Shown here: positions 1 to 64,000 of the stretch, one piece after another
How positions within the stretch are numbered: the stretch's first letter is position 1
How the letters are laid out: each line of letters opens with the position of its first letter
Source of the DNA: an uncultured Ruminococcus sp.
GTDB taxonomy: Bacteria; Bacillota; Clostridia; Oscillospirales; Acutalibacteraceae
DNA length: 64,000 nt
NCBI GenBank assembly: GCA_902776975.1
Contig: CACYSI010000001.1
Location: 26,661 to 90,660 of the forward strand
Reading direction: 5' to 3'
Translations under genes and position numbers: made by a program
Notes under the pieces: generated by a model
What the model was told of the DNA's origin: nothing
The model's database searches: none
Seen by the model: only the letters and a program-made list of their open reading frames with translations

Positions 1-328
1 TGCGGTAATATATCCTGTAGCGGGTACTGTCGCCGTAACTGTCCCAGCTTATCTCGGCGCCCTTGCCGGTATTGACTATCTTGGTTATGACCGGATAATC
101 GATGACCTGAGCCGGTTCTGTGGGTTCTGTCGTAGCTGTTGTTTCGGCTTCGATCAGACTTTTATCGGAGCTAATGCCGACCTCTGCCGCCGTCTGAATG
201 ACCGAGTCGGTTTTGGCAGACATATCATTTGATATGCTTTCGGCTCCTACCGTGACGCCTGTCACAGTTAGCACGGACACTGTCAGCAGAATTGACAGCA
301 GTAAGGATATGATTCTTTTTGCTTTCAT
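1..328 (-). CDS. Secreted repeat-domain protein, N-terminal part (gene runs off the window start)
   Basis: ATG at 326-328 (minus strand) is followed by a signal-peptide-like MKAKRIISLLLSILLTVSVLTV. Reverse translation of 1-118 gives ...YPVITKIVNTGKGAEISWDSYGDSTRYRIYYR, the same module as the repeats of 13224..15599. Confidence 0.6.
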   Translation of the reverse strand, partial: MKAKRIISLLLSILLTVSVLTVTGVTVGAESISNDMSAKTDSVIQTAAEVGISSDKSLIEAETTATTEPTEPAQVIDYPVITKIVNTGKGAEISWDSYGDSTRYRIYYR

Positions 329-507
329 TAAAATAATCTCCTTCGGTAATTCTTGAGATAAAACAATCCAGCCAGACTATCAGACGCGGTTGTCAGCCTG
401 CTTTTGCTTATCACACAGATCGATCATGTTATGCTTCGGGGACTATTCGGAGTTTCATACTGTGGCATAAATGTTCGGGTGATGATATTATCAAAGGCGG
501 ACTTAAC

Positions 508-573
508 TGCTCTCAATTATATAGATGTACGGGAGGGCAAAAAGGTTTTGAAATTTTAAAAAATTTTTTAAGG
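508..573 (-). promoter_or_regulatory. Conserved upstream module (copy 1) shared with 2715..2783
   Basis: About 66 bp align at roughly 85 percent with 2715..2783: ctgctYtcaMttataYagatgYacg...aaaaaggttttgaaaYttYaaaaaattttttaa. It lies upstream of the minus-strand secreted-protein gene. Confidence 0.4.
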
Positions 574-619
574 TGAAAATAAGCGCCTACGGAGCAACAT
601 AGGTTTGCTTTTGTCGCGG

Positions 620-695
620 GACACGCGTGTCTCGCAAATGTCCCGGTGGGACAGCGGGCGGGTCAGGCACGCGTGCCACGACCCGCCCCTACAAT
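620..695. repeat. Intergenic mosaic repeat block (GACACGCGTGTC palindrome plus GC hairpin ending in CCCCTACAAT)
   Basis: gacacgcgtgtc at 620-631, variant ggcacgcgtgcc at 666-677, gggcgggtc/gacccgccc arms at 656-664 and 680-688, cccctacaat at 686-695. The same modules recur at 9717, 9771, 21211, 24380 and 24449. Confidence 0.8.
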
Positions 696-888
696 AAACG
701 TGATTGCGTTGCGCAAAGGCTCCGCTATGATGGGTCGGGTTGGAAGCTCTGCCGGTCAGATCGAACTTGCAAGATAAATACGAAGTGGATGTAATTTACA
801 AAACATTCACATATAATTCACACGGTTTTACACTTTTCGTCACATATGCGTGATATGATATAGACATCAAATCAAGGGAGGTGAAAAG

Positions 889-1314
889 ATGAGCGCCGCA
901 AAGAAGCCGTCTGTGCTTGTATGTGTCACGGGTCAGTATGACTGCGACAGACTGATAGAATCCGGATCTGAGCTGGCAGTAAAGCACGGGTACGACCTGA
1001 GAGTACTGTGCGTACATACCCCCGACAGCAACCCGGCGTATATCTCGGATGAGATAGAGTATCTCTATCGTACCGCTAAAAATCTGGGCGCGGATATGAC
1101 AATAGCGTTTAACGACAGAGCGCCGAAATACGCAGCCGACTTCGCCCGAAAGGTCAACGCGAGATATCTGATCACGGGTCTGCCCGACCGCCGTCCCAAC
1201 GGCTTTGTGCTGACTCTGCATGAGCTCTTGCCGAGACTCAGGATTACTATGGTAACAAAAGAGGGAGAGAGCCTGATCTACTCGCCTGTAGCGGCAGACA
1301 GAGCACTCGCCTGA
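889..1314 (+). CDS. Universal stress protein-like (UspA / KdpD-Usp-type) protein
   Basis: 141-aa ORF with a GGGAGG RBS 7 nt upstream. VLVCVTG...DRLI...LRVLCVH...ARYLITG resembles the Usp/adenine-nucleotide alpha-hydrolase fold. A terminator follows. Confidence 0.5.
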   Translation: MSAAKKPSVLVCVTGQYDCDRLIESGSELAVKHGYDLRVLCVHTPDSNPAYISDEIEYLYRTAKNLGADMTIAFNDRAPKYAADFARKVNARYLITGLPDRRPNGFVLTLHELLPRLRITMVTKEGESLIYSPVAADRALA

Positions 1315-1388
1315 TAACAAAACATAATAGGATTTTATATTATATAAATAACTTCATTATAATCAATATATTCAAATCAACAGCGAAG

Positions 1389-1412
1389 AGCCGTCCGAAA
1401 GGGCGGCTTTTT
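1389..1412 (+). terminator. Rho-independent terminator
   Basis: agccgtccgaaagggcggc hairpin followed by ttttt. Confidence 0.7.
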
Positions 1413-1538
1413 GCTGTTGAAAAGCCTAAAGCGCTGTCATCCCGAGCTTGTCGAGGGATCTTTTGACTACTGTTTTTCGGACTGTAAAAACTGATAGGGT
1501 TAAATATTTCCTACAAAGTCGGCGCTTTAAGATCCTTT

Positions 1539-1592
1539 GAGGAGTTGTCCAAATCTTCGATTTGGTATACAACTCCCATGCAACAGCGCTCC
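1539..1592. repeat. Nested-hairpin intergenic repeat (copy 1 of 2; other copy 9976..10029)
   Basis: gaggaGttgtccaaatcttcgatttggtatacaaCtcccatgcaacagcgctcc versus gaggaAttgtccaaatcttttatttggcttacaaTtcccatgcagcagcgctcc. Confidence 0.8.
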
Positions 1593-1651
1593 AAGAGCAG
1601 ATTCATCTGCGATTGGCGAAGCGCCACTGCCGCTCCGCTCAGGATGACAAC

Positions 1652-1700
1652 GATCAGGGGCTGTCGCACTAAATGTGCGACAGCCCCTGATCGTTTTTTT
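1652..1700. terminator. Long perfect hairpin with T-run, directly downstream of the minus-strand gene 1708..2664
   Basis: gatcaggggctgtcgcac/gtgcgacagcccctgatc stem (about 17 bp) followed by ttttttt on the plus strand. On the minus strand the U-tract is weak, so strand assignment is uncertain. Confidence 0.5.
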
Positions 1701-1707
1701 GATATTA

Positions 1708-2664
1708 TTACTTCTCCTTGATCTTAGCCACCGCGAAGCATCCGGCAAATAACGCCGAAAGCGTGATGACCGCGAACAGTGGGAGCATATCACGGGTTTT
1801 GGGGGATGTGGCGCTGCCTGAGCCTGAATTTCCGTTATCGGAGGGTGCGGGAGAGGGCTTTTGATCGGGGGTAGCCTCAGGCTTTTCTGCGGGCTTGTGA
1901 GCGAGCGCAGGCGAATCCGCGAAGATAGCTGTACCGGATAGACGTATCGACTTGGGACGGACAACGATCACGGGATCGGTCAGACTGCCTGAGATCAGCT
2001 CATAGTCGCCGTCGAGCTCCCATCTGACAAAGTCGGCGCCGTCGGGAACAGCGGTATATGTGACGTTCTTTATCCAGATAAAGCCCTCGTCCGTATCCGC
2101 GATATCAAAGTAGCCGTCGCCGTCTATATCCATCAGCTTATCTTTATAATCGACCTTACCGGAGCCGTCATGATCACAGTAGATATCAGGTCCGCTTATA
2201 TTGGGCAGCTCGCTGTAATAGTCGGGGTTGTAGTCTTCAAACTCATCTGCATACGGATCGTAAAAGTACGCCTCGATATAGATATCCGACATAGGCTTAA
2301 GTACAACTGTGGTATCATTTGAATTGCCGACTTCATCTATATAGCCATCGACGATTTCAAACTCGCCGTCAAATAACAGATAGTCAAAAACGAGAGAGGA
2401 TTCTGCGGTCGCTTGTTCGTCTACAATAACGGTGATCGTTTCGCCTGAGTCCGCCGAGACCTTATCTGTGCTTACAGATACCAGCGAGGGAACCGCGCTT
2501 TTTGCGTCGTCGATATACTCTGTTACGGCGATATTGTAATATGAGGGATCAGCCTCATCGGGTGTGGCAGCCGACGCCGATACGCCCACAGCGGTGAGCA
2601 TGGCCGCGATCAGCAGCGTCGACATAAGTACGGAAATGATTTTTGTGATCTTTGTGTTTTTCAT
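1708..2664 (-). CDS. Cell-surface protein with signal peptide, Ca-binding-like DxDxDG stretch and C-terminal hydrophobic anchor
   Basis: AGGAGGA RBS. N-terminal MKNTKITKIISVLMSTLLIAAMLTAVGVSASA. DHDGSGKVDYKD..DIDGDGYFD acidic loops. C-terminus SPKTRDMLPLFAVITLSALFAGCFAVAKIKEK (hydrophobic segment plus basic tail). Confidence 0.6.
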   Translation of the reverse strand: MKNTKITKIISVLMSTLLIAAMLTAVGVSASAATPDEADPSYYNIAVTEYIDDAKSAVPSLVSVSTDKVSADSGETITVIVDEQATAESSLVFDYLLFDGEFEIVDGYIDEVGNSNDTTVVLKPMSDIYIEAYFYDPYADEFEDYNPDYYSELPNISGPDIYCDHDGSGKVDYKDKLMDIDGDGYFDIADTDEGFIWIKNVTYTAVPDGADFVRWELDGDYELISGSLTDPVIVVRPKSIRLSGTAIFADSPALAHKPAEKPEATPDQKPSPAPSDNGNSGSGSATSPKTRDMLPLFAVITLSALFAGCFAVAKIKEK

Positions 2665-2714
2665 TTTATCCTCCTGAACATTTGATATTATCTGTCAGGC
2701 AGCGGTATTTTTGC

Positions 2715-2783
2715 CTGCTTTCACTTATACAGATGCACGAAAGCGTAAAAAGGTTTTGAAACTTTCAAAAATTTTTTAAAACA
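2715..2783 (-). promoter_or_regulatory. Conserved upstream module (copy 2), about 50 bp upstream of the start of 1708..2664
   Basis: Aligns with 508..573. On the minus strand it reads A/T tract - tttcaaaaccttttt - N11 - catctgtataag. Confidence 0.4.
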
Positions 2784-2798
2784 ATTATAAGCTGAAAT

Positions 2799-2989
2799 TC
2801 AGCCCCTCCGGGTGAGAGGGCTGAGACAGCTTGTCGAAAAAGGTTAATTATCGTAACGCAGGGCGTTTCCAAGGCTCCCCTCTGTCTGCTTTGCAGACAC
2901 CTCCCCAATGGGGAGATCACCCTCGTCAGAGGGGGCGGCATAGGTTTTCCTGCATAATATCTCAGCCCCTCCGGGTGAGAGGGGCTGAG
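2799..2989. repeat. Composite intergenic repeat: two ctcagcccctccgggtgagaggggctgag hairpins flanking a 64-bp module
   Basis: Hairpin copies at 2799-2824 and 2961-2989. The 64-bp module at 2873-2936 is the exact reverse complement of 17477-17540. Confidence 0.85.
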
Positions 2990-3021
2990 GGGTTACAGGT
3001 ATTTTGTTATATCTGTCGGGA

Positions 3022-5787
3022 TCAGATGATCTCGCCTATCTTATAAGGTACGGGAACCAGGGTAGCGTAGCGCATTACTAAGGTAGCGTCAACGGGAGTC
3101 ACATCGCCGTCGCCGTCTACGTCGGCTACGATCCTCATTTTCGGATCGCTTACGCCGGGTACGTCAACAAAGGTGGCGTAGCGCTGGATAAAGGTAGCGT
3201 CTACGACCGTAACGTCGCCGTCACCGTCGACATCGCCGAGTTTGAAGTCGGCGGCAGAGATAAGCTCGATGGTGATGCAGTCGCAATACCAGTCGGTGTG
3301 AGAGAAAGCGGGGTCGAAGCAAACGGTGTAGGTGCCGTTCTCGGTGATCTCGTCGTAGTCGCTGCCGATGCCGTCGGGGATCCAAGTCACATTCTCGCCC
3401 TCGACGTGAACGATCTTGAAGCGGGAGAGGGTGGTGAGCTCGGTAGCGAGCGTATAGATACCGTCCTCGCCCTCGGTCATCTTAAACTCATCCTTGTAAG
3501 CCCAGTCGGTGAAGTTGCCTACTACATAGTAGCCGTCCTTGCTTTCGGGCTCGGTGGGGATGAGAGGATCATGGTGATGATCGGGGTTGCAGCACATTTC
3601 GTCTACATATGTGAAGTGATCGCTGCTCATGGCATACTTTCCGTAGCAGCCGTCGCCGTAGTAGAAGTACCAGTCGCCGAAGAAGGTCTCTTTGCCTGAA
3701 TACTCACTTGTGGTGACTTCGGCGGGCTTGCAGATGAAGATACAGCCGTCGAAGTTGTCTGTGGCCGTACCCTCGGGGATAGTGTCGAACTCTTCGGGGT
3801 CAGCGCCCTGGCAGTTGACGTTGACTGTCTGCTGAGCGGCAGCGTACTGAGGCGTGGTCTTGTCTGTGCCGCCGTCTACGGCGTTGTTGAAGATGATGTT
3901 GGTCAGCTCGTCGGACTCGTAAGGTACGTTAGCCGAGAAGATACCCTGCTCAGCGTCTACGAGAGTCATCTTAGCGCCCGGCCAGGGGTTGAGGTTCATA
4001 GAGCCCTGCCACCAGTAGATGCCTGCCCAGTTTACGCCGTCGAGCTCGTTGTACTCGTTAGCCCAGCTGTGCTCGCCGCTTGTGGGCATCTTGAAGTATA
4101 CGGTGAAGGTATCTGTGATGCCTGCCTCGGCGACTACATCGTCAACGTTAGCCATCGAGTCGATAGCTCTCTTGTATTCTGCGGGCTCAGTGGGAGCAGG
4201 CTGAGTAGGAGCGGGCATACCGTCTACATAGATGCAGTTGTAGAACCAGCCGTCGGTAGCGCCGACCGGGTCGAAGTATACATCATATGTGCCGTCGGCA
4301 GTGATCTCGCCGTTCTCGCCGTAGTTGTTGCCCATGCCGTCGGGATACCAGACCTGAGCGGGCTCGGGCAGGCTCCAGTTATAGGCTACTACCTTGAACT
4401 GATTTGAAACTGTAAGAGGGAGATCCTCAAACAGATACTTGACGCTGTCGCCGTCGGCGATCTTGGTCATTGTGTATTCATCTTTTATCTGCCAATCGGT
4501 GAAGTTGCCTACGATGTAGTAGGTGGGCTCGCCGGGCTCGGGGCTGATAGTCTCGATAGCCTGTGTCTCGGGAGGTGTTGTGGGAAGAGCGGGCATACCC
4601 TTGACCTTGATGCAGTTATAGAACCAGCCCTCACCTTCAGCGTCGAGGTTGGGATCGAAGAGCACGTCATATGTACCGGCAACAGTGATCTCACCGTTCT
4701 CGCCGTAGTTGTTGCCCATACCGTCGGGGTACCATGTCTGCACAGGATCGGGGAGACTCCAGTTATAGGATACTACCTTGAACTGATCGGTGCTTGCAAG
4801 AGCGAGATCCTTAAACAGATACTTAACGCTGTCGCCCTCGGCGATCTTGGTCATAGCGTATTCTTCCTTCATCTGCCAATCGGTGAAGCCGCCGACTATA
4901 TAGTAAGTAGGCTCGCCGGGCTCGGGTGTTACAGTTTCAATAGTCTGAGTCTCGGGCTCGGTGGGAGCGGGCTCGGTGAGCTCTTCTGTGGGAGCCTGTG
5001 TTTCGGGAACTGTGGTTTCAGGCGCTGTGGTCTCAGGTGCCGCAGCGGCGGGGAGAGCGGAAGCGTCGGCGCTCCATGTGCTCTCTGTGTCTGTAGAAGC
5101 GATAGAAGCGGCTACGTCGTCCTTAGTAAGACCCAAGCCCTCGCCGATATCGTCTATCAGCTGCTGTTCGGTCTTTTTGCCCGTATCTACCATGTAAGTT
5201 CTCGCGTTTGCGAGGGTGTTTGTGAGGAAGTCCTCAAAGATGGTGAGAGGGGTCTTGCCCTCTTCGGGACAGGTGCCGACTACGGTGCCGATGGAAGAGA
5301 TCTGCAGCACGGGACCGTACTTGGTCGCGTCCATATCCTTCCAGAAAGCGGCTCTGGTCTGTTTTGAGCTGTCTACGGGGTTTTCATAGATAGTGTCGTC
5401 GCAGTAAGCCACATGACCGTAGCAGGTGGTGTCAAAGATCAGATCATAGGTCTGGTTGCCCGCGCCCGTAAAGATGATCTTGTACTGCTCGCCTTCCTTG
5501 ATGTCCATGCCCTTAGCGGCGGGGTCGTACGACCAGATGCCGTCGCCCTCATCGGTGCCGTTGAGCTTTTTGCCGCCCCAGGGGAGCAGCTCGCCGTACT
5601 CGGCGGAGAATACATAGAAGCCGACCTTGTCCTTAGCGCCCAGCTCCCAGCCTGTGGAAGAGAGGTCAAAGTACAGCTTTGTGTCCTCGTAGGTCACGGC
5701 TCCCGCGGCGGTGGTCATCACGGTAAAGGCGGACATTACCATGAGTACCGCTAAGAGAAGTGATACGATTTTCTTGAATTTCAGCAT
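3022..5787 (-). CDS. Secreted dockerin-containing carbohydrate-binding protein (cellulosome/amylosome-type component)
   Basis: AAGGAGG RBS and signal peptide. C-terminal duplicated GDVDGDGDVT.VDAT..(Q/M)RY dockerin repeats. Central ...WAGIYWWQG..NPWPGAKMT...IIFNN resembles alpha-glucan-binding CBM25/26-type modules. Three YY(I/V)VG.FTDW modules and Pro/Thr/Glu linkers. Confidence 0.75.
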   Translation of the reverse strand: MLKFKKIVSLLLAVLMVMSAFTVMTTAAGAVTYEDTKLYFDLSSTGWELGAKDKVGFYVFSAEYGELLPWGGKKLNGTDEGDGIWSYDPAAKGMDIKEGEQYKIIFTGAGNQTYDLIFDTTCYGHVAYCDDTIYENPVDSSKQTRAAFWKDMDATKYGPVLQISSIGTVVGTCPEEGKTPLTIFEDFLTNTLANARTYMVDTGKKTEQQLIDDIGEGLGLTKDDVAASIASTDTESTWSADASALPAAAAPETTAPETTVPETQAPTEELTEPAPTEPETQTIETVTPEPGEPTYYIVGGFTDWQMKEEYAMTKIAEGDSVKYLFKDLALASTDQFKVVSYNWSLPDPVQTWYPDGMGNNYGENGEITVAGTYDVLFDPNLDAEGEGWFYNCIKVKGMPALPTTPPETQAIETISPEPGEPTYYIVGNFTDWQIKDEYTMTKIADGDSVKYLFEDLPLTVSNQFKVVAYNWSLPEPAQVWYPDGMGNNYGENGEITADGTYDVYFDPVGATDGWFYNCIYVDGMPAPTQPAPTEPAEYKRAIDSMANVDDVVAEAGITDTFTVYFKMPTSGEHSWANEYNELDGVNWAGIYWWQGSMNLNPWPGAKMTLVDAEQGIFSANVPYESDELTNIIFNNAVDGGTDKTTPQYAAAQQTVNVNCQGADPEEFDTIPEGTATDNFDGCIFICKPAEVTTSEYSGKETFFGDWYFYYGDGCYGKYAMSSDHFTYVDEMCCNPDHHHDPLIPTEPESKDGYYVVGNFTDWAYKDEFKMTEGEDGIYTLATELTTLSRFKIVHVEGENVTWIPDGIGSDYDEITENGTYTVCFDPAFSHTDWYCDCITIELISAADFKLGDVDGDGDVTVVDATFIQRYATFVDVPGVSDPKMRIVADVDGDGDVTPVDATLVMRYATLVPVPYKIGEII
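4197..4911. repeat. Intragenic tandem duplication (two ~110-aa YYIVG.FTDW modules with PT-rich linkers)
   Basis: EPTYYIVGGFTDWQMKEEYAMTKIAEGDSVKYLFKDL... and EPTYYIVGNFTDWQIKDEYTMTKIADGDSVKYLFEDL... are nearly identical. Coordinates are approximate. Confidence 0.7.
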
Positions 5788-5910
5788 AGTGTACCTCCTT
5801 GATAATCTTGATAATATAGTATAATCATAATAGCATAAACGCGCCTGATTTTCAACAATGAAAGCAGCAAATTTAATAGTTTTTACGCCTGTTTTCCGCC
5901 TTGTTTTTAC

Positions 5911-5939
5911 TTGCTAATCCGATATATATATGGTAAAAT
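5911..5939 (+). promoter_or_regulatory. Putative sigmaA promoter of the ABC exporter operon
   Basis: ttgcta (5911-5916), 17-nt spacer, taaaat (5934-5939). Confidence 0.45.
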
Positions 5940-6023
5940 AAAATGATACCGAAAAAGACTGTTCTACTATAGGCAAAAACGCAATTGAATCACGTGGTTT
6001 TGCCTGACGGAAGGTTTGATAAC

Positions 6024-7787
6024 ATGAGATTCAATATCATACGCCATTTTACTAAGCGCGAGTGGCTGGCTACCGCCGGCGCCGTGGCGCTGATAGGCGC
6101 CTCGGTATGGCTCGAGCTGCTCATGCCCGCGTACATGAAGGACATCACGAGCCTGCTGATCATACCCGGCTCACAGATATCCGACATACTGTGGGCGGGC
6201 GGCAAGATGCTGCTGTGCGCTCTGGCAAGCCTGCTCGTAAGCGTGCTTGTGACGGTGATCTCGGGCTTTCTCGCGGCGAGCTACTCCTTTAATGTGAGGG
6301 CAAAGCTCTATGACGCGGTAGAGAGCTTCTCTATGGCTGAGATCAACCGCTTCTCTACAGCCTCGCTGATAACGCGTTCCACTAACGACATCACACAGGT
6401 GCAGACGATAATTGTCTTCGGACTGTTCGTCATAGTCAGAGCGCCGCTCATGGCGGTGCTGTCTATCACCAAGATAGCCGACAAGAGCGCCGAGTGGACC
6501 TTTTCGGCGGCTGTAGCCGTGGTGCTGGTGGTCATAGTGCTGGGAATATGCTTCATCTTCGCTCATCCGCTGTTCAAGCGCATACAGACCCTGACGGACA
6601 ACATCAACCGCATCACCCGTGAGAATCTGACGGGTCTGCGAGTTGTGCGCGCCTACAACGCCGAGGATTATCAGAAGGCTAAGTTTGAGAAGGCGAACGA
6701 AGAGATCACAAGCAACAACATGAAGGCTCACAGGATAATGTCGATAATGCTGCCTTCGATGATGCTGGTGATGAACGGCATATCACTGGTGGTATACTGG
6801 ATAGGCGCTTATCTGATCGACGGCGCGCCCTTTGAGGGTAAGGCAGAGCTCTTCCTCGATATGACGGTCTTTTCACAATACGCGCTGATGGTCATCATGG
6901 CGTTCATGATGCTCAACATGATCTTCATCATGGGCCCGCGCTCGCTGGTAGCGGCAAAGCGTATCAACGAGGTCATCGACACCGAGTCCTCCGTAAAGGA
7001 CGGCAAGGGCGTGGAGCACACCGATACACAGGGCGAGATAGAGTTCAAAAACGTCAGCTTCCGCTATCCCGACGCCGCCGACAATGTGCTTGAAAACATC
7101 ACCTTCACCGCCAAAAAGGGCGAGACCGTGGCTATCATCGGCTCGACGGGCTGCGGTAAATCGACAATGATAAACCTGATACCCAGATTTTATGACGCTA
7201 CCGAGGGCGAGGTGCTCGTGGACGGAGTGAACGTCAGGGAGTATACCCTCGAGCAGCTGCATAACAAGATAGGCTATGTGCCTCAGAGGGCTGTGCTCTT
7301 ATCGGGTACGGTCAACACCAATGTAGCCATGGGCTCAAACGGCACCGAGGGCTATACTCAGGAGGACGTCAGCCGAGCCGTTGAGATAGCTCAGGCTAAG
7401 AATATAGTCGAGAACTATCCCGAGGGCTATGAGCATCCCGTAGCTCAGGGAGGCTCCAACCTCAGCGGCGGTCAGAAGCAGCGCCTGTGCATAGCGCGCG
7501 CTATCTGCCGCAAGCCCGAGATACTCATATTTGACGACAGCTTCTCGGCGCTCGACTACAAGACCGACCGCGAGCTGCGCGACTCTCTGAAGAAGAATAC
7601 CGCGGGCACTACCAATATCATAGTCGCCCAGCGTATAGGCACCATCAAGGACGCCGATAAGATAATCGTGCTCGACGAGGGCAGGATAGCCGCCATAGGC
7701 AAGCACAAGGAACTGCTCAAGACCTGCTCTATCTACCATGAGATAGGCTTATCTCAGCTCGGAGAGGAGGAACTGAACAATGTCTGA
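6024..7787 (+). CDS. ABC transporter permease/ATP-binding protein (type I exporter half-transporter, heterodimer partner 1)
   Basis: N-terminal 6-TM domain followed by an NBD with Walker A GSTGCGKST, signature LSGGQKQR and Walker B ILIFDD. ATG at 6024 is preferred over the TTG at 5985 given in the ORF track. Confidence 0.9.
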   Translation: MRFNIIRHFTKREWLATAGAVALIGASVWLELLMPAYMKDITSLLIIPGSQISDILWAGGKMLLCALASLLVSVLVTVISGFLAASYSFNVRAKLYDAVESFSMAEINRFSTASLITRSTNDITQVQTIIVFGLFVIVRAPLMAVLSITKIADKSAEWTFSAAVAVVLVVIVLGICFIFAHPLFKRIQTLTDNINRITRENLTGLRVVRAYNAEDYQKAKFEKANEEITSNNMKAHRIMSIMLPSMMLVMNGISLVVYWIGAYLIDGAPFEGKAELFLDMTVFSQYALMVIMAFMMLNMIFIMGPRSLVAAKRINEVIDTESSVKDGKGVEHTDTQGEIEFKNVSFRYPDAADNVLENITFTAKKGETVAIIGSTGCGKSTMINLIPRFYDATEGEVLVDGVNVREYTLEQLHNKIGYVPQRAVLLSGTVNTNVAMGSNGTEGYTQEDVSRAVEIAQAKNIVENYPEGYEHPVAQGGSNLSGGQKQRLCIARAICRKPEILIFDDSFSALDYKTDRELRDSLKKNTAGTTNIIVAQRIGTIKDADKIIVLDEGRIAAIGKHKELLKTCSIYHEIGLSQLGEEELNNV

Positions 7788-9657
7788 TAAAAAGACCTCC
7801 AAGCCCGAGTATATCAAGAAAAAACGCGAGACTCTGATCGGTGTGGACAGCAAGCGTCCCGAAGCCCGCAAGGGCATGGGCGGCCCCCGCGGAGTAGTGA
7901 CCGAAAAGCCGCATAACTTCGGCGAGTCATGGAAGAAGATGATAGCCTATATCCGTCCGCAGATGGCGGCGTTCATCATAGCCATGACCTGCGCCGTGAT
8001 AGGCACGATCATCTCGCTGATAGGCCCTAAGCAGATACAGCGCATCACTGACCTCATCACTCAGGGCATAACCACGAGCATAGACCTCGACGCGGTGACT
8101 TCTTCGTGCGTGTTTTTGATGATACTGTACGGTATCAGCTGGCTGATGAACTTTACTCAGCACTTTATCATGGCTACGGTAGCGCCGAGCATCAGCCGCC
8201 GTATGCGTACCGATATCACCAACAAGACTAACAGACTGCCGCTGAGATACTTTGACTCGACGCCCTTCGGCGATATACTCAGCCGCATCACAAACGATAT
8301 AGACACCATCGAGCGTACGCTGAACCTGTCTATAGCTCAGTTCATCACCTCTATAGCGCTGTTCATCGGCTCGGCTCTGATGATGTTCATCACCAACTAT
8401 ATAATGGCGTTCACCGCGGTCATCGCCTCGATAATCGGCTTCATCCTCATGTCGGTGATCATGAAGAAATCTCAGATACACTTCAACCGTCAGCAGCGTC
8501 ACCTCGGCGCTATCAACGGCCATGTGGAGGAGATATACGCCGGTCACAACATAGTCAAGGCGTATAACTATGAGAAGGAGAGCCGCGAGGAGTTTGACCG
8601 CATAAACCGTCATCTGCGCGACTCGGTGTTCAAGTCCACCTCGCTGTCGGGCGTTATGCAGCCGCTGATGACCTTTATAGGCAACCTCGGCTTTGTCGCC
8701 GTGTTCATCGTGGGCGCTCTGCTCGTCAAGAACGACATGATAACCTACGGCGTGATCATAGAGTTCACCATATATGTAAGACTCTTCACCCAGCCGCTGC
8801 AGCAGCTCGCCCAGAGCTTCAGCAATATGCAGAGCACCGCTGCCGCCGCGGAGAGAGTATTTGAGTACCTCGGCGAGGAGGAGCTTTCGGACGAGAGCGA
8901 TAAAACCGGCCGCCTCGATACCGTCAAGGGCGACGTGCGCTTTGAGCACGTCCACTTCGGCTATAACCCCGACAAAGTCATCATCAATGACTTTTCGGTA
9001 GATATAAAGGCAGGTCAGAAGGTGGCTATAGTAGGCCCCACAGGCGCGGGCAAGACCACCATAGTCAATCTGCTGATGCGCTTTTATGAGATCAACTCGG
9101 GACGCATATACATAGACGGCGTACCGATAGACAGCCTCACACGCGAGAACGTGCATGAGCTCTTCTGCATGGTACTGCAGGACACATGGCTCTTTGAGGG
9201 CACCGTGCGTGAGAACCTTGTGTACAGCAAGGAGAACGTCAGCGACGAGCAGCTTGAGCGCGCCTGCAGAGCCGTGGGCATACATCACTTCATCCATACC
9301 CTGCCTCACGGCTACGATACCGTGCTCGATGACAAGTCGAGCCTGTCGGCGGGTCAGAAGCAGCAGCTCACCATAGCCAGAGCCATGATAGAGAACGCGC
9401 CTCTGCTGATACTCGACGAGGCTACATCCTCTGTAGATACCCGTACGGAGCGTATCATCCAGAGGGCTATGGACGGTTTGACCGAGGGCAGGACCTCGTT
9501 TGTCATAGCTCACAGACTGTCTACTATCAAAAATTCAGACCTGATACTCGTGCTCAAGGACGGCGATATAATAGCCTCCGGCACACATGACGAGCTGCTC
9601 AGAGAGGGCGGCTTCTACGCCGAGCTGTATAACAGCCAGTTTGAGCAGAGCGCGTGA
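7780..9657 (+). CDS. ABC transporter permease/ATP-binding protein (heterodimer partner 2)
   Basis: Start overlaps the upstream stop by 8 nt. Walker A GPTGAGKTT, signature LSAGQKQQ, Walker B LLILDEATS. Confidence 0.9.
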   Translation: MSDKKTSKPEYIKKKRETLIGVDSKRPEARKGMGGPRGVVTEKPHNFGESWKKMIAYIRPQMAAFIIAMTCAVIGTIISLIGPKQIQRITDLITQGITTSIDLDAVTSSCVFLMILYGISWLMNFTQHFIMATVAPSISRRMRTDITNKTNRLPLRYFDSTPFGDILSRITNDIDTIERTLNLSIAQFITSIALFIGSALMMFITNYIMAFTAVIASIIGFILMSVIMKKSQIHFNRQQRHLGAINGHVEEIYAGHNIVKAYNYEKESREEFDRINRHLRDSVFKSTSLSGVMQPLMTFIGNLGFVAVFIVGALLVKNDMITYGVIIEFTIYVRLFTQPLQQLAQSFSNMQSTAAAAERVFEYLGEEELSDESDKTGRLDTVKGDVRFEHVHFGYNPDKVIINDFSVDIKAGQKVAIVGPTGAGKTTIVNLLMRFYEINSGRIYIDGVPIDSLTRENVHELFCMVLQDTWLFEGTVRENLVYSKENVSDEQLERACRAVGIHHFIHTLPHGYDTVLDDKSSLSAGQKQQLTIARAMIENAPLLILDEATSSVDTRTERIIQRAMDGLTEGRTSFVIAHRLSTIKNSDLILVLKDGDIIASGTHDELLREGGFYAELYNSQFEQSA

Positions 9658-9671
9658 GCAGCTGACTTTTT

Positions 9672-10089
9672 GAATTAGGAATTAGGAAATAGGAATCAGG
9701 AATTGAGGGAAACGCTGACACGCGTGTCCGCGTTTTGATTTACAGTAACAACAGATAAACGCAGTGACTCATTGTAGGGGCGGGTCTTGACCCGCCCGGG
9801 CGTACAGCAAATGCTGTGCGCTGCATCCGAAACCTTGTTTTTATATCCGTAGCATCGGCGAACAGAAGTGTCCGAACTGTGTCGCCTCCGGCGAACGGGA
9901 GCACCAAGGCACTCCCCTACAATAAGTGCCGATACACTTCATAGCTTATTCTTCTATATAAATCGGGTGCGGGCTGAGGAATTGTCCAAATCTTTTATTT
10001 GGCTTACAATTCCCATGCAGCAGCGCTCCGATAACAAAGTGATCGGCTAAGCGCTGCTGATGTTACGCTATTAATTCCTGACTCCTGAG
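9672..10089. repeat. Composite mosaic repeat block filling the ABC-LOG intergenic gap
   Basis: Contains a GAATTAG-type heptad array (9672-9706), gacacgcgtgtc (9717-9728), attgtaggggcgggtcttgacccgccc (9771-9797), gggagcaccaaggcactcccctacaat (9898-9923), a nested hairpin (9976-10029) and inverted TCCTGA heptads (10069-10087). Confidence 0.85.
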
Positions 10090-10118
10090 TAAACAGCATT
10101 TATCCACGGAGTGATACG

Positions 10119-10706
10119 ATGAACATTTGTGTATACGGAGCCGCGTCCAAGGACATCGGCGAAAAATATCTGAAAGCCGGACACGAGCTCGGCTATAAGC
10201 TCGCGAAAAGAGGTCACGGGCTCGTCTTCGGAGGCGGCGACACCGGTATGATGGGCGCGTCAGCGCGCGGAACGCACGACGGAGGCGGTCATATAACGGG
10301 CATAGCGCCGTCGTTCTTTAACGTTGACGGCATACTTTATCAGCACTGTGACGACTTCATCTACACCGAGACCATGCGTCAGCGCAAGCAGAAGCTCGAG
10401 GACTGCAGCGACGGCTTTGTGGTATCTCCCGGAGGTATCGGCACCTTTGAGGAGTTCTTTGAGATACTGACCTTAAAGCAGCTGGGCAAGCTCGATAAGC
10501 CCATAGCCATGCTCAACACCGACGGTTACTTTGATCCGATGATCGAGATGCTCAGGTATACCGCGTCAGAGAATTTTATGAGCGAAAAGAACCTCGAGCT
10601 GTTCTATATCAGCGACGACATCGACAGCGTGCTTGACTACCTCGAAAATCCTCCTAAGCCGGATTTTGAGATCAGCGAGCTGAGACGTATCAAGGTCGGA
10701 GTATAA
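10119..10706 (+). CDS. LOG family / TIGR00730-type Rossmann-fold nucleotide-binding protein
   Basis: GGGDTGMMG and PGGIGTFEEFFE (PGGxGTxxE) motifs. Confidence 0.8.
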   Translation: MNICVYGAASKDIGEKYLKAGHELGYKLAKRGHGLVFGGGDTGMMGASARGTHDGGGHITGIAPSFFNVDGILYQHCDDFIYTETMRQRKQKLEDCSDGFVVSPGGIGTFEEFFEILTLKQLGKLDKPIAMLNTDGYFDPMIEMLRYTASENFMSEKNLELFYISDDIDSVLDYLENPPKPDFEISELRRIKVGV

Positions 10707-10720
10707 ATTGTATAAGCCAA

Positions 10721-10747
10721 AGCGCCTGTATGAAACGGGCGCTTTTT
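10721..10747 (+). terminator. Rho-independent terminator
   Basis: agcgcc...ggcgct stem followed by ttttt. Confidence 0.65.
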
Positions 10748-10860
10748 CGCGTTCACTTTTGATCGGTGATGCGCGCACCGATGTGAACGGGTCACAAAAA
10801 ATTGAGCTGAAAACGCGGTAAAATCTGTCATTTCAGAGAGAGTTTTAGAGGGGTTTCTGC

Positions 10861-10889
10861 TTGACTATTACGCTTTAATGTAGTAAAAT
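10861..10889 (+). promoter_or_regulatory. Putative sigmaA promoter of hppA
   Basis: ttgact (10861-10866), 17-nt spacer, taaaat (10884-10889). AAAGGAGA RBS before the ATG at 10925. Confidence 0.55.
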
Positions 10890-10924
10890 AGTCCTTATGT
10901 TAAGAAAGGAGAATGTAGAATTAT

Positions 10925-13024
10925 ATGGATATTTATCTTGTAATTGCTATCTTCGTGGGCGCTATCTTAGCTCTCGTGTTTGCCGTGATAATGGCTAAGC
11001 GTGTTATGAGCTTTGATGAAGGCACCGAGAGAATGAAGAAGATCTCTGCTTCGATCCGCTCGGGCGCTAACGCCTATCTCAAAAGACAGTACACGATAGT
11101 ATTGATCTTCTTTGCGGTAATGTTCGTCATCCTCGGCGCTATGGCTATCTTCGGACTGCTTACGCCGTATGTACCCTTCGCCTTTGTTACGGGCGGCTTC
11201 TTCTCGGGTCTGTCGGGCTTTGTCGGCATGAAGATCGCTACCGCGGCTAACGCGCGTACAGCTAACGCCTGCCGCACCGGACTGAACAAGGGTCTGAGGG
11301 TCGCTTTCTCGGCGGGCTCTGTAATGGGCTTCACCGTAGTAGGCTTAGGTCTGCTGGACATCTCGATCTGGTTCACACTCTTAAAGTATGTATTCAACCT
11401 CGACGCTTCGGGCATCACCTCGGCTATGCTGACCTTCGGTATGGGCGCTTCGTCAATGGCTCTGTTTGCAAGAGTCGGTGGCGGTATCTTCACCAAGGCT
11501 GCCGATGTAGGCGCCGACCTCGTAGGTAAGGTAGAGGCTGGCATCCCCGAGGATGACCCCCGTAACCCCGCTGTTATCGCCGATAACGTAGGCGACAACG
11601 TAGGCGACGTAGCCGGCATGGGCGCCGACCTGTACGAGAGCTATGTAGGCTCCGTCATCTCCTGCGCCGCTCTCGGCGTTGCGGCCTTCTCGGGCAACGG
11701 CGATATGCAGTTCAAGGCTATGGCTATCCCGATGATCATGGCTGCCTTAGGTATCGTCTGCTCTATCATCGGTACCTTCTTTGTACGCACAGGCGAAAAG
11801 GCAGAGCAAAAGCTGCTCTTAAAGGCGCTCTCCCGCGGTACTAACCTCTCTGCTATCCTGATCGCCGCAGCGGCTTTCCCGCTGATCTACTTCATCCTCG
11901 GTCAGGAAAACTGGACTCTCTACTGGTCTGTACTTGCAGGTCTGATCGCGGGCGTCCTCATAGGTAAATCCACCGAGTACTTTACATCCGATACATATAA
12001 GCCCACCAAAAAGCTGGCTTCCAAATCTGAGACAGGCTCCGCTACCATCATCATCGGCGGTCTGGGTCTGGGTATGCTCTCTACCGCTCTGCCGATCATC
12101 ATCATCGGTATCGCGGTACTGGTCAGCTTCTTCGTATCGGGCGGCTCCGCTTCGGTAGGCAAGGGGCTGTACGGTATCGCTCTGGCGGCTGTAGGTATGC
12201 TGTCTACCCTCGGTATCACCCTCGCGACCGACGCTTACGGCCCCGTAGCCGATAACGCCGGCGGTATCGCCGAGATGAGCGGTTTGGAGCCTGAGGTGCG
12301 CGAGCGTACAGACGCTCTTGACTCTCTGGGCAACACCACTGCCGCTACAGGTAAGGGCTTTGCTATCGGCTCAGCGGCGCTCACAGCGCTCGCTCTGATC
12401 GCTTCATATATCGACAAGATCCACAGCATGGAGCCTTCGGTAACATATGACAGCTTCAGCGTTATGAATCCGCTGGTACTGATCGGCTTGTTCATCGGCG
12501 CTTGTCTGCCGTTCGTATTCGCGGCGCTCACCATGGACGCTGTCGGCAGAGCCGCGCAGAGCGTTGTTATCGAGGTAAGACGTCAGTTTAAGAACATCAA
12601 GGGTCTCATGCAGGGCAAGGCTGACCCCGACTACGCCAAGTGCGTGGATATGTGCTCACGCTCCTCGCTTAAGGAGATGATCCTGCCCACCGTCATCGCT
12701 ATAGTAGTACCGATCGTCGTCGGTCTGGTGCTGGGCTTCTACGGCGTCGTAGGTATGCTCGCGGGCGCTACCGCATCGGGCTTCTTGATGGCTATCTTCA
12801 TGTCTAACTCCGGCGGCGCGTGGGATAACGCCAAGAAGTTTATCGAGGCGGGCAACCACGGCGGCAAGGGCTCAGATCAGCACAAGGCTGCCGTAGTAGG
12901 CGACACCGTAGGCGATCCCTTCAAGGATACCTCGGGTCCCTCTATCAACATCCTGATCAAGCTGCTGAGCATGGTATCTATCGTCTTTGCGGCGCTGGTA
13001 GTACAGGTACATATCTTCGGATAA
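10925..13024 (+). CDS. hppA: Membrane-bound ion-translocating pyrophosphatase
   Basis: 699-aa polytopic protein with ...[14 protein letters not shown]...DNVGDNVGD...[15 protein letters not shown]... signature regions. Confidence 0.93.
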
Positions 13025-13050
13025 GATATAGTTAAATACTTACATTAATC

Positions 13051-13080
13051 AAGCAGGCGCTTTACGGCGCCTGCTTTTTT
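13051..13080 (+). terminator. Rho-independent terminator
   Basis: aagcaggcgc-tttac-ggcgcctgctt followed by tttttt. Confidence 0.8.
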
Positions 13081-13223
13081 GATGCCGTTGAGGTTCGCTT
13101 TCTCAACACAATTACAGCCGAGACTCTCATCCCGGCTGTATCTATTACTCATATTTTCTTCTGAAAGCTTTAATGATAACGCCCTTTAGGACAGCTTTTG
13201 TTTATAGCTGTGTTTATTTCCTA

Positions 13224-15599
13224 TCAATCAAAGTAGTTGAAATACCTCGCGTCCTGCAGACGGTCTGAGGTCTCATACTTATAGTTTTCGGTTACTGTAG
13301 AGTCACTTGCTGTCAGACCGAAGCGGTCATACAGCATATAGCCGAGCTTGTTATAGATGTTGTCATCCACCTGAGCGTCAAACAGCAGCCATCTTCCGTT
13401 TATCAGGATGTTGTTCCATGTATGCACATCCCAGTGACCGTCGGCATAGGTCGAGGTGCCCTCAAAGCTGAAACACTCCAGACCCACAGCCCTCATCATT
13501 ACCGTGAACACCGCCGCGTAGTTGTAGCACACGCCCTTGTTGTTCATCAAAGTCGCGTATGCGCGCGCCGCCAACATACTGTCATAATACGACTCGGGCT
13601 CGCTGTTCTTCGAGTTGTTGTAAAAGTCCTGATACTGCTGCTGAGTCAAACCGATATACTCGTATGAATAATGCTCGATCTCATAGTCGTATATCGCCTT
13701 GAGCTTATCATAGGTAGTATAGCCGGACTTAAAAATGCTCTTGAATATGCTCTCTACCTTGTTATCCAGAGCGACATAGCCCGTCTTGACGGGATACAAA
13801 GGCAGCGAGTTTATCTGATTCTTCAGCGAGTCGGATGTTTTGGTAGACGTGACGTCTACTGTGCAGACAGCCTTAGCGCCGCTCTTGGTAGTTACGGTTA
13901 TGTCGGTCTTGCCCTTTTTCTTGGCGGTGATCGTCGCCTTCAGTCCGCTGCCGCTCACGGTAGCCACGCTCGTATCCGAGCTTGACCAGTTCACGGTCTT
14001 GAAGGTGCCGCCGTCTGAGAACGCCTCTGTCTTGAAGGTGCCGCCCACAGGCAGGTTGATGTGTCTGACAGAGAACGAGAGCGTAGCCGAGCCTGAGCTG
14101 CCGCCGCCCTGATAGGTATATGTCGCGGTCCAGCCCGATGACTTATAGCCGCTTATCGTACTGCCCTTGCTATTGACCGCTCTGATAGTATAGGTCTCAG
14201 CCTTGCCGTACTGTACATCGCTGTCGATGACGGATGTGCCCTTGATATCGGAGCCGAGGCGCTGCCAGGAGCCGTTCACATCCTTATAGTATACGCGGTA
14301 GGTCGTGGCTCCCGTGACCTTGTTCCACTTGATGTTTATACCGTTTGCGTCCGAGGTCAGAGAGGTTATCTGCGGTGTCTCCACGCCGTAGGTGATCTTC
14401 CAGCCGTCGGACTTAAATCCGCTCATGACTTCGCCCTTTTTGTTGATCGCGCGTACGGTATAGGCTTCTTCTCTGCCGTAGCTCACACCCGTATCGAGCT
14501 TTGTCGTGCCGGTGATATCGCCGTTAAAACGCTTCCAGCCGCCTGTAGACGGTCTGTAATAAACGCGGTAGGTCGAGGCACCCGCGACCTTGCTCCATTT
14601 GATGTTGATACCGTTTTCATCGCATACCAGAGAGGTGATCTGCGGTGTCTCCACACCGTAGGTGGTCTTCCAGCCGTCGGACTTGTATCCGCTCATGACT
14701 TCGCCCTTTTTGTTGATCGCGCGTACGGTATAGGCTTCTTCTCTGCCGTAGCTAACACCCGTGTCGAGCTTTGTCGTGCCGGTGATATCGCCGTTAAAAC
14801 GCTTCCATCCGCCTGTTGACGGTCTGTAATAAACGCGGTAGGTCGAGACCCCCGCGACCTTGTTCCATTTGATATGGATGCCGCTCTCGTCAGATGTCAG
14901 AGAGGTTATCTGCGGTGTCTCTGTGCCGTATGTCGTCTTCCAGCCCGCGGACTTGTAGCCGCTCATAACTTCGCCCTTTTTATTGATCGCGCGCACGGTG
15001 TAGCCTTCTTCTCTGCCGTAGCTAACGCCCGTGTCGAGCTTTGTCGTGCCCTTGATATCGTTCGCAAAGCGCTTCCAGTTACCGTCGGAGGTCTTGTAAT
15101 ACACACGGTAGGTCGATACTCCCTCTACGGGATCCCAGCTTATATTGATGCCGTTTTCATCCGAGACAAGAGAGGTGATCTGAGGAGTATCCACTCCGTA
15201 GGAGACCGTCCAGCCGTCATGCTTGTAGTCGCTGATCAGATTTCCGCTGCTGTCAAGCGCTCTGACGGTATACGCTTCTTCTCTGCCGTAGCTCACTCCC
15301 GAGTCGAGCTTGGTCAAGCCCTTGACGTCGTTCGCAAAGCGCTTCCAGTTACCGTCGGAGGTCTTGTAGTACACTCTGTAGGCAGCGGCTCCGTCAACGG
15401 GATCCCATGTGATGTTGATACCGTTTTCATCGCATACCAGAGAGGTGATCTCGGGGGTAGCCACGGTATAAGCGGTCGCGCCGGTATCGGCTGTGTCCTC
15501 AGAGTCCAGAGCCGCCGCGCCTACCGATACAGCCGCCGTGACGCCCAGGATCAGACAGATCACTAATAAAACATTCAACATTCTTTGACTTGCTTTCAT
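13224..15599 (-). CDS. Secreted multi-repeat protein with Big_2-like domain and C-terminal transglutaminase-like cysteine-protease domain
   Basis: Signal peptide. Five ~90-aa repeats (P.ITSL..DENGINI.W..V.G..TYRVYYK...). VATVSGSGLKATITAKKKGKTDITV is Ig-like. C-terminal GVCYNYAAVF...HTWN...FD fits a Cys-His-Asp pattern. Confidence 0.7.
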   Translation of the reverse strand: MKASQRMLNVLLVICLILGVTAAVSVGAAALDSEDTADTGATAYTVATPEITSLVCDENGINITWDPVDGAAAYRVYYKTSDGNWKRFANDVKGLTKLDSGVSYGREEAYTVRALDSSGNLISDYKHDGWTVSYGVDTPQITSLVSDENGINISWDPVEGVSTYRVYYKTSDGNWKRFANDIKGTTKLDTGVSYGREEGYTVRAINKKGEVMSGYKSAGWKTTYGTETPQITSLTSDESGIHIKWNKVAGVSTYRVYYRPSTGGWKRFNGDITGTTKLDTGVSYGREEAYTVRAINKKGEVMSGYKSDGWKTTYGVETPQITSLVCDENGINIKWSKVAGASTYRVYYRPSTGGWKRFNGDITGTTKLDTGVSYGREEAYTVRAINKKGEVMSGFKSDGWKITYGVETPQITSLTSDANGINIKWNKVTGATTYRVYYKDVNGSWQRLGSDIKGTSVIDSDVQYGKAETYTIRAVNSKGSTISGYKSSGWTATYTYQGGGSSGSATLSFSVRHINLPVGGTFKTEAFSDGGTFKTVNWSSSDTSVATVSGSGLKATITAKKKGKTDITVTTKSGAKAVCTVDVTSTKTSDSLKNQINSLPLYPVKTGYVALDNKVESIFKSIFKSGYTTYDKLKAIYDYEIEHYSYEYIGLTQQQYQDFYNNSKNSEPESYYDSMLAARAYATLMNNKGVCYNYAAVFTVMMRAVGLECFSFEGTSTYADGHWDVHTWNNILINGRWLLFDAQVDDNIYNKLGYMLYDRFGLTASDSTVTENYKYETSDRLQDARYFNYFD
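14110..15470. repeat. Intragenic 270-bp tandem repeats (five units, middle units near-identical at DNA level)
   Basis: For example, ctgcggtgtctccacgccgtaggtgatcttccagccgtcgg at about 14371 recurs at about 14641 (270-bp period). Boundaries are approximate. Confidence 0.75.
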
Positions 15600-15661
15600 T
15601 CAAATAACCTCCTTCAATATCGTATGATCGGTCATATCAAAGAGCTTGCACCGATATACGG

Positions 15662-16336
15662 TCAAGCTTCATTTTTAACTCTTTTATATCTGAACAGAGT
15701 ATTCTCAGCCCATTCACGGTCTATTTTGATAAAGCCACTGAGCTTTTTATCGTTACTGCATATAGCGTTGACTATCTTCATGCTCTTGCGATATATCTCC
15801 AGCCTCGCCGACTGCACGAACGGCTCGTTGTTCTCACCGATAAAGTATGTAAATCCGATGGTGTTTGTCTCACGGCTGTACATCGTCAGATAACCCTCCG
15901 ACACCCTGCCGAGGTTCTGCTTTTTCGCCACCATCTCGCTGATAGCGTACTTTGTCAGCTCCACAGCCATATCGTCAAGTCCCGATTCAAAGATGAATAT
16001 CTTTTCCTTCATCGAGTTGAAGTCGGGAGTGATACGCTTTTTGATGCCCTTGAGATTTCGGTAGTCATCCTCCAGCGACCTGTCCTCCAGCTGAAAGCGG
16101 TCTATCTGGGGTATCAGGTATACCATAAAACGCCGCTTCATATCATTATACAGCAGCGGATACATATACTGGGCCTCATAGCCGCAAGAGGGACACTGAA
16201 ACTTCAGCAGTCCGCCCGAGAGCAGATCCTCTCTGAACTGAGGATCGTTTGTCGCGTTTATGCTGATATACAGATGCGCGCCTGATTTGTGATTGCACTT
16301 GGGACAGCTTACATCCTTAGATATGACATTAGACAT
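15662..16336 (-). CDS. CpXC domain-containing protein
   Basis: N-terminal CPKC...N31...CPSCGY pair of CpXC motifs. Sits 62 bp upstream of 13224..15599 on the same strand. Confidence 0.6.
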   Translation of the reverse strand: MSNVISKDVSCPKCNHKSGAHLYISINATNDPQFREDLLSGGLLKFQCPSCGYEAQYMYPLLYNDMKRRFMVYLIPQIDRFQLEDRSLEDDYRNLKGIKKRITPDFNSMKEKIFIFESGLDDMAVELTKYAISEMVAKKQNLGRVSEGYLTMYSRETNTIGFTYFIGENNEPFVQSARLEIYRKSMKIVNAICSNDKKLSGFIKIDREWAENTLFRYKRVKNEA

Positions 16337-16456
16337 ACTCTTACCTCTTTTTACGGATTATATGCAAGAATCTGATTAACAAATAAGAAATACACAACCA
16401 TTGTACCATATTTCATATAAAATGCAAATTATTTATATATCATTTACAAATAAATA

Positions 16457-16485
16457 TTGATTTTCTCAGCGTTTAGTGCGATAAT
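16457..16485 (+). promoter_or_regulatory. Putative sigmaA promoter
   Basis: ttgatt (16457-16462), 17-nt spacer, gataat (16480-16485). GGAGG RBS before 16524. Confidence 0.5.
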
Positions 16486-16523
16486 AATACCGAACAATAT
16501 TTGATCATTTCGGAGGTACTACC

Positions 16524-17294
16524 ATGAATTTTGCGGAAAATATCAAATCAGGGCTTGAATTTTTAAGCGAGACCGTTACCGAGATCGCCTCATCCATAGC
16601 TGAGAAGAACCGCCTCAGAGTACAGCTCAGCAGCATCAAGTCGCTCATCAAGACCGATACCGCTACGCGCGATCAGGCTTTCATCGAGCTCGGCCGCTAT
16701 TATTATGAGAACCTGCGCGACGCAGCCACAGCCGAGAACGAGGCTATCTGCGCCGTAGTAGACGCCGCCAACGACCGCATCAGCAAGGCGTCCATGAAGT
16801 ATGTCGAGCTGCTCAATATCCAGAACGACACCAAGATCCGCTCCGAGAACGCCGAGAAGCTCGCCAAGGCAGTGTCCGACAAAGCCGCCGACGCGGCAAA
16901 AGCGGCAAAAGATAAGAGCGCCGCGACATTTGACAAGGCTATGGATTTTGCCGCTACAACAGCCGATAAGGCTAAGGCGACTGCCGAAGATTTAGGCGAA
17001 AAGGCTAAGCTCGCCGCGGCAGACCTCAAAGATAAAGTCACCGACGCCGCCGAGGGCATCAAGGAGCGCTTCGATCCCGAGGCTAACGAAGATCTCGAAG
17101 AGCTGATCGCCGCCGGACAGGATAAGGCCGAGGACGTAAAGGACGCTGTCAAAACCGCCGCCGAGGACGTCAAAGATGCCGTCGAAGATAAAGCGGAAAA
17201 TATCAAAGACGCCGCGAAAGACGTCAAAGAAACCGTCAAAGAAGCAGTAGCCGAGATCGCCGACGAAGAGTCCCCCGAGGATATCGGCTTCTGA
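16524..17294 (+). CDS. Low-complexity Ala/Lys/Asp/Glu-rich protein (LEA/YtxH-like repeats), function unknown
   Basis: GGAGG RBS. Repeated DKA.D.AK / DVKDAV motifs predicted to form amphipathic helices. A terminator follows. Confidence 0.5.
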   Translation: MNFAENIKSGLEFLSETVTEIASSIAEKNRLRVQLSSIKSLIKTDTATRDQAFIELGRYYYENLRDAATAENEAICAVVDAANDRISKASMKYVELLNIQNDTKIRSENAEKLAKAVSDKAADAAKAAKDKSAATFDKAMDFAATTADKAKATAEDLGEKAKLAAADLKDKVTDAAEGIKERFDPEANEDLEELIAAGQDKAEDVKDAVKTAAEDVKDAVEDKAENIKDAAKDVKETVKEAVAEIADEESPEDIGF

Positions 17295-17311
17295 TCAAAG
17301 GCAGATATATC

Positions 17312-17350
17312 AAGGCAATACCGCATAATTCAGGTGTGCGGTATTGCCTT
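17312..17350 (+). terminator. Rho-independent terminator
   Basis: aaggcaataccgca...tgcggtattgcctt stem followed by a T/A-rich tract. Confidence 0.65.
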
Positions 17351-17476
17351 TAATATTATTTAGTCAAAGACAGATATAAATAAATATCTGTCATACGGAT
17401 CGATAAAGAATCTGTGTTTATACTATTACAAGCCTCTCCTTGCGGAGAGGCTTTAGACTGTAGAAAAGCCCATTCT

Positions 17477-17637
17477 GCCCCCTCTGACGAGGGTGATCTC
17501 CCCATTGGGGAGGTGTCTGCAAAGCAGACAGAGGGGAGCCGTCTCCGGCTGAGGAAAAGGTGGCTCGGCTCTGCCGAGTCGGATGAGGTGTCAACCTTTC
17601 TATCATATCAATAACTCAGTAAGGCTGTCACATAACC
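17477..17637. repeat. Multi-hairpin mosaic repeat (~160 bp), homologous to 21033..21199
   Basis: 17477-17540 is the exact reverse complement of 2873-2936. gtctccggctgaggaaaaggtgg, ggatgaggtgtcaacct and ctcagtaaggctgtcacataacc are shared with the 21-kb copy. Confidence 0.85.
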
Positions 17638-17914
17638 ATTGCTCCCGCAGCATTCAATACTTCATCTCCCGATAAACATATTATCAATCGGGTGCGGGAA
17701 TCGTTCGCCGTAAACTCCTCACTCCTAACACCTAACTAACAAAAGCCGCCTCCTCCGGGCTATAAATAAACTTAATAGTATACAGAAAAGCTGTCTTGAA
17801 CTTCAAGGCAGCTTTTCTAATATTATCGTTTTGTTTTATTTGAATATTAGATTATGTTCTTTTTGCGGTTCTGTTATCGAATTACCTGTTCGATTCCTTT
17901 GAAGATCACTCGTA

Positions 17915-19003
17915 TTATTGACCGCTATGCTCAGACAGGAACTCGCCGAGCAACATCCATGCCATATTTCCCGGATCGCTTCCGTTGCTGTCGCAGAAAA
18001 AGTAATATCCCTGTTCGGAGTTGAAGTATTCTTCAGAGGAATAGTCAGAAATAGCGCCCGGATGCCCCACGCCTCCTGAAAACATCTGCGTCAGCCCGTA
18101 GCCGTATTTTTCACCGTAATCTGGTGAATGATCCGTTGTCATCTCACGTAATGTATCCGCGCTGACAATCTTGCCGCCGGATAAGCCCTCCATCCACTTG
18201 ACCATATCGGGAGCGTTGGAGACGATATCTCCCGCGCCCTTTGCAACGCCCTTGATCTTTACCTCTTCTACGTCGTCGTCAGCTATCAGGTTTTCTGCCC
18301 ACGCGGGAGACTTCGGAATATCGGTGATCAAGCCGGTATGCTTCATATCAAGCGGATCGAAGATATGCTCGCGTAAGAAGTCGTTATAATACATGCCGGA
18401 GACCTGTTCTACAATGTCCGCAAGCAGGATATAGTTCGAGTTTGAATAACGAAACGCGCTGCCGGGCTCAAACAACAGCGATTCATCAAAGATCCACTTT
18501 TTGATCAAAGCTGTATTCTCTTTCTCCGTATTCCCGTAGGGCAGTGTATTCGCAAAGCCTTCACCCACCGTATCGCGAATACCCGAACGCATCGTCAGCA
18601 GGTGTTTGATCGTAATATCTTTGCCTTTGCTGTACTCGGGAAAGTATTTGCCGATCGTATCGTCAACGCTGAGCTTGCCTTGATCGCGCAGGATCATTAC
18701 AGCGGCGGCGCAGAACTGCTTTGAGACAGAACCGATATACATAGATGTGTCGATCGTCAAAGGCGTTCCGTCGGCATCCGTCCCGGTCGCCCTTTGATAT
18801 ACGACATCACCGTTATGCGTGAGATAGATGACGCCGTCATATTTGATGTCTTTGAGCTTACTGTTGATGGTTGCAGACAGCTCAGCGTCTGTATTTACGG
18901 CGGCGGTTGTTTCTCTCGTTTGCTCTGTTTTAGGTGTAGTCGAGCAGGAAGTCACAAATAGTAAAACTGCCAGCATTAATACCAAAGCGACTGCTTGTTT
19001 CAT
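17915..19003 (-). CDS. Serine hydrolase, class C beta-lactamase/PBP family lipoprotein
   Basis: Lipobox LFVTSCS. SVSKQF (SxxK) and YSNSNY (YxN) motifs. Confidence 0.8.
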   Translation of the reverse strand: MKQAVALVLMLAVLLFVTSCSTTPKTEQTRETTAAVNTDAELSATINSKLKDIKYDGVIYLTHNGDVVYQRATGTDADGTPLTIDTSMYIGSVSKQFCAAAVMILRDQGKLSVDDTIGKYFPEYSKGKDITIKHLLTMRSGIRDTVGEGFANTLPYGNTEKENTALIKKWIFDESLLFEPGSAFRYSNSNYILLADIVEQVSGMYYNDFLREHIFDPLDMKHTGLITDIPKSPAWAENLIADDDVEEVKIKGVAKGAGDIVSNAPDMVKWMEGLSGGKIVSADTLREMTTDHSPDYGEKYGYGLTQMFSGGVGHPGAISDYSSEEYFNSEQGYYFFCDSNGSDPGNMAWMLLGEFLSEHSGQ

Positions 19004-19215
19004 GTCGTTCTCCTTTAGGTGTTCGCTTCAAAGGATCATTGACGGTTATTGTTCCGGTGAATAATCCGACCATTTTCCGGCAGGATATCTCAGCTTTGAT
19101 TTCATGTTTCCGGGGTCGGCTGTCGGTTCGATCGACAGATCGATCTTGTAGAGGTTCCGGATCAGGTCGTTGTTATACTGAATATCGGTCGTCTTAATCA
19201 GTGGCTGCATACATC

Positions 19216-21000
19216 TTATTCTTCTGTTTTCTTGATCTGTATACCCAGCACGTCGAGCAACTCCTCGTCCACCGTCGAGGGGCAGTTGCTCATCAGCTCG
19301 GAGGCGTTCTGCACCTTCGGGAAGGCTGTCACATCTCTCAAGCTGTCCGCGCCGCACATCAGCATGGCGATACGGTCGAGACCTATGCCCATACCGCCGT
19401 GAGGCGGAGCGCCGTACTTGTACGCTTCTACGAGGAAGCCGAACTTAGCCTCTATCTCCTCGTCGGTCATCTTCAGAGCGCGGAACATATGCTGCTGCAG
19501 CTCATAGTCGGTGATACGGATCGAGCCGGAGCTCAGCTCGGTGCCGTTGAGGGTCAGGTCATACGCCTTAGCGATCACCTTGCCGGGATCGCTCTCGAGG
19601 TACTGCAGGCACTCTTCCTTAGGCATGGTGAAGGGGTGGTGCATAGCTACCCACTCGCCGCTCTCCTCATCCTTCTCAAAGAACGGGAAGTCCACGATCC
19701 ACACGAACTTGTACACATCCTTGGGGATGAGGTCGAGCTGTCTGCCGACCTCCAGACGCAGAGCGCCGAGAGTAGGCAGGACTACCGAGTTCTTGTCGGC
19801 GACTATCAGCACCACGTCGCCTTTTTCGGCGCAGAGAGCGCCTATGATACGGTCGAGGTCGCCCTCGCCGAGGAACTTGTTGAACGAGCAGTTTGGTGTA
19901 TCGTCAGCCCAGCGGATATACGCGAGACCCTTCGCTCCGATGCCCTTAGCGTACTCAGTCAGCTTGTCTATCTTCTTGCGTGTCAGAGCCGCGGCGGCGC
20001 CCTTGGCTACTATCGCCCTTACCGAGCCGCCGTTCTCGACAGCGCTTTTGAATACGACAAAGTCGATATCCTTCACAGTGTCCGTGAGATCCTGTATAGG
20101 CATGCCGAAGCGCACGTCGGGCTTATCCGAGCCGTAGGTGTTCATTGCGTCGGTATAGGTCATGCGCTCAAAGGGTATGTCGAGCTCTATGCCCTTTATC
20201 TCCTTAAAGAGCCTGTACATCAGACCCTCGTTGATCTCCATGATCTCGTCAACGTCAACAAAGCTCAGCTCCATGTCTATCTGGGTGAACTCAGGCTGAC
20301 GGTCAGCTCTCAGGTCCTCATCGCGGAAACAGCGCGCGAGCTGGATATATCTGTCAAAGCCCGACAGCATCAACAGCTGCTTGTATATCTGCGGCGACTG
20401 AGGCAAAGCGTAAAACTTGCCGTTATGTATACGCGAGGGCACGAGGTAGTCTCTCGCTCCCTCGGGAGTGGATTTTATCATCATCGGGGTCTCTATCTCG
20501 ATGAAGCCGTTTTCATAGAAGTAATCGCGCGCGATCTTGGCGATCTTCGAGCGCGTGATGATATTCTGCTGCAGCGGCGTACGTCTGAGGTCGAGGTAGC
20601 GGTATTTCAGGCGGATATCCTCGGCAGTCTTGCTGTCGTCCACTATCTCAAAGGGCGGAGTCTGCGCCTTACTGAGCACTCTCAGGTCGCTGACCTCTAT
20701 CTCGATATCTCCCGTAGGAATCTTGCTGCTCTTGGCTGAGCGCTCGCGCACCCTGCCCTTGGCGCACAGCACAAACTCAGATCTCGCCGCGAACGCCTTA
20801 TCGAAGATCTCTCTGTCGGTGTTGTCGTCAAAGGCGAGCTGTACGATGCCCGTACGGTCACGCAGGTCGATGAAGATGAGCTGACCGAGGTCGCGCTGAC
20901 GCTGTACCCAGCCGCACACCACAACTTCTTTGTCGATATCCGAGGCTCTCAGCTCACCGCAGTAATGCGTGCGCTTGAGCCCTGTCATAAATTCTGCCAT
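19216..21000 (-). CDS. aspS: Aspartate--tRNA ligase
   Basis: Class IIb aaRS: N-terminal OB fold (GWVQRQRDLGQLIFIDLRDRTG), motifs FRDEDLRADRQPEFTQID and GGMGIGLDR. The MAEF start at 21000 has an AAGGAAGG RBS. The longer ORF in the track reads into a repeat element. Confidence 0.93.
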   Translation of the reverse strand: MAEFMTGLKRTHYCGELRASDIDKEVVVCGWVQRQRDLGQLIFIDLRDRTGIVQLAFDDNTDREIFDKAFAARSEFVLCAKGRVRERSAKSSKIPTGDIEIEVSDLRVLSKAQTPPFEIVDDSKTAEDIRLKYRYLDLRRTPLQQNIITRSKIAKIARDYFYENGFIEIETPMMIKSTPEGARDYLVPSRIHNGKFYALPQSPQIYKQLLMLSGFDRYIQLARCFRDEDLRADRQPEFTQIDMELSFVDVDEIMEINEGLMYRLFKEIKGIELDIPFERMTYTDAMNTYGSDKPDVRFGMPIQDLTDTVKDIDFVVFKSAVENGGSVRAIVAKGAAAALTRKKIDKLTEYAKGIGAKGLAYIRWADDTPNCSFNKFLGEGDLDRIIGALCAEKGDVVLIVADKNSVVLPTLGALRLEVGRQLDLIPKDVYKFVWIVDFPFFEKDEESGEWVAMHHPFTMPKEECLQYLESDPGKVIAKAYDLTLNGTELSSGSIRITDYELQQHMFRALKMTDEEIEAKFGFLVEAYKYGAPPHGGMGIGLDRIAMLMCGADSLRDVTAFPKVQNASELMSNCPSTVDEELLDVLGIQIKKTEE

Positions 21001-21032
21001 AATATATCCTTCCTTTTGTTTTTTTAGCCTTT

Positions 21033-21237
21033 CCCTCGGGGTGATCTCCCCTAAGGGGAGGTGTCGCCGAAGGTGACAGAGGGGAGCCGTCTCCGGCTGA
21101 GGAAAAGGTGGGCAATTTGCCGACCAAGGCAAATTGGTCGGATGAGGGGTCGACCTCTTAATTATATCCCAGTCTCAGTGAGGCTGTCACATCAACCGCA
21201 AATTCTACTTATTGTAGGGGCGGGTCTTGACCCGCCC
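21033..21237. repeat. Multi-hairpin mosaic repeat between aspS and hisS, ending in attgtaggggcgggtcttgacccgccc
   Basis: Shares module order with 17477..17637, but several stems are replaced by different self-complementary sequences. Confidence 0.85.
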
Positions 21238-21273
21238 GCAAGGCTCGCAATCCGCATGGTAGCGACACAGCCT

Positions 21274-22578
21274 CTACTTCCCTGCCGCCGCCTTATAGTC
21301 GCGGTCGAGCTTAGCCGCGGTGAATTCCCGTGTAAAGCTCTCGGTGTCGAGCGGTATATCGCTCTGCTCGCCGTTCTCCATATTCTTGAGCCTTCCGATG
21401 CCGCCCGCCAGCTCATCGTCGCCGAGCACCATCGAGAACCTCGCCCCGAGCTTGTCGGCATACTTCATCTGAGCTCTCAGACCTCTCCCCACAACGTCAA
21501 ACTCGGCGTACATGCCCGCCTTACGCAGAGCGTTGCACAGCTGAGCCGCCTTTTTGTGAGCCGCGTCGCCCATCGACGCTATATAGATGTCACAGGGAGC
21601 GGGAGCGGGTATCTCTATGCCCTGAGCGTCGAGGGTCAGCAGCAGTCTTTCGATACCTGCCGCAAAGCCAAGCGCCGGCATAGCGTTGCCGCCCAGGTCC
21701 TCTATCAGTCCGTCATATCTGCCGCCGCCGCAGATCGTGCTCTGCGCGCCGATATCGCCGGATATGAATTCAAATACCGTCTTTGTATAATAGTCAAGAC
21801 CGCGTACAATAGTCGGATTGACCGTATATTCTACGCCGCCGGCGTCAAGATACGCCTTAACGCCGTCAAAGTGCTCTCTGCACTCGTCGCACAGGTAGTC
21901 GAGCACCGTCGGAGCGCCCTTCGCGATCTCGTGATCGTGCGGCACCTTGCAGTCGAGCAGGCGCATCGGGTTGCGCCCGAGCCTGTCCTTGCAGTCGTCG
22001 CACAGCTCGTCCTTGTAGCCGCCGAAGTATTCGGTCAGCGCCTTGTGGTACTCCGCCCTGCACTTGGGGCAGCCTATAGAGTTGATCTCAAGTCTGATGT
22101 TCTTCAGTCCTAAGCGGTCAAAGATATTAGCCGCCGCGGTTATCAGCTCGGCGTCAGCCGCGGGATCCTTTGTGCCGTAGCACTCCATACCGAACTGGTG
22201 GAACTCTCTGAGTCTGCCCGCCTGAGGCTTCTCATAGCGGTAGCAGGAGGTCAGGTAGTACGCCTTGATCGGCAGAGGATCGTTGTGCAGACCGTGCTCG
22301 AGAAAAGCCCTCGCCGCGCCCGCGGTGCCCTCGGGACGGAGCGTTATGCTGTCGCCGCCCTTGGTGATGAAGGTGTACATCTCCTTCTGCACTACGTCGG
22401 TGGTGTCGCCTACTCCGCGCTCAAAGAGATTGGTGTGCTCAAAGACAGGCGTGCGCATCTCCTTATAGCCGAAGGCTCTCGCCTCATCGCGGAAGATGTC
22501 CTCGAGGAACTGCCAGCGATAGCTGTCGCGCGGCAGCACATCCTCGGTGCCCTTGGGCTTCTTGGTTATCAGTGCCAT
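21274..22578 (-). CDS. hisS: Histidine--tRNA ligase
   Basis: MALITKKPKGTEDVLP..., class II motifs (YRYEKPQAGRLREFHQFG, GGGRYDGL). The start at 22578 is chosen because the longer ORF reads through the heptad array. Confidence 0.93.
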   Translation of the reverse strand: MALITKKPKGTEDVLPRDSYRWQFLEDIFRDEARAFGYKEMRTPVFEHTNLFERGVGDTTDVVQKEMYTFITKGGDSITLRPEGTAGAARAFLEHGLHNDPLPIKAYYLTSCYRYEKPQAGRLREFHQFGMECYGTKDPAADAELITAAANIFDRLGLKNIRLEINSIGCPKCRAEYHKALTEYFGGYKDELCDDCKDRLGRNPMRLLDCKVPHDHEIAKGAPTVLDYLCDECREHFDGVKAYLDAGGVEYTVNPTIVRGLDYYTKTVFEFISGDIGAQSTICGGGRYDGLIEDLGGNAMPALGFAAGIERLLLTLDAQGIEIPAPAPCDIYIASMGDAAHKKAAQLCNALRKAGMYAEFDVVGRGLRAQMKYADKLGARFSMVLGDDELAGGIGRLKNMENGEQSDIPLDTESFTREFTAAKLDRDYKAAAGK

Positions 22579-22593
22579 ATATATCAAAACCTT

Positions 22594-22649
22594 TCGTTGG
22601 TAGTTGGTGGTTATTAGTCGGTGGTTGGTGGTTGGTAGTTGGTAGTTGA
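22594..22649. repeat. Eight tandem heptads (CCAACYA on the transcribed minus strand) in the hisS 5' leader
   Basis: Plus strand reads tcgttgg tagttgg tggttat tagtcgg tggttgg tggttgg tagttgg tagttga. Confidence 0.85.
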
Positions 22650-22688
22650 ATTTCAAAAAACAGCATAACGCCGAATTTCGCTTTATAG

Positions 22689-22717
22689 AGTATATCACAA
22701 ATTTCCGCCTCTATCAA
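22689..22717 (-). promoter_or_regulatory. Putative sigmaA promoter of hisS-aspS
   Basis: Minus strand: ttgata (22717-22712), 17-nt spacer, tatact (22694-22689). Confidence 0.55.
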
Positions 22718-22765
22718 TAGCTGAACGCCGTTTTATACTATCAATTTGATCTTTAAGCAATCGTT

Positions 22766-22841
22766 ATTTTGCGAATGATTCGCAAATCTGTTGACATCAT
22801 CCCTACCTTATGCTATACTGATTTGCGAATGATTCGCAAAT
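22766..22841 (+). promoter_or_regulatory. zur-znu promoter flanked by two identical palindromic operator boxes (putative Zur boxes)
   Basis: atttTGCGAATgATTCGCAaat at 22766-22787 and 22821-22841. ttgaca at 22791-22796, 17-nt spacer, tatact at 22814-22819. Confidence 0.75.
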
Positions 22842-22911
22842 CATATCTGTTTGTCATTACGAAGCTGAGCAGGAGTCTTAGCGATCTCAACCGATAAAAG
22901 AGGTAGTATCT

Positions 22912-23310
22912 ATGCCCAAATACCTTACAAAACAGCGAAAAATACTTTTAGAATACCTCTCCCGCCATACAGACGAGAGCATCTCCGCGGGCGAGATAGC
23001 CGAGGCGCTGAGCGATAAGATCAGCGTCAGCGCGGTATACCGCAACCTCGCCGATATGGAGGCTGAGGGCAGGCTGCGCAGGGTCGCCTCGGGCGGCTCC
23101 CGCGAGGCTGTATACCAATATATAGACGAGCATGAGTGCCGCAGCTGTCTGCATCTGAGCTGCAAAAAATGCGGCAAGACCGTGCATATGCAGCAGCAAA
23201 CAGCCGACGCGCTGATCAGCAGCGTCGAGGCTGACAGCCACTTCCTGATAGACAAGGGCGAGACCGTTATCTACGGCGTCTGCTCAGACTGCAAAAGGAG
23301 GCAGCTATGA
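22912..23310 (+). CDS. zur: Fur-family metalloregulator, probable zinc uptake regulator
   Basis: Winged-helix N-terminus (ISAGEIAEAL...SVSAVYRNL). CxxC...CxxC metal sites (CRSC, CKKC, CSDC). First gene of the zinc ABC operon, overlapping znuA by 4 nt. Confidence 0.75.
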   Translation: MPKYLTKQRKILLEYLSRHTDESISAGEIAEALSDKISVSAVYRNLADMEAEGRLRRVASGGSREAVYQYIDEHECRSCLHLSCKKCGKTVHMQQQTADALISSVEADSHFLIDKGETVIYGVCSDCKRRQL

Positions 23311-24308
23311 AAAAGATAACAGCTGTATTGCTCAGCATTTTACTGATGATATCCGCCCTCGCCGGCTGCGGCGGAGCGCAAAACAACCATGCCGACATCA
23401 AGGTCGTCACCACCGTCTTCCCCATCTATGACTGGGTACGCGAGATCGTAAAGGACGACGTGGATATCAAGCTCGATATGCTGCTCGACAACGGCGCCGA
23501 TCTGCACAGCTACCAGCCCTCGGCGACCGATATCATGGATATATCCGACTGCGACGTCTTCATCTATGTAGGCGGCGAGTCCGACAAATGGGTGTCCGAC
23601 GTCATCGCTCAGGCAAAGAACAAGGATATGGTAGTCCTCGACCTCTTGGATATCCTCGGCGATAAAGCTAAGGAAGAAGAAGTCAAAGAAGGTATGCAGG
23701 AAGACGAGCATGAGCATGAAGATGAAAAAGAAGAGCATAAAGAAAGTAAGGAAGAGCACGAAGAAGAGCACGAGTATGACGAGCATGTCTGGCTCTCGTT
23801 AAAGAACGCCTCATTATTTGTCACCGAGATCGCCGACGCCCTCGGCAAAAAAGACGCTCAGCACGCCGACGCTTTCAAAACTAACGCCGCCGCGTACACA
23901 GATAAGCTCGCCGAGCTCGATAAGCAGTACAAGAGCGCCGCTGACAGCGCAAAGACCAAGACACTGCTCTTCGGCGACCGTTTCCCCTTCCGCTATCTTA
24001 CAGATGACTACAAGCTCGACTACTACGCCGCCTTCTCGGGCTGTTCGGCAGAGACCGAGGCGAGCTTTGAGACCATAGTTTTTCTCGCCGATAAGGTCGA
24101 TGAGCTGGGGCTGAAAGCTATCATGCAGATAGAGAGCTCCGACGGCTCCATAGCCAAGACGATCAGGGACAACACCAAGTCCAAGGATCAGGAGATACTG
24201 ACCCTCGACTCAATGCAGAGCGTAACGCAGAAGCAGGTGAACGACGGCGAGACCTACCTCAACATCATGCAGAACAACCTCGAAGTCCTCAAAAAAGCGT
24301 TAGAATAA
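23307..24308 (+). CDS. znuA: Zinc ABC transporter substrate-binding lipoprotein with His/Glu-rich loop
   Basis: Lipobox LAGCGG. Cluster A-I SBP pattern. Acidic/His loop EDEHEHEDEKEEHKESKEEHEEEHEYDEH. Confidence 0.85.
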   Translation: MKKITAVLLSILLMISALAGCGGAQNNHADIKVVTTVFPIYDWVREIVKDDVDIKLDMLLDNGADLHSYQPSATDIMDISDCDVFIYVGGESDKWVSDVIAQAKNKDMVVLDLLDILGDKAKEEEVKEGMQEDEHEHEDEKEEHKESKEEHEEEHEYDEHVWLSLKNASLFVTEIADALGKKDAQHADAFKTNAAAYTDKLAELDKQYKSAADSAKTKTLLFGDRFPFRYLTDDYKLDYYAAFSGCSAETEASFETIVFLADKVDELGLKAIMQIESSDGSIAKTIRDNTKSKDQEILTLDSMQSVTQKQVNDGETYLNIMQNNLEVLKKALE

Positions 24309-24309
24309 T

Positions 24310-24600
24310 CGGCTCCCTTTCCTAAGGGAGCTGTCACCGAACGGTGACTGAGGGTTCCGTCCCGCAGAGACATTCGCATGACACGCGTGTCTAACCCTCA
24401 ATAAGTACCTCTCCTTCCGATTCCTTGCTCCGCGAAACACATCAACCTCTTGTAGGGGAGGGTCTTGACCCTCCCGCGTCCCGCAGGGACATTCGCGAAG
24501 CGACAAGCCTCCCTTTCCTAAGGGAGGTGCCCCGAAGGGGCGGAGGGTTCTGTCCCGCGACCGATAAACCACCTCCGTAACCCATACAACACAGACCTTT
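24310..24600. repeat. Mosaic repeat block inserted between znuA and znuC
   Basis: Internal direct repeat ctccctttcctaagggag-hairpin-gagggttcYgtcccgc (two copies), gacacgcgtgtc (24380-24391), cttgtaggggagggtcttgaccctccc (24449-24475), gtcccgcagRgacattcgc (two copies). Confidence 0.85.
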
Positions 24601-24623
24601 GACACAGAAAGGACAATACCTAA

Positions 24624-25313
24624 ATGTCTCAGATAAAATGCAAAAATCTGACCCTCGGCTACGGCTCTCAGGAGATACTCTCGGGGCTGAGCTTTGAGGT
24701 AAACCGCGGCGACTACCTGTGCATAGTCGGCTCCAACGGCTCGGGCAAGACCACTCTGATGAAGACCGTCCTCGGGCTTACCAAACCTCTCGGCGGCAGC
24801 ATAGAGTTCTCCGACGGACTCAGCGCCAGCGGCATCGGATATCTGCCCCAGCAGACCGACGTCCAGCGCGATTTCCCCGCGTCCGTATATGAGATAGTCA
24901 TCTCGGGCTGTCTCGGCAGAGGCGGCTTTCACCCCTTTTACACTAAGGCGGATAAGGCTCTCGCCGCTCAGGCTATGGAGCGCATGGATATAAAGGGGCT
25001 CAAAAACAGCTGTTACCGCGAGCTTTCGGGAGGTCAGCAGCAGCGAGTCCTGCTCGCCCGCGCTCTCTGCGCGACCCGCGATATACTCCTGCTCGACGAG
25101 CCTGTAGCGGGTCTCGATCCTAAGGTCACCGCCGATATGTACGCTCTCATCGACAGCCTCAACAAGAACGACGGCGTTACCGTCATAATGATATCTCACG
25201 ACGTGGACAAGGCGCTTAGATACGCCTCGCACATACTCCATATAGGCACGGATATCTTCTTCGGCACACGCGCCGAGTACGAAGTGTTCAAAGCCAACAG
25301 AAATGGGGGGTAA
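24624..25313 (+). CDS. znuC: Zinc ABC transporter ATP-binding protein
   Basis: Walker A GSNGSGKTT, signature LSGGQQQR, Walker B LLLLDEP. Confidence 0.88.
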   Translation: MSQIKCKNLTLGYGSQEILSGLSFEVNRGDYLCIVGSNGSGKTTLMKTVLGLTKPLGGSIEFSDGLSASGIGYLPQQTDVQRDFPASVYEIVISGCLGRGGFHPFYTKADKALAAQAMERMDIKGLKNSCYRELSGGQQQRVLLARALCATRDILLLDEPVAGLDPKVTADMYALIDSLNKNDGVTVIMISHDVDKALRYASHILHIGTDIFFGTRAEYEVFKANRNGG

Positions 25314-25318
25314 AAGTA

Positions 25319-26173
25319 ATGACAGATATCTTCACTACCCTCGCCTCATATCTTGAGCGTTCATTCGTGCAGAACGCGATCATCGTCGGCGTGCTCATAG
25401 CCCTGTGCTCCTCGCTTTTAGGCGTTACTCTGGTGCTCAAACGCTATTCATTCATCGGCGACGGACTCTCCCATGTAGCCTTCGGCGCCATGGCGATAGC
25501 CGCCGTCATCGGACTCACCGACGATATGCCTCTGACCCTCGCCATCACGGTAGTCTGCGCCGTCCTCCTGCTCAGGATGGGCAAGAACGCCAAGATCAAG
25601 GGCGACGCCGCCATCGCGGTGATATCCGTAGGCTCGCTCGCTATAGGCTATCTGCTGATGAATCTCTTCAGCACCTCGTCCAACATCAGCGGCGACGTCT
25701 GCTCCACCCTCTTCGGCTCCACCTCGATACTCACTCTCAGCTCCTTTGATGTATGGATGTGCGTCATCCTCTCAGTCATCGTAGTGCTGTTTTTCGTGCT
25801 GTTCTACAACCGCATCTTCTCGGTCACCTTTGACGAGAACTTCGCCAAGGCTACAGGTCAGCGGGCAGGACTCTATAACCTGCTCATAGCCATAGTCATA
25901 GCCGTCATAATCGTAGTATCCATGCAGCTCGTCGGCTCTCTGCTCATATCGGCTCTGGTTATCTTCCCCGCTCTGTCGGCTATGAGGGTGTTCAAGAGCT
26001 TCAAGAGCGTCACGATCTGCTCAGCGATCATATCCGTGATCTGCGCTCTCACAGGTCTTTTGATCTCTATCCTCGCGGGCACGCCCGTAGGCTCCACCAT
26101 CGTAGGCGTAGACATAGTCGTATTCATCATCTTTTTGATAATCGGAAAAATCACCGGAGGTAAAAAAGCATGA
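25319..26173 (+). CDS. znuB: Zinc ABC transporter permease
   Basis: 284-aa polytopic ABC-3 type permease directly after znuC. Confidence 0.85.
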   Translation: MTDIFTTLASYLERSFVQNAIIVGVLIALCSSLLGVTLVLKRYSFIGDGLSHVAFGAMAIAAVIGLTDDMPLTLAITVVCAVLLLRMGKNAKIKGDAAIAVISVGSLAIGYLLMNLFSTSSNISGDVCSTLFGSTSILTLSSFDVWMCVILSVIVVLFFVLFYNRIFSVTFDENFAKATGQRAGLYNLLIAIVIAVIIVVSMQLVGSLLISALVIFPALSAMRVFKSFKSVTICSAIISVICALTGLLISILAGTPVGSTIVGVDIVVFIIFLIIGKITGGKKA

Positions 26174-26622
26174 AAAAACTCATACTAATCTTAGCCGCTC
26201 TGGTCTTGATCGCGGCTCTCACAGCCTGCTCGGGCAAGACCGTAGCCACAGGCACGACAGAGACCGCCGCAAAAGCAGCTCAAAACATCGACGTAGACCT
26301 CACACAGATGAGCTCTACCATGATATACTCCGAGGTGCAGAACATGATGCTCAAGCCCGCGGATTACGTCGGCAAGACCGTCAAGATGCAGGGCGCGTTC
26401 AGCGTATCTGAGATCGGCGAAAACCGCTACTTCGCCTGTATCATCAAGGACGCTACAGCCTGCTGCGCGCAGGGCATCGAGTTTGATTGGGCGGGCGACC
26501 ACAGCTACCCCGCGGACTATCCCAAAGACGGCTCGGATATCACCGTAACGGGCGAGTTCACTACCTATAATGAGGGTCAGCAGCAGTACTGTCAGCTCAA
26601 AAACGCCGAGCTCAAATTCTGA
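26170..26622 (+). CDS. Lipoprotein of unknown function, translationally coupled to znuB
   Basis: ATGA overlap with the znuB stop. Lipobox LTACSG. Cys cluster FACIIKDATACCAQG. Confidence 0.55.
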   Translation: MKKLILILAALVLIAALTACSGKTVATGTTETAAKAAQNIDVDLTQMSSTMIYSEVQNMMLKPADYVGKTVKMQGAFSVSEIGENRYFACIIKDATACCAQGIEFDWAGDHSYPADYPKDGSDITVTGEFTTYNEGQQQYCQLKNAELKF

Positions 26623-26723
26623 TAAAGGATAATTTGTTCAGACTCTTGCAATCATACCGATAATACTCTATAATAAATCCGTCGGAGACACTCCGGCGGA
26701 TTTACTAATTAGAAAAAGGAGAG

Positions 26724-27893
26724 ATGTTTATGTACGAACAGCCCTTTAACCCTTACGCTTCTAACCTTGCCGCAGTCAAGAATTACTTTAAAAAGCCACG
26801 CGTCCTTGTTATAGCGATCCTATATGTATTGACCGCGATCGTCGGGATCATTCATTCATTGGTATCATCCGGCTCCGCGACGGGATTCATCAGCGATCTT
26901 ATGAAGTATCTTGATAAGGCGGGACTCACCAAGAATATGCCCCCCATGGATATGGAATCTGTCAACAGCGCTGTATCACAGTCCTCAGTTATATCCATGC
27001 TGCCCTCACTCATAATATCCGCGGCTGTTACCTTGCTTATAGCCGCCGCTTTCTTTATCATTTATTTCAAGAGCCGCAACGAGTCTGCCGAGTCTACCCC
27101 GAGCGCCGGCGTCACCATCATGTACGTTCTTTCGATCATTTCGCTGATCTTCATCATCATCGGTTTTATCGGTATGGTCGTGATCGCTGCGATACTTTTC
27201 ATTTTTTCGGGTGCGGTCGCCGATTCTATCGGTAACTCCAGGATCGTCGATCTCGGCAACGGTTATCAGTTGAATCTCAACGGTTCCGCGGTAGCCACGG
27301 TCATGATCATCATTGCCGTACTTCTTCTCATTATCGCCGCGTTCCTCCTGTTCACGGCTATCAACAAGTTCCGTTATTACAGCTCCGTCAGGACAAGCAT
27401 CAGCTCAGTTTCTCTTCAGAGCGGCGGCGCTAAGCCCTACGGCGTTATGTGCGTCATCAGCGCTGTTTTCAGCGCTTTCGGCATACTCGGCTCGATCGGC
27501 AGCTTTTTATTCTTCGGCAATTCGGGATTCTCGAGTCTGACGGGAGTGTCGCTCATCACCATACTCGGCAACATCCTAACATTTGCGACCCTTGTCGTTG
27601 ACGCAAAGATCGCACTCGGATACAAAAAGCATATCGACGAGCTTATGTACGGCTACAACGAGCCTACTTACGGCGGCTCACAGCCTGACGCAGCTCCCCT
27701 GCCCGAGTACAGACAGGATGCCGTGAGCACTGAGCAAAACCCATATTCAGCTCCTCAGCCCGCTCCCTATAACGACGGCTTTACACAGACCTCACAGCCG
27801 AACGACCGACCCGCTGCTCCCGCGGTATGTCCCAACTGCGGCGCGCCCACCGAGGGAGGCGCCTTCTGCGGCAACTGCGGTACCAAGCTGTGA
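26724..27893 (+). CDS. Polytopic membrane protein with C-terminal zinc-ribbon
   Basis: Multiple hydrophobic segments, a Pro/Gln-rich linker, and C-terminal CPNCGAPTEGGAFCGNCG. An alternative ATG at 26730 has better RBS spacing. Confidence 0.55.
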   Translation: MFMYEQPFNPYASNLAAVKNYFKKPRVLVIAILYVLTAIVGIIHSLVSSGSATGFISDLMKYLDKAGLTKNMPPMDMESVNSAVSQSSVISMLPSLIISAAVTLLIAAAFFIIYFKSRNESAESTPSAGVTIMYVLSIISLIFIIIGFIGMVVIAAILFIFSGAVADSIGNSRIVDLGNGYQLNLNGSAVATVMIIIAVLLLIIAAFLLFTAINKFRYYSSVRTSISSVSLQSGGAKPYGVMCVISAVFSAFGILGSIGSFLFFGNSGFSSLTGVSLITILGNILTFATLVVDAKIALGYKKHIDELMYGYNEPTYGGSQPDAAPLPEYRQDAVSTEQNPYSAPQPAPYNDGFTQTSQPNDRPAAPAVCPNCGAPTEGGAFCGNCGTKL

Positions 27894-27940
27894 TACAGCC
27901 GTAAGAACATATCTTAACAAGATCACATTACAAAAAAACA

Positions 27941-27979
27941 ACTGCCGCAGAGTTATCTTTTCGATAGCCCTGCGGCAGT
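27941..27979. terminator. Bidirectional Rho-independent terminator between convergent genes
   Basis: aaaaaaaca-actgccgcag...ctgcggcagt-attttta. Confidence 0.75.
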
Positions 27980-27991
27980 ATTTTTATTATT

Positions 27992-29392
27992 TTACATAAG
28001 CTCCTCGAGCTCGGCAAACTTCACCTTGCCGTACTCGTTGCGCGGTATTTTATCCACAACATATACCCTGAAGGCTGAGTTGTGCAGATTGGTCTTTGCG
28101 CTTATGAAGGGTATTATCTCATCCTTGATCCGCTCGTCAACGGTGAAGATGCTCATACGCTTATCGTCACCGGTACACACGCAGTCCGCGTCGGGATACT
28201 GCGACTTTAAGATGCGCTCGGTCTCGTCGAGGCTGACTCTCAGTCCAAACAGCTTCAAAAACCTGCCCTTGCGCCCGATGATATAGTAGTAGCCGTCGGC
28301 GTCTCGCTTCGCGATATCACCTGTATGATACTCACCGCAGAACTCATCGTCCTTTATAAGATCCTCTTTGCATACGGCGTAGCCCATAGTCACGTTGGGG
28401 CCTCTGTAGCCGAGCTCACCGGTCACACAGCCGTCCTCGCCCTGAGCCTCATCTATCAGAAACAGCTCTCCCTCGGGGATAGCCTTGCCGATGCTGCCGA
28501 TCTTATCTTCAGCCATTTTCGGGTCAAGAAACGCCATACGCGCGCTTGTCTCGCTGGTGCCGAAGGTCGCGCAAAAGCGCTTGCCGTTGTTCTTGCAGTA
28601 AGCGGCTGTCCACTTAAACATCTTATCGGTCAGCTTACCGCCGCCCTCTGCTAAGGTATACAGCTCGGGCAGCTCCATCCTGTCAAAGCCGATACGCCGC
28701 ATTATCTCATAGCTGAACGGCACGCCGCAAAAGCTCGTACCGCCGTTCTCTTTGATGAAGCTCCAAAAGTCGGGATCCATCAGATTAGCCTTGACCATAA
28801 GTACCGAAGCGCCTACTGCCAAATGGCTGTTGATTACGTTCAGGCCCATGGTATAGTTCATCGGGAGGTCGCATATGCCCTTCTCTTCTTCACGCCACTC
28901 AAAGACCTTGGCTACATTTCGCGCGTTAGCCTCAAGGTTACCGTATTTATGGCGCACGAGCTTAGGACTGCCCGTAGAGCCCGAGGTAGTGAGCAGCATA
29001 GAGAGCTTATCATTCAGCTCATAAGGCTTATGAGCCGTCTTTACCAGCGCGTAGCCGTAGGCTGAGTATATTTTTTCTCCGCCGAGCTCGTCGGACATCC
29101 GCTCGGGAGCCCAGTAGTAAGACGGCTGATACACCTCGTCAAGATTCGTTCTCAGACCGCTGTCGAGCTTAGCGCTCAGCAGCAGCGGGACCTGTTTATT
29201 GTTTTCAAAGGCAAGATAGCCTACGAGCGACCCCGCGCAGCTCTCGCACATACAAAAAACTACGCATCTGGGCAGAGCGAGCTCTTCAAAAGCGCGTACG
29301 GTATCGCATACGTCGCGGTAGCTCAGCTCATATCCCGAGTCGTCCTTTATCGCTGTCTTATCCTGATTATGCTTATCTAAATCTAAAAACAC
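27992..29392 (-). CDS. Adenylate-forming enzyme (AMP-dependent synthetase/ligase, DltA-like acyl/aminoacyl-carrier-protein ligase)
   Basis: LLTTSGSTGSPKLV AMP-binding motif, YHTGD and GRKGRFLKLFGLRV core motifs. GTG start at 29392. Last gene of the polysaccharide locus. Confidence 0.8.
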   Translation of the reverse strand: MFLDLDKHNQDKTAIKDDSGYELSYRDVCDTVRAFEELALPRCVVFCMCESCAGSLVGYLAFENNKQVPLLLSAKLDSGLRTNLDEVYQPSYYWAPERMSDELGGEKIYSAYGYALVKTAHKPYELNDKLSMLLTTSGSTGSPKLVRHKYGNLEANARNVAKVFEWREEEKGICDLPMNYTMGLNVINSHLAVGASVLMVKANLMDPDFWSFIKENGGTSFCGVPFSYEIMRRIGFDRMELPELYTLAEGGGKLTDKMFKWTAAYCKNNGKRFCATFGTSETSARMAFLDPKMAEDKIGSIGKAIPEGELFLIDEAQGEDGCVTGELGYRGPNVTMGYAVCKEDLIKDDEFCGEYHTGDIAKRDADGYYYIIGRKGRFLKLFGLRVSLDETERILKSQYPDADCVCTGDDKRMSIFTVDERIKDEIIPFISAKTNLHNSAFRVYVVDKIPRNEYGKVKFAELEELM

Positions 29393-29427
29393 TGCTATGC
29401 ACCACTTTTATCAAAGGTAACTATGTT

Positions 29428-30603
29428 TTACTTTTTGAACATTCGCATGAGCTTGCGCGGTATCCGCGTGAGCTTCTGCTTTTTAAGTATCTTATGTCTG
29501 CTGCTCAGATACATCCTATCCGCCGTGTCCCAGTCGCTCCTGCGCAGCTCTTCAAAGAACGCCTGTCTGTTATCGGGCATTTTATGATGACCCTCTGCAG
29601 GCTCTTTTACAAGGCTGTTCTTCTCGATGGCATATATCGCGTCGCTCATGACATACTTGACACGACCCTTTATCTTTTCAAACAGGCGTTTACCCTGTTC
29701 GGTGTTTACCAAAATCAATGACACGCCGTCCTTAGGCTTAAAGTCGCCGTGATGCTTTTCAACGCCCCAGTAGTCGCCTATAGTCATGTCCGACGCCCTG
29801 TACAAGCTCTTGTAATTACAGCCGTAACAGGACTTTCTCCATGATATCCTCGATTTCGAACAAAAAGCGAAGTAAAAGCTGTTTTCAAGGTAGTTCTCGT
29901 AGTGCTTTACGCCGTTTATATAGTAGGTGCAGCACACTCCCGAACCGTTTTTCTCTTTATCTCTGAACTGAAAACGCAGATTTTTTCTGCCCTCTTTGTC
30001 AGTCAGCGTCTCAAGGTATCTCTGAAAAGCGTACGGGCTCGGAGCGCCGCCGCATAAGATATCTACCGTAAACAGATTCTCATGATCCTTTTTCAGATAC
30101 TTTCTCAGACCCGCTGTCTGGCACGGCAGACCGGTATACAAAACGGTCCTGCCCTCCTCAAGATCCTTTTTGACAAGAGGATAGCTGAGCGACGAGTCAC
30201 TCCATACATACTTAGAGCCGTGCACGGGCGCGATCTGCTCCAATGCGTCAAATCTCTGTATAAAAGCGTTGTAATCATCATCATAGTTACAGGCATATAC
30301 AGCGCCGCCCTCAGAGAGGATACTGTCGGCAAGAGCATAGAACAATCCGCCCGATGTGCTGACTCTCAGCACATCCTTATCGTTTACCTGAGCGGCATAG
30401 CACTGAGAGGGCTTGTTGAAGCTCTCAAAGCCGAGAGCGTGACACACCTTCATACACTGGCCGCATTTTATACATTTTTCATCGTTTATCTGAGGATACA
30501 AAAAACCGTCGGTCTGTTCGACCATGGTTATTGCGCCGACCGAACAAATATTCATACAGGCAGAGCAGCCCGTACATGATGTGGCAGGAAGTTGAATATT
30601 CAT
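29428..30603 (-). CDS. 2x[4Fe-4S] ferredoxin-domain plus FrhB-like (coenzyme F420 hydrogenase/dehydrogenase beta family) protein
   Basis: N-terminal CTGCSACMNIC and CIKCGQCMKVC clusters. The C-terminal region is collinear with the C-terminal half of 36718..38991. Confidence 0.7.
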   Translation of the reverse strand: MNIQLPATSCTGCSACMNICSVGAITMVEQTDGFLYPQINDEKCIKCGQCMKVCHALGFESFNKPSQCYAAQVNDKDVLRVSTSGGLFYALADSILSEGGAVYACNYDDDYNAFIQRFDALEQIAPVHGSKYVWSDSSLSYPLVKKDLEEGRTVLYTGLPCQTAGLRKYLKKDHENLFTVDILCGGAPSPYAFQRYLETLTDKEGRKNLRFQFRDKEKNGSGVCCTYYINGVKHYENYLENSFYFAFCSKSRISWRKSCYGCNYKSLYRASDMTIGDYWGVEKHHGDFKPKDGVSLILVNTEQGKRLFEKIKGRVKYVMSDAIYAIEKNSLVKEPAEGHHKMPDNRQAFFEELRRSDWDTADRMYLSSRHKILKKQKLTRIPRKLMRMFKK

Positions 30604-30680
30604 TATATCACCTTGATCGGTTATTTATGCTGTTTCGATAAAAACCGCAAATTTTTTGAGCTTTCTTTTGCTGACAGGTA

Positions 30681-31445
30681 TCACATTATTGTACAGCCGT
30701 CTACCGCGAGTATCTGACCCGACACATACTCCGAGAGATCGGACAGCATGAACATACAGGCTCCCGCTATGTCCTCCGGCTCGGCGAGTCTGCCCATACA
30801 GATATTGTCGATACGGCTCTTGAGTTTTTCGGGATCGGCCTGCTGCATCATAGCGGTGTTTGTCAGACCGGGAGCTATCGCGTTGACCCTGATCTTCTTA
30901 TCGGCGAGCTCCTTAGCGGCTGACTTCGTCAGAGAGATGACCGCGCCCTTGGTAGCCGAGTAGATCATCTGACCGCGGTTGCCTCTGAGCGCCGTCATAG
31001 AGGCGATATTGACTATCGAGCCGCCTTTTTCCTGGCGACCCATGACGCGGCTGACTATCTCAAGCATATTAACGGTGCCGAAGACATTGACGTCAAACAT
31101 CATCTGCATATGCTTACGATCTATCATGCCGATCAGCTCATTGAACTCTACGCCGGCGTTGTTCACCAGACCGTCTATGTGACCGCACGCCTTCTTGACC
31201 TGCATCACGGCAGTCTTTACCTGCTGAACGTCTGTGATATCAAAGTAAAGCGGACGTACCTCGCCCGACGCGCTCTCATTCACGCTGCCGCACCATTCTT
31301 CGACAGCGCCCTCGCGCACGTCGTTGGCATATACTACAGCGCCGTTCCCGACAAAAAGCTCAGCCATAGCCTGACCTATGCCTCTGCCTGCTCCGGTCAC
31401 GATAACCACTTTGTTTTCCAACAGATTGTTATTCATCTCGCTCAT
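30681..31445 (-). CDS. SDR-family oxidoreductase (FabG-like 3-oxoacyl reductase)
   Basis: TGAGRGIG cofactor motif, NNAG, S...YSATK catalytic pattern. Confidence 0.85.
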   Translation of the reverse strand: MSEMNNNLLENKVVIVTGAGRGIGQAMAELFVGNGAVVYANDVREGAVEEWCGSVNESASGEVRPLYFDITDVQQVKTAVMQVKKACGHIDGLVNNAGVEFNELIGMIDRKHMQMMFDVNVFGTVNMLEIVSRVMGRQEKGGSIVNIASMTALRGNRGQMIYSATKGAVISLTKSAAKELADKKIRVNAIAPGLTNTAMMQQADPEKLKSRIDNICMGRLAEPEDIAGACMFMLSDLSEYVSGQILAVDGCTIM

Positions 31446-31454
31446 ACCTACCTC

Positions 31455-32867
31455 TTATCTGTCCCAGACGACATTTATCTCCGTGACCTTTTCTTCTTCG
31501 GGCTGCGCGTACTTTTTCTTCAGGAACTCAGGTCCCACCTGAGGGAAGAGCACACAGCTGAGCACATCCTCATCGCTTCTCGCGATATCACCGTAGCTCT
31601 CTCTGTCCCGCTCCAGCTCAGGCTCGAGCAGATCGGCGGGTCGGCATCGGATGACCTCATCGTCGCCTATAGCCTTTTTGCGGACGTCCTCGTTGACCTT
31701 GCCCGGCAGACATCCGTATTCTCCTCTGAGCAAGCCCTTTGACTCTTTGGTAAAGGTACCGTAACGCTCGCCGAACAGAACGTTCAGCACAGCCTGAGTA
31801 CCCACGATCTGGCTTGTGGGAGTGACTAACGGAGGATAGCCGAAGTCCTCGCGCACTCCGGGCACTTCCCTGAGAACATCCTCTAACTTATCGTCGGCGT
31901 CAGCCTCATGGAGCTGCGACATCAGATTCGACAGCATACCGCCCGGCACCTGATACAGCAGGGTATTGGGGTCGGTACGCAGCACCTTGGGATTGAGTAT
32001 GCCTTCATCCTGCAGGCGCTGAGCGACGTTTCTGAAGTGCTTAGCCGCCTTGTTCAGCTTTTTCGGATCCAGCCCGGTATCACGGGGAGTTCCCCTGAAC
32101 GCCGCGACCATAGACTCGGTGGCAGGCTGAGCGGTGCCGTCGGCGAACGGCGACAGAGCGCAGTCTATGATATCTACGCCCGCCATAGCCGCCGCCATAT
32201 ATACCATAGCGCCGGTACCGGTAGTATTATGTGTATGCAGGTGGACGGGCACGCTCACCCTGTCCTTGATCTTCTTTATCAGTGTATAAGCGTTATCTGG
32301 CAGCAGGATATTAGCCATATCCTTGATACAGATAGTATCCGCGCCCATGTTTTCGAGCTTTGCCGCAAGCTCGACAAAGTAGTCGTCGCTGTGTACCGGG
32401 CTTGTGGTATAGCTGATAGCCGCCTCACAGTGAGCGCCGTACTTCTTCACGCTCTCCATAGCCGCCTGCATATTGCGCACATCGTTGAGAGCGTCAAATA
32501 TCCTGACGATGTCTATACCGTTCTCTATTGATTTTTTGCAGAATTCATCTACGACGTCATCTGCGTAGTGACGGTAGCCGAGCAGGTTCTGACCTCTCAG
32601 CAGCATCTGTAACCTTGTGTCCGGCAGAGCTCTCCTCAGCGCTCTGAGCCTGTCCCACGGATCCTCATCAAGAAACCGCATACAGGCGTCAAAGGTAGCG
32701 CCGCCCCAACACTCGAGCGACCAGTAGCCCGCCTCGTTGAGAGCCTCACAGGCAGGCAGCATATCCTCAAGGCGCATACGCGTAGCAGCCTGCGACTGAT
32801 GAGCGTCGCGCAGGATAGTGTCGGTTATATACAGCTTTTGCGCCGGAAAATTCAGCTTGTTCTCCAT
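31455..32867 (-). CDS. Carboxyltransferase 5S-type subunit (oxaloacetate decarboxylase alpha / transcarboxylase 5S family), without its own biotinyl domain
   Basis: LYITDTILRDAHQSQAATRM, HLHTHNTTG (HMGL-like TIM barrel) and a conserved C-terminal region. Ends without an AMKM motif. Confidence 0.85.
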   Translation of the reverse strand: MENKLNFPAQKLYITDTILRDAHQSQAATRMRLEDMLPACEALNEAGYWSLECWGGATFDACMRFLDEDPWDRLRALRRALPDTRLQMLLRGQNLLGYRHYADDVVDEFCKKSIENGIDIVRIFDALNDVRNMQAAMESVKKYGAHCEAAISYTTSPVHSDDYFVELAAKLENMGADTICIKDMANILLPDNAYTLIKKIKDRVSVPVHLHTHNTTGTGAMVYMAAAMAGVDIIDCALSPFADGTAQPATESMVAAFRGTPRDTGLDPKKLNKAAKHFRNVAQRLQDEGILNPKVLRTDPNTLLYQVPGGMLSNLMSQLHEADADDKLEDVLREVPGVREDFGYPPLVTPTSQIVGTQAVLNVLFGERYGTFTKESKGLLRGEYGCLPGKVNEDVRKKAIGDDEVIRCRPADLLEPELERDRESYGDIARSDEDVLSCVLFPQVGPEFLKKKYAQPEEEKVTEINVVWDR

Positions 32868-32880
32868 AGTTACCGCCTTA

Positions 32881-33258
32881 TCAGCCGATCGTAAACAGTA
32901 TCTCGCCGCCCGCGACAGTCTGTCCTTCGGCTACGCGCAGCTCGGACAGCACTCCGTCTTTCGCGGCAGTTATCTCATTTTCCATTTTCATAGCCTCAAG
33001 CACCAGTATGGGCTGACCCTTGCTGACCTTATCGCCCTGAGCCGCCATAAGCTGCACGATCGTGCCCGGCATAGGGCTGACTACCGTACCGTCCGCCGAC
33101 GCGCTATCAGCCTGTACGGGGGCTTTCTGCGCCGCGGGAGTCTCTGTGCTGCGAACAGCGGGCACAGCTTCGGTCTTTATCGGGGCGGAGCCTTCTTCGA
33201 TCAGCTCGACCTCCATCTCATAAACCTCTGAGTTGAGGGTGATTCTGTATTTACTCAT
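32881..33258 (-). CDS. Biotin carboxyl carrier protein (1.3S-like, ~125 aa)
   Basis: C-terminal LVLEAMKMENEI biotinylation motif. The MSKYRITLN start at 33258 is chosen so the gene abuts the upstream stop at 33263. Confidence 0.85.
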   Translation of the reverse strand: MSKYRITLNSEVYEMEVELIEEGSAPIKTEAVPAVRSTETPAAQKAPVQADSASADGTVVSPMPGTIVQLMAAQGDKVSKGQPILVLEAMKMENEITAAKDGVLSELRVAEGQTVAGGEILFTIG

Positions 33259-33262
33259 TAGA

Positions 33263-33448
33263 TCAGTCTCCCAGTTGATATTTTTTGTAAGCGATACCGC
33301 GCTCTTCGATATACTCTTCAAGAGCGCTCTTTCCTATCTTCCTGAAGGATCTCACTCTGATGTTTTTGATATCGGCGCCGCTCTCCTCAGCGATCGCGGC
33401 TATCGCCATTGCGACTATCGCTTCATCGTTCAGTTTCAATGCGGACAC
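33263..33448 (-). CDS. Small (61 aa) OadG/MmdE-like accessory subunit, hypothetical
   Basis: DEAIVAMAIAAIAEE resembles the conserved C-terminal motif of small decarboxylase subunits, but there is no TM helix. It sits tightly between the 12S-like and BCCP genes. Confidence 0.45.
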   Translation of the reverse strand: MSALKLNDEAIVAMAIAAIAEESGADIKNIRVRSFRKIGKSALEEYIEERGIAYKKYQLGD

Positions 33449-33453
33449 CTCCG

Positions 33454-35004
33454 TTACAGCGGGATATTGCCGTGCTTTTTGAAGGGTCTGTTCTGCTTTT
33501 TGTTTTCAAGCATCCTTAAAGCGGATACGACCCTGATTTTTGTTTCTTCGGGCAGTATTACCTCGTCGACATAGCCGTGCTCGGCGGCTATATACGGGTT
33601 CATAAATTTTTCGTTATATTCGTTTATCAGTTCTTCGCGCTTAGCCGAGGAATCCTCAGCGGCGTCGATGGCTCTCCTGCCGATGATCGCGACAGCGCCC
33701 GAGGCGCCCATTACCGCTATCTCGGCGATAGGCCACGCAAATACCACGTCGGCGCCGATGCCCTTGCTGTTCATCGCGATATACGCGCCGCCGTAAGCCT
33801 TTCGCATTATTACCGAGATCTTCGGTACCGTAGCCTCAGAGTACGCGTACAGCATCTTAGCGCCGTGGCGTATTATACCGCCGTGCTCCTGCTGACTGCC
33901 GGGCAGGAACGCCGGTACGTCCACTAAGGTGAGCAGGGGTATATCAAAACAGTCGCAGAAGCGTATGAAGCGCGCTCCCTTGTCCGACGCGTTTATCTCA
34001 AGCGAGCCTGCCATATAGTTGCTCTGATTCGCGACAAGACCCACGGTCTTGCCCTCGATACGAGCGAAGCCTACCACTATGTTCTTTGCAAATGTTGCCT
34101 GTACCTCCATGAAAGAGCCTTCATCTATGAAGGTATCTATGACGTCTCTCACATCATAGCCCTTTTTAGAGTCCGCGGGCACTATCTCAGGCAGCTGTAA
34201 GCAGCGGTCTACCGATCTTCCGCTTACGGTCAGGCTCTCATCCTCGTTGCTCTGAGGCAGATAACCCAGCAGCCTTCTCACGCCGTTGAGACAGCTCAGA
34301 TCATCGGGATATACAAAGTGAGCCACACCCGACACACTGCCGTGTACCTCAGCGCCGCCCAGCTCGGCGGCTGTTATGACCTCACCGGTAACGGATTTTA
34401 CTACCGAGGGTCCTGTGATGTACATCTGACTGTTCTCTTCTGTCATGAAGATATAATCACAAATAGCCGGCGAGTAACAGGCTCCGCCGGCACAAGGGCC
34501 GAGTATTACCGATATCTGCGGGATAACGCCCGAAGCTATGGTGTTGCGGTAAAAAATGTCAGCGTAACCCGCGAGGCTGTCGATACCCTCTTCGATTCGC
34601 GCGCCGCCGCTGTCGTTTACGGATATGAACGGCGCCTTCATCTCGAGCGCCATATCCATGACGCGGCATATCTTCATAGCGTGAGCCTCTCCGAGAGAGC
34701 CGCCGCCTACCGTGAAATCCTGCGACGCGGCATACGCTAACCTGCCGTGGATATATCCGTAGCCGGTCACTACTCCGTCGCCGGGGCGCTTCTTTTTATC
34801 CATGCCGAAATCCGTGCAGCGCGACGCTATAAGGTCGTTCACCTCGACAAAGGTATTGTCGTCAAACAGCGCCTCAAGCCTCTCCCTCGCGGTCAGCTTG
34901 CCCTTTTCATGCTGTTTGTCGATCCTCGCCTTGCCGCCGCCCTCACGCGCCGATTTGCGCCTTTCATTCAACTTTTCGGTTTTTTCTTTCCATATATTGT
35001 CCAT
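33454..35004 (-). CDS. Acyl-CoA carboxyltransferase, 12S / propionyl-CoA carboxylase beta / MmdA family
   Basis: 516 aa starting MDNIWKEKTEKLNERR...KLTARERL. Two crotonase-like CT halves. Its ATG overlaps the flippase stop by 1 nt (TAATG at 35002-35006). Confidence 0.88.
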   Translation of the reverse strand: MDNIWKEKTEKLNERRKSAREGGGKARIDKQHEKGKLTARERLEALFDDNTFVEVNDLIASRCTDFGMDKKKRPGDGVVTGYGYIHGRLAYAASQDFTVGGGSLGEAHAMKICRVMDMALEMKAPFISVNDSGGARIEEGIDSLAGYADIFYRNTIASGVIPQISVILGPCAGGACYSPAICDYIFMTEENSQMYITGPSVVKSVTGEVITAAELGGAEVHGSVSGVAHFVYPDDLSCLNGVRRLLGYLPQSNEDESLTVSGRSVDRCLQLPEIVPADSKKGYDVRDVIDTFIDEGSFMEVQATFAKNIVVGFARIEGKTVGLVANQSNYMAGSLEINASDKGARFIRFCDCFDIPLLTLVDVPAFLPGSQQEHGGIIRHGAKMLYAYSEATVPKISVIMRKAYGGAYIAMNSKGIGADVVFAWPIAEIAVMGASGAVAIIGRRAIDAAEDSSAKREELINEYNEKFMNPYIAAEHGYVDEVILPEETKIRVVSALRMLENKKQNRPFKKHGNIPL

Positions 35005-36560
35005 TATGATTTTACCTCGGGTCTCTTTCTCTTTCCCCTTAAAAAACGCTTTTGCAAAAAGCCTTTGGCGCGCTTTAACGCGAACCTCATATCCTTGCGG
35101 TAGAATATCAGCGATGAGACCAGCCATACGATGATACCGTACAGGCTTACCGCGATCGCTGCGCCGAGCCATTTCAGCCAGCTGTCTATCGTGATATTCT
35201 GTACTATCAGTAATGCCGGTACACAAATCAGAGCCATATTGAACAAAGCCCATATCGACTTTAATATGAATACTCTTTTGCCTCTCCTGACGATATTTTT
35301 ATCTATATAAAACGCGTACTGATATGAACGGTAAACATTGGCGACAAACGTACCCACCGCAACGCCTACTATTCCGATAAACTGTACAAGTACGACGGAT
35401 ATCACTATATTCAAAACAGCCTCGATTATAGCGGCTGCCTTAGTCTCTTTATATTGACCCGCGCCCTGCACCAGACACAGATAAGGTGTTCTGATCGACT
35501 GAAAGGCGAACGCCATCGTGATGACAACGGCATATACCGGCAGGATATACTCCACATCGTGTACGCCCTTGGTATACAGAGCGATAAACGGCAGCAGCAT
35601 GACCATAGCTATAGAGAAGACCACCGACGCGAACGAGTATATCGCGTACTCATAAAAGCCCAGAAAGCTCTTGATCTTGTCCTTTTCTCCCTTAGCCCAC
35701 ATATCGCCGAATATCGGCTCGGTACCTGTCGTCATGATGGACTGTATCTTTTTGAGCGCGTTCATGACCAGATTATATACGGTATATACAGAAACCGTCT
35801 TTACATCGGTGAATACAGTCAGAACTATGATATCGGTATTATCATGTACGATGTTTGCGAGGGCGTGAGCCATAGCGTCGCCTCGTCTGTTCAGCGCGCT
35901 CTTGTCAGGCTCGATATTCTTTATCAGCTTATACTTTTTGTGTACATATATATACTGCATGAGCGGTCTGAGTACAAATACCACCGCGCTGCCCAGCTTG
36001 ACTATCTGGATGCTGAAGCCCATATGGATCAGCACCGCGGAGAGAACGGTATTCAATATGATCGAGATCGTCATGAAGATATTTGAGATATATACGCTCT
36101 GATCGGCAAGCAAGAAGGTACGATATGTAACACCGAAGAAGAATTCGGCAAAGGCGCTGGCGCCGAGGATGAGTATCAGTATAAATACATCAAAGTAATC
36201 AAAGCCGGTATGTATGACCAGGGGATATATCAGAGCGATACCGATGATATACGCCAGCAGTACAAGACCGACCCTGCGCATATAGTTATTGGTAGCGCGT
36301 ACTATAGCGCTGGTTTTTCTGAGATCCTTGGCTGCGAGAGATTGATACAGAGCTACTCTTGTAGAGGCGGTCACGCCCAACGTCAAAAGCGAGATAAGCG
36401 TGAGAAACTGTGTGACCGACGAAACGATGCCGTTGTATGCCGAGCCGAAATGCGACAGTATCAGTCGCGGCAGTATCAGCGCGCATACCATCGCCACCAC
36501 CTCATAGAGCGCGGAGGTCGCGATATTCAATGTCGCTTTTGTCGTTCTTGATCTTGCCAT
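35004..36560 (-). CDS. wzx: Oligosaccharide flippase (MOP/Wzx family polysaccharide biosynthesis protein)
   Basis: 518-aa protein with about 12-14 TM segments and an N-terminus typical of Wzx-type flippases. Confidence 0.8.
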   Translation of the reverse strand: MARSRTTKATLNIATSALYEVVAMVCALILPRLILSHFGSAYNGIVSSVTQFLTLISLLTLGVTASTRVALYQSLAAKDLRKTSAIVRATNNYMRRVGLVLLAYIIGIALIYPLVIHTGFDYFDVFILILILGASAFAEFFFGVTYRTFLLADQSVYISNIFMTISIILNTVLSAVLIHMGFSIQIVKLGSAVVFVLRPLMQYIYVHKKYKLIKNIEPDKSALNRRGDAMAHALANIVHDNTDIIVLTVFTDVKTVSVYTVYNLVMNALKKIQSIMTTGTEPIFGDMWAKGEKDKIKSFLGFYEYAIYSFASVVFSIAMVMLLPFIALYTKGVHDVEYILPVYAVVITMAFAFQSIRTPYLCLVQGAGQYKETKAAAIIEAVLNIVISVVLVQFIGIVGVAVGTFVANVYRSYQYAFYIDKNIVRRGKRVFILKSIWALFNMALICVPALLIVQNITIDSWLKWLGAAIAVSLYGIIVWLVSSLIFYRKDMRFALKRAKGFLQKRFLRGKRKRPEVKS

Positions 36561-36717
36561 GATTATATTACCTTCTTATTATCTAACTGACAAATCTTCA
36601 AAGCGTATAGCTTTGAAAAAACTTTGACCCTTTAGGTTTTATTGAAACAATTGCCGAACCCTATCGTCTGATAAACAGATGATACAGTAGGTCGGTATAT
36701 TATCGGAGCGTTGATAC

Positions 36718-38991
36718 TTAAAGCCTTTTTATGAGCCACGCCGCTTTGGGATGAGTATACATCATCCTCATCTTAGGGGTGATCGTATCCGAAAGATAGT
36801 CGATAAAGCTCATTTCATCCGAGTATTCTTTCATCCTTATGCCGCAAGGAGCCGAAGGTCTGAACAGATGCGCGTAGGCAGTAAAATCGCCGTTGAAGCG
36901 TTCCGATTCAAAGAATCCCGAAAGCTTGTCTTTAAACGACCTTGCCTTGTCTGTATTGAGCATCACCATGGAGATACCCTTGAGTCGCTCAGACTGCAAA
37001 GCCGGGATCTTTTTCTCAAGCCCCCAAAAATCACCCAGAGTTATATCCGAGCAGCGCTCCATGCGCGCAAACTCACAGTTATAACACGAGCTTCTGTAAA
37101 ACATCCGATACTTATACGACATAACATACAGATCCTTATCGGTAAGCTCGCTCTCTCCGTTTTCATATTTCAGTGAAATCAAGCGATAAGACCTCTTGCC
37201 CGGCGTATCCGTCTTGTTTCTGAACGAATATGATGTGACCGGACTGTTCTTTTTCTCTCCTAAGCCTTTGATATATTTGCTGAAATACAGCGGATTGGAT
37301 ACGCCGTGACAGATAAAGTCTACGGTGAGCAGATACTCGCTGTCGCCGGTCACGGCTCTCAGACCCGCTACCTGACACGGAGTACCCGAAAACAGCACGT
37401 GCTGCTTATTTTTGATACGTTCTTTTATCTCGTCAAAAATACCTTCGACATTACTCTGAAGATACTTTGATCTGCACATATCGGAGATCACGTTCTTATC
37501 CTGAGTTCCGGTATGTATAACATAAAACTCGTTGTTATATACAGCTCCGTATACCCAAGCGTCGGGGTATTCCTTAGTATACGCGTCCGCTATAGCGCCG
37601 AACGCTCCGCCCGAGGTGCTCTGCCATCTTTTATCTTTATCGGAGTGCCAACCGTAGTATACCTCCGAGTTTTGTGACTCTGATCTTAAGCTGAGGGTTT
37701 TCTCACAGGTCCTTGCGCATTTATTGCAGTGTATACATTTTTCTTCGTCTATTTCGGGATAGACAAAGCCGTTTTCGGCTACCATGCCGATCGCGTTTAC
37801 GGGACAGTTGGCGGAGCAGGCTGTACAGCCTCTGCAATCTGAGCTGTGCCCCGTATCAAAGTATGATTTCTTTACCGGGTTTTTAAATATTTCACCCGAG
37901 CATATCTGCTTGATATATTCGAGCGATGAGGCTCTCTCAGCCTCCAAACGTTCTTTGACCTGCAGATAATCGATCTTTTCATTCAACTTCGATATCTCTT
38001 CTGTCGTTTTGATCTGTCTGTCTGTCAGATCGAGCTTGTTCAAAAGATTCAACGCTCTCGAGTTCGTAGCTGAGAGTTGAACAGAAATAAACTGCTTCTC
38101 AAATAATATCGAGAAAGCCATACCGTGAAACGAATTGGTTATCACCGCGTCGGCGTATTTGATATATGAGAGGAACTCTTCTACTCCGGCAGAACAGACA
38201 GTCTCTACACCGCTGTAATTATCCGCCATCAAACCTGTATAGATCACCTTACAGTTGTGTTCGGCGGCATATCTTCTACCCATTTCTATCAATCGGGTAT
38301 CGGGTCTGAGCATATATATGAACACATAAGGAGAGCTTTCTATCCGCTCGGCGGCTATCTCAGACCATCTCTCCTTATCAAACAGCAAAGTCGGGTCGAG
38401 ATCGCAGCGTACAGGAGCAGACAAATAGGATCTGAGAAGATCGACGCTCTGCTGCTCTCTGAAAGAAATGCTGCTGAAACCCCTGAGAGCTCTGTGATAA
38501 TTGTCCTTTTGCGCGTCGCTGAGCTCGGTCAGGCTCGCGCTTGCCGCATAGCTAACTCTCTTTACATCATCAGAAAGACCCGGCCACTTAAAGGTATACC
38601 AGTCTGCGTTAGGTCCCGTGATAAGAGTCCATATCTGGTCGCTTCCCGCCAGCAAAACATCCGAGTCTTTGACTTCACGGGCTGCTTCACGAGCCGAACC
38701 GACTTCAAGCACAGAAAGTCGATCATTGATAAAGCGTCTGATCTTTTTTTCTTTTTCGCTGAAGCGTCCTTCCTGCAAAAGCATTTTCAGCTTGACTGAA
38801 CTGGTATAATTCTTTCCCGGTTTTAATGCCTTCAAATACTTCTTTACTTTTGCTTTTTGCCCTGTAGGCCTATTCTTCATTTTAACTATTACCGGCTCAG
38901 CTGAGTTGTCTTTGAGTACACTTTGCAGAGCATATGCCTGCAAAACCGAGCCGTAATTGTTTATCAAATAAGTTACAGTTAGAATACGCAT
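36718..38991 (-). CDS. Fusion protein: polysaccharide pyruvyl transferase-family domain + 2x[4Fe-4S] + FrhB-like domain
   Basis: The N-terminus NNYGSVLQAYALQ matches 39027..40103. Mid-region CRGCTACSANCP and CIHCNKCARTCE. The C-terminal half is collinear with 29428..30603. Confidence 0.75.
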   Translation of the reverse strand: MRILTVTYLINNYGSVLQAYALQSVLKDNSAEPVIVKMKNRPTGQKAKVKKYLKALKPGKNYTSSVKLKMLLQEGRFSEKEKKIRRFINDRLSVLEVGSAREAAREVKDSDVLLAGSDQIWTLITGPNADWYTFKWPGLSDDVKRVSYAASASLTELSDAQKDNYHRALRGFSSISFREQQSVDLLRSYLSAPVRCDLDPTLLFDKERWSEIAAERIESSPYVFIYMLRPDTRLIEMGRRYAAEHNCKVIYTGLMADNYSGVETVCSAGVEEFLSYIKYADAVITNSFHGMAFSILFEKQFISVQLSATNSRALNLLNKLDLTDRQIKTTEEISKLNEKIDYLQVKERLEAERASSLEYIKQICSGEIFKNPVKKSYFDTGHSSDCRGCTACSANCPVNAIGMVAENGFVYPEIDEEKCIHCNKCARTCEKTLSLRSESQNSEVYYGWHSDKDKRWQSTSGGAFGAIADAYTKEYPDAWVYGAVYNNEFYVIHTGTQDKNVISDMCRSKYLQSNVEGIFDEIKERIKNKQHVLFSGTPCQVAGLRAVTGDSEYLLTVDFICHGVSNPLYFSKYIKGLGEKKNSPVTSYSFRNKTDTPGKRSYRLISLKYENGESELTDKDLYVMSYKYRMFYRSSCYNCEFARMERCSDITLGDFWGLEKKIPALQSERLKGISMVMLNTDKARSFKDKLSGFFESERFNGDFTAYAHLFRPSAPCGIRMKEYSDEMSFIDYLSDTITPKMRMMYTHPKAAWLIKRL

Positions 38992-39026
38992 ATCTACTAC
39001 ACCAATATATCAAAAAAGCTTTTGTT

Positions 39027-40103
39027 TCAGCTCATTTTTTCCTTTATCAAAGATATATAGCTCTCGCCGATACTTCTCAGGCTTTCGGTAGCCTGAAAAG
39101 AGAAGGAGGTATCGAGCTCTCTGCCGTCCGCCGCGTTCGGATCGTCTATGATCCTCGCCTTGAGCTCATCCGAGCTCAGCAGATCGGTGATCCTTTCAGG
39201 CGCTTTCGGAGGGAGGACGCTATAGAACTGCTTTTTTAATATCAACGAAAACGCGGTACCGTGGAACGAGTCGCACAGTACATATTCCGCGTTCGCGATA
39301 AGCTCAACGTATTTCTCGGGAGAAGCGTCCCTGATTATCTTATCGGCATTTGCCGACAATCTGCCGATCTTGGTTACTATGTACAGCTTGCAGTTCTTTT
39401 CATGAGCCAGCCTCTGAGCCGCCTTCAACAGGGTATCCGAGCCGAAGAGAGCGTATACAAATATATATTTCTCATCTGCTTTTTTCGAGATATTGAGGCT
39501 CTTTTTCCATTCCTCTCCCGTCAGAAGAAAGACCGGATCGGGTATGGTCCGACCGTCGATATCTATCTCGCTCTTTATCTTATCGGCTACCGCCTTTTCT
39601 CTGAAAGACAGAAGATCAAAGCTGCCGAGCTGTTCCTTATAAACGTCCTTGTACTCCTCAAGATACTTTCCCATACTCGCGGCGTAGGATATCTTCGGTT
39701 TGCCGCCCGTAACAAAGTCGAGAAAATACGCGGTATCGCCGCCGGTCAGTTCAAGGTTGAAAACCTGATCGCTGCCGGTGATGAAAGCGTCGTATACTTT
39801 ATTTGCCTGAGCGATAGTTGCTTTAGTATACGGCTTGCTGTGAGGGATCCTCTCTCTGAAAGGAGCAAACGCCTTCAGCCTCGGCCTGTTAAGTGTGTTG
39901 CGTATTATATTCTTCAAGTTGCCTATCAAGCCGTATTTTATATCGAGTTTTCTGGGTTGATGCATCTTCTCGATAGCGTCACATTTATAATCTATACATT
40001 CACATTCGATGTTCTCGGATGTCAGCTTTTTTTGCAGCGCGTAAGCCTGTAGAACGGCGCCGTAGTTATTCGCGCTGAAAAAGGTCATTATTCCTGCTTT
40101 CAT
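39027..40103 (-). CDS. Polysaccharide pyruvyl transferase family protein
   Basis: MKAGIMTFFSANNYGAVLQAYALQ N-terminus and C-terminal ...DSFHGTAFSLI motif typical of the family. Confidence 0.75.
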   Translation of the reverse strand: MKAGIMTFFSANNYGAVLQAYALQKKLTSENIECECIDYKCDAIEKMHQPRKLDIKYGLIGNLKNIIRNTLNRPRLKAFAPFRERIPHSKPYTKATIAQANKVYDAFITGSDQVFNLELTGGDTAYFLDFVTGGKPKISYAASMGKYLEEYKDVYKEQLGSFDLLSFREKAVADKIKSEIDIDGRTIPDPVFLLTGEEWKKSLNISKKADEKYIFVYALFGSDTLLKAAQRLAHEKNCKLYIVTKIGRLSANADKIIRDASPEKYVELIANAEYVLCDSFHGTAFSLILKKQFYSVLPPKAPERITDLLSSDELKARIIDDPNAADGRELDTSFSFQATESLRSIGESYISLIKEKMS

Positions 40104-41392
40104 ACATATTCCCTTTCATTAACGCCCAAGAGAGCTATACCTATAAAGTAGGTCACGACAAAGACATAGTCATACAGCGGATTTCCGCTGAAGCAATAGG
40201 TTATAAAGAATAGCTGTATATACATAGATAAGCGCAGAGCCAAAGCAGCGTTTGAATCTCGGTTCTCGGCGTTGATCCTTATAAACCGTCTGATCGTATA
40301 CACCAGCATCCATATTACGGTTATCAAAAACGCCGACAAGCCTACTATACCTGTCTCGCACAAAAGCTGAAGATAAACATTATGAGTCTCATAGGTACTT
40401 GTGCTCGTGGCTCTGTATACATGCAGCGATTGTTCTCTGAAATTACCCCAGCCTATACCTAAAATAGGGTGCTGCCTAAACAGGCGCAGCGCCAGATCAT
40501 AAAGCTCTGTCCTGCCTGAAAGCGTGCCGTCGTCATCGGCGAACTTATCCATGATGTTGGTCACAGATTGCCTTACGAGCGGTATGCTCATATACATAGC
40601 GAACAGCACACTTATTATGATAAGTATACTGATCGTAACTAACAGAACACGGTTCAATCTCAGCTTTATCTTGCCCTCCGACTGTCTGGCGACCAAAAAG
40701 ACGACCAGCAGCGATATGGCTATATCCAATATGAAACCGCGCTTATTGATGAGTATTATACTCAGCGCCATAACTGACAGCATGATCCAGAAATACGCTT
40801 TTTTCTTTTTATTTCTGTAGCTCACCAAAAAAGCAAACAAGCCGGGCACAAGAAAGCATCCGGTGATTCCCGCATATGTGAATAAACCGTTGCTAAGTAT
40901 TCCCGTTTTGCTTGCGAGCCTTCCGGCTGCGCTGCTCGTATACAATAAAGGAGCTATCACTCTTGAAATGATATGGGTAGTAGAATCCAAAACTACCGAA
41001 ACAGCGGTAATGATACCGAGCCTTCGCACTATCTTACATACCATATCAAAAGAAACATTCCGTCTGCACGCGGTATAGCAGATCAGCCATGAGCTGAAGC
41101 TGACCGCAAAATCCATAAAGAATACTTTTTTATTGGATCTAAACGACAGTATCAGGGTCACTCCGTAAAATATCAGCCACACGAGCAGAATACTCTGATA
41201 CAGCTTTCCGAAGCAGATAAGAGCTATCAACGCGGCAGCTCCGAGCAGTATCAAAGGGAACTGTGCAAAAGCGGCCGCCGTAAATCTGATCTGTAGCCAC
41301 ATGGAATAAAGAAAAGGCCATATTACCAGCACGCCGATCAAAAGTTGTCTGAGATTAAGTTTTCCCTGTTGTCTGTGAATCGTCAGTCTCAT
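40100..41392 (-). CDS. wzy: O-antigen polymerase/ligase-family membrane protein (Wzy-like)
   Basis: 430-aa polytopic protein with a large loop containing ...GRTELYD...HPILGIGWGNF.....HN.YLQ. 4-nt overlaps on both sides. Confidence 0.7.
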   Translation of the reverse strand: MRLTIHRQQGKLNLRQLLIGVLVIWPFLYSMWLQIRFTAAAFAQFPLILLGAAALIALICFGKLYQSILLVWLIFYGVTLILSFRSNKKVFFMDFAVSFSSWLICYTACRRNVSFDMVCKIVRRLGIITAVSVVLDSTTHIISRVIAPLLYTSSAAGRLASKTGILSNGLFTYAGITGCFLVPGLFAFLVSYRNKKKKAYFWIMLSVMALSIILINKRGFILDIAISLLVVFLVARQSEGKIKLRLNRVLLVTISILIIISVLFAMYMSIPLVRQSVTNIMDKFADDDGTLSGRTELYDLALRLFRQHPILGIGWGNFREQSLHVYRATSTSTYETHNVYLQLLCETGIVGLSAFLITVIWMLVYTIRRFIRINAENRDSNAALALRLSMYIQLFFITYCFSGNPLYDYVFVVTYFIGIALLGVNEREYV

Positions 41393-42534
41393 TGATTTAT
41401 CCTCGTTACCTGCTGATAGATATCTGTCAGTTGTTTTGATACCGCCTGCTCGCTGAAGCGCTCATTAGCGTAAGCCGCTATCCATTCGCTGTCATAACGG
41501 CTGCGGTCATTATACATTTCAAGCATAGCGGTCTTGAGAGTCTCTGTATCATTATGATCCACGAGCTTCTCAAGTCTTTCGTCGTTATTATCCTGCGCCA
41601 GAGGCAAAGATGACGACACTATGACCGGCTTGCCGGACATCCACGCCTCGATTATCGGGACGCAGAAGGTCTCATAAACGCTGTAGCATATCAAAGCGTC
41701 GGCTGACGCCATGACCTCAGCCATTTTCTCTCTCGGCACGGTACCGAGCAGCTTTACCTTGTCGTAGGCGCCCGCATCGGCTACGAGCCTGCTCAGCTTG
41801 TCAAAGTCGCTTCCGCCGCCGGCAACGGTCAGCACGGCGTCGGTCTTTTCACCGAACACCTCAATAAAGGCAGAGATGACCTTGTCAAACTGCTTTATCG
41901 GTATCACTCTGCCTACACAAATAAAATTAAAGCCCTTATGAGGCTCGCTCTTTACAGAAAAAGCCGAGCTCACAAAGTTAGGTATGACATGGATGTCGCG
42001 CTTTGTGCCCGTCAGCTCTCTGACGGATCTCTCAAGACCCGAGCTGACACAGATCAGCGCGTCGGATTTTTTGCTGAAATCTCTCAGATTCTCAGAGTGC
42101 GCGCCGTCGATCTGCTTCTCCATGACCTGCGACCAATGCTCGGTCGCGACTATCCTGACACCCTTCTTCTGAAAAGGCTCAAAGGCGTCATACATCCAGA
42201 GCGTCGGATAATGGATGTGTATCACATCGGGCATACCGTATTTTTTCACCATATTATCGGCGAGCTTGCGAAAGCGCTTGACCGCCATTCGCATCGACGC
42301 GGCACGATCCATAAATCTTCCGAGAGGCAGATTGAAAGAGGCGGTCTTGACCGGGCTCGCGAAAGAGTACCGGTAACCTAAGCCCTTGAGATCCCTGACC
42401 GAGAGTACATTCACGCTGAAATAGCAGACGTCCATACCTGCTCGCGCAAGCAGCTGAGCTTGTTCAAACTCAAAGCTTCCCATCAGATTATTCTGTTTAC
42501 TGGGCATCGCTCTGCCTACTACCCATACTCGCAT
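41389..42534 (-). CDS. Glycosyltransferase family 4 (GT-B)
   Basis: C-terminal E(x7)E-type region (...YETFCVPIIEAWMSGKPVI...). Typical GT4 length. Confidence 0.8.
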   Translation of the reverse strand: MRVWVVGRAMPSKQNNLMGSFEFEQAQLLARAGMDVCYFSVNVLSVRDLKGLGYRYSFASPVKTASFNLPLGRFMDRAASMRMAVKRFRKLADNMVKKYGMPDVIHIHYPTLWMYDAFEPFQKKGVRIVATEHWSQVMEKQIDGAHSENLRDFSKKSDALICVSSGLERSVRELTGTKRDIHVIPNFVSSAFSVKSEPHKGFNFICVGRVIPIKQFDKVISAFIEVFGEKTDAVLTVAGGGSDFDKLSRLVADAGAYDKVKLLGTVPREKMAEVMASADALICYSVYETFCVPIIEAWMSGKPVIVSSSLPLAQDNNDERLEKLVDHNDTETLKTAMLEMYNDRSRYDSEWIAAYANERFSEQAVSKQLTDIYQQVTRINQ

Positions 42535-42617
42535 ATCGGGTCAGCTCTCCTCTCCGCCCGCCGCGTCACAGCGTCGGGCGTACATCCATATTGATCACGG
42601 GACAAAAATCATAGTTA

Positions 42618-42860
42618 TCAGTCAAAATCCACGCCGTATCTCTTGAGTATCTCTATACCGTTAAGATACGAGCCGTAGTGCAGTATATCATCAGCGTCAA
42701 ACAGCACGTCAAAGCTGTCCTCCAGCTCAGATATAAGAGAAAGATGCGCTACCGAATCCCAAACGGGCACATCTTTAAATGTAAAGTTCTCACCGAGTAC
42801 ATCCTCGCTTACGCCGAAGGTATCGGTAAACGCCTTGTTATACTTTTCTAAGTTAGTCAT
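42618..42860 (-). CDS. Acyl/aminoacyl carrier protein (DltC-like type)
   Basis: 80 aa, with the phosphopantetheine-attachment motif VWDSVAHLSLI. Confidence 0.75.
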   Translation of the reverse strand: MTNLEKYNKAFTDTFGVSEDVLGENFTFKDVPVWDSVAHLSLISELEDSFDVLFDADDILHYGSYLNGIEILKRYGVDFD

Positions 42861-42874
42861 CGTTATTCCCTCAA

Positions 42875-43093
42875 TTATTCCATCTCGGCGAGGATATCGC
42901 CTACTGTCTTGAAGCCCTTGATAACGTCGCCGGTCAGCTTTTTGCCGAACTCGTCGTCCATCATCACTATCAGTGAGAGCTTTGCCATCGAGTCGTACTC
43001 GTCTACATCGTCAAGTACGGTATCAGCTGTAAGTGTGCCCTCGTCAAGGTCGAGTGTCTCTTCGATCAGAGCGATCTTTTCCTTTTCTGTCAT
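42875..43093 (-). CDS. Acyl carrier protein (copy A of a tandem duplicate)
   Basis: 72 aa from MTEKEKIALIEE with a GGAGGA RBS 8 nt upstream. EYDSMAKLSLI Ser motif. Confidence 0.8.
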   Translation of the reverse strand: MTEKEKIALIEETLDLDEGTLTADTVLDDVDEYDSMAKLSLIVMMDDEFGKKLTGDVIKGFKTVGDILAEME

Positions 43094-43114
43094 TGTTATT
43101 TCCTCCGTTTTCAT

Positions 43115-43298
43115 TTAATATATTAAGATTTCCCAAGGGAGCTTTCAGCGCAGCGTACCGGGTTTTCGTGCTGCGTTGAGCTCGACCGTATAAAACGGGA
43201 TGTATCCCGCGTCTGTCCCGACCGTTCTTGCGGTCAGGCAGCTTGCATTGCGCTTTTATACTAACAAAAAGCGATAAAAGATTGATTTGAAATCCGTA
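43115..43298. repeat. Repeat-element insertion between the duplicated ACP genes
   Basis: ggagctttcagcgcagcg...ttttatactaa...tttgaaat resembles the flank and both termini of the 154-bp element (63380-63557) with the interior missing. Confidence 0.55.
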
Positions 43299-43517
43299 TT
43301 ACTCCATTTCGGCGAGGATATCGCCTACGGTCTTGAAGCCCTTGATAACGTCGCCGGTCAGCTTCTTGCCGAACTCGTCGTCCATCATCACTATCAGTGA
43401 GAGCTTAGCCATCGAGTCGTACTCGTCTACGTCGTCAAGTACGGTATCAGCGGTAAGTGTGCCCTCGTCGAGGTCGAGTGTTTCTTCGATCAGTGCGATC
43501 TTTTCCTGTTCTGTCAT
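43299..43517 (-). CDS. Acyl carrier protein (copy B of a tandem duplicate)
   Basis: 72 aa from MTEQEKIALIEE. The protein differs from copy A at essentially one residue in the supplied translations. Confidence 0.8.
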   Translation of the reverse strand: MTEQEKIALIEETLDLDEGTLTADTVLDDVDEYDSMAKLSLIVMMDDEFGKKLTGDVIKGFKTVGDILAEME

Positions 43518-43553
43518 AGCTTTTATTCCTTTCATTATCAGATTATATATTAT

Positions 43554-44609
43554 TTATTGATCCGTAAAACCGTCGTCAAATGTTATATCCGTAGCCAGTA
43601 CGGGATATATATCGTCGGTGTTGATCGTAAAATCGAGCACACCCCACGAAAGTCCGATACCAAAGCCGCTCGTCAGCAAGGACAGCTCTTTTCCGTCCTT
43701 ATCCTCGCCGTATTTATCCGAGATGGTCAGCGGTACCGAGGCGCTGCTCGTGTTGCCGTATCTGTCTATCGAAACAGGGCACTTTTCAAACTCGACGCCC
43801 AGTCTCTTAGCGATATTTTTGAGCACCATCATATTTGCCTGGTGGAGCACTACCGCGTCATAGCTGTCAGCCGACTTACCTGTTTTTTCAGCATACTCGC
43901 GCACGAGCTCGGGTACTTCGTTGATCGTAAAATTGAACACGGCTATATCGTCTCCGGGGATCAGCTCGGGACCTTCGGGATGACGCCAAGCGCCGTAAGG
44001 CGAGGTGATCGCCTTGAGACCCGTACCGTCGGTCATAAGTCCGCTTCTTATACAGCTGCCCTTACTCTTTTCGAGCAGGACGGCGGAGCTTGCGTCGCCG
44101 AACAGCAGTCTTGTGTTAGATGAGCGTTCGCCTGTCTCTTTTCTGCCGCGCGCCTGAGTATCTCCCATCACGATGAGAGCTTTGTCGGCAGAAGATGCCG
44201 CCAGCATACCCGCGCCTATCGAAACTCCGTATACAAATCCCGAGCAGCCTAAGTTGACGTCAAACGCCATACAGCTCTTGCTCAGACCCAGACGATCGTG
44301 CAGCAGGCAGGCGGTCGAGGGAGTGCGATAATCGGGATTCTGTGTGAGGTTTATCAGTATCCCTATCTCCTCGGGCTTATATTTGCCGTTATCCTCAAGT
44401 ATCTTTGCCGCGGCAAAAGAGAAGTCGGACGCGGTCTGATCCGCTGCGGCGATACGCTTCTGAGTGATACCGGTTTTTCTGATAAAGCTCTTTATATATT
44501 TGGGATCCTCGTTGGGATCATCCGCCATCGCCGCTATATCGAAGGCGTCCTTCGGTACGGCAGAAGCTATGGCGGCTATTCTGATATCTTTATATTCATT
44601 ATAGATCAT
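43554..44609 (-). CDS. 3-oxoacyl-ACP synthase III family (KAS III / FabH-like) enzyme
   Basis: Cys-His-Asn triad contexts NLGCSGFVYG, LHQANMM and YGNTSSAS. Confidence 0.85.
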   Translation of the reverse strand: MIYNEYKDIRIAAIASAVPKDAFDIAAMADDPNEDPKYIKSFIRKTGITQKRIAAADQTASDFSFAAAKILEDNGKYKPEEIGILINLTQNPDYRTPSTACLLHDRLGLSKSCMAFDVNLGCSGFVYGVSIGAGMLAASSADKALIVMGDTQARGRKETGERSSNTRLLFGDASSAVLLEKSKGSCIRSGLMTDGTGLKAITSPYGAWRHPEGPELIPGDDIAVFNFTINEVPELVREYAEKTGKSADSYDAVVLHQANMMVLKNIAKRLGVEFEKCPVSIDRYGNTSSASVPLTISDKYGEDKDGKELSLLTSGFGIGLSWGVLDFTINTDDIYPVLATDITFDDGFTDQ

Positions 44610-44623
44610 GTTTTTCCCTTTCG

Positions 44624-45388
44624 TTAGCAGGTAGTCAATCCGCCGTCGACAGGCAGGGTGATACCGGTGATGAATCTCGCGGCAGGACTCAACAGGAACG
44701 CTACCGCGTTAGCTATGTCGTCGGTCTTGGCGATGCCAAGATACTGACGCTTGAGCAGATCCTGATTTGTATCGCTGTCCTCGCCGTATTTTTCGATGTA
44801 TCTGTCATACAGCTCTGTCGCGGTCATAGACGGCGCGACACTGTTTATGCATATGTCCTTGTCCGCCATCTCTCTCGCGATACAGCGTATAGCCGAGTCC
44901 ATCGCGGATTTGGATGACGAATAAGCGGTCTTTGACTTATCGCCGCGTATAGACGCTACCGAAGATATGCCTACTATACGCATACCCGGGTTATATCTTC
45001 CGCGTCTGCATATCTGTCTTACTGCTTCGGTAAAGCCAAAGAAGTTTATATCAAAGACCTGCTTTATCTTTTCGGGCTTTGTCTGAAGCAGCGGGATAGC
45101 CGTACCGACTCCGGCAGAATATACCATTCCGTCCAGCGCCCCGAACTCATTTATTATTTCCTTGACGCATTTTTCTATGTTTTCGGTATCCTGAACATCC
45201 ATAGCCTTGATACCGTGACCGTCGCCTTCGAGAAGCTCGAGCACCTCTCTCAGCTTGTCCTCACGTCTTGCCGCGAGGATCACCTTCGCGCCGACCTGAC
45301 TGAGTGTGATCGCGCACTGTTTGCCGATACCGGAGGACGCGCCTATTATCAATATCCTTTTATCAGTCAAATCAATGATACTCTTCAT
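44624..45388 (-). CDS. SDR-family oxidoreductase (FabG-like)
   Basis: GASSGIG, S...YSSSK catalytic pattern, 254 aa. Confidence 0.85.
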   Translation of the reverse strand: MKSIIDLTDKRILIIGASSGIGKQCAITLSQVGAKVILAARREDKLREVLELLEGDGHGIKAMDVQDTENIEKCVKEIINEFGALDGMVYSAGVGTAIPLLQTKPEKIKQVFDINFFGFTEAVRQICRRGRYNPGMRIVGISSVASIRGDKSKTAYSSSKSAMDSAIRCIAREMADKDICINSVAPSMTATELYDRYIEKYGEDSDTNQDLLKRQYLGIAKTDDIANAVAFLLSPAARFITGITLPVDGGLTTC

Positions 45389-45399
45389 AAATATCCCCC

Positions 45400-46488
45400 T
45401 TAATACTTGCCGGGTACAAACTTGCCCTCGGCATAGTAATCCTCGGTCTCGATTATCGGGAACACCTTATCGGTGTCTATAACGGCGTTCGTAACGCCCC
45501 ACGACAGTCCGATGCCGAAGCCGCACATCAGAGCGTTCTTCCTGCCCTCGCTCTTGTCGCCGTAAGCGTCACACAGCGTCAGCGGTATCGAGATACCGCC
45601 GGTGTTGCCGAAGCGGTCGAGAGATATCGGTACGCTGTCCTTAGGCAGCTTCATCTTTCTTATGAGCTGTTTGATTATGAACTGATTAGCCTGATGGAAC
45701 ACAAAGGCGTCATAGTCCTCGGCGCCGGTCTCAGTTTTATCGAGATAATCCTTCAGCGCCTGAGGCACATCGGTGATCGAAAAGGAGAATACAGAGGTAC
45801 CGTCCATAAATATATCATACAGCGAGCGCTCGATACCGTCGCTGCACATGAACCTCTCGTGGGTGGGCGTCATATCGCGAAAGCCGCCCGCGGGCAGTAC
45901 GATAGCCTTGAAGCGGTCGCCGTCCGAACGCAGCAGAGTAGTAGTCTTAGCCTCCGGCTGTCTTTCGAGCAGAACGGCGGCGCCTGCGTCACCGTACATC
46001 ATAACTATGGATTTATCCTTGGGATCGACCAGCTTTGAGGCTGTCTCGCCCATAACGAGCAGAGCGTATTTTATATCGGAGCTGTTCATCAGCGACATAG
46101 CTGTCTGCAAGCCGTAGATGAATCCCGAGCAGCCTAAGTTGATCTCCATACAGGTACAGCTTATCGGCAGTCCGAGACGCTTTTGTACGATACTCGCGCT
46201 TGAAGGTCTGCGATAATCCGGAGACTGTGTGACCATCAGCATAGCGCCGATCTCGTTCTTATCTATATCGAGCTTTGACAGCAGGTTTTCAGCCGCCGCA
46301 ACACCGAGGTCGCTCGCGGTCTGCTCGGGCAGAGCCTTGTACATAGCCTTGATGCCTGTGCCTGCGGTGAACTTTGATGTGACCTCCTCGCCGAAAACAG
46401 GCGTGAAGCTGTCTACCGTAACGTTATTCTTAGGTACCGCGCAGGCTATGCCCGCTATTCCTATTCCTTCGCTTTTGAAAAAGGACAT
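45400..46488 (-). CDS. 3-oxoacyl-ACP synthase III family (KAS III / FabH-like) enzyme, second paralogue
   Basis: NLGCSGFIYG, FHQANQF and FGNTGGIS. The MSFFKSEG start at 46488 has a GGAGG RBS. Confidence 0.85.
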   Translation of the reverse strand: MSFFKSEGIGIAGIACAVPKNNVTVDSFTPVFGEEVTSKFTAGTGIKAMYKALPEQTASDLGVAAAENLLSKLDIDKNEIGAMLMVTQSPDYRRPSSASIVQKRLGLPISCTCMEINLGCSGFIYGLQTAMSLMNSSDIKYALLVMGETASKLVDPKDKSIVMMYGDAGAAVLLERQPEAKTTTLLRSDGDRFKAIVLPAGGFRDMTPTHERFMCSDGIERSLYDIFMDGTSVFSFSITDVPQALKDYLDKTETGAEDYDAFVFHQANQFIIKQLIRKMKLPKDSVPISLDRFGNTGGISIPLTLCDAYGDKSEGRKNALMCGFGIGLSWGVTNAVIDTDKVFPIIETEDYYAEGKFVPGKY

Positions 46489-46559
46489 TTTTCTATCCTC
46501 CGTATCTATTTTTTCATCGTTCGGGGATCCATTCCCTGAAAACATATGTATATTAAACA

Positions 46560-46649
46560 GTCATTGCGAGGGCTCGACACGCGTGTCAGCCCGCGGCAAT
46601 CTCAATCGAAAAGCAGGTCAAGACCTTTAAGCGCTTACGCGGGATCAGT
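46560..46649. repeat. Intergenic repeat with extended GACACGCGTGTC palindrome
   Basis: gggctcGACACGCGTGTCagccc (core 46576-46587), then aggtcaagacct, which is related to the ggtcttgacc hairpin core. Confidence 0.75.
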
Positions 46650-47270
46650 TTATATTTTCACAAACTTCCCGAAGTGCCCCGGGTATATCGTCGTGCCCTC
46701 AGGCACGGCTTTTATCCTCGGCTCACCGATCTCGCGCCACTGTTTTTTGCTGCCGCCGGGGAGCCTGAGCTCCGTTTCTTTGCCCTCGAGCAGACTGTCG
46801 CCCGAGAAAAAGCCGTCGTCATCCAAGTATATCCCGATGCTCCCCTGTGAGTGACCGGGTATCTCGATGAGCCTCAGCTCATGTCCCTGCCACTCAAGGC
46901 TCATGCTGTCCGTAAAGGTCTTTTCAGCCGCGCAGGTATAAGCGTGATCGGTCCGAGGTATCTCGTCGAGCTTTATCCATGTCTGCAGCTCGCAGAACAC
47001 ATCAAAGTGCCTCGCCTGATTCATCAGCGTATTGCCGAGATTCTCGGCGCATTTCTCACTGCACAGCAGGGGCGCTCCGTACTCGCGCTTCCAGTCGTTC
47101 ACACCCGATATATGGTCGTAGTGCTCATGGGTCACTATCAGCAGATCTACCGTCAGTCCCTTTGCGGGCGAGGTATCTCTCGACGGATCTATGACCACCG
47201 CGTGACCGTTCTCGGATATGATATACATATTTGACGCGAGCAGACCCGAGTCATACGCTTTTATTTCCAT
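46650..47270 (-). CDS. MBL-fold metallo-hydrolase
   Basis: THEHYDH (HxHxDH) motif and downstream His/Asp ligands. 206 aa. Confidence 0.8.
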   Translation of the reverse strand: MEIKAYDSGLLASNMYIISENGHAVVIDPSRDTSPAKGLTVDLLIVTHEHYDHISGVNDWKREYGAPLLCSEKCAENLGNTLMNQARHFDVFCELQTWIKLDEIPRTDHAYTCAAEKTFTDSMSLEWQGHELRLIEIPGHSQGSIGIYLDDDGFFSGDSLLEGKETELRLPGGSKKQWREIGEPRIKAVPEGTTIYPGHFGKFVKI

Positions 47271-48202
47271 TATTGCTCTTCGCTTAAAGCCTCTAAGGTG
47301 CTTTCGAGAGTTTTTATATTTTCAACGCGGCAGATCTTAACTCCCTTCAAGGTCTTTTTCACAAGACCCGACAGAGTTTTTCCGGGACCGCACTCAATAA
47401 AGGTGTCGATACCGCTGTCGCGCATATTCTCCAATGTCTTTACCCACTGGACCGAGCTCATAGCCTGCTTGACGAGCAGTTCGGGGATATCTCCGGCAGA
47501 GCTCACCGGCTCACCGTTCACGTTCATATAAACGGGTATCTCGGGCGCTGAAAAGCTCTTGCTCTCAAACAGCTCTTCGAGCTTCTGAGCGGCGGGCTTC
47601 ATCATAGCGCAGTGGAAGGGCGCGCTGACAGCTAACTTCATACATCTGAGCCCCTTCTCGACTCCGAGAGCGATAGCCTCGTCTACAGCGTCCGCCTCAC
47701 CGGATATTACCGTCTGTATGGGGCTGTTGTAGTTAGCCGGTATCACATAACCCGACTTCACCGTAGAGCAGAGCTTCTCGACCTCGTCGGCGGGAGCGCC
47801 GATGAACGCCGCCATAGCTCCCTTGCCCGCGGGCACAGCCTCCTGCATGGCGTCGGCTCTGAGCTGTACCATAGCGAAAACCTCGTCCATGGGGATAGCT
47901 CCCGCAAAGGTCAGCGCGGCGTACTCTCCGAGCGAGAAGCCCGCTACCGCTTCGGGCACTATGCCCTTAGCCTTCAGCGCCATACCCGCCGCCAGATCAG
48001 CGGCAAGCACACAGGGCTGTGTGTTGTGAGTCAGATTAAGCTCCTCCTGAGCGCCCTCAAAGCACAGCTTTGAGATCTCTCTGCCCAGAGCCTTGTCAGC
48101 CGCGTCAAAAACCTCTTTCGCGGCAGCTTCTGTATCATATATTTCTTTCATCATGCCGGGGTACTGAGCGCCCTGACCTGAAAACAAAAATGCTGTTTTC
48201 AT
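47270..48202 (-). CDS. fabD: ACP S-malonyltransferase
   Basis: FSGQGAQYPGM and GFSLGEYAAL (GxSxG nucleophile) motifs. 310 aa. Confidence 0.85.
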   Translation of the reverse strand: MKTAFLFSGQGAQYPGMMKEIYDTEAAAKEVFDAADKALGREISKLCFEGAQEELNLTHNTQPCVLAADLAAGMALKAKGIVPEAVAGFSLGEYAALTFAGAIPMDEVFAMVQLRADAMQEAVPAGKGAMAAFIGAPADEVEKLCSTVKSGYVIPANYNSPIQTVISGEADAVDEAIALGVEKGLRCMKLAVSAPFHCAMMKPAAQKLEELFESKSFSAPEIPVYMNVNGEPVSSAGDIPELLVKQAMSSVQWVKTLENMRDSGIDTFIECGPGKTLSGLVKKTLKGVKICRVENIKTLESTLEALSEEQ

Positions 48203-48207
48203 TGTAT

Positions 48208-48855
48208 TTACTCCAATTCCTTCATTCTTTTAGCGGGATTGCCGAGTACCGTAGAGCCGGCCTTAACATTGGTGAATACCACGCTGCCGGCGGCTAATGT
48301 AGCGTTATCTCCGATTTTTCTGCCGGGTATGATAAAGACATGACCGCCTATGTTGACCTCGCTCCCGATCCTGCAAAAGCCGCTTATACCGGTACCGGTC
48401 ATAATAGTTGTATAATCTCCGATCGACGCGTCATGTCCGACGGTGATCCTTGCGTTAAGCAAAACGCCGTCGCCGACAGTACAGTTTACCGACAGTCCTA
48501 CGCCTGAGTATATCACGCAGCCCTTACCGATCGAGGTATAAGGAGGGATCCTGACTCCCGGGGCTATTATTGTCTCAAATCTTACGCCCTGCTCCGTCAG
48601 TCTGCGCTGGATCTTCGCTTTGGTATGAGAAAAGCCTATGGTGCATACGCAACAGCATTCGTCCTTATGCTCGAGTATCCAGTCGCCCTTTCCGAGCCAC
48701 GGATAACCGTTTATATCCGTATTCTCGTCAAAGCCGTCGCCGTCGTCGATGAATCCGAGCAGATTATATGTAGGTTCGATCTCATTGATGCGCTCAATGA
48801 TATACGCTGCCTCTCTTCCGAACCCGCTCGCTCCGTATAAGACGATGTTCTTCAT
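48208..48855 (-). CDS. NeuD/PglD/VioB-family sugar N/O-acyltransferase (left-handed beta-helix)
   Basis: Rossmann-like N-terminus MKNIVLYGASGFGRE...LLGFIDD followed by hexapeptide repeats. Confidence 0.8.
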   Translation of the reverse strand: MKNIVLYGASGFGREAAYIIERINEIEPTYNLLGFIDDGDGFDENTDINGYPWLGKGDWILEHKDECCCVCTIGFSHTKAKIQRRLTEQGVRFETIIAPGVRIPPYTSIGKGCVIYSGVGLSVNCTVGDGVLLNARITVGHDASIGDYTTIMTGTGISGFCRIGSEVNIGGHVFIIPGRKIGDNATLAAGSVVFTNVKAGSTVLGNPAKRMKELE

Positions 48856-48856
48856 A

Positions 48857-49543
48857 TCACATCCCCCTGTACTCGCGTATGAGCGCGAACGCCTCGGCTG
48901 CCTTAAAGCCCGATGTCGAGCCTCTGAGCTTAGCCAGAGCCTCTACCGCCTCCAGTGATCTCGGATCGGGGAACTCGCCTAACTGAGATGTAAAGCACGC
49001 CATAGCGTCAAGCTTCTTTTGCAGATAGTCGGTTATATCAACAAAGGTATTGGGTATGAACATATTTGCGGAGTGCGGTACGTTCCACTCGGTCTCCGAC
49101 AGGCACTCATATGAATAAACGTATCTCGGAACATGCTTGTACTTGGGTCTTACCGCTACCATTACCGCCTCGGCTACTATAGCGTGATCCTTCTGCATAT
49201 CGCCGAAGTGCGGGATGAATACGATATCGGGTTCGACCCTCTGGATCAGCTCATTGATCTTGCCGTTCACGATGTGGCGCGGCTCGTTCTCGAGCAGAAC
49301 ACACGGAAACTGCAGATAGACCGTCTCCTTTATCCCCATCAGCTCATGCGCCGCCTTAGCCTGCGGATATATCATATGCGGCCAGCCGTTCTCAACGGCT
49401 TTTGAATTATCATATACCGGAGGCTTGGGGCTGGTCACGATACACACCGTGACCTCGGCTCCCTGCTCTATATACCTCGCCATCGTACCGCCGCAGCCCA
49501 GTATCTCATCGTCGGGATGGGGCGCGAATACTAATATTTTCAT
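48857..49543 (-). CDS. PIG-L / LmbE family N-acetyl-sugar deacetylase
   Basis: MKILVFAPHPDDEILGCGG motif. Confidence 0.8.
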   Translation of the reverse strand: MKILVFAPHPDDEILGCGGTMARYIEQGAEVTVCIVTSPKPPVYDNSKAVENGWPHMIYPQAKAAHELMGIKETVYLQFPCVLLENEPRHIVNGKINELIQRVEPDIVFIPHFGDMQKDHAIVAEAVMVAVRPKYKHVPRYVYSYECLSETEWNVPHSANMFIPNTFVDITDYLQKKLDAMACFTSQLGEFPDPRSLEAVEALAKLRGSTSGFKAAEAFALIREYRGM

Positions 49544-49563
49544 AACTACCTCTTTTCGGGTAC

Positions 49564-50073
49564 TCAGTGAGAGTACTCATACAGTACAAACTCTCCGTTC
49601 TCAGCCGGATACAGTCTGCGGGTCTTTCCCTTTATATCAAAGCGATATTTTTGTACGGCGCCTAACTTTTCGATAGTTTTCAGGCTGGCAGTGTTGCTGA
49701 CACGCAGATAGGCGTACGCTTTCTCATACTCCAGTCCCGTGTTATCCAGTATCTCTTTGAGCATACGGTATCCCAGCCCGTTACCTCTGAATTTTTTTGC
49801 CACAAAATATCTGCCGTATATGATATCTTTCTCCGTAGAAAAGTCGTATCTTTTATTCTTTCCGTTGGATACCACACAGTAACCTGCCCATTCGCCGTCT
49901 ATCTTGATGTAATAGACCGAATAGCCTACAAAGTATTCCATCGCGCATCTGATACGCCACGACCTGTTGACCCTTTCCATATAAAAGGGGAATGCGTGAA
50001 CAGGATCCGGTGTGAATTTCCACACCTCAAATTCATCATTTTTATGATGAAAAACCATCTTACTCATCCGCAA
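49564..50073 (-). CDS. GNAT-family N-acetyltransferase
   Basis: RGNGLGYRMLKEIL acetyl-CoA-binding-type motif. 169 aa. Confidence 0.65.
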   Translation of the reverse strand: MRMSKMVFHHKNDEFEVWKFTPDPVHAFPFYMERVNRSWRIRCAMEYFVGYSVYYIKIDGEWAGYCVVSNGKNKRYDFSTEKDIIYGRYFVAKKFRGNGLGYRMLKEILDNTGLEYEKAYAYLRVSNTASLKTIEKLGAVQKYRFDIKGKTRRLYPAENGEFVLYEYSH

Positions 50074-50078
50074 ACTCC

Positions 50079-50777
50079 TTATATAAGCTCATATCCCGCT
50101 TCGACTACAGCGGATCTTGCGAGAGTCTCCAACGCGTCTATGCTCTCAAAGTCCAGCCCGTACATCTTCTTGCCAACCGGCAGCTCGGTGCATCCGAGGA
50201 TTATGGTCTCGGCGCCGCGCTTTGTCAGACTGTCGACAACCTTGTTTATCCCTCTGACGTCAAATCCGGTATTGCCCGCTTTAACGCCCTCGTAGATAAA
50301 CCGCATCAGTATCTCCTGCTCTTCAAAGTCGGGTGACAGTATCTCGATCCCGTATTTTTCTGAGTATTTTTCATATATCCTGCCCTTAACAGTACCCGTA
50401 GTCGCCAGCAAGCCCGCTTTCTTATATCCTGCTTTATATACCGCGGCAGCGGTCTCTTCGATCATATTATGAATTTTCAGTGAGACCTGTCGCTGTATCT
50501 CGTCTATAAAATAGTGGCTGGTGTTGCACGGCATCAAGAGCAGGTCCGCTCCGGCCTGTTCAAGCTTTTCGGCAGAGGCTACGATCTCGGGCACCGGAGA
50601 TTTACCTCCGTGCAGTATGGCCTGTGTTCTGTCGGGGATCTGAGTATTGTTGTCTATATAGATATGGATATGATCCTGATCCGCAGAACTCTTGGTGTTC
50701 GCAACGATGAGTCTGAACAGCTCAACTGTAGCCATAGGACCCATACCGCCTATGATACCGATAGATTTTTTCTCCAT
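50079..50777 (-). CDS. Aspartate/glutamate-family amino-acid racemase
   Basis: IGIIGGMGP, catalytic Cys contexts MPCNTSH and LGCTELP. Confidence 0.8.
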   Translation of the reverse strand: MEKKSIGIIGGMGPMATVELFRLIVANTKSSADQDHIHIYIDNNTQIPDRTQAILHGGKSPVPEIVASAEKLEQAGADLLLMPCNTSHYFIDEIQRQVSLKIHNMIEETAAAVYKAGYKKAGLLATTGTVKGRIYEKYSEKYGIEILSPDFEEQEILMRFIYEGVKAGNTGFDVRGINKVVDSLTKRGAETIILGCTELPVGKKMYGLDFESIDALETLARSAVVEAGYELI

Positions 50778-50811
50778 TCCGCGGACCCTCCCTTTTTATT
50801 TTATCGATCCC

Positions 50812-50870
50812 GACAAGAAAGCGTGCGCACCAAGCGCGCGATTTCGTCTACCCATCGCTCGTGCGCACGC
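50812..50870. repeat. Intergenic repeat/hairpin (gacaagaaagcgtgcgcaccaag, shared with 56534..56556)
   Basis: 23-bp identity with 56534-56556. 10-bp inverted arms gcgtgcgcac (50821-50830) and gtgcgcacgc (50861-50870). Confidence 0.75.
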
Positions 50871-50962
50871 AGTGCGCTACTGAGCGGGGACTATAAATAT
50901 TTTTTTATTTCAGATGTTGCCGCAATAATACAGTTTGTATAATTTATCTTTGTAAACAAACA

Positions 50963-50992
50963 ATTATACAGCTTGTTGTAGTTTCCTGTCAA
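50963..50992 (-). promoter_or_regulatory. Internal consensus sigmaA promoter within the polysaccharide locus
   Basis: Minus strand: ttgaca (50992-50987), 18-nt spacer, tataat (50968-50963). It lies in the 244-bp gap before the racemase gene. Confidence 0.55.
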
Positions 50993-51021
50993 ATCAAAAA
51001 GCTATGATAGGATCCGTGCTG

Positions 51022-52239
51022 TCAAGCGTCAAAGCGCTTGCGTTTATTCTTGGCGTCGCCGTATGATTTCAGGCTTGTAACAACAAAGCCTAAGCTTGGC
51101 AGAGGATCATCCCACGCCCATACGACGTCTTTTATCTTCCATCTCGCGAACCATGAGGGTTTGGTGCTCCAACGGTTTTTTGCCTTAAGAAACCATAAAC
51201 AATCCACCATAAAGCATGATATCTGTTTACCGTCCTCATACTCCAGCATATCGCTGACGGGATATCCCAGCTCGTTCTCTACGATAAGTCTGGCTATATC
51301 GACGCCCGCCAAAAAGTCCAGCTTGACAGACGCGCCCGTTCTGCCGTTAAGCTCCAGTATCTTCGCTTTCTTCTCCTTAGCGTCCCACACCAGATCTATG
51401 TTAGCGTAGCCGTTCCAGTTGAGCGCGTTGACAAGGTCTACGCAAGAGTCAACTATATCCTGATCGTGTATGGATATCGACAGCAGTCTTGATCCGCCGT
51501 CTATGGGATACCACCTGGCGACCTCGGCTACCAGCGCCGCGCGGATAACGCCGTCTCTGTCTCTGAATATCTCAGCGCCGTACTGTGAGGCGCCCTCCTG
51601 CTCGATATACTCCTGTACCAGCAGAGGCCCGTTTTGATTATCATAGTTATCAAGCAGCTTTTTGAGCGTAGCCTCATCCTTTACGATATTAAAGCCTATA
51701 GAGCCCACACCGGTCTTAGGCTTGACAACCACGGGATAAGACAGACCCTTCTTGCGGATCTCCGAGACGGGATCATCGGTAAACAGCGTACGCGGAGCGG
51801 GGATATTATTCTCTTCACACACCTGCATGGTCTTTGTCTTATCGATTACCTTGCTGAACACATCCCAGTCGTTCACCGCTATCTTAGCAAAGTCTTTCAG
51901 CTCTTCCTTGTGCTGAGAGAGAAACATCGCCGTCTGGTCGCCCAACGGTACGACTAAGTCATATTTTCCCTTCTTTATGACGCGCATACCGTATTCCATA
52001 AAATCTTCGTTATAGCGGTTTTTCTCATTATATATTACTTTGTCATGCTTGAAGCGGGTCAGGCTGCCCGTAGCGGATTTGCCCGAACAATATACCGTGA
52101 CCTTACATCCGAGCTTATAAAAGCCCCTGCACATAGGCAGAGCTTGTCGTCCGCCCGCTCCGAATATCAATACAGAAACTTCACTGAAGTCCTTTTTTTT
52201 CGAAACTCTTTGTTTGTTTTCCATATACTCTTCCTTCAA
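51022..52239 (-). CDS. ATP-grasp domain ligase
   Basis: The N-terminal Rossmann-like VLIFGAGGRQ, central ATP-grasp region (...VVVKPKTGVGSIGF...LVQEYI...) and C-terminal ...ILELNGR fit the ATP-grasp fold. It does not look like AccC. Confidence 0.7.
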   Translation of the reverse strand: MKEEYMENKQRVSKKKDFSEVSVLIFGAGGRQALPMCRGFYKLGCKVTVYCSGKSATGSLTRFKHDKVIYNEKNRYNEDFMEYGMRVIKKGKYDLVVPLGDQTAMFLSQHKEELKDFAKIAVNDWDVFSKVIDKTKTMQVCEENNIPAPRTLFTDDPVSEIRKKGLSYPVVVKPKTGVGSIGFNIVKDEATLKKLLDNYDNQNGPLLVQEYIEQEGASQYGAEIFRDRDGVIRAALVAEVARWYPIDGGSRLLSISIHDQDIVDSCVDLVNALNWNGYANIDLVWDAKEKKAKILELNGRTGASVKLDFLAGVDIARLIVENELGYPVSDMLEYEDGKQISCFMVDCLWFLKAKNRWSTKPSWFARWKIKDVVWAWDDPLPSLGFVVTSLKSYGDAKNKRKRFDA

Positions 52240-52240
52240 A

Positions 52241-52930
52241 TCATTTAACTGTTAGTTTGCGTATCTCCGGGTCGATCTCGCTGAGCTCTTTCATTTCTTT
52301 AAAGTCCTTCTTGCCGAAAGCTACCTGTATTATAGCTGCTATCGTGCGCCCTACCAGCAGAGCGTCATATCCGAAGGACAGCTTATGAACATACAGCAGC
52401 TCAAGTTCCTTCTTTACCGGCAGCACGACTCTCATATACTCATCGTTATCGGTATATGTGTCACCGACTATATAATCGTAGATGCTCGCGACGCTTGTAA
52501 GTCCCGGTCTGACCAGCTTTACAGGCTCATATTTACCCGCGTAGATCTTTTCTACACCCTTGACGGTCATCGGTCTCGGGCCTACGATGCTCATATCGCC
52601 CTTAATAACGTTTATAAGCTGGGGCAGCTCGTCGAGCTTCAAGCGGCGCATCACCTTACCGAAAGGAAACACACGATCCTGATCCGCGACAAACATCTTT
52701 TTATCGTTGTCTGTCTGATGCATCGACCTGAATTTATAAAAATGGAACGGTTTTCCGTTCAGACCCGCTCTGTCCGAATAATAAAGCACCGTGCCCGGGC
52801 TTGATACCTTTATACCTATCACAATAATCAGATAGATCGGTGAAAGGATGATCAAAGCCAGCGAGCACAGGACGATATCAAACAGCCGTTTAACATATTT
52901 TTGATAAAAACCATGCTTTATCTTATACAT
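52241..52930 (-). CDS. Priming phosphoglycosyl transferase (bacterial sugar transferase family, PglC/EpsL-like)
   Basis: Single N-terminal re-entrant helix followed by ...KFRSM......DELPQL.NV..G.MS.VGPRP motifs. Confidence 0.88.
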   Translation of the reverse strand: MYKIKHGFYQKYVKRLFDIVLCSLALIILSPIYLIIVIGIKVSSPGTVLYYSDRAGLNGKPFHFYKFRSMHQTDNDKKMFVADQDRVFPFGKVMRRLKLDELPQLINVIKGDMSIVGPRPMTVKGVEKIYAGKYEPVKLVRPGLTSVASIYDYIVGDTYTDNDEYMRVVLPVKKELELLYVHKLSFGYDALLVGRTIAAIIQVAFGKKDFKEMKELSEIDPEIRKLTVK

Positions 52931-52960
52931 TTGTTCACCCGAATTTTCAAAGTAGTCTTA

Positions 52961-52995
52961 GCTAAGCCCTTGACACGCGTGTCGGGGCTGTGACG
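52961..52995. repeat. Intergenic repeat with extended GACACGCGTGTC palindrome
   Basis: agcccttGACACGCGTGTCggggct (core 52972-52983). Confidence 0.75.
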
Positions 52996-53108
52996 ATCTC
53001 TGCCAAGCAAAAAGGTTGAATTCCTCTCTGTTCCGAGTCAGGTTAAAGCGTCATCCCGATACTCCGACTCCCGCTCAGAGAAAGCTCATTATCGCCGCGT
53101 TCGGCGAT

Positions 53109-54500
53109 TTATCTGAAGCACCTTTGTATGACATCAATAATGATATCCTGCTGCTCGGGAGTGATCTTATTGTCACTGGGCAGACATATACCTCTGTTAA
53201 AGATATCCGCGCCTACGTCCACCGCGCCGTTTTCGGATATATAAGCGTTGCTTCTCGCTCTGCCGCTGCCGTGAGCGGTGATGAACGGGTTAGAACGGTA
53301 TATGGGCTGCATATGCATCGGCTTCCATATCGGTCTGCCCTCGGCGTTGATCGCCGCCAGAGCGTCCAGTATCTCGGTCGGGCTGCTCTTGCCGGGCTCC
53401 GAGCGGTACAGCGACTCTTTCTCGCCTCTCACAAACGGAGCCATAGCCTCTTCGTCTATCAGCAGGCATGACAGCCAGCAGTTAGGCTCGGAGGTCTCGC
53501 TGTCAAAGGGATTCATCTTTACGGGCAGACCCTTCAAGCCCTCTTTATATCTCTCGTATATCGCTTTTTTCTGAGCTACATGCTCCATGGTGTAAGGCAG
53601 CTGACCTCTCACCACGCCCGCCACGATATTGCTCATGCGGTAGTTGTAGCCGAGCTCCTCATGCTGGTACCACGCGGCGTCCTCGCGGCTCTGCGTAGAC
53701 CATTTGCGGGCTTTGTTCGCCCACTCTTCGCTGTCGGTCAGCAGCATACCGCCGCTGCTTCCTGTGATGATCTTGTTGCCGTTCCACGACAGCACGCCCA
53801 CATCGCCGAAGGTACCTGTCTGCTTTCCTTTATAAGTAGCGCAAAAAGACTCGGCGGCGTCTTCAACTATCAAAGCGTTGTGCTTGTCGGCTATCGCCTT
53901 TATCTCATCTATTTTGCCGGGAGTGCCGTACAGATGAGCGACGACGATCAGCCTTACCTCGGGGTAAAGCTCAAACGCTTTTTCGAGCGCGGTCGGGTCC
54001 ATGTTCCATGTATCGTATTCGGTATCTATGAATACCGCCTCGCCGCCCTCATACGCTATCGGATTTACGGTAGCGTCAAAGGTCATATCAGAGGCAAATA
54101 CCTTTTTGCCCTCGAGCGAGCCGTGACCCGCCTTAGGCTGACCGTAGAGCTTCTCCGCGCACAGCTTGATGCCTAAGTGCAGCGCTGCCGTACCCGCGGA
54201 CAGCGCTACGGCGTACTTGCTGCCGGTCATCTCGGCGGTTATTCGCTCTACTTCATTTATGTTGGCTCCCACGGTGCTTACCCAGTTGGTCTGGATAGCC
54301 TCGTCCACCCATTTCTGCTCGTCGCCGTGCATTGTCGGGCTTGAGAGCCATATCTTATTCTCAAACGGAGTGATTCCTTCAAATCTCGGGTCATTCAGTA
54401 TGTAGTCGTAAGTCGCGCTGACAGCACAGTTTGCCGGATCAACCACAACTCTGCGCTGATATCCGTCAAAGCTGACAGCCGAATTCTTGCGAAATTCCAT
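53109..54500 (-). CDS. DegT/DnrJ/EryC1/StrS-family sugar aminotransferase (PglE/EpsN-like, long form)
   Basis: GGGGAG RBS. ...AVALSAGTAALHL..., DAAESF, SWNGNKIITGSSGG (PLP-Lys region). Confidence 0.85.
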   Translation of the reverse strand: MEFRKNSAVSFDGYQRRVVVDPANCAVSATYDYILNDPRFEGITPFENKIWLSSPTMHGDEQKWVDEAIQTNWVSTVGANINEVERITAEMTGSKYAVALSAGTAALHLGIKLCAEKLYGQPKAGHGSLEGKKVFASDMTFDATVNPIAYEGGEAVFIDTEYDTWNMDPTALEKAFELYPEVRLIVVAHLYGTPGKIDEIKAIADKHNALIVEDAAESFCATYKGKQTGTFGDVGVLSWNGNKIITGSSGGMLLTDSEEWANKARKWSTQSREDAAWYQHEELGYNYRMSNIVAGVVRGQLPYTMEHVAQKKAIYERYKEGLKGLPVKMNPFDSETSEPNCWLSCLLIDEEAMAPFVRGEKESLYRSEPGKSSPTEILDALAAINAEGRPIWKPMHMQPIYRSNPFITAHGSGRARSNAYISENGAVDVGADIFNRGICLPSDNKITPEQQDIIIDVIQRCFR

Positions 54501-54536
54501 TGTCTATCTCCCCTTTATGCGTTTTTTAGTATCCCG

Positions 54537-55256
54537 TCAGGATTTTTTGTAGTAGTAGTCAGAGCTGTAGTATCCGCGTTTTCTGTAGTACTTGCTCTCT
54601 GTCGCCTTACCGTTATATACAAAGCCGAGCACCTTTGCTTCCGCGAAGCGGAGCTGACGCATGGTCTCGTCTATCTTTGAGATCTCCGACCAGTTGTGTC
54701 TGACTACCAGCAGATATCCGTCGATCAGCTTTGACAGGATCGCCGCGTCCGATACTACCGTCAGAGGCGGCAGGTCGATGATGATGTAGTCGTACTCTTC
54801 TTTGAGCTGCTCTATCATGTCGGCCATTACATCCGACTCGAGCAGTGTCGTAGAGTCGGGCGGGATATTACCCGAGGTGATTATATCGAGGTTTCTTTCC
54901 TCGATATGCTGTATGGGTATCTCCGTAGTGTTGCCGGCAAGATAGTTCGACAGACCCTTGTTTGTGGCTATCTTCAGCTTGGCGGCGAGGGTAGGCAGAC
55001 GCATATCGCCGTCTATTATCAGCACCTTTTTCTGCAGCTGAGCGAAGGATATCGCCAGGTTGATGGATACGGAGCTTTTGCCCTCGCTTCTCTTAGCCGA
55101 TACAACGCCTATGACCTTGCAGTTGTTGCCGGGCAGTGAGAAGGATACGTTCGTTCTGAGCGTTTTATACGCTTCCTGTATAGAGAAAGGAGATTTTTTC
55201 GAAAGCAGCATGCTTTCAGAGTTGAATACGGTATTCACCTTGATCTTCTTAGCCAC
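54537..55256 (-). CDS. CpsD/CapB-family tyrosine protein kinase (BY-kinase)
   Basis: Walker A SAKRSEGKSS, Walker A' LIIDGD, Walker B IIIDLPP, C-terminal Tyr cluster YYRKRGYYSSDYYYKKS. Confidence 0.88.
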   Translation of the reverse strand: MAKKIKVNTVFNSESMLLSKKSPFSIQEAYKTLRTNVSFSLPGNNCKVIGVVSAKRSEGKSSVSINLAISFAQLQKKVLIIDGDMRLPTLAAKLKIATNKGLSNYLAGNTTEIPIQHIEERNLDIITSGNIPPDSTTLLESDVMADMIEQLKEEYDYIIIDLPPLTVVSDAAILSKLIDGYLLVVRHNWSEISKIDETMRQLRFAEAKVLGFVYNGKATESKYYRKRGYYSSDYYYKKS

Positions 55257-55257
55257 G

Positions 55258-56106
55258 TTACTTATCCTCCTTATCCTTATCCTTATCCTTGTCGCTTGGT
55301 TTGAGCCTGTAGGCGTAGCCGTAGCTGTAGTATCCGCCCTTTTCGCCCTTGCCTACCTTGGTATAGTCGGGTATTACGCCGATGATAGGCAGGTTGTAAT
55401 GCTGTTCGAGGTCGCTTTCTCCCGATAGCGTGTCATTTGTAAAGTATCTTATGACGACTATGATAAGCATTAACAAGACGCCTGCCAGAACACCGAGCAA
55501 AGTGTATCTCGATGTGTTCGGAGCGTATTTTGAGTTCGGATACGCGGGCATGTCTATGATCTTCATCGAGCTGCCTTCTACGATGTACGCCATATATTCG
55601 GGCGCCTTTTTCGCGATAGCGTTAGCAAACTGCAGAGCCTCGTTCTGATTGGGCGAGATCACGTTGACGTCCAGTACGCCGGTATCATCCTTCATGTTGA
55701 TGCTGACCATCGACTTGAGCTTGCTGTAGCTGTATTTTCTCAGGTTAGTGCCCTTGGTATTATCGTCCTCTTCGATAGCTCCCATCAGCATCTCACGGCT
55801 GGTGATGATGGTCGAGTATGTAGCGACCAGCTGATGCGAGGCGTTGATATCGTTGTTGGTTATCTGCTGACTTTCACTTTGTCCCTGCTTGTTGTTGATA
55901 AATGCCGAAAATCCCGATCTGTATGTCGGTTTCACAACAAACTCGGCTACACAGAACATAATTCCGCCGCATATCAGTCCGACCAGAATGATAAGCCACA
56001 GTCTTTTCAGAATCGTCCTTAGGAGCGCGAGAAAATCGATCTCGATCTCGCGATCTCGCGATTTTGGTTCATTTCCTTTGAAATTGTCCTTGGTTAAATC
56101 CTGCAT
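55258..56106 (-). CDS. wzz: Wzz/CpsC (YveK) chain-length determinant / kinase modulator
   Basis: Two TM segments flank an extracellular domain. IDFLALLRTILKRLWLIIL N-terminal pattern. Lies directly upstream of the BY-kinase (stop and start 1 nt apart). Confidence 0.8.
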   Translation of the reverse strand: MQDLTKDNFKGNEPKSRDREIEIDFLALLRTILKRLWLIILVGLICGGIMFCVAEFVVKPTYRSGFSAFINNKQGQSESQQITNNDINASHQLVATYSTIITSREMLMGAIEEDDNTKGTNLRKYSYSKLKSMVSINMKDDTGVLDVNVISPNQNEALQFANAIAKKAPEYMAYIVEGSSMKIIDMPAYPNSKYAPNTSRYTLLGVLAGVLLMLIIVVIRYFTNDTLSGESDLEQHYNLPIIGVIPDYTKVGKGEKGGYYSYGYAYRLKPSDKDKDKDKEDK

Positions 56107-56585
56107 AAAATCTCTCCATTACATTTTTTAACGGGTTTGTCTGTCCTGTTAAAGCGCGTTTTTACACACTTTCACATTCTCCTATATAATAACCTATATT
56201 ACCCTCAAAATCAATAGAATTGCTCAAATATTGCCATCCCGAGGTGGATAAATACCCGCTGAAAAGAAATCGTTTTTTGTCTAAAATACTCAAAATATTC
56301 TGCAAATTTGTTATATATTGACCTAATGTACAAAATTTGCACATGACTATGTGTCAGACAACATTTTGACAAGCATCAAAAACGGTTGACCTGTAATTAT
56401 TTATTATGATATCGCGCCCCTTCCGCAACCGCAGATCAAAGTTGCAAACTATTAACAGTGTCATTATGAATCCCCCGAGTCTGAGGTCCCCAAGACACCC
56501 CGTGTATTTGGGAGAGGACGAATCGGAGTAAATGACAAGAAAGCGTGCGCACCAAGTCGACAGTCGTTAATTAATCAGCGATCAC

Positions 56586-56739
56586 TTATACTAATTTCAA
56601 TTAAAACGCTTAAACAAGATATTTGCGGAAAATTTCGCAAAGCAAGGCGGAGATCGCAGGCAGGCTGGCGCCTGTCAAGATCGACAACGCAGCTATGCGG
56701 AATTTAACGCAATAGATGTTAAAGGGTTTTATTTGAAAT
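56586..56739. repeat. 154-bp element with ~22-bp imperfect terminal inverted repeats (copy 1)
   Basis: Differs from 63404..63557 at 3 positions. Termini atttcaattaaaacgcttaaac / gttaaagggttttatttgaaat. Internal hairpins ttgcg-gaaaattt-cgcaa, caggc-tggc-gcctg and tgcg-gaatttaa-cgca. Confidence 0.85.
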
Positions 56740-56796
56740 CACCCCTGACGTTGTCAGAGGTGCATTTTTATCCATTTTGTGTATATACTAACCGGG

Positions 56797-57228
56797 TTAT
56801 TCGGCTTTCTTTTCGGTTTCGGTAAAGTTATTTACCACACCGTCGGCTACATAGTACTCACTGTCCTCAAACTTCTTGAAGGTGCTCGCTTCATCATATT
56901 TGTTGCCCTTATAGTAATCCTTACAGTGATCGGTATAGGTCGGATCGGGCACAAAGGCGTACCAGCTGCCGTCGCCGTATTCGCTGTATGTATACCACAC
57001 GCCGTTCTGGAAGTAATACGGCTTGCTTTCAAACTCATAGTACCCCTTGACCGGCGTACTCAATCCGCCGAAGAGTCCGAACACCATTATCAAAGCGAAT
57101 ACCGTAATAAGTGTTATCAATAATCCTTTTGTATGCTTCTTTTTCTGAGCTGTGATATCCGCGCCGCATTCGGGACACACGAGATCGTTCTTATCCAGTT
57201 TAGCTTTACATTTGCTGCACTTTTTCAT
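56797..57228 (-). CDS. Zinc-ribbon single-pass membrane protein, function unknown
   Basis: CSKC...CPEC ribbon, one TM (LLITLITVFALIMVFGLFGG), Tyr-rich ectodomain. Confidence 0.5.
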   Translation of the reverse strand: MKKCSKCKAKLDKNDLVCPECGADITAQKKKHTKGLLITLITVFALIMVFGLFGGLSTPVKGYYEFESKPYYFQNGVWYTYSEYGDGSWYAFVPDPTYTDHCKDYYKGNKYDEASTFKKFEDSEYYVADGVVNNFTETEKKAE

Positions 57229-57650
57229 GTTATATCTCCTCGCTCAAAGATATGATACTTACCTATCATATCATCTTATTTCTTCTATATAAAAATAAGA
57301 TAACATCATTTTGATTTTTTTTCAATATTTTTATGAAAATTTATTCATCTGCACATAATAAATAGCATAATGCACAAATCAGCGAGGCTTTTTTCGTCAG
57401 TTAAAACGATATATATCCTTTTATCGTATTCCGCCCTTATAACCTTCCGCCGATCCGCTCAAGACAGCAGTTTTCTGTATATTTCAAGGGAGCAAACCTA
57501 TATAGTTTAATTATAACAGCTGCTCCTGATTTCGCGAAGCGGTAAACTGACGAAAAGCGTCGAAGCTATTTGTTTCGTTTCTGTGTAAGCCGTCGGTTAA
57601 ACCTATTAAGGCTGTGATCACTGCTGCGCTGAACAATATCAGGCGGAACA

Positions 57651-57939
57651 GGTTGACAGATAAAAGCGTATGCGCCTGTCAACCAAAACGTCAACCGTCT
57701 ACTGTCAACCGAGGGTAAAGACTTTTTAAATCAGCACGGTTTATCCCCTTTTGTATATTATTATTTTTCTTACTATTATTGGTTTACATGGTTTACAAAT
57801 ACAGAGAAACCTACTGTTTATCAGGCTTTGTATTGTCAACCGAGATGTCAACCGAACGTCAACCGAGTTGTCAACTCAGAGAGTTTTACAGGTCAATCAA
57901 ACGGAAGATCGTCATCAGCTGTGATTACCTTGTCAACCG
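57651..57939. repeat. Iteron cluster: two sets of TGTCAACCG repeats flanking an A/T-rich spacer (putative replication origin)
   Basis: ggttgaca (inverted) at 57651-57658. TGTCAACC at 57677, GTCAACCG at 57690, TGTCAACCG at 57703. A/T-rich 57720-57830 with tggtttaca twice. TGTCAACCG at 57834 and 57846, cGTCAACCG at 57857, TGTCAACt at 57869, TGTCAACCG at 57931. Confidence 0.65.
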
Positions 57940-59374
57940 GACGCGCGCGTCCTTTTTCACCATACTGTAACGTACTGTTATCAATACTGCTATTATCGGT
58001 CACAGAAGTTGGGATATCGTCGGAAGGCACAGGGTCTTTGACTCGCTCCCAACCCTTTTGTGAACCGTACTTGGCATAGCGCTTCGGGTTTTTGTAAGCT
58101 CTCCATCCTTTGATCGTACCGTTAGCTATACCCGTGTTCATGATCTCACAGATCTCGCGTGTCTCCCATGTCTGGGGCTGACTGAACTTATTATCGAGTG
58201 CCTCGGCGTAGAGCAGCTTGGAGCATACCCGATCGCCGGTGAAATCCTCTAAGAACGCATAGATCATACCCGCCTGCGTATCTTCCTGCATGAAGTCCTG
58301 CTGTTGAGTCCGCAGGCTGTTTTCCAGCTCCGCCGTAAAGGACAGCTTATAGTCGCCGCTGCGGTAGATGACCATCGCCTCCGCCCACATTTGAGCGATA
58401 TAGGCGCGTGATGACTCTTCATCCGCAAGGATATGCACCTCTGCTTTTTCCGGATACACATTCACAGGAATGAACCTTCGGTTGCCGGTACGATCACGCG
58501 GCAAAAAGTCCTGACGGTTCGTCGTCCCGGCAAAGACGCATTGGCGCGGTCTGTCCGCGGGGTGGGTCTCATACGGCACCTTGTAGGTCTCCTTCTGGCG
58601 GCTGAGAAAGGACTTGATCTCCTCAATGCTTCTGGCGTTTGCTGTCGCGATCATCTCGCTCATCTCGATGATCCAGTGCCCTTGTAATTTGCGGTAGACG
58701 TTCTCGTCGTCGAGCTTTCTGAGATCGTCCGAGAACCACTCGTCCCGGATCGCCATAAAGCGGAAGAATGTACTTTTACCCGCGCCCTGACCGCCGACCA
58801 AGCAGAGCATATTCTCGAACTTGCACCCCGGCTCGAACACCCTCTTGATCGCGCCCATCATGAATAATTTCAGCGCCTCATAGGTATAGTCGCTCACGTC
58901 TGAGCCGAGGAAATGACGCAGCGCGTGACGTATCCGTTCCTTGCCGTCCCATTTCAGGGAGTTGAGATAATCCTGTATCGGGTGGTAGCGATTCTCGCTC
59001 GCTACGATATCAAGGGCTTTGAGGATCTTCTTCTCATTAGAGAGGCTGTAGACCTGCTCGAGATACCAGAGCAGATAGTTCATCTCGGTATCGTTGACGG
59101 TCTTGCTCCGGCAACTCCACGGCAGCGGAGGAGAAAGGTCGATCCGCTCCGTCAGAAGATTGCGGCGAAATTTGCCGCGCAAGTCGGGATCCATACTCAG
59201 CGCCATGATGCAGTTTTGAAAGCTGTTCTTGATTTCGCCGTTTTTGTATCGCTCTAAGGTATTTCTGATTTCCTCACAGGTTTGCGGCATAAATTCCGTT
59301 GTTCGCTCGTTTGTATCAGTCGTGATAATACCTCCCAATGATTGTTTTAGGGTGTGCGCCGTTATACTATCCAA
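57893..59374 (-). CDS. VirE (virulence-associated protein E) family primase/helicase-like P-loop NTPase of mobile-element origin
   Basis: Walker A GGQGAGKSTFF, VirE-type N-terminal region (NCIMALSMDPDLRGKFRRN) and ...WIIEMSE... The start is uncertain (TTG at 59374 or ATG at 59290), with no clear RBS. Confidence 0.7.
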   Translation of the reverse strand: MDSITAHTLKQSLGGIITTDTNERTTEFMPQTCEEIRNTLERYKNGEIKNSFQNCIMALSMDPDLRGKFRRNLLTERIDLSPPLPWSCRSKTVNDTEMNYLLWYLEQVYSLSNEKKILKALDIVASENRYHPIQDYLNSLKWDGKERIRHALRHFLGSDVSDYTYEALKLFMMGAIKRVFEPGCKFENMLCLVGGQGAGKSTFFRFMAIRDEWFSDDLRKLDDENVYRKLQGHWIIEMSEMIATANARSIEEIKSFLSRQKETYKVPYETHPADRPRQCVFAGTTNRQDFLPRDRTGNRRFIPVNVYPEKAEVHILADEESSRAYIAQMWAEAMVIYRSGDYKLSFTAELENSLRTQQQDFMQEDTQAGMIYAFLEDFTGDRVCSKLLYAEALDNKFSQPQTWETREICEIMNTGIANGTIKGWRAYKNPKRYAKYGSQKGWERVKDPVPSDDIPTSVTDNSSIDNSTLQYGEKGRARPVDKVITADDDLPFD

Positions 59375-59595
59375 AAGCTGTGATAGCTACTGCCGAAGAT
59401 AACATCTGTGTAACAGTATGGTGTAAGGGGCGCGTCCCCATTTATGACAATACAAACGCTTTTGTTGCATAAAACTATGCAACTGATCAAAAGTTTTTCT
59501 TACTGATTTCTAATGAGACCCATTAATCCTTAATAAAAACCTTTATCATCTATTACGCTATATTTCGTATAGCTTTGTTGGGTACCTTGACAGGC

Positions 59596-59634
59596 AAAAA
59601 AAGACAGAGCGCCCGTCGGGAAGCCCTGTCTTTT
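59596..59634 (-). terminator. Rho-independent terminator after the GNAT gene
   Basis: Minus strand: gacagggcttcccgacgggcgctctgtc hairpin followed by ttttttt. Confidence 0.55.
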
Positions 59635-59662
59635 GATGAAATATCAGTGAGATGATTTGATG

Positions 59663-60118
59663 CTACAGCTCTTTGATCAGCTTGACAAATCTGCCGTATT
59701 CATCCTCCCCGATGTGAACGATCCTGTCAAAGCCCATCTGAGTATACAATCGCAGTGCAGGATCATTGTCTAAATCCACGCCGATAGACAGTTCGCGATA
59801 ACCTTCCTGCTGTGCATTACGGACGATGAAGTCCACGAGCTTTTTGCCGATCCCCTGTCTGCGATATTCGTCCTTTACGATCAGGCGCGAAACATACAAT
59901 CGTCTGTCGGGGATGGTATACTGCGGATCACCGGCATCGGTAACGATGGAGATCTCTCCGATATAATCACCGTCGATCCGATAGATGTAAGTTGTGCGAA
60001 TCCCCTCACGCATTTCCCTGAGAAACCGCGCAGCGAGATCACCTTGCTTCTGCATATCCCAAATGTTACCGCACTTGTCAAAATCTGACAGATCAAGCCT
60101 GATAATATCATCCTTCAT
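59663..60118 (-). CDS. GNAT-family N-acetyltransferase
   Basis: RRQGIGKKLVDFIV acetyl-CoA motif. The MKDDIIRL start at 60118 overlaps the upstream gene by 11 nt. Confidence 0.7.
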   Translation of the reverse strand: MKDDIIRLDLSDFDKCGNIWDMQKQGDLAARFLREMREGIRTTYIYRIDGDYIGEISIVTDAGDPQYTIPDRRLYVSRLIVKDEYRRQGIGKKLVDFIVRNAQQEGYRELSIGVDLDNDPALRLYTQMGFDRIVHIGEDEYGRFVKLIKEL

Positions 60119-60776
60119 CTTTCTTTTCCTCTTTCGGTTTGCCGAGCATCGGCTGAGCGACATGAACGTTGAAGAAGGTGATCAGCGGACCCATGAAGAA
60201 CGCGGTGATGATCGTGCCGACGCCGACGGAGCCGAAGATCCCGGTAAGGTTCTGTCCGGCGAGCAGCAGCAGGATCACTCCCAGCGTCACGCAGACAAGG
60301 TCGCAGATCACACGGCAGTAGGCGAACTTGAGCTTATGCTGCCGCTGTGACCAGACCAGCGCGACCGCGTCATAGGTGGACACGCCGAGATCGGCGGTAA
60401 AATACAGCGCCGACGACAGGCAGAGTATCACGATGGCAATAAGCAGGATGATTATCCTCAGCCACAGCGGAGCGTCGGGCATGAGCTTTTCACACAAGCC
60501 CTGAGAGAACTCGACGATATACCCCAGCAAAAAAAGGTTGATGAATGTCGCGATACCGATCTTTTTTCGGTCAAAGATCAGCGCGAACAACAGCAAAATC
60601 GCGTTCACGATCACATACAGCGTGCCGAAGCGGATCGGGATGACCGCGTCCAGACCGCTCATCAGCGACTGGAACGGATCGACGCCGAGGGCGGCAAACT
60701 TGAACATGCCGACGCTGACGCCGCAGATAGCTACGCCCAGTATGCTCATGATCACTCTTTTAACAGTTTGATTCAT
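60108..60776 (-). CDS. YczE/YyaS/YitT-family membrane protein
   Basis: 222 aa with about 6 TM segments. N-terminus ...GVAICGVSVGMFKFAALGVDPFQSL... Confidence 0.55.
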   Translation of the reverse strand: MNQTVKRVIMSILGVAICGVSVGMFKFAALGVDPFQSLMSGLDAVIPIRFGTLYVIVNAILLLFALIFDRKKIGIATFINLFLLGYIVEFSQGLCEKLMPDAPLWLRIIILLIAIVILCLSSALYFTADLGVSTYDAVALVWSQRQHKLKFAYCRVICDLVCVTLGVILLLLAGQNLTGIFGSVGVGTIITAFFMGPLITFFNVHVAQPMLGKPKEEKKDEG

Positions 60777-61375
60777 ATTTCGCTCTCCTTTGTATCTATG
60801 ATACAGTACTCATAAGCGTTTATTACCGTTGTCGACCCTCGCACTGTTTTTTGAGGGATATCATAGTTATAATTAAGGTGTATATGTCCGTGGACATAGT
60901 ACTTTGGCTCATACCTTTCAAGCAAAGTGTTGAAGCATTCAAATCCCCTGTGTGACATGGAGTCAAAGTCATTCAGACCTCGCGCGGGAGCGTGCGTCAG
61001 CAGTATGTCAAAGCCGTGATGCTTTTTCAGCGGCAGCCAGAGCTTACGGATACGGCTCTGCATCTGTCGCTCGGTGTACATATATTCACCTGAGCGGTAT
61101 TGGTATGAGCCGCCCAGACCGAGGATACGCAGCCCTTCGACCTCTACGATGCTGTCATCGGCGCATATGCAGCCCTCCGGATCACGTCCGTAGCTGTCGT
61201 CGTGGTTGCCGTGGACATACACCAGCGGACAGCGCGCCATCGTTACCAAAAACTCAAGATACTCGGGTCTGAGATCACCGCATGAGAGTATCAGATCAAA
61301 TTCGTCCAGCTTTCCGGGCTTGTAGTATTCATAGTAGCGGTCGGATGGGATATCCGCCACGGCAAGTATCCTCAT
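60773..61375 (-). CDS. Metallophosphoesterase family protein
   Basis: MRILAVADIP, GDL, HGNHD and GHIH motifs. 4-nt overlaps on both sides. Confidence 0.8.
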   Translation of the reverse strand: MRILAVADIPSDRYYEYYKPGKLDEFDLILSCGDLRPEYLEFLVTMARCPLVYVHGNHDDSYGRDPEGCICADDSIVEVEGLRILGLGGSYQYRSGEYMYTERQMQSRIRKLWLPLKKHHGFDILLTHAPARGLNDFDSMSHRGFECFNTLLERYEPKYYVHGHIHLNYNYDIPQKTVRGSTTVINAYEYCIIDTKESEI

Positions 61376-63324
61376 AACTCCACCTCAGTTTTCTGATTTG
61401 CTTTTATCCTCGCCTGTCTGATACCGACCATATCTACCGTTTCGCGGCCTACCTCAGTCAGCTCGTCATAGGTCGGGATCCTGCCGATCACATTATCGAC
61501 GAGGTAGTCCATGCTTATGATCTGCTCCAGTGTCAGCTCGCTCTGACGGGAGCCGATGATCTCGCCGCTTTGTGTATAGAAGGGCGTCAAAAACGGCTTA
61601 CCTACGCCGCTTATCAGACTGCTGCGGAAGAAATCGGCGTAGCGCCTTGACGGGAGCGGTAAGGCGGGGGCGTATTCGATGTCGACGACGCCTGCGGACA
61701 TACCCCAGTAGTAGTTCAGCGCGCGCGCGGTATGGTCATACTCGTCGATTATGGTTTTATCAAGAACAGAGCGCAGGATCCTCTCATAATACACGCCCCA
61801 TTTCCATACGGGCACGGCGAGCAGATCTGTTTTATCGTGTCCGATATGCGACAGACCGAAGCTGCGGCGGTCATCCTGTGAGAAGCGTGCCGTATCCTGT
61901 GAGGAGATCAGATGGATATGCTGTCTGTTCAGGTCCAGAGCCGCCTCCTTGGCTCCCTTGACAGACGACCATTCCAAAAAGACCTTAGTGCGGGGATTAG
62001 CCATCTGAGCGCCGAGGGCGAAGGCGTTGATGCCGGCTATCTGCCCGTATATCGGATAGTCACAGACGTAGCCGAGCCTGCCGCTCTGAGTCAGAGAGCC
62101 GGCGATCACGCCGAGGATGAACTTTACCTCATACATCCTCGGATAATAGGTGCGGACATACCTGTGCGTGGTGTTGAGCGAGCAGTTCATGATCACCGTT
62201 TCGGGATGCTCTACCGCCGCTCGCAGAGATGTGTTCAGCATACGCGGAGAGATCGTAAATACCAGCTTGTTTGAGTCTGATATCGCCTGTTCCAGTATGT
62301 CGGACAGATCCCTCTCTCCGTCGCTGATGTAAACAGAGGTGTCGATCTTATCGCCAAGTACGGTCTGAGCGTGCTTTCTGCCTGCTTCGTGGTCGCTCAC
62401 CCAGCCGGATTTTTCGGGCAGGGTATCATAGATGAACGCGACTTTCAGCTTGGCGGGCTTCGCGATAGGGAGTACCTTCGACAGAACGGACTGTTTCTTT
62501 TCTTCGGGAGGAGCGGTCTTGAGCTCGATCGCGTCATCTTTTTCGTTCAGAGCGATCTCCTCCCACATCTTTCTGAGATTGATGCGGATCTCAGCCTCAC
62601 CCGCGTTTTGCAGTTCGGTATAGCCGTAAATACGGATATATGTCAGCATGGCGTCGCCTATGGTGATCTTCAGCTTATCGCCGCCGTTTTCTTTATATGC
62701 CTTCTCAAAGTAGTAGTAAGCCCCCGAAAAGCGCCTTTGCTCCTCGATGCTCCAGTATTCGTCGAAGGACTTGCCCATCAGGCGGAGCAGCTCTCTGTAA
62801 GCTCCGCGCTTGGATAATTCGATAAAGTTGACCTTGCTGTAGCGGTTGAACTCCAGATACTCAAGATAGAGCTGCGCTTCTTCGCCGGCTGTATCATCAG
62901 GCATGATCCTTGTCACATCCGCGGGTACGCTGTACGCGCCGCAGTATTTGAGTACGCTGACGCGCTTGTTGCCCTCCTCGACATAGTAACGGTTGAGGTA
63001 TTCATAGACCTTGATTGGCTCGCGGATCCCCTCGCTGATGTGAGAGCGGTACAGAGCCTCCCATTTGTCGGCGAACTCTGTGCCCTCATCAAGGATCGGC
63101 AAAAAATCAGTCGTAAAGGCGTTCAGTCTGCCTGCTGTCTTCGTGCCGACGATGAACCATACGGGTATCTGTATCACGCCGAGGTGTATCCCGGTCAGAG
63201 CTTTTTCCGGAGGAACGATCTCGTCGAGCGCGGGCAGATAGGGATTTTCGTTTTTAGCGGTTTTCGAGCGGACTTCTTTTTGTCCGAGCTTCATTACTTC
63301 TTTATAGTACAGTTCCTGCTGCAT
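61372..63324 (-). CDS. Cytoplasmic fusion protein: ParB-N-terminal-like domain + BMP/PnrA-like periplasmic-binding-fold domain
   Basis: No signal peptide. N-terminal ...EPIKVYEYLNRYYVEEGNKRVSVLKY... The C-terminal half (KVAFIYD...GW...) resembles the BMP family. Confidence 0.45.
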   Translation of the reverse strand: MQQELYYKEVMKLGQKEVRSKTAKNENPYLPALDEIVPPEKALTGIHLGVIQIPVWFIVGTKTAGRLNAFTTDFLPILDEGTEFADKWEALYRSHISEGIREPIKVYEYLNRYYVEEGNKRVSVLKYCGAYSVPADVTRIMPDDTAGEEAQLYLEYLEFNRYSKVNFIELSKRGAYRELLRLMGKSFDEYWSIEEQRRFSGAYYYFEKAYKENGGDKLKITIGDAMLTYIRIYGYTELQNAGEAEIRINLRKMWEEIALNEKDDAIELKTAPPEEKKQSVLSKVLPIAKPAKLKVAFIYDTLPEKSGWVSDHEAGRKHAQTVLGDKIDTSVYISDGERDLSDILEQAISDSNKLVFTISPRMLNTSLRAAVEHPETVIMNCSLNTTHRYVRTYYPRMYEVKFILGVIAGSLTQSGRLGYVCDYPIYGQIAGINAFALGAQMANPRTKVFLEWSSVKGAKEAALDLNRQHIHLISSQDTARFSQDDRRSFGLSHIGHDKTDLLAVPVWKWGVYYERILRSVLDKTIIDEYDHTARALNYYWGMSAGVVDIEYAPALPLPSRRYADFFRSSLISGVGKPFLTPFYTQSGEIIGSRQSELTLEQIISMDYLVDNVIGRIPTYDELTEVGRETVDMVGIRQARIKANQKTEVEL

Positions 63325-63403
63325 ATGTGCTCCTATGAGAGTTGATTCTATGCGTCAAAAGCTCCGGTGCCTGAGCAGAGGAGCTTTCGGTGCGGATTGC
63401 TTT

Positions 63404-63557
63404 TTATACTAATTTCAATTAAAACGCTTAAACAAGATATTTGCGGAAAATTTCGCAGAGCAAGGCGGAGATCGCAGGCAGGCTGACGCCTGTCAAGATT
63501 GACAACGCAGCTATGCGGAATTTAACGCAATAGATGTTAAAGGGTTTTATTTGAAAT
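63404..63557. repeat. 154-bp element with terminal inverted repeats (copy 2, same orientation as copy 1)
   Basis: Same length as 56586..56739, with 3 mismatches. Confidence 0.85.
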
Positions 63558-63641
63558 TAGTATTAGCCGTGCGGTGAGTTTCGCGCGGCCTTGACGGACT
63601 CGGCTGAATGTCCGGCTGCGTTGCCGGAGCGACGATCTATG

Positions 63642-64000
63642 TTATTCATCCTGTTTGACGGTGATGTCAAAATCTATTTGTACGCTGTCACAGCCGTCGG
63701 CGCTCAGTGTAACGGTCGCCTTGCCCTTTTTGCCCTTGGTGCGGACGTATATGCCGCCCATTCCGGCTCTGAGGATAACGGGACTCTCGGCGATAACCTC
63801 GACCTCTCCGCTGACCCTTACATCCACGGCGCCGAAGAAGTACGGCAGGGTGTTGCCGTTCTGATCGGTCATGCGGATGCGTACCGCCGCCACATCATAG
63901 GTCTTGTCCTCGATAAGCTCGGTGTGATCGACCTCGACGGCGAGCACGCGCTTTTCAAAGGGCGCGACCTTCAGCTCCTTGACGAGCTTGCCGTTTTTAT
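63642..64000 (-). CDS. C-terminal fragment of a glycoside hydrolase (GH2 beta-galactosidase-like C-terminal beta-sandwich); gene continues beyond window end
   Basis: The open frame runs to the window edge. ...VAAVRIRMTDQNGN.....VRVSGEVEVIAESPVILRAGMGGIYVRTKGKKGKATVTLSADG resembles GH2 C-terminal domains. Confidence 0.4.
   Translation of the reverse strand, partial: KNGKLVKELKVAPFEKRVLAVEVDHTELIEDKTYDVAAVRIRMTDQNGNTLPYFFGAVDVRVSGEVEVIAESPVILRAGMGGIYVRTKGKKGKATVTLSADGCDSVQIDFDITVKQDE

Follow-up and report, generated by a model that had tools for sequence, protein, structure and literature searches.

A transcarboxylase-type gene set in a clostridial polysaccharide operon as a probable ATP-independent source of malonyl-CoA

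A four-gene carboxyltransferase set (31455-35004) lies tightly packed inside a polysaccharide operon of the window, a 64,000 nt stretch of DNA from an uncultured Ruminococcus sp., and it is tied across species to an acyl-synthesis module encoded in the same operon. The set probably forms a soluble, ATP-independent, biotin-dependent transcarboxylase that gives malonyl-CoA to the operon's own fatty acid synthesis-like module, and its predicted reaction is most likely one in which acetyl-CoA and oxaloacetate give malonyl-CoA with no need for ATP. In particular, the 5S subunit would take the beta-carboxyl of oxaloacetate, freeing pyruvate and charging the biotin on a 125 aa carrier; the 12S subunit would hand this carboxyl to acetyl-CoA to yield malonyl-CoA; and a conserved 61 aa protein may act as an accessory or assembly subunit. 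The set would share a transcript with the rest of the Wzx/Wzy polysaccharide operon, which runs for ~28 kb from 56106 to 27992 and whose FabD would load the malonyl group onto tandem acyl carrier proteins (ACPs). The KAS III enzymes would condense it with a starter, possibly supplied by an adenylating ligase and ACP3, the SDRs would reduce the condensation product, and a NeuD/PglD-type transferase would add a short acyl group to the 4-amino sugar made by a DegT aminotransferase. The kind of enzyme is known; its polysaccharide-operon context was found to be undescribed.

RESULTS

Composition of the four-gene set

The four genes of the set, like the other operon genes described below, are on the reverse strand. 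The 12S-type acyl-CoA carboxyltransferase (33454..35004, 516 aa) matches Carboxyl_trans PF01039 with 619 bits over model positions 1-493 of 493, and TIGR01117 mmdA with 784 bits, less than the model's cutoff of 999. Its matches in the PDB include 1VRG (654 bits) and the P. freudenreichii 12S subunit 1ON3 (620 bits). Its bit scores are about equal against PCC beta subunits, the Propionibacterium 12S and an ACC beta subunit, so that similarity cannot tell acetyl-CoA from propionyl-CoA specificity. The position equivalent to PccB D422 is occupied by Ile throughout the clostridial homologues, as it is in three Bacteroidota-labelled ones (L052, L055 and L056; L numbers denote related loci), which makes this residue non-discriminating for the substrate.

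The 12S gene is followed by a conserved small soluble subunit of unknown fold (33263..33448, 61 aa, GTG start), which has no Pfam or NCBIfam match, even at E ≤ 5, and no PDB relative. It contains no hydrophobic segment and does not match OAD_gamma at E ≤ 5. It is kept between the 12S and biotin carrier genes in all context classes, with the consensus IVAMAVAAIAEE...LRVVSFRE...YKKYQLGD. Next is a free, 1.3S-like biotin carboxyl carrier protein (BCCP; 32881..33258, 125 aa) that matches Biotin_lipoyl PF00364 with 78 bits, carries the biotinylation motif AMKM within LEAMKMENEI, and has small BCCP/MmdC-type models as its best NCBIfam matches. The last gene encodes a 5S/OadA-type oxaloacetate-pyruvate carboxyltransferase (31455..32867, 470 aa) with HMGL-like PF00682 and PYC_OADA PF02436 domains and no Biotin_lipoyl domain. 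It scores 691 bits against PRK12331 (cutoff 718), and its LRDAHQS motif, KDMA lysine and HLHTH motif are intact when aligned with 5KS8, 2NX9 and 1RQB. The protein is nearer to V. cholerae OadA and the beta subunit of two-subunit pyruvate carboxylase than to the Propionibacterium 5S. A membrane anchor is absent from every subunit.

The gene calls and domain searches agree with the first-pass annotation, which had described four packed, co-oriented genes of transcarboxylase-type composition (12S, a 61 aa subunit, a 1.3S-like biotin carrier, and a 5S that lacks a biotin domain), and the four Pfam families that it had proposed to search for were each matched within the set. It had also stated that the set includes neither AccC nor a pump beta subunit. 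A scan of all open reading frames of at least 350 aa extends this to the 64 kb window, where no biotin carboxylase, AccA/AccD or OAD_beta was found; the Pfam-annotated related loci likewise gave no biotin carboxylase and no OAD_beta. The sole ATP-grasp protein of the window (51022-52239) is without Biotin_carb_N and Biotin_carb_C and best matches RimK/CPS-like ligases.

Operon layout and neighbouring genes

The 12S start codon (ATG, 35004-35002) overlaps the upstream stop codon (35006-35004) in the sequence TAATG, and there is a GAGG 9-13 nt upstream. A longer reading frame extending to 35253 was rejected as the 12S gene, the homologues being 516 aa long. The overlap is as the first-pass annotation had noted, and the end coordinate 35006 given there corresponds to the final base of TAATG. 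Its label of Wzx for the upstream gene (35004..36560, 518 aa, ~12 hydrophobic segments) is not backed by any HMM match, and the product is probably a divergent Wzx/MOP-type flippase: a 57%-identical homologue is named 'polysaccharide biosynthesis protein' by NCBI, and other homologues are named 'Na+-driven multidrug efflux pump'.

Downstream of the 5S gene, the order previously proposed was recovered in full: SDR2, a FabG-like reductase (30681..31445, adh_short_C2); an FrhB-like 2x[4Fe-4S] protein (29428..30603, FrhB_FdhB_C and Fer4 domains); and, as the operon's last gene, an AMP-binding adenylating ligase (27992..29392) that matches acyl-CoA ligase models and amino-acid adenylation models below their cutoffs. 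A bidirectional intrinsic terminator follows between convergent genes (~27932..27990), with an A-run on one side of its hairpin stem ACTGCCGCAG...CTGCGGCAGT and a T-run on the other.

Upstream of the flippase candidate is a variable cassette (36718..42534) that encodes a PS_pyruv_trans-FrhB fusion, a PS_pyruv_trans protein, Wzy and a GT4 protein, as identified by Pfam, and has a low GC content (GC 0.46, GC3 0.52-0.62). It is preceded by three small carrier proteins (42618..43535), ACP3 plus a near-identical tandem pair, ACP2 and ACP1, both of which match PP-binding; all three have the DS(M/V) serine motif. The acyl module proper (43554..48202, Pfam assignments) comprises KAS III (b), SDR1, KAS III (a), an MBL-fold hydrolase and FabD. 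Cys-His-Asn is retained in both KAS III proteins. FabD passes the TIGR00128 fabD (ACP S-malonyltransferase) equivalog with 280.5 bits (cutoff 260.9), retains GFSLGE, Arg and His, and has Phe in its APFH motif, a trait of malonyl-specific acyltransferases. Finally, the sugar-modification and initiation genes (48208..56106) encode a NeuD/PglD-type acyltransferase, PIG-L, GNAT, an Asp/Glu racemase, the ATP-grasp ligase, a PglC-like Bac_transf protein, a DegT aminotransferase, a CpsD-like kinase and Wzz; the PglD-like protein passes TIGR03570 with 172 bits (cutoff 160.8).

Recurrence with the acyl module

The proposed tie between the set and the FabD/KAS III/ACP module is borne out by their recurrence together in at least 12 distinct loci of rumen Clostridia, with differing gene orders. 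The set occurs together with FabD/KAS III/ACP/SDR genes in L004, L007, L013, L017, L026, L033, L039, L048 and L084-L089, a context shared by all five of the closest homologues that were looked up (80-100% identity). In L084 and L026, the set is immediately flanked by the ACP genes on one side and by SDR2/AMP-ligase on the other; the 5S gene of L086/L087 is followed by a gene for a phosphopantetheinyl transferase. The 5S gene is absent from L026, indicating that the module does not always encode the carboxyl donor. Further, SDR2 orthologues (70-95% identity) directly follow the 5S gene in L004, L007, L026, L048, L084, L085 and L088, and most of the related polysaccharide-linked loci have an orthologue of the adenylating ligase (57-92% identity). 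The FrhB-like gene adjoins PS_pyruv_trans genes in related loci and is missing from L084; it is part of the variable pyruvylation cassette and travels with the pyruvyl transferases rather than with the carboxylase set. Between the window and L004, the 12S and 5S are 95-96% identical, as against 82-88% for the variable cassette.

Copies outside polysaccharide loci

The nearest homologues outside polysaccharide loci are 75-80% identical and comprise the same four-gene set. In strain KHP2, the set lies downstream of FtsY, S15 and NadE and upstream of PNPase; in strain AB4001, its neighbours are rml genes and IspD. In four species (L015, L018, L036 and L038), the order fabH-fabK-fabD-fabG-fabF-fabZ leads directly into 12S-small-BCCP-5S, where the set occupies the usual position of the acc genes; these fab operons have no acc genes close by, and L036 has no ACC gene within 10 kb. 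Elsewhere, in a different KS/CLF-like lipid cluster, fabD is immediately followed by a 12S homologue as well (L034, L035, L037, L040 and L042, of which three are Butyrivibrio MAGs).

Because the set ends the fab operon of sister species, it points to malonyl-CoA rather than to propionate/succinate fermentation. On this reading it would be a malonyl-CoA source typical of the lineage that was taken up for sugar decoration, and no one-off oddity. Across ~20 loci, the Pfam- or BLAST-annotated neighbours include no methylmalonyl-CoA mutase, epimerase or propionate-pathway gene; the contexts met are polysaccharide/acyl modules, fab operons and unrelated housekeeping genes. The survey of orthologue neighbourhoods that the first-pass annotation had suggested gave no propionate-pathway context at any locus examined. 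Of the two products that it had proposed, malonyl- and methylmalonyl-CoA, the former is backed by the fab-operon ends, and the latter is a possible but not a favoured one.

Phylogeny, copy number and codon usage

The 12S proteins of polysaccharide loci were never monophyletic in 200 neighbour-joining bootstraps (0/200) and interleave with housekeeping 12S, and no alignment column sets the two groups apart. This pattern fits a relocated single copy and a paralogue equally well. The 5S proteins of polysaccharide loci have nine diagnostic columns in common, including two indels, and form one split in 101/200 bootstraps. The scan for two copies in one genome, with a sensitivity of only ~35%, found none. 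The GC3 of the 12S and 5S genes (0.65-0.66) is like that of the conserved acyl-module genes (0.64-0.68), and unlike that of the core genes (0.71-0.74) and of the variable cassette (0.52-0.59). The set is about as likely to be an extra, module-dedicated copy as to be the only source of malonyl-CoA in the cell, in which case it would supply fatty-acid synthesis too. The earlier description of the set as 'locus-dedicated' is accordingly one of two about equally likely readings, the nearest non-polysaccharide homologues being housekeeping ones and no second copy appearing in the ~35% sensitive scan.

DISCUSSION

Alternative explanations

The set could be a general-purpose enzyme, the only copy of a C. 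thermocellum-type cluster for fatty-acid synthesis or oxaloacetate/pyruvate metabolism, with an operon position that has no meaning for the polysaccharide. The stand-alone housekeeping sets and fab-linked sets among its homologues, the interleaved 12S proteins and the outcome of the second-copy scan agree with such a role, as does the 95-96% identity of the set between the window and L004, where the adjacent Wzy and pyruvyl transferases are 82-86% identical. Against it, the tie to the acyl module is kept in at least 12 loci despite reshuffled neighbours, including loci where module genes sandwich the set. Moreover, the module contains duplicates of fatty acid synthesis initiation functions (FabD, KAS III, FabG-like SDRs and ACPs, with AcpS in L086), which makes a duplicated carboxylase plausible. 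The diagnostic 5S columns with their 101/200 split, the module-like codon usage and the ~35% sensitivity of the scan also count against it, and overall a general-purpose only copy whose position means nothing for the polysaccharide appears unlikely.

It is more improbable that propionyl-CoA or another short acyl-CoA is the substrate of the 12S subunit, so that the set makes methylmalonyl-CoA or another substituted malonyl extender, or that the set is a classical methylmalonyl-CoA:pyruvate transcarboxylase. The mmdA model is the best NCBIfam match, NCBI names the homologues 'methylmalonyl-CoA carboxyltransferase', the score against the Propionibacterium 12S is 620 bits, the rumen is rich in propionate, and the adenylating ligase of the operon might serve to activate a short acid. 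However, the mmdA score is under the model cutoff, the annotated neighbours at ~20 loci include no propionate-pathway genes, fabZ directly precedes the same set in housekeeping fab operons, and the partner FabD passes the malonyltransferase equivalog and has the Phe of malonyl-specific enzymes. A soluble, pump-less Oad/Mmd remnant that decarboxylates oxaloacetate to pyruvate or (methyl)malonyl-CoA, or else an ATP-dependent acyl-CoA carboxylase whose biotin carboxylase is encoded elsewhere, is very unlikely. Such enzymes would agree with the OadA-like 5S, with the 12S genes that have no adjacent 5S gene (L026, L034, L035, L037, L040 and L042), and with C. thermocellum annotations, in which the cluster figures as an oxaloacetate decarboxylase that has a gamma subunit (PMC5887222, PMC8303734). 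Nevertheless, the window and Pfam-annotated related loci contain no beta subunit or biotin carboxylase, the operon's ATP-grasp protein has neither biotin carboxylase domain, the small subunit has no transmembrane segment or OAD_gamma match, a futile decarboxylase beside FabD in a biosynthetic operon is implausible, and C. thermocellum is reported in PMC8303734 to have shown no oxaloacetate decarboxylase activity when this was assayed for.

Along with malonyl-CoA supply to the acyl module, a broader reading is put forward tentatively. Rumen Saccharofermentans-like Clostridia may be without an ATP-dependent acetyl-CoA carboxylase and make all malonyl-CoA through oxaloacetate transcarboxylation, and one sublineage, marked by the 5S indels, may be a module-dedicated second copy that moves with a FabD/KAS III/ACP glycan-acylation cassette among polysaccharide loci, possibly to a Flexilinea MAG. 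If true, this would be, as far as we know, the first genomic case of a bacterial transcarboxylase in place of ACC and the first report of a glycan pathway that has a carboxyl-transfer enzyme of its own.

Comparison to known systems

Like the P. freudenreichii transcarboxylase (EC 2.1.3.1; 1ON3, 1RQB), the set has its 12S, 5S and 1.3S parts as separate polypeptides with conserved catalytic motifs (620 bits for 12S and 449 bits for 5S); the window encodes no ATP-grasp biotin carboxylase and no membrane subunit to go with it. Unlike that enzyme, it has the extra conserved 61 aa subunit, its 5S is nearer to OadA and the beta subunit of two-subunit pyruvate carboxylase, its context is fatty-acid/glycan acyl synthesis and not the propionate (Wood-Werkman) cycle, and its acceptor would be acetyl-CoA instead of propionyl-CoA. 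It also differs from an ATP-dependent ACC (AccABCD or BC-BCCP with CT) in that the window encodes no biotin carboxylase. Some polyketide clusters have their own acyl-CoA carboxylase genes for malonyl-CoA, for example jadJ/jadN of Streptomyces venezuelae; these enzymes are ATP-dependent, combine a biotin carboxylase-BCCP with a carboxyltransferase, and serve polyketides. The window likewise has a specialised biosynthetic locus whose own carboxyltransferase would secure malonyl-CoA, whereas its donor would be a 5S oxaloacetate carboxyltransferase and its consumer a glycan acyl module.

The Na+-translocating decarboxylases (OadGAB, MmdABCDE and GcdABCD) have homologous carboxyltransferase and biotin-carrier parts, and mmdA and oadA are the top NCBIfam models; in contrast, the window set has no beta pump subunit, no membrane-anchored gamma/delta subunit and no biotin domain fused to its 5S, and all scores are below the equivalog cutoffs. 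In an anaerobe's fused eukaryotic enzyme, an ATP-independent route has been proposed to supply the malonyl-CoA with which fatty acids are elongated (PMC7985675, citing Jordan et al. 2003). Unlike the four-subunit set, this enzyme is a single polypeptide, with no link to glycan synthesis.

Clo1313_1523-1526 / Cthe_0699-0701 of Clostridium (Acetivibrio) thermocellum is also a cluster of four genes, in which a biotin carrier and a small 'gamma' protein accompany a carboxyl transferase and an OadA-like protein (PMC5414155, PMC5887222, PMC3039559); this likeness and the putative orthology are taken from the papers' descriptions. C. thermocellum is without a standard ACC, and its metabolic model recruits Clo1313_1523-1526 as a putative transcarboxylase for malonyl-CoA (PMC5414155). 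A clostridial malonyl-CoA transcarboxylase as such is not new, since that model already assumes one, and the novelty suggested in the first-pass annotation would lie in the polysaccharide context. In contrast to the C. thermocellum cluster, discussed only as central-metabolism genes, the window set is embedded in a polysaccharide operon. C. thermocellum is a cellulolytic Clostridium, and the window's organism also encodes a dockerin protein and an H+-PPase.

The four-gene set and its operon

Gene coordinates and profile matches bear out the first-pass description of four tightly packed, co-oriented genes on the minus strand (31455-35004). In particular, they encode a 12S-type carboxyltransferase (33454-35004, 516 aa; 619 bits over the whole Carboxyl_trans model), a 61-aa protein (33263-33448) with no match in any library, a 125-aa biotin carrier (BCCP; 32881-33258) with a Biotin_lipoyl domain and the motif EAMKMENE, and a 5S-type carboxyltransferase (31455-32867, 470 aa) with HMGL-like and PYC_OADA domains, intact active-site motifs and, as first claimed, no biotin domain. 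The 12S protein scores 784 bits against TIGR01117 (mmdA), under the model cutoff of 999. Its ATG (35004-35002) overlaps the stop codon of the preceding gene (35006-35004) in the TAATG that had been reported, with a GAGG upstream. The absence of AccC and of a pump beta subunit also holds within the window, where a scan of all ORFs of at least 350 aa found no biotin carboxylase, AccA/AccD or OAD_beta; the set contains no membrane anchor. An ATP-grasp protein (51022-52239) was considered as a hidden biotin carboxylase and rejected, as the biotin-carboxylase end domains are missing. Comparison of the 61-aa protein with OadG, MmdE and solved structures yielded no Pfam, NCBIfam or PDB relative; it is kept in all three genomic contexts of the set (polysaccharide-linked, stand-alone and fab-linked), and our guess is that it is an assembly subunit.

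The set belongs to a minus-strand run of about 29 genes with few gaps (56106 to 27992). In order of transcription, the operon begins with Wzz, a CpsD-like kinase, a DegT aminotransferase and a PglC-like sugar-phosphate transferase, followed by an ATP-grasp ligase, an Asp/Glu racemase, a GNAT protein, a PIG-L deacetylase and a NeuD/PglD-type acyltransferase that passes TIGR03570. Next are FabD (above the equivalog cutoff of TIGR00128), an MBL-fold hydrolase, a KAS III, an SDR, a second KAS III and three small carrier proteins, two of them near-identical; catalytic residues are kept in both KAS III proteins (Cys-His-Asn) and in FabD (Ser, Arg, His), and the carriers retain the DS motif. GT4, Wzy, two pyruvyl transferases (one fused to a FrhB-like domain) and a Wzx-like protein then precede the carboxylase set, after which a second SDR (SDR2, 30681-31445), a FrhB-like Fe-S protein and an AMP-binding ligase (27992-29392) complete the operon before a bidirectional hairpin terminator (about 27932-27990), the same ending that the first-pass annotation had described. 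No convincing internal promoter or intergenic terminator was found inside the operon, and an Rfam scan of the whole window returned no regulatory RNAs. A sigma-70-like match before the Wzx-like gene (36593-36565) was rejected as a promoter, since the match includes the ribosome-binding site and its -10 element is just 4 nt away from the ATG.

Further, the tandem ACP genes (42875-43535) encode products that are identical over their last 71 residues, and a related locus in MAG CAMHAH01 (L004) has three copies of this type together with the type of the third carrier, ACP3 (42618-42860), which keeps the DS motif and has no PP-binding HMM match. A FrhB/FdhB-like 2x[4Fe-4S] domain is fused to one polysaccharide pyruvyl transferase (36718-38991), and a second FrhB-like protein occurs in free form (29428-30603) and in related loci always adjoins a pyruvyl transferase; this pairing hints at a redox step tied to pyruvylation. 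The protein first labeled Wzx (35004-36560, 518 aa) retains that label tentatively, from its flippase position, its approximately 12 hydrophobic segments and a 57%-identical homologue named 'polysaccharide biosynthesis protein' at NCBI; the label lacks a Pfam or NCBIfam match, as is also the case for the 120 listed of 967 homologues in this large rumen family. The protein appears to represent an unmodelled MOP/Wzx-like transporter branch.

Genomic contexts of related sets

Close homologues of the set occur in three contexts: polysaccharide-linked (A), stand-alone (B) and fab-linked (C). The possibility that such sets always accompany succinate or propionate fermentation, raised in the first pass, is not the case: polysaccharide, housekeeping and fab contexts were found, and no propionate- or succinate-pathway genes were seen among the annotated neighbors.

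Context A comprises glycan loci with orthologues of the window FabD/MBL/KAS III/SDR/ACP genes, usually accompanied by orthologues of SDR2 and the ligase (L004, L007, L013, L017, L026, L033, L039 and L048), to which exact look-up of the closest proteins adds L084-L089; the proposed link between the set and a FabD/KAS III/ACP module recurs across these loci. All five of the closest homologues examined (80-100% identity) are of this kind. Their neighbors vary. For example, L084 and L026 have the set flanked immediately by the ACP genes on one side and SDR2/ligase on the other; in the window and L085, a GT4/Wzy/pyruvyl-transferase/Wzx cassette separates the ACPs from the 12S gene. In L033 a canonical Polysacc_synt_3 flippase precedes 12S, and in L086/L087 genes for a phosphopantetheinyl transferase and an acyltransferase come after 5S. 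At L086 (13640-15189), these are an ACPS and an Acyl_transf_3 O-acyltransferase that stand in place of SDR2 and the ligase, and the acyl module can therefore bring its own ACP-activating enzyme.

L026 (4735-14669), in a MAG labeled Flexilinea (Chloroflexota), lacks the 5S gene and has the contiguous order FabD-MBL-KAS III-SDR-KAS III-ACP-ACP-12S-small-BCCP-SDR2-ligase, with 65-80% identity to the clostridial module for most genes; it is either a mis-binned contig or a cross-phylum module transfer. An adjoining LicD and a PEP-mutase fusion suggest a phosphonate decoration at this locus.

The stand-alone sets of context B have FtsY, S15 and NadE upstream and PNPase downstream in isolate KHP2, and rml genes and IspD as neighbors in isolate AB4001. 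In context C, found in four related rumen Clostridia species (L015, L018, L036 and L038; operon span 4489-13603 in L036), fabH-fabK-fabD-fabG-fabF-fabZ is followed directly by 12S-small-BCCP-5S, in the position usually occupied by accBCDA, and L036 has no acc gene within 10 kb. This arrangement suggests that fatty-acid synthesis in these species depends on a transcarboxylase. Moreover, in five more distant loci (L034, L035, L037, L040 and L042; three of them in Butyrivibrio MAGs), a lone 12S homologue comes immediately after fabD. FabD, the malonyl-CoA-consuming enzyme, is therefore the recurring partner of the 12S lineage. The lone-12S loci are specialized clusters with a two-KS-domain protein and FabG-like and FabZ-like proteins and no adjoining BCCP or 5S; L040 (102-11542), the only one with Pfam annotation, also contains PlsC-like acyltransferases, a patatin, an FMN reductase, an AMP-ligase and an ACP.

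Proposed reaction and comparison with known systems

Because 12S, 5S and a free carrier occur with no biotin carboxylase or pump in the window and no anchor, the simplest reading of the set is an ATP-independent transcarboxylase, which would convert oxaloacetate and acetyl-CoA into pyruvate and malonyl-CoA. Malonyl-CoA as the predicted product is supported by the fab-operon position in sister species and by FabD as the constant neighbor. FabD would load it onto the tandem ACPs, KAS III would condense the malonyl unit with a starter (possibly from the ligase and ACP3), the SDRs would reduce the condensation product, and the NeuD/PglD-type enzyme would move the acyl group to the 4-amino sugar from DegT. 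The transcarboxylase interpretation of the first-pass annotation is partly supported, namely in its composition, its acyl-module link and malonyl-CoA as the product; its locus-dedicated supply is a possibility, and the enzymology and the kind of decoration are our inferences from sequence.

Two comparisons bear on acyl specificity. In the PDB, 12S matches PCC beta subunits, Propionibacterium 12S and an ACC beta subunit at near-equal scores (590-650 bits), which reflect overall similarity and have no power to split acetyl from propionyl specificity. The equivalent of PccB D422 (MePCC D407) was rejected as a specificity marker, since it is Ile in all clostridial and Bacteroidota-labeled homologues alike; it is Asp in most others, mainly alphaproteobacterial.

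The Propionibacterium transcarboxylase has the same composition, but the window set has the extra 61-aa subunit, lacks the surrounding propionate pathway, and has a 5S closer to OadA and to the beta subunit of two-subunit pyruvate carboxylase than to Propionibacterium 5S. Unlike the Na+-pump decarboxylases, it has no beta subunit within the window and no membrane anchor, and it is probably not an ATP-dependent acetyl-CoA carboxylase (ACC). The nearest likeness, compared by description, is the C. thermocellum-type cluster, whose function is only proposed. C. thermocellum lacks a standard ACC, and Clo1313_1523-1526 was recruited as a putative transcarboxylase in a modelling assumption (PMC5414155) that matches the reaction proposed here; the cluster is otherwise annotated as oxaloacetate decarboxylase and a gamma subunit (PMC5887222), and, in the discussion of PMC8303734, oxaloacetate decarboxylase activity is described as undetected in this organism. 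Anaerobic protists possess a fused (methyl)malonyl-CoA:pyruvate transcarboxylase, for which the same malonyl-CoA role is proposed (PMC7985675). No paper tying a transcarboxylase to a capsule or exopolysaccharide locus turned up in full-text searches, in line with the initial remark that such a pathway is not known to have been described. Here a known enzyme architecture stands in a pathway context for which we found no description.

ACC supposedly catalyzes the committed step of lipid synthesis in all bacteria; if the set makes malonyl-CoA from oxaloacetate, it would be an ATP-free alternative to this enzyme. Comparative evidence indicates that this lineage may use transcarboxylation in place of ACC; as the set closes fab operons and sits inside FabD/ACP modules, these data are the strongest genomic argument yet for an idea that is otherwise only a modelling assumption for C. 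thermocellum. Rumen Clostridia are predicted to make acylated surface polysaccharides through a self-contained FAS-like module with a precursor supply of its own, and the compact natural four-gene cassettes, with their predicted ATP-independent malonyl-CoA production, could serve metabolic engineering.

Dedicated copy or single copy

It is about equally likely that the set is an integral, possibly duplicated, part of the module or that it is the single copy of the genome, relocated into the polysaccharide operon. Relocation agrees with the 12S proteins, as polysaccharide-locus copies interleave with stand-alone ones (monophyly in 0 of 200 neighbor-joining bootstraps, with deep nodes unresolved) and no 12S columns separate the context classes. 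The 5S proteins point the other way: those of polysaccharide loci share nine diagnostic columns, two of them indels, and separate from the others in 101 of 200 bootstraps, which gives partial support to a separate lineage. A second set was not found in any of eight polysaccharide-linked genomes, but this absence is weak evidence for relocation (likelihood ratio of at most about 10) because the scan relied on six 8-mers (one per match, four for L004), of which any occurs in 42 of the 120 closest homologues, so that about 35% of copies would be seen.

An integral set is further favored by the module's doubling of other FAS-initiation functions (FabD, KAS III, SDR and ACP in the window; AcpS in L086/L087), and by L026 and the five lone-12S loci, where 12S occupies specialized clusters without 5S. 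Its GC3 is also that of the module: 12S and 5S have values of 0.65-0.66, equal to the conserved module genes (0.64-0.68) and unlike core genes (0.71-0.74) or the variable cassette (0.52-0.59). Across loci, the GC content of each set follows that of its host locus, which makes recent horizontal transfer of the set alone unlikely.

Host and remainder of the window

Metagenome contigs from cattle rumen encode the exact 12S protein and share the gene order of the window. A genome scan located a locus of 96% identity in a MAG of uncultured Clostridia; homologues of 73-82% identity come from Saccharofermentans-like rumen MAGs and two isolates, 'Ruminococcaceae bacterium' AB4001 and KHP2. Elsewhere, the window encodes AspRS, HisRS, a dockerin-bearing protein (3022-5787, 921 aa), which points to a cellulosome-type fiber degrader, and a membrane H+-pyrophosphatase (10925-13024), which we take to indicate PPi-linked energy metabolism, as in C. 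thermocellum. Directly upstream of the polysaccharide operon, a low-GC stretch (56100-59400; GC of 0.40) with a zinc-ribbon ORF and a VapE-like primase/helicase gene (57893-59374) is probably a mobile-element remnant.

Follow-up and report, generated by a model that had tools for sequence, protein, structure and literature searches.

Genes of the locus

The window, that is the whole stretch of DNA that was analysed, is 64 kb long, and its host is a gut or rumen Ruminococcus-like Clostridia bacterium. Nine ORFs at 42618-48855, all on the minus strand, are the predicted acyl-chain-building part of a ~28-kb Wzy-dependent capsule/EPS operon, which runs from 56106 to 27992 on the same strand. Wzy, flippase and glycosyltransferase genes are interleaved with the cassette on one strand, with short gaps or overlaps. 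The features discussed here are the following.

53109..54500, minus strand: PglE-like DegT aminotransferase (Pfam DegT, 239 bits)
52241..52930, minus strand: PglC-like small phosphoglycosyl transferase, initiating enzyme (Bac_transf, 169 bits)
48857..49543, minus strand: PIG-L family de-N-acetylase (PF02585, 78 bits)
48208..48855, minus strand: NeuD/PglD/VioB-type left-handed beta-helix N-acyltransferase, predicted hydroxyacyl transferase (PglD_N and Hexapep)
47270..48202, minus strand: dedicated FabD, malonyl-CoA:ACP transacylase (TIGR00128, 280.5 against a cut-off of 260.9)
46650..47270, minus strand: glyoxalase-II-like MBL-fold hydrolase (Lactamase_B, 65.5 bits; intact HxHxDH)
45400..46488, minus strand: KAS III-A (cluster K1), invariant first condensing enzyme (ACP_syn_III and ACP_syn_III_C)
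44624..45388, minus strand: FabG-like classical SDR ketoreductase (cluster R1; adh_short_C2, 172.6 bits)
43554..44609, minus strand: KAS III-B (cluster K2), optional second condensing enzyme (ACP_syn_III and ACP_syn_III_C)
43299..43535, minus strand: ACP1, type-1 carrier (PP-binding; YDSMAK serine invariant)
42875..43114, minus strand: ACP2, tandem duplicate of ACP1 (PP-binding; 73/78 residues identical to ACP1)
42618..42860, minus strand: ACP3, type-2 carrier (hhalign probability of 95.7% against the ACP1 family)
33454..35004, minus strand: 12S-type carboxyltransferase, 516 aa from an internal Met (Carboxyl_trans, 618 bits)
33263..33448, minus strand: small 61-aa ORF between the carboxyltransferase and the BCCP
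32881..33258, minus strand: biotin carboxyl carrier, 1.3S-like (Biotin_lipoyl, 77.7 bits; NCBIfam)
31455..32867, minus strand: 5S-like carboxyltransferase, oxaloacetate/pyruvate side (HMGL-like and PYC_OADA; PRK09282, 704 bits)
30681..31445, minus strand: SDR2 (cluster R2), FabG-like reductase of the ACP3/AMP-ligase arm
27992..29392, minus strand: ANL-family AMP-ligase, at the end of the operon (AMP-binding)

An earlier note on this DNA had described a FabD with a GFSLGE motif, an MBL hydrolase and an SDR, and the Pfam/NCBIfam assignments and motifs confirm all three. FabD keeps Q11, S92, R117 and H201 (E. coli FabD numbering), with H91F and S200F substituted, and GFSLGE and APFH are invariant in the 23 sequences of its clade. 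The best solved relatives of the MBL hydrolase are glyoxalase II 1XM8 and 7L0B, and HxHxDH is invariant in 28 sequences. The protein is predicted to act most likely as an editing or releasing thioesterase. The two KAS III paralogues do retain the Cys-His-Asn triad claimed for them; C112, H244 and N274, aligned to annotated E. coli FabH, are invariant in both. KAS III-B is 36% identical to KAS III-A, and each is ~28% identical to E. coli FabH and scores under NCBI's FabH cut-offs. The comparison with FabH, DpsC and CerJ that had been proposed placed both near the condensing FabH-type 4EFI in a structure-database search (209 and 185 bits), and no CerJ- or DpsC-named chain was among the 58-60 matches listed for them at E <= 1e-10. 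The ORF of KAS III-A spans 45400-46545, and the database start is Met20 at 46488. The three carriers fall into two types, as had been noted. ACP3 is ~30% identical to the type-1 carriers and had no match in a Pfam search; a profile search matches it to the solved ACP 2LML (E = 1e-6), and all 27 sequences compared share its WDSVAH serine motif.

The acyltransferase gene adjoining the module belongs, as proposed, to the NeuD/PglD family (TIGR03570 NeuD/PglB/VioB, 172 against a cut-off of 160.8). VioB 7TXP is its best solved relative (78.6 bits), WeeI and PglB are also among the best, and the catalytic His column is present in 19/20 orthologues. The PIG-L gene lies directly upstream, and it is kept beside the PglD-like gene in loci L001 and L003-L005. 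C. jejuni PglE 1O61 (209.6 bits) and PglC 8E37 (98.8 bits) are the best solved relatives of the aminotransferase and the phosphoglycosyl transferase. The lack of FabF/B, FabZ/A and enoyl reductase noted at the locus extends to the entire window, where a Pfam search of the large ORFs detected none of FabF/B, FabZ/A and FabI. Pfam scans of the window also found no gene for a phosphopantetheinyl transferase or for a 4,6-dehydratase of the PglF/EpsC type.

Related loci and downstream partners

In total, 48 related loci were found, and the same gene set recurs in ~30 independent genome loci and is therefore not a chance pattern. This version of the cassette is widespread in gut anaerobes. Its genes follow the scheme PglD-FabD-MBL-K1-(SDR/K2)n-ACP(1-3)-ACP3, and the KAS genes number one, two or three. 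KAS III-A is 60-96% identical across 30 Clostridia-type loci and is followed directly by the R1 SDR in most loci. KAS III-B occurs in 0, 1 or 2 copies and the type-1 carrier in 1-3, and ACP3 is always single. Loci with one KAS still have two SDRs and two carrier types. Among the 41 loci of at least 15 kb, PglD-like genes lie within 10 kb of the cassette in 36, DegT-like genes in 31 and PglC-like genes in 29, and the tie to the PglD-like transferase extends across four or more phyla. Some related loci instead carry an RmlB-like 4,6-dehydratase and a WecF-like GT56, which suggests a dTDP-4-amino-4,6-dideoxyhexose route. By the earlier note, linked dehydratase, enoyl-reductase or elongating-KAS genes would have pointed to ordinary fatty acid synthesis; no FabZ-, FabF- or FabI-like gene is among the recurrent neighbours of the 48 loci.

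The functional unit exceeds 42618-48855. The genes assigned to that interval stood, and the conserved partners 8-15 kb downstream (AMP-ligase, second SDR and transcarboxylase genes) had been missed. The AMP-ligase, SDR2 and the carboxyltransferase accompany the cassette in 15-16 loci (SDR2 in 15, the 12S-type gene in 16), where they are set among Wzy, flippase and pyruvyltransferase genes. SDR2 is 58-80% identical in these loci. The AMP-ligase is 55-93% identical in related loci, on contigs with KAS III-A, and its best solved relatives, generic small-acid or dicarboxylate ligases, are not diagnostic.

Comparison with known systems

Pseudomonas and Flavobacterium already provide examples of the acyl-building principle, the novelty of which was overrated earlier; the P. 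syringae island and F. psychrophilum wfpC-G use the same logic. In P. syringae pv. tabaci, vioA, vioS, vioB, vioR and acp lead to N-(3-hydroxybutanoyl)viosamine, as mutants that lose the sugar and MS indicate, and ketoreduction is placed by the authors after transfer to the sugar (PMC3927599). This viosamine island, to which the P. aeruginosa PAK flagellin glycosylation island is homologous, resembles the window in gene content; a KAS III, a FabG-like reductase and a small ACP lie beside a 4-aminotransferase and a NeuD/PglB/VioB-family acyltransferase, and VioB is the closest solved protein to the window's own transferase. It differs in having a single KAS III and a single type of ACP; FabD, MBL, AMP-ligase, a second SDR and a transcarboxylase are all missing from it, and its target is a flagellin O-glycan with a dTDP-linked sugar in a Gram-negative host.

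In F. psychrophilum, wfpC-wfpG are the predicted makers of the 3,5-dihydroxyhexanoyl group that NMR revealed on Qui2NAc4N, and the R-group genes differ between strains and alter the antigenicity of the O-polysaccharide (PMC6519341). Two different KAS, one ketoreductase, one ACP and a PglD homologue lie beside pglE, pglF and a PglC homologue, and the count of two KAS and one KR is shared with the window. This predicted pathway makes do with one type of ACP; a dedicated FabD, an MBL, an AMP-ligase/ACP3/SDR2 arm and a transcarboxylase are all absent. The sugar-side enzymes of the window (aminotransferase, phosphoglycosyl transferase and beta-helix N-acyltransferase) have their best-matching relatives in Campylobacter PglC/PglD/PglE(/PglF) and B. 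subtilis EpsL/M/N. In that di-N-acetylbacillosamine pathway the acetyl group comes from acetyl-CoA, whereas the window adds a dedicated acyl-building cassette and, unlike Campylobacter, has no PglF-type dehydratase.

In the capsule locus of Parabacteroides distasonis NZ_OY725780 (automatic annotation), the acyltransferase, ACP1, SDR, SDR2 (49% identity), AMP-ligase (48%), ACP3 (42%) and KAS III-A (34%) each have a one-to-one orthologue. Its core has the order AMP-ACP3-KAS, adjoins a GT4 and a sugar transferase, and lacks FabD, MBL, KAS III-B and transcarboxylase. In Vibrio cholerae O1, an ACP and an AMP-forming ligase encoded within rfbK-rfbO supply tetronate, a hydroxy acid, for N-acylation of the 4-amino group of perosamine; the acyltransferase is of another family than the window's, and we know of no KAS III condensation in that system. 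What appears to be new here is the core of second-type ACP, conserved SDR and AMP-ligase common to this locus and Parabacteroides, the soluble transcarboxylase-like gene set embedded in a capsule operon, and the number of KAS/SDR modules, 1 to 3 depending on the locus, which implies a programmable chain length.

Predicted pathway and its alternatives

The cassette is best read as a dedicated type II 'mini-PKS' without dehydratase and enoyl reductase. Its most likely product is a short hydroxylated acyl chain, which it would link to an amino sugar. We put a probability of about 0.62 on the pathway in which a hydroxyacyl group would be built on ACP and placed by the PglD-type transferase on a 4-amino sugar. 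FabD would load malonyl onto the small type-1 carriers ACP1/ACP2, KAS III-A would carry out the first decarboxylative condensation, the adjacent SDR would reduce the 3-oxo to a 3-hydroxy group, and KAS III-B would perform a second condensation. Two KAS III genes imply two condensations. The earlier limit of one priming condensation was thus too narrow, and the part of that claim that excluded dehydration and enoyl reduction agrees with the lack of such genes, because of which hydroxyls would be retained in the chain. An acetyl starter would give a C6 3,5-dihydroxy- or 3-oxo-5-hydroxy-hexanoyl thioester. The transferase would then acylate the 4-amino group of a UDP-4-amino-4,6-dideoxy-HexNAc, the acceptor predicted to be made by the PglE-like aminotransferase, and the PglC-like enzyme would begin the repeat unit with the acylated sugar. 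The order of steps is uncertain because of the late ketoreduction proposed for P. syringae. The matches to PglE, PglC and VioB/WeeI/PglB, the likeness of both KAS III proteins to FabH-type enzymes, the co-localisation with PglD-, DegT- and PglC-like genes across phyla and the published precedents all support, by comparison and analogy, the earlier suggestion that a short 3-oxo/3-hydroxyacyl group passes from ACP to a 4-amino sugar, which would be PglC/D/E logic with another N-acyl group. The simple acetyl-starter scheme leaves the two SDRs and two carrier types of one-KAS loci unexplained. ACP3, SDR2 and the AMP-ligase would most likely load a carboxylic-acid starter on ACP3 for KAS III-A.

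The same chemistry might use an acyl-CoA donor, which we consider unlikely; the MBL protein would free the hydroxy acid from ACP1/2, and the AMP-ligase would turn it back into a thioester of CoA or ACP3 for use by the PglD-like enzyme. The transferase sequence does not seem to discriminate between acyl-ACP and acyl-CoA. To our knowledge, characterised NeuD/PglD/VioB enzymes act on CoA thioesters, and the solved relatives of the transferase, deposited as acetyltransferases, presumably use CoA donors. Conservation of both a glyoxalase-II (thiolesterase)-type MBL and an ANL ligase with the cassette also fits. However, L005, L029 and the P. distasonis core keep the AMP-ligase without an MBL gene, and simpler versions in Pseudomonas, Flavobacterium, Bacteroides and Verrucomicrobia have neither. 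This route would leave ACP3 without a clear role, and the AMP-ACP3-KAS III adjacency in P. distasonis better suits starter loading.

It is more doubtful still that the acyl group goes to another acceptor, namely a 2-amino group freed by PIG-L, an amino acid from the ATP-grasp ligase, or a hydroxyl (O-acylation). PIG-L, GNAT, ATP-grasp and racemase genes do sit between the PglC-like and PglD-like genes, and several related loci have two or three PglD-like paralogues. PIG-L and ATP-grasp occur in few loci, but nearly all loci have DegT-like and PglD-like genes, and both precedents, P. syringae and F. psychrophilum, carry the acyl group on N-4.

Release by the MBL protein of a free or lipid-linked small molecule (hydroxy acid, short polyketide or membrane anchor), with the capsule genes merely co-located, is improbable. 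An AMP-ligase, KAS III paralogues and an MBL hydrolase recall pqsABCDE-type pathways, and PqsD and PqsC are among the weaker structural-database matches of KAS III-A, but the interleaving with glycosyltransferase, Wzy and flippase genes and the PglD-like tie in at least four phyla argue against it. That the genes serve housekeeping fatty acid synthesis, as its ordinary initiation module or a back-up, has a negligible chance, since a FabD above its equivalog cut-off and FabH-like KAS III proteins are set against KAS III scores under the FabH cut-offs, the ~28% identity of these proteins to E. coli FabH, the lack of FabF/B, FabZ/A and FabI/K in the window and related loci, the position inside a capsule operon and a module number that differs between strains.

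Alongside the ACP-based pathway preferred here, the soluble 12S/1.3S/5S transcarboxylase-like set would most likely make malonyl-CoA from acetyl-CoA and oxaloacetate. All three subunit types of the Propionibacterium-type transcarboxylase occur here, and near these genes in the window, L049 or L051 there is no gene for a membrane Na+-pump subunit. Unlike that enzyme, the set lies inside a capsule operon and its putative activity goes with scores all under equivalog cut-offs (783 bits with the mmdA model for the 12S-type subunit). L049 and L051 have ORFs of 58-59 aa in the position of the 61-aa ORF.

Gene content of the capsule operon

The cassette is part of a Wzy-dependent polysaccharide operon of Gram-positive type. 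Read in the direction of transcription, the operon begins with Wzz, a CpsD-like kinase, a DegT aminotransferase and a small Bac_transf phosphoglycosyl transferase, followed by an ATP-grasp ligase, an amino-acid racemase, a GNAT protein, a PIG-L deacetylase and then the cassette. The genes behind the cassette encode a GT4 glycosyltransferase, Wzy, a pyruvyl transferase, a pyruvyl transferase fused to Fer4/FrhB and a 12-TM protein without a Pfam match. The operon tail (27992-35004) consists of a 12S-type carboxyltransferase, a small ORF of 61 aa, a biotin carrier protein (BCCP), a 5S-type subunit, a second FabG-like SDR (SDR2), an FrhB/Fer4 protein and an AMP-ligase. Intergenic gaps are short and the stop of the putative flippase gene overlaps the start of the carboxyltransferase gene; therefore, the operon spans approximately 56106 to 27992. 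In a promoter/terminator scan of 27-47 kb, none of the intergenic regions had a convincing terminator on the coding strand, and there are no tRNA genes within the window. The nine cassette ORFs are real and are arranged head-to-tail on the minus strand. They are listed here together with the flippase candidate.

Cassette genes and the putative flippase
48208-48855, minus: NeuD/PglB/VioB acyltransferase (PglD-like); PglD_N and hexapeptide helix in Pfam and NCBIfam, TIGR03570 172 bits against a cut-off of 160.8
47270-48202, minus: FabD; TIGR00128 280.5 against an equivalog cut-off of 260.9
46650-47270, minus: metallo-beta-lactamase fold (MBL) protein; HxHxDH motif kept
45400-46545, minus: KAS III-A; ACP_syn_III and ACP_syn_III_C above Pfam cut-offs
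44624-45388, minus: classical SDR (Pfam/NCBIfam)
43554-44609, minus: KAS III-B; ACP_syn_III and ACP_syn_III_C above Pfam cut-offs
43299-43535, minus: ACP1, PP-binding carrier (Pfam match)
42875-43114, minus: ACP2, PP-binding carrier (Pfam match)
42618-42860, minus: ACP3, third carrier, without Pfam match
35004-36560: putative flippase, 518 aa, about 12 hydrophobic segments, no Pfam or NCBIfam match

The 518-aa protein is probably a Wzx-type flippase. In the PglD-like acyltransferase the catalytic His is conserved. Alignment to E. coli FabD showed that the cassette FabD keeps Gln11, Ser92, Arg117 and His201, and that H91 is replaced by Phe, which gives GFSLGE where E. coli FabD has GHSLGE; GFSLGE is invariant in the cassette FabD sequences examined (23/23). 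The MBL protein resembles glyoxalase II thiolesterases in sequence comparison. In KAS III-A and KAS III-B, the columns C112, H244 and N274 (E. coli FabH numbering) are invariant, and the Cys-His-Asn triad is retained in most orthologues. The alignment reference was the annotated E. coli FabH, found among the 'plasmid' matches to KAS III-A, which are the housekeeping fabH. ACP1 and ACP2 share 73 of 78 residues, and their gene is tandemly duplicated (42875-43535, approximately 90% DNA identity) with protein differences confined to the N-terminus. The ACP3 family aligns to the ACP1 family with an hhalign probability of 95.7%, its profile search matches solved ACPs, and the serine motif WDSVAH, with the Asp-Ser attachment site, is invariant. 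These comparisons identify ACP3 as a genuine carrier protein despite the missing Pfam match. In related loci the type-1 ACP is present in one to three copies, and ACP3 is always single copy.

An earlier note, made without database searches, had described these genes as a truncated fatty acid synthase-like module next to a NeuD/PglD-family acyltransferase and a PIG-L deacetylase, and had proposed that a short acyl group is built on ACP and transferred to a 4-amino sugar. Its observation is confirmed: FabD with GFSLGE, the MBL-fold hydrolase, two KAS III with intact triads, the SDR, three carriers of two types and the acyltransferase and deacetylase genes upstream are all present as described. 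Its interpretation is supported by the comparisons that follow. The limits that it gave to the locus (42618-48855) hold for the nine ORFs and miss the AMP-ligase, SDR2 and the 12S-type carboxyltransferase.

Condensing enzymes and amino sugar enzymes

Both KAS III proteins score below the NCBIfam FabH cut-offs (TIGR00747, 292.1; NF006829, 249), with 184.7 and 221.1 for KAS III-A and 173.3 and 213.4 for KAS III-B, and each shares 28% identity with E. coli FabH. This argues against housekeeping FabH and indicates that, as far as sequence can tell, the pair are specialised condensing enzymes. The closest solved relatives of both are FabH-type condensing enzymes, 4EFI (209 and 185 bits) and, also among the top matches, 3GWA. 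Chains named CerJ or DpsC are absent among the 58-60 matches listed (E <= 1e-10) for either protein, and an acyltransferase-type KAS III was rejected on these matches. A complete type II fatty acid synthase was rejected as well. FabF/B, FabZ/A and FabI were absent from Pfam scans of the large ORFs in the 64-kb window, in line with the earlier note on the locus itself, and there were no FabZ-, FabF- or FabI-like clusters among the recurrent neighbours of related loci. The cassette points to KAS III enzymes serving as dedicated elongating condensing enzymes.

The sequence-level matches to solved FabH, PglE, PglC and VioB are unambiguous. The closest solved structures are Campylobacter jejuni PglE for the aminotransferase (209.6 bits), PglC for the phosphoglycosyl transferase (98.8 bits), and VioB, WeeI and PglB for the acyltransferase. 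These best matches support the reading, already put forward from the sequence, that the locus may follow the PglC/D/E logic with a different N-acyl group. The window encodes no 4,6-dehydratase of the PglF/EpsC/CapD or RmlB type and no phosphopantetheinyl transferase; the proposed pathway needs both. An RmlB-like dehydratase is carried by four related loci (L006, L019, L020 and L028), and some related loci have an RmlB-like dehydratase and a WecF-like GT56 instead, which corresponds to a dTDP-4-amino-4,6-dideoxyhexose route.

Between the PglC-like and PglD-like genes (48857-52239) lie the ATP-grasp ligase, racemase, GNAT and PIG-L deacetylase genes. The racemase belongs to the Asp-racemase family and also passes the CuyB cysteate-racemase model. 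In L001, the closest related locus, a second ATP-grasp gene takes the place of racemase and GNAT, and this swap suggests a variable D-amino-acid amide decoration.

Related loci and partners of the cassette

A scan with one genome per species found 48 loci with KAS III-A relatives. Thirty of them are 60-96% identical and belong to rumen/gut Clostridia and to Prevotella, Flexilinea and Parvibacter MAGs; the cassette has more distant counterparts in Bacteroides, Muribaculaceae, Cyclobacteriaceae and Chthoniobacterales. Among the carriers in culture are Oribacterium sp. WCC10 and [Clostridium] aminophilum KH1P1, each with one KAS, [C.] symbiosum ATCC 14940, with one KAS and one cassette SDR, and C. 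transplantifaecale. The cassette is widespread in gut and rumen anaerobes. In loci of at least 15 kb (n=41), genes within 10 kb include PglD-like (36/41), DegT-like (31/41) and PglC-like (29/41) genes, and Wzy, flippases and glycosyltransferases are other recurrent neighbours. A cluster of KAS III, KR and ACP with a NeuD/PglD-type transferase and a 4-aminotransferase is found in the window and in most of the 41 long loci. The frame of the cassette is constant and its middle part varies, as PglD-FabD-MBL-K1-(SDR/K2)n-ACP(1-3)-ACP3, where K1 and K2 are the KAS III-A and KAS III-B clusters.

KAS genes per cassette
1 KAS gene: 11 loci
2 KAS genes: 14 loci and the window
3 KAS genes: 3 loci

In the closest relative (L001/L049), DNA identity is approximately 75-87% where the two operons are shared and syntenic; its SDR/KAS III-B module differs from that of the window, and it has an additional SDR. 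This indicates that modules are exchanged between near relatives.

In 15-16 related loci the cassette is accompanied by the AMP-ligase, SDR2 (30681-31445) and the 12S-type carboxyltransferase, at differing relative positions; ACP1-ACP3-SDR2-AMP is the usual gene order. The AMP-ligase family equals KAS III-A in conservation (75-93% identity), and the two are found on the same contigs. The block of carboxyltransferase, small ORF, BCCP, 5S, SDR2, (FrhB) and AMP-ligase is seen on two contigs, flanked on both by Wzy/flippase and pyruvyl-transferase/flippase genes. The operon-tail block also recurs beside the cassette in many related loci. The functional unit is larger than 42618-48855. In Parabacteroides distasonis (P. 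distasonis; NZ_OY725780, 3940-9056), a seven-gene core of an acetyltransferase, a PP-binding protein, two SDRs, an AMP-binding protein, an ACP and a KAS III is orthologous gene-for-gene to the acyltransferase, ACP1, SDR, SDR2, AMP-ligase, ACP3 and KAS III-A of the window. Identities are 49% for SDR2, 48% for AMP-ligase, 42% for ACP3 and 34% for KAS III-A; the order is AMP-ACP3-KAS III, and a GT4 and a sugar transferase adjoin. FabD, MBL and carboxylase genes are absent from this record; P. distasonis is a further cultured carrier, with the core alone. The one-to-one orthologues show that the seven-gene core is common to different phyla, with FabD, MBL, KAS III-B and transcarboxylase-like genes as accessories.

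The 12S, 1.3S and 5S domain types are all present in the window, with scores under the equivalog cut-offs, and in nine loci the 12S-type gene is the sole transcarboxylase-type gene seen within the flank. No gene for an OadB/MmdB-like membrane subunit was seen in the window, L049 or L051 (two related loci), and a Na+-pumping decarboxylase was rejected for lack of a membrane beta subunit gene nearby. The carboxylase genes look like those of a soluble transcarboxylase, which could be a source of malonyl-CoA from acetyl-CoA and oxaloacetate. This suggests that a biotin transcarboxylase may have been recruited to feed a capsule pathway.

Predicted acyl chain and known systems

Our data establish gene content, motifs, linkage and modular variation, and a pathway can be proposed on them. 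FabD would load malonyl on ACP1/2, KAS III-A would condense a starter with malonyl-ACP, the SDR would produce a 3-hydroxy group and KAS III-B would add a second C2 unit. Since no dehydration would take place, the hydroxyls would be retained, and the PglD-like enzyme would then N-acylate the 4-amino sugar. Malonyl appears favoured as extender, and methylmalonyl disfavoured, by the Phe before the catalytic His in the FabD clade (APFH), the kept Arg117 and the score above the FabD equivalog model.

For the arm of ACP3, SDR2 and AMP-ligase, loading of a starter on ACP3 is favoured, because AMP, ACP3 and KAS genes are adjacent, loci with a single KAS still have both carrier types, and the MBL gene is dispensable and the AMP-ligase gene is not. 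Alternatively, a thioesterase may release the chain and the ligase hand it over to CoA. The glyoxalase II-like MBL protein and the AMP-ligase would be the candidates for these steps; a literature search for CoA-dependent hydroxybutanoyl transferases gave nothing usable. The arm may also synthesise an unusual extender. Starter loading remains the preferred function of the arm.

The principle of N-hydroxyacylation is already published. In Pseudomonas syringae pv. tabaci, a viosamine island (vioA, vioS, vioB, vioR, acp) leads to N-(3-hydroxybutanoyl)viosamine on flagellin, and the sugar is lost in vioR, vioB or vioA mutants (PMC3927599); P. aeruginosa PAK has a homologous island. In Flavobacterium psychrophilum, wfpC and wfpE (KAS), wfpD (ACP), wfpF (KR) and wfpG (PglD homologue) are the predicted source of the 3,5-dihydroxyhexanoyl group seen by NMR on Qui2NAc4N, and variation in wfpC-wfpG alters antigenicity (PMC6519341). 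The window resembles both by gene content, sharing KAS III/KR/ACP, a NeuD/PglD-type transferase and a 4-aminotransferase, and it has the same count of two KAS and one cassette SDR as F. psychrophilum. With an acetyl starter, this count would predict a 3,5-dihydroxyhexanoyl-type group; by this analogy such a product is conceivable, though we consider it rather unlikely. The searchable literature yielded nothing on the form found in Clostridia and Bacteroidales, which is extended by a second carrier and SDR, an AMP-ligase, a dedicated FabD, MBL and a transcarboxylase, and the search for the gene combination gave nothing beyond the F. psychrophilum paper. On plasmid p3 of Azospirillum brasilense Sp7 (5973-9850), KAS III and SDR genes lie within a pseudaminic-acid cluster (pseI, pseG), which is probably an N-hydroxyacyl pseudaminic acid pathway.

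Taken as a whole, a tentative reading to which we give a probability of roughly 0.3 is that gut and rumen anaerobes share a mobile, recombining 'glyco-polyketide' toolkit that programmes N-acyl chains. Its core would be the PglD-like transferase, two carrier types, AMP-ligase, two SDRs and KAS III-A; it would be primed with a non-acetyl acid through the AMP-ligase/ACP3 arm, and fed in many loci by a dedicated FabD and the biotin transcarboxylase. Extension would be co-linear, with one extra KAS III (with or without SDR) per C2 unit and 1-3 condensations, so that the 1,3-polyol N-acyl chain carried by capsule amino sugars would have its length and hydroxylation pattern set by the number and type of modules. 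If so, antigenic diversity would arise from module-programmed N-acyl chains.

Surface polysaccharides of gut commensals influence immune recognition and phage susceptibility, and to our knowledge the capsule chemistry of Clostridia is almost unknown. The cassette predicts hydroxyacyl (polyketide-like) amide decorations on the capsule, with the number of KAS/SDR modules setting chain length. Interest attaches to this rule of 'chain-length by gene count', to the ACP3/AMP-ligase arm and to the transcarboxylase genes within the operon.

Several other features of the window were observed. The two polysaccharide pyruvyl transferases lie at 36718-40103, one of them fused to 4Fe-4S and FrhB_FdhB_C domains, and the separate FrhB/Fer4 protein at 29428-30603; the combination of pyruvyl transferase and FrhB/Fer4 recurs in related loci, and these proteins may be candidates for reduction of an enolpyruvyl or pyruvyl substituent. 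Immediately upstream of Wzz, at 56000-59400, are a GC dip (0.40) and a VapE-like (primase/virulence-associated E) gene, which could be remnants of mobile elements bordering the capsule locus. A 921-aa protein encoded at 3022-5787 carries a C-terminal type I dockerin, which fits a cellulosomal host similar to Ruminococcus.
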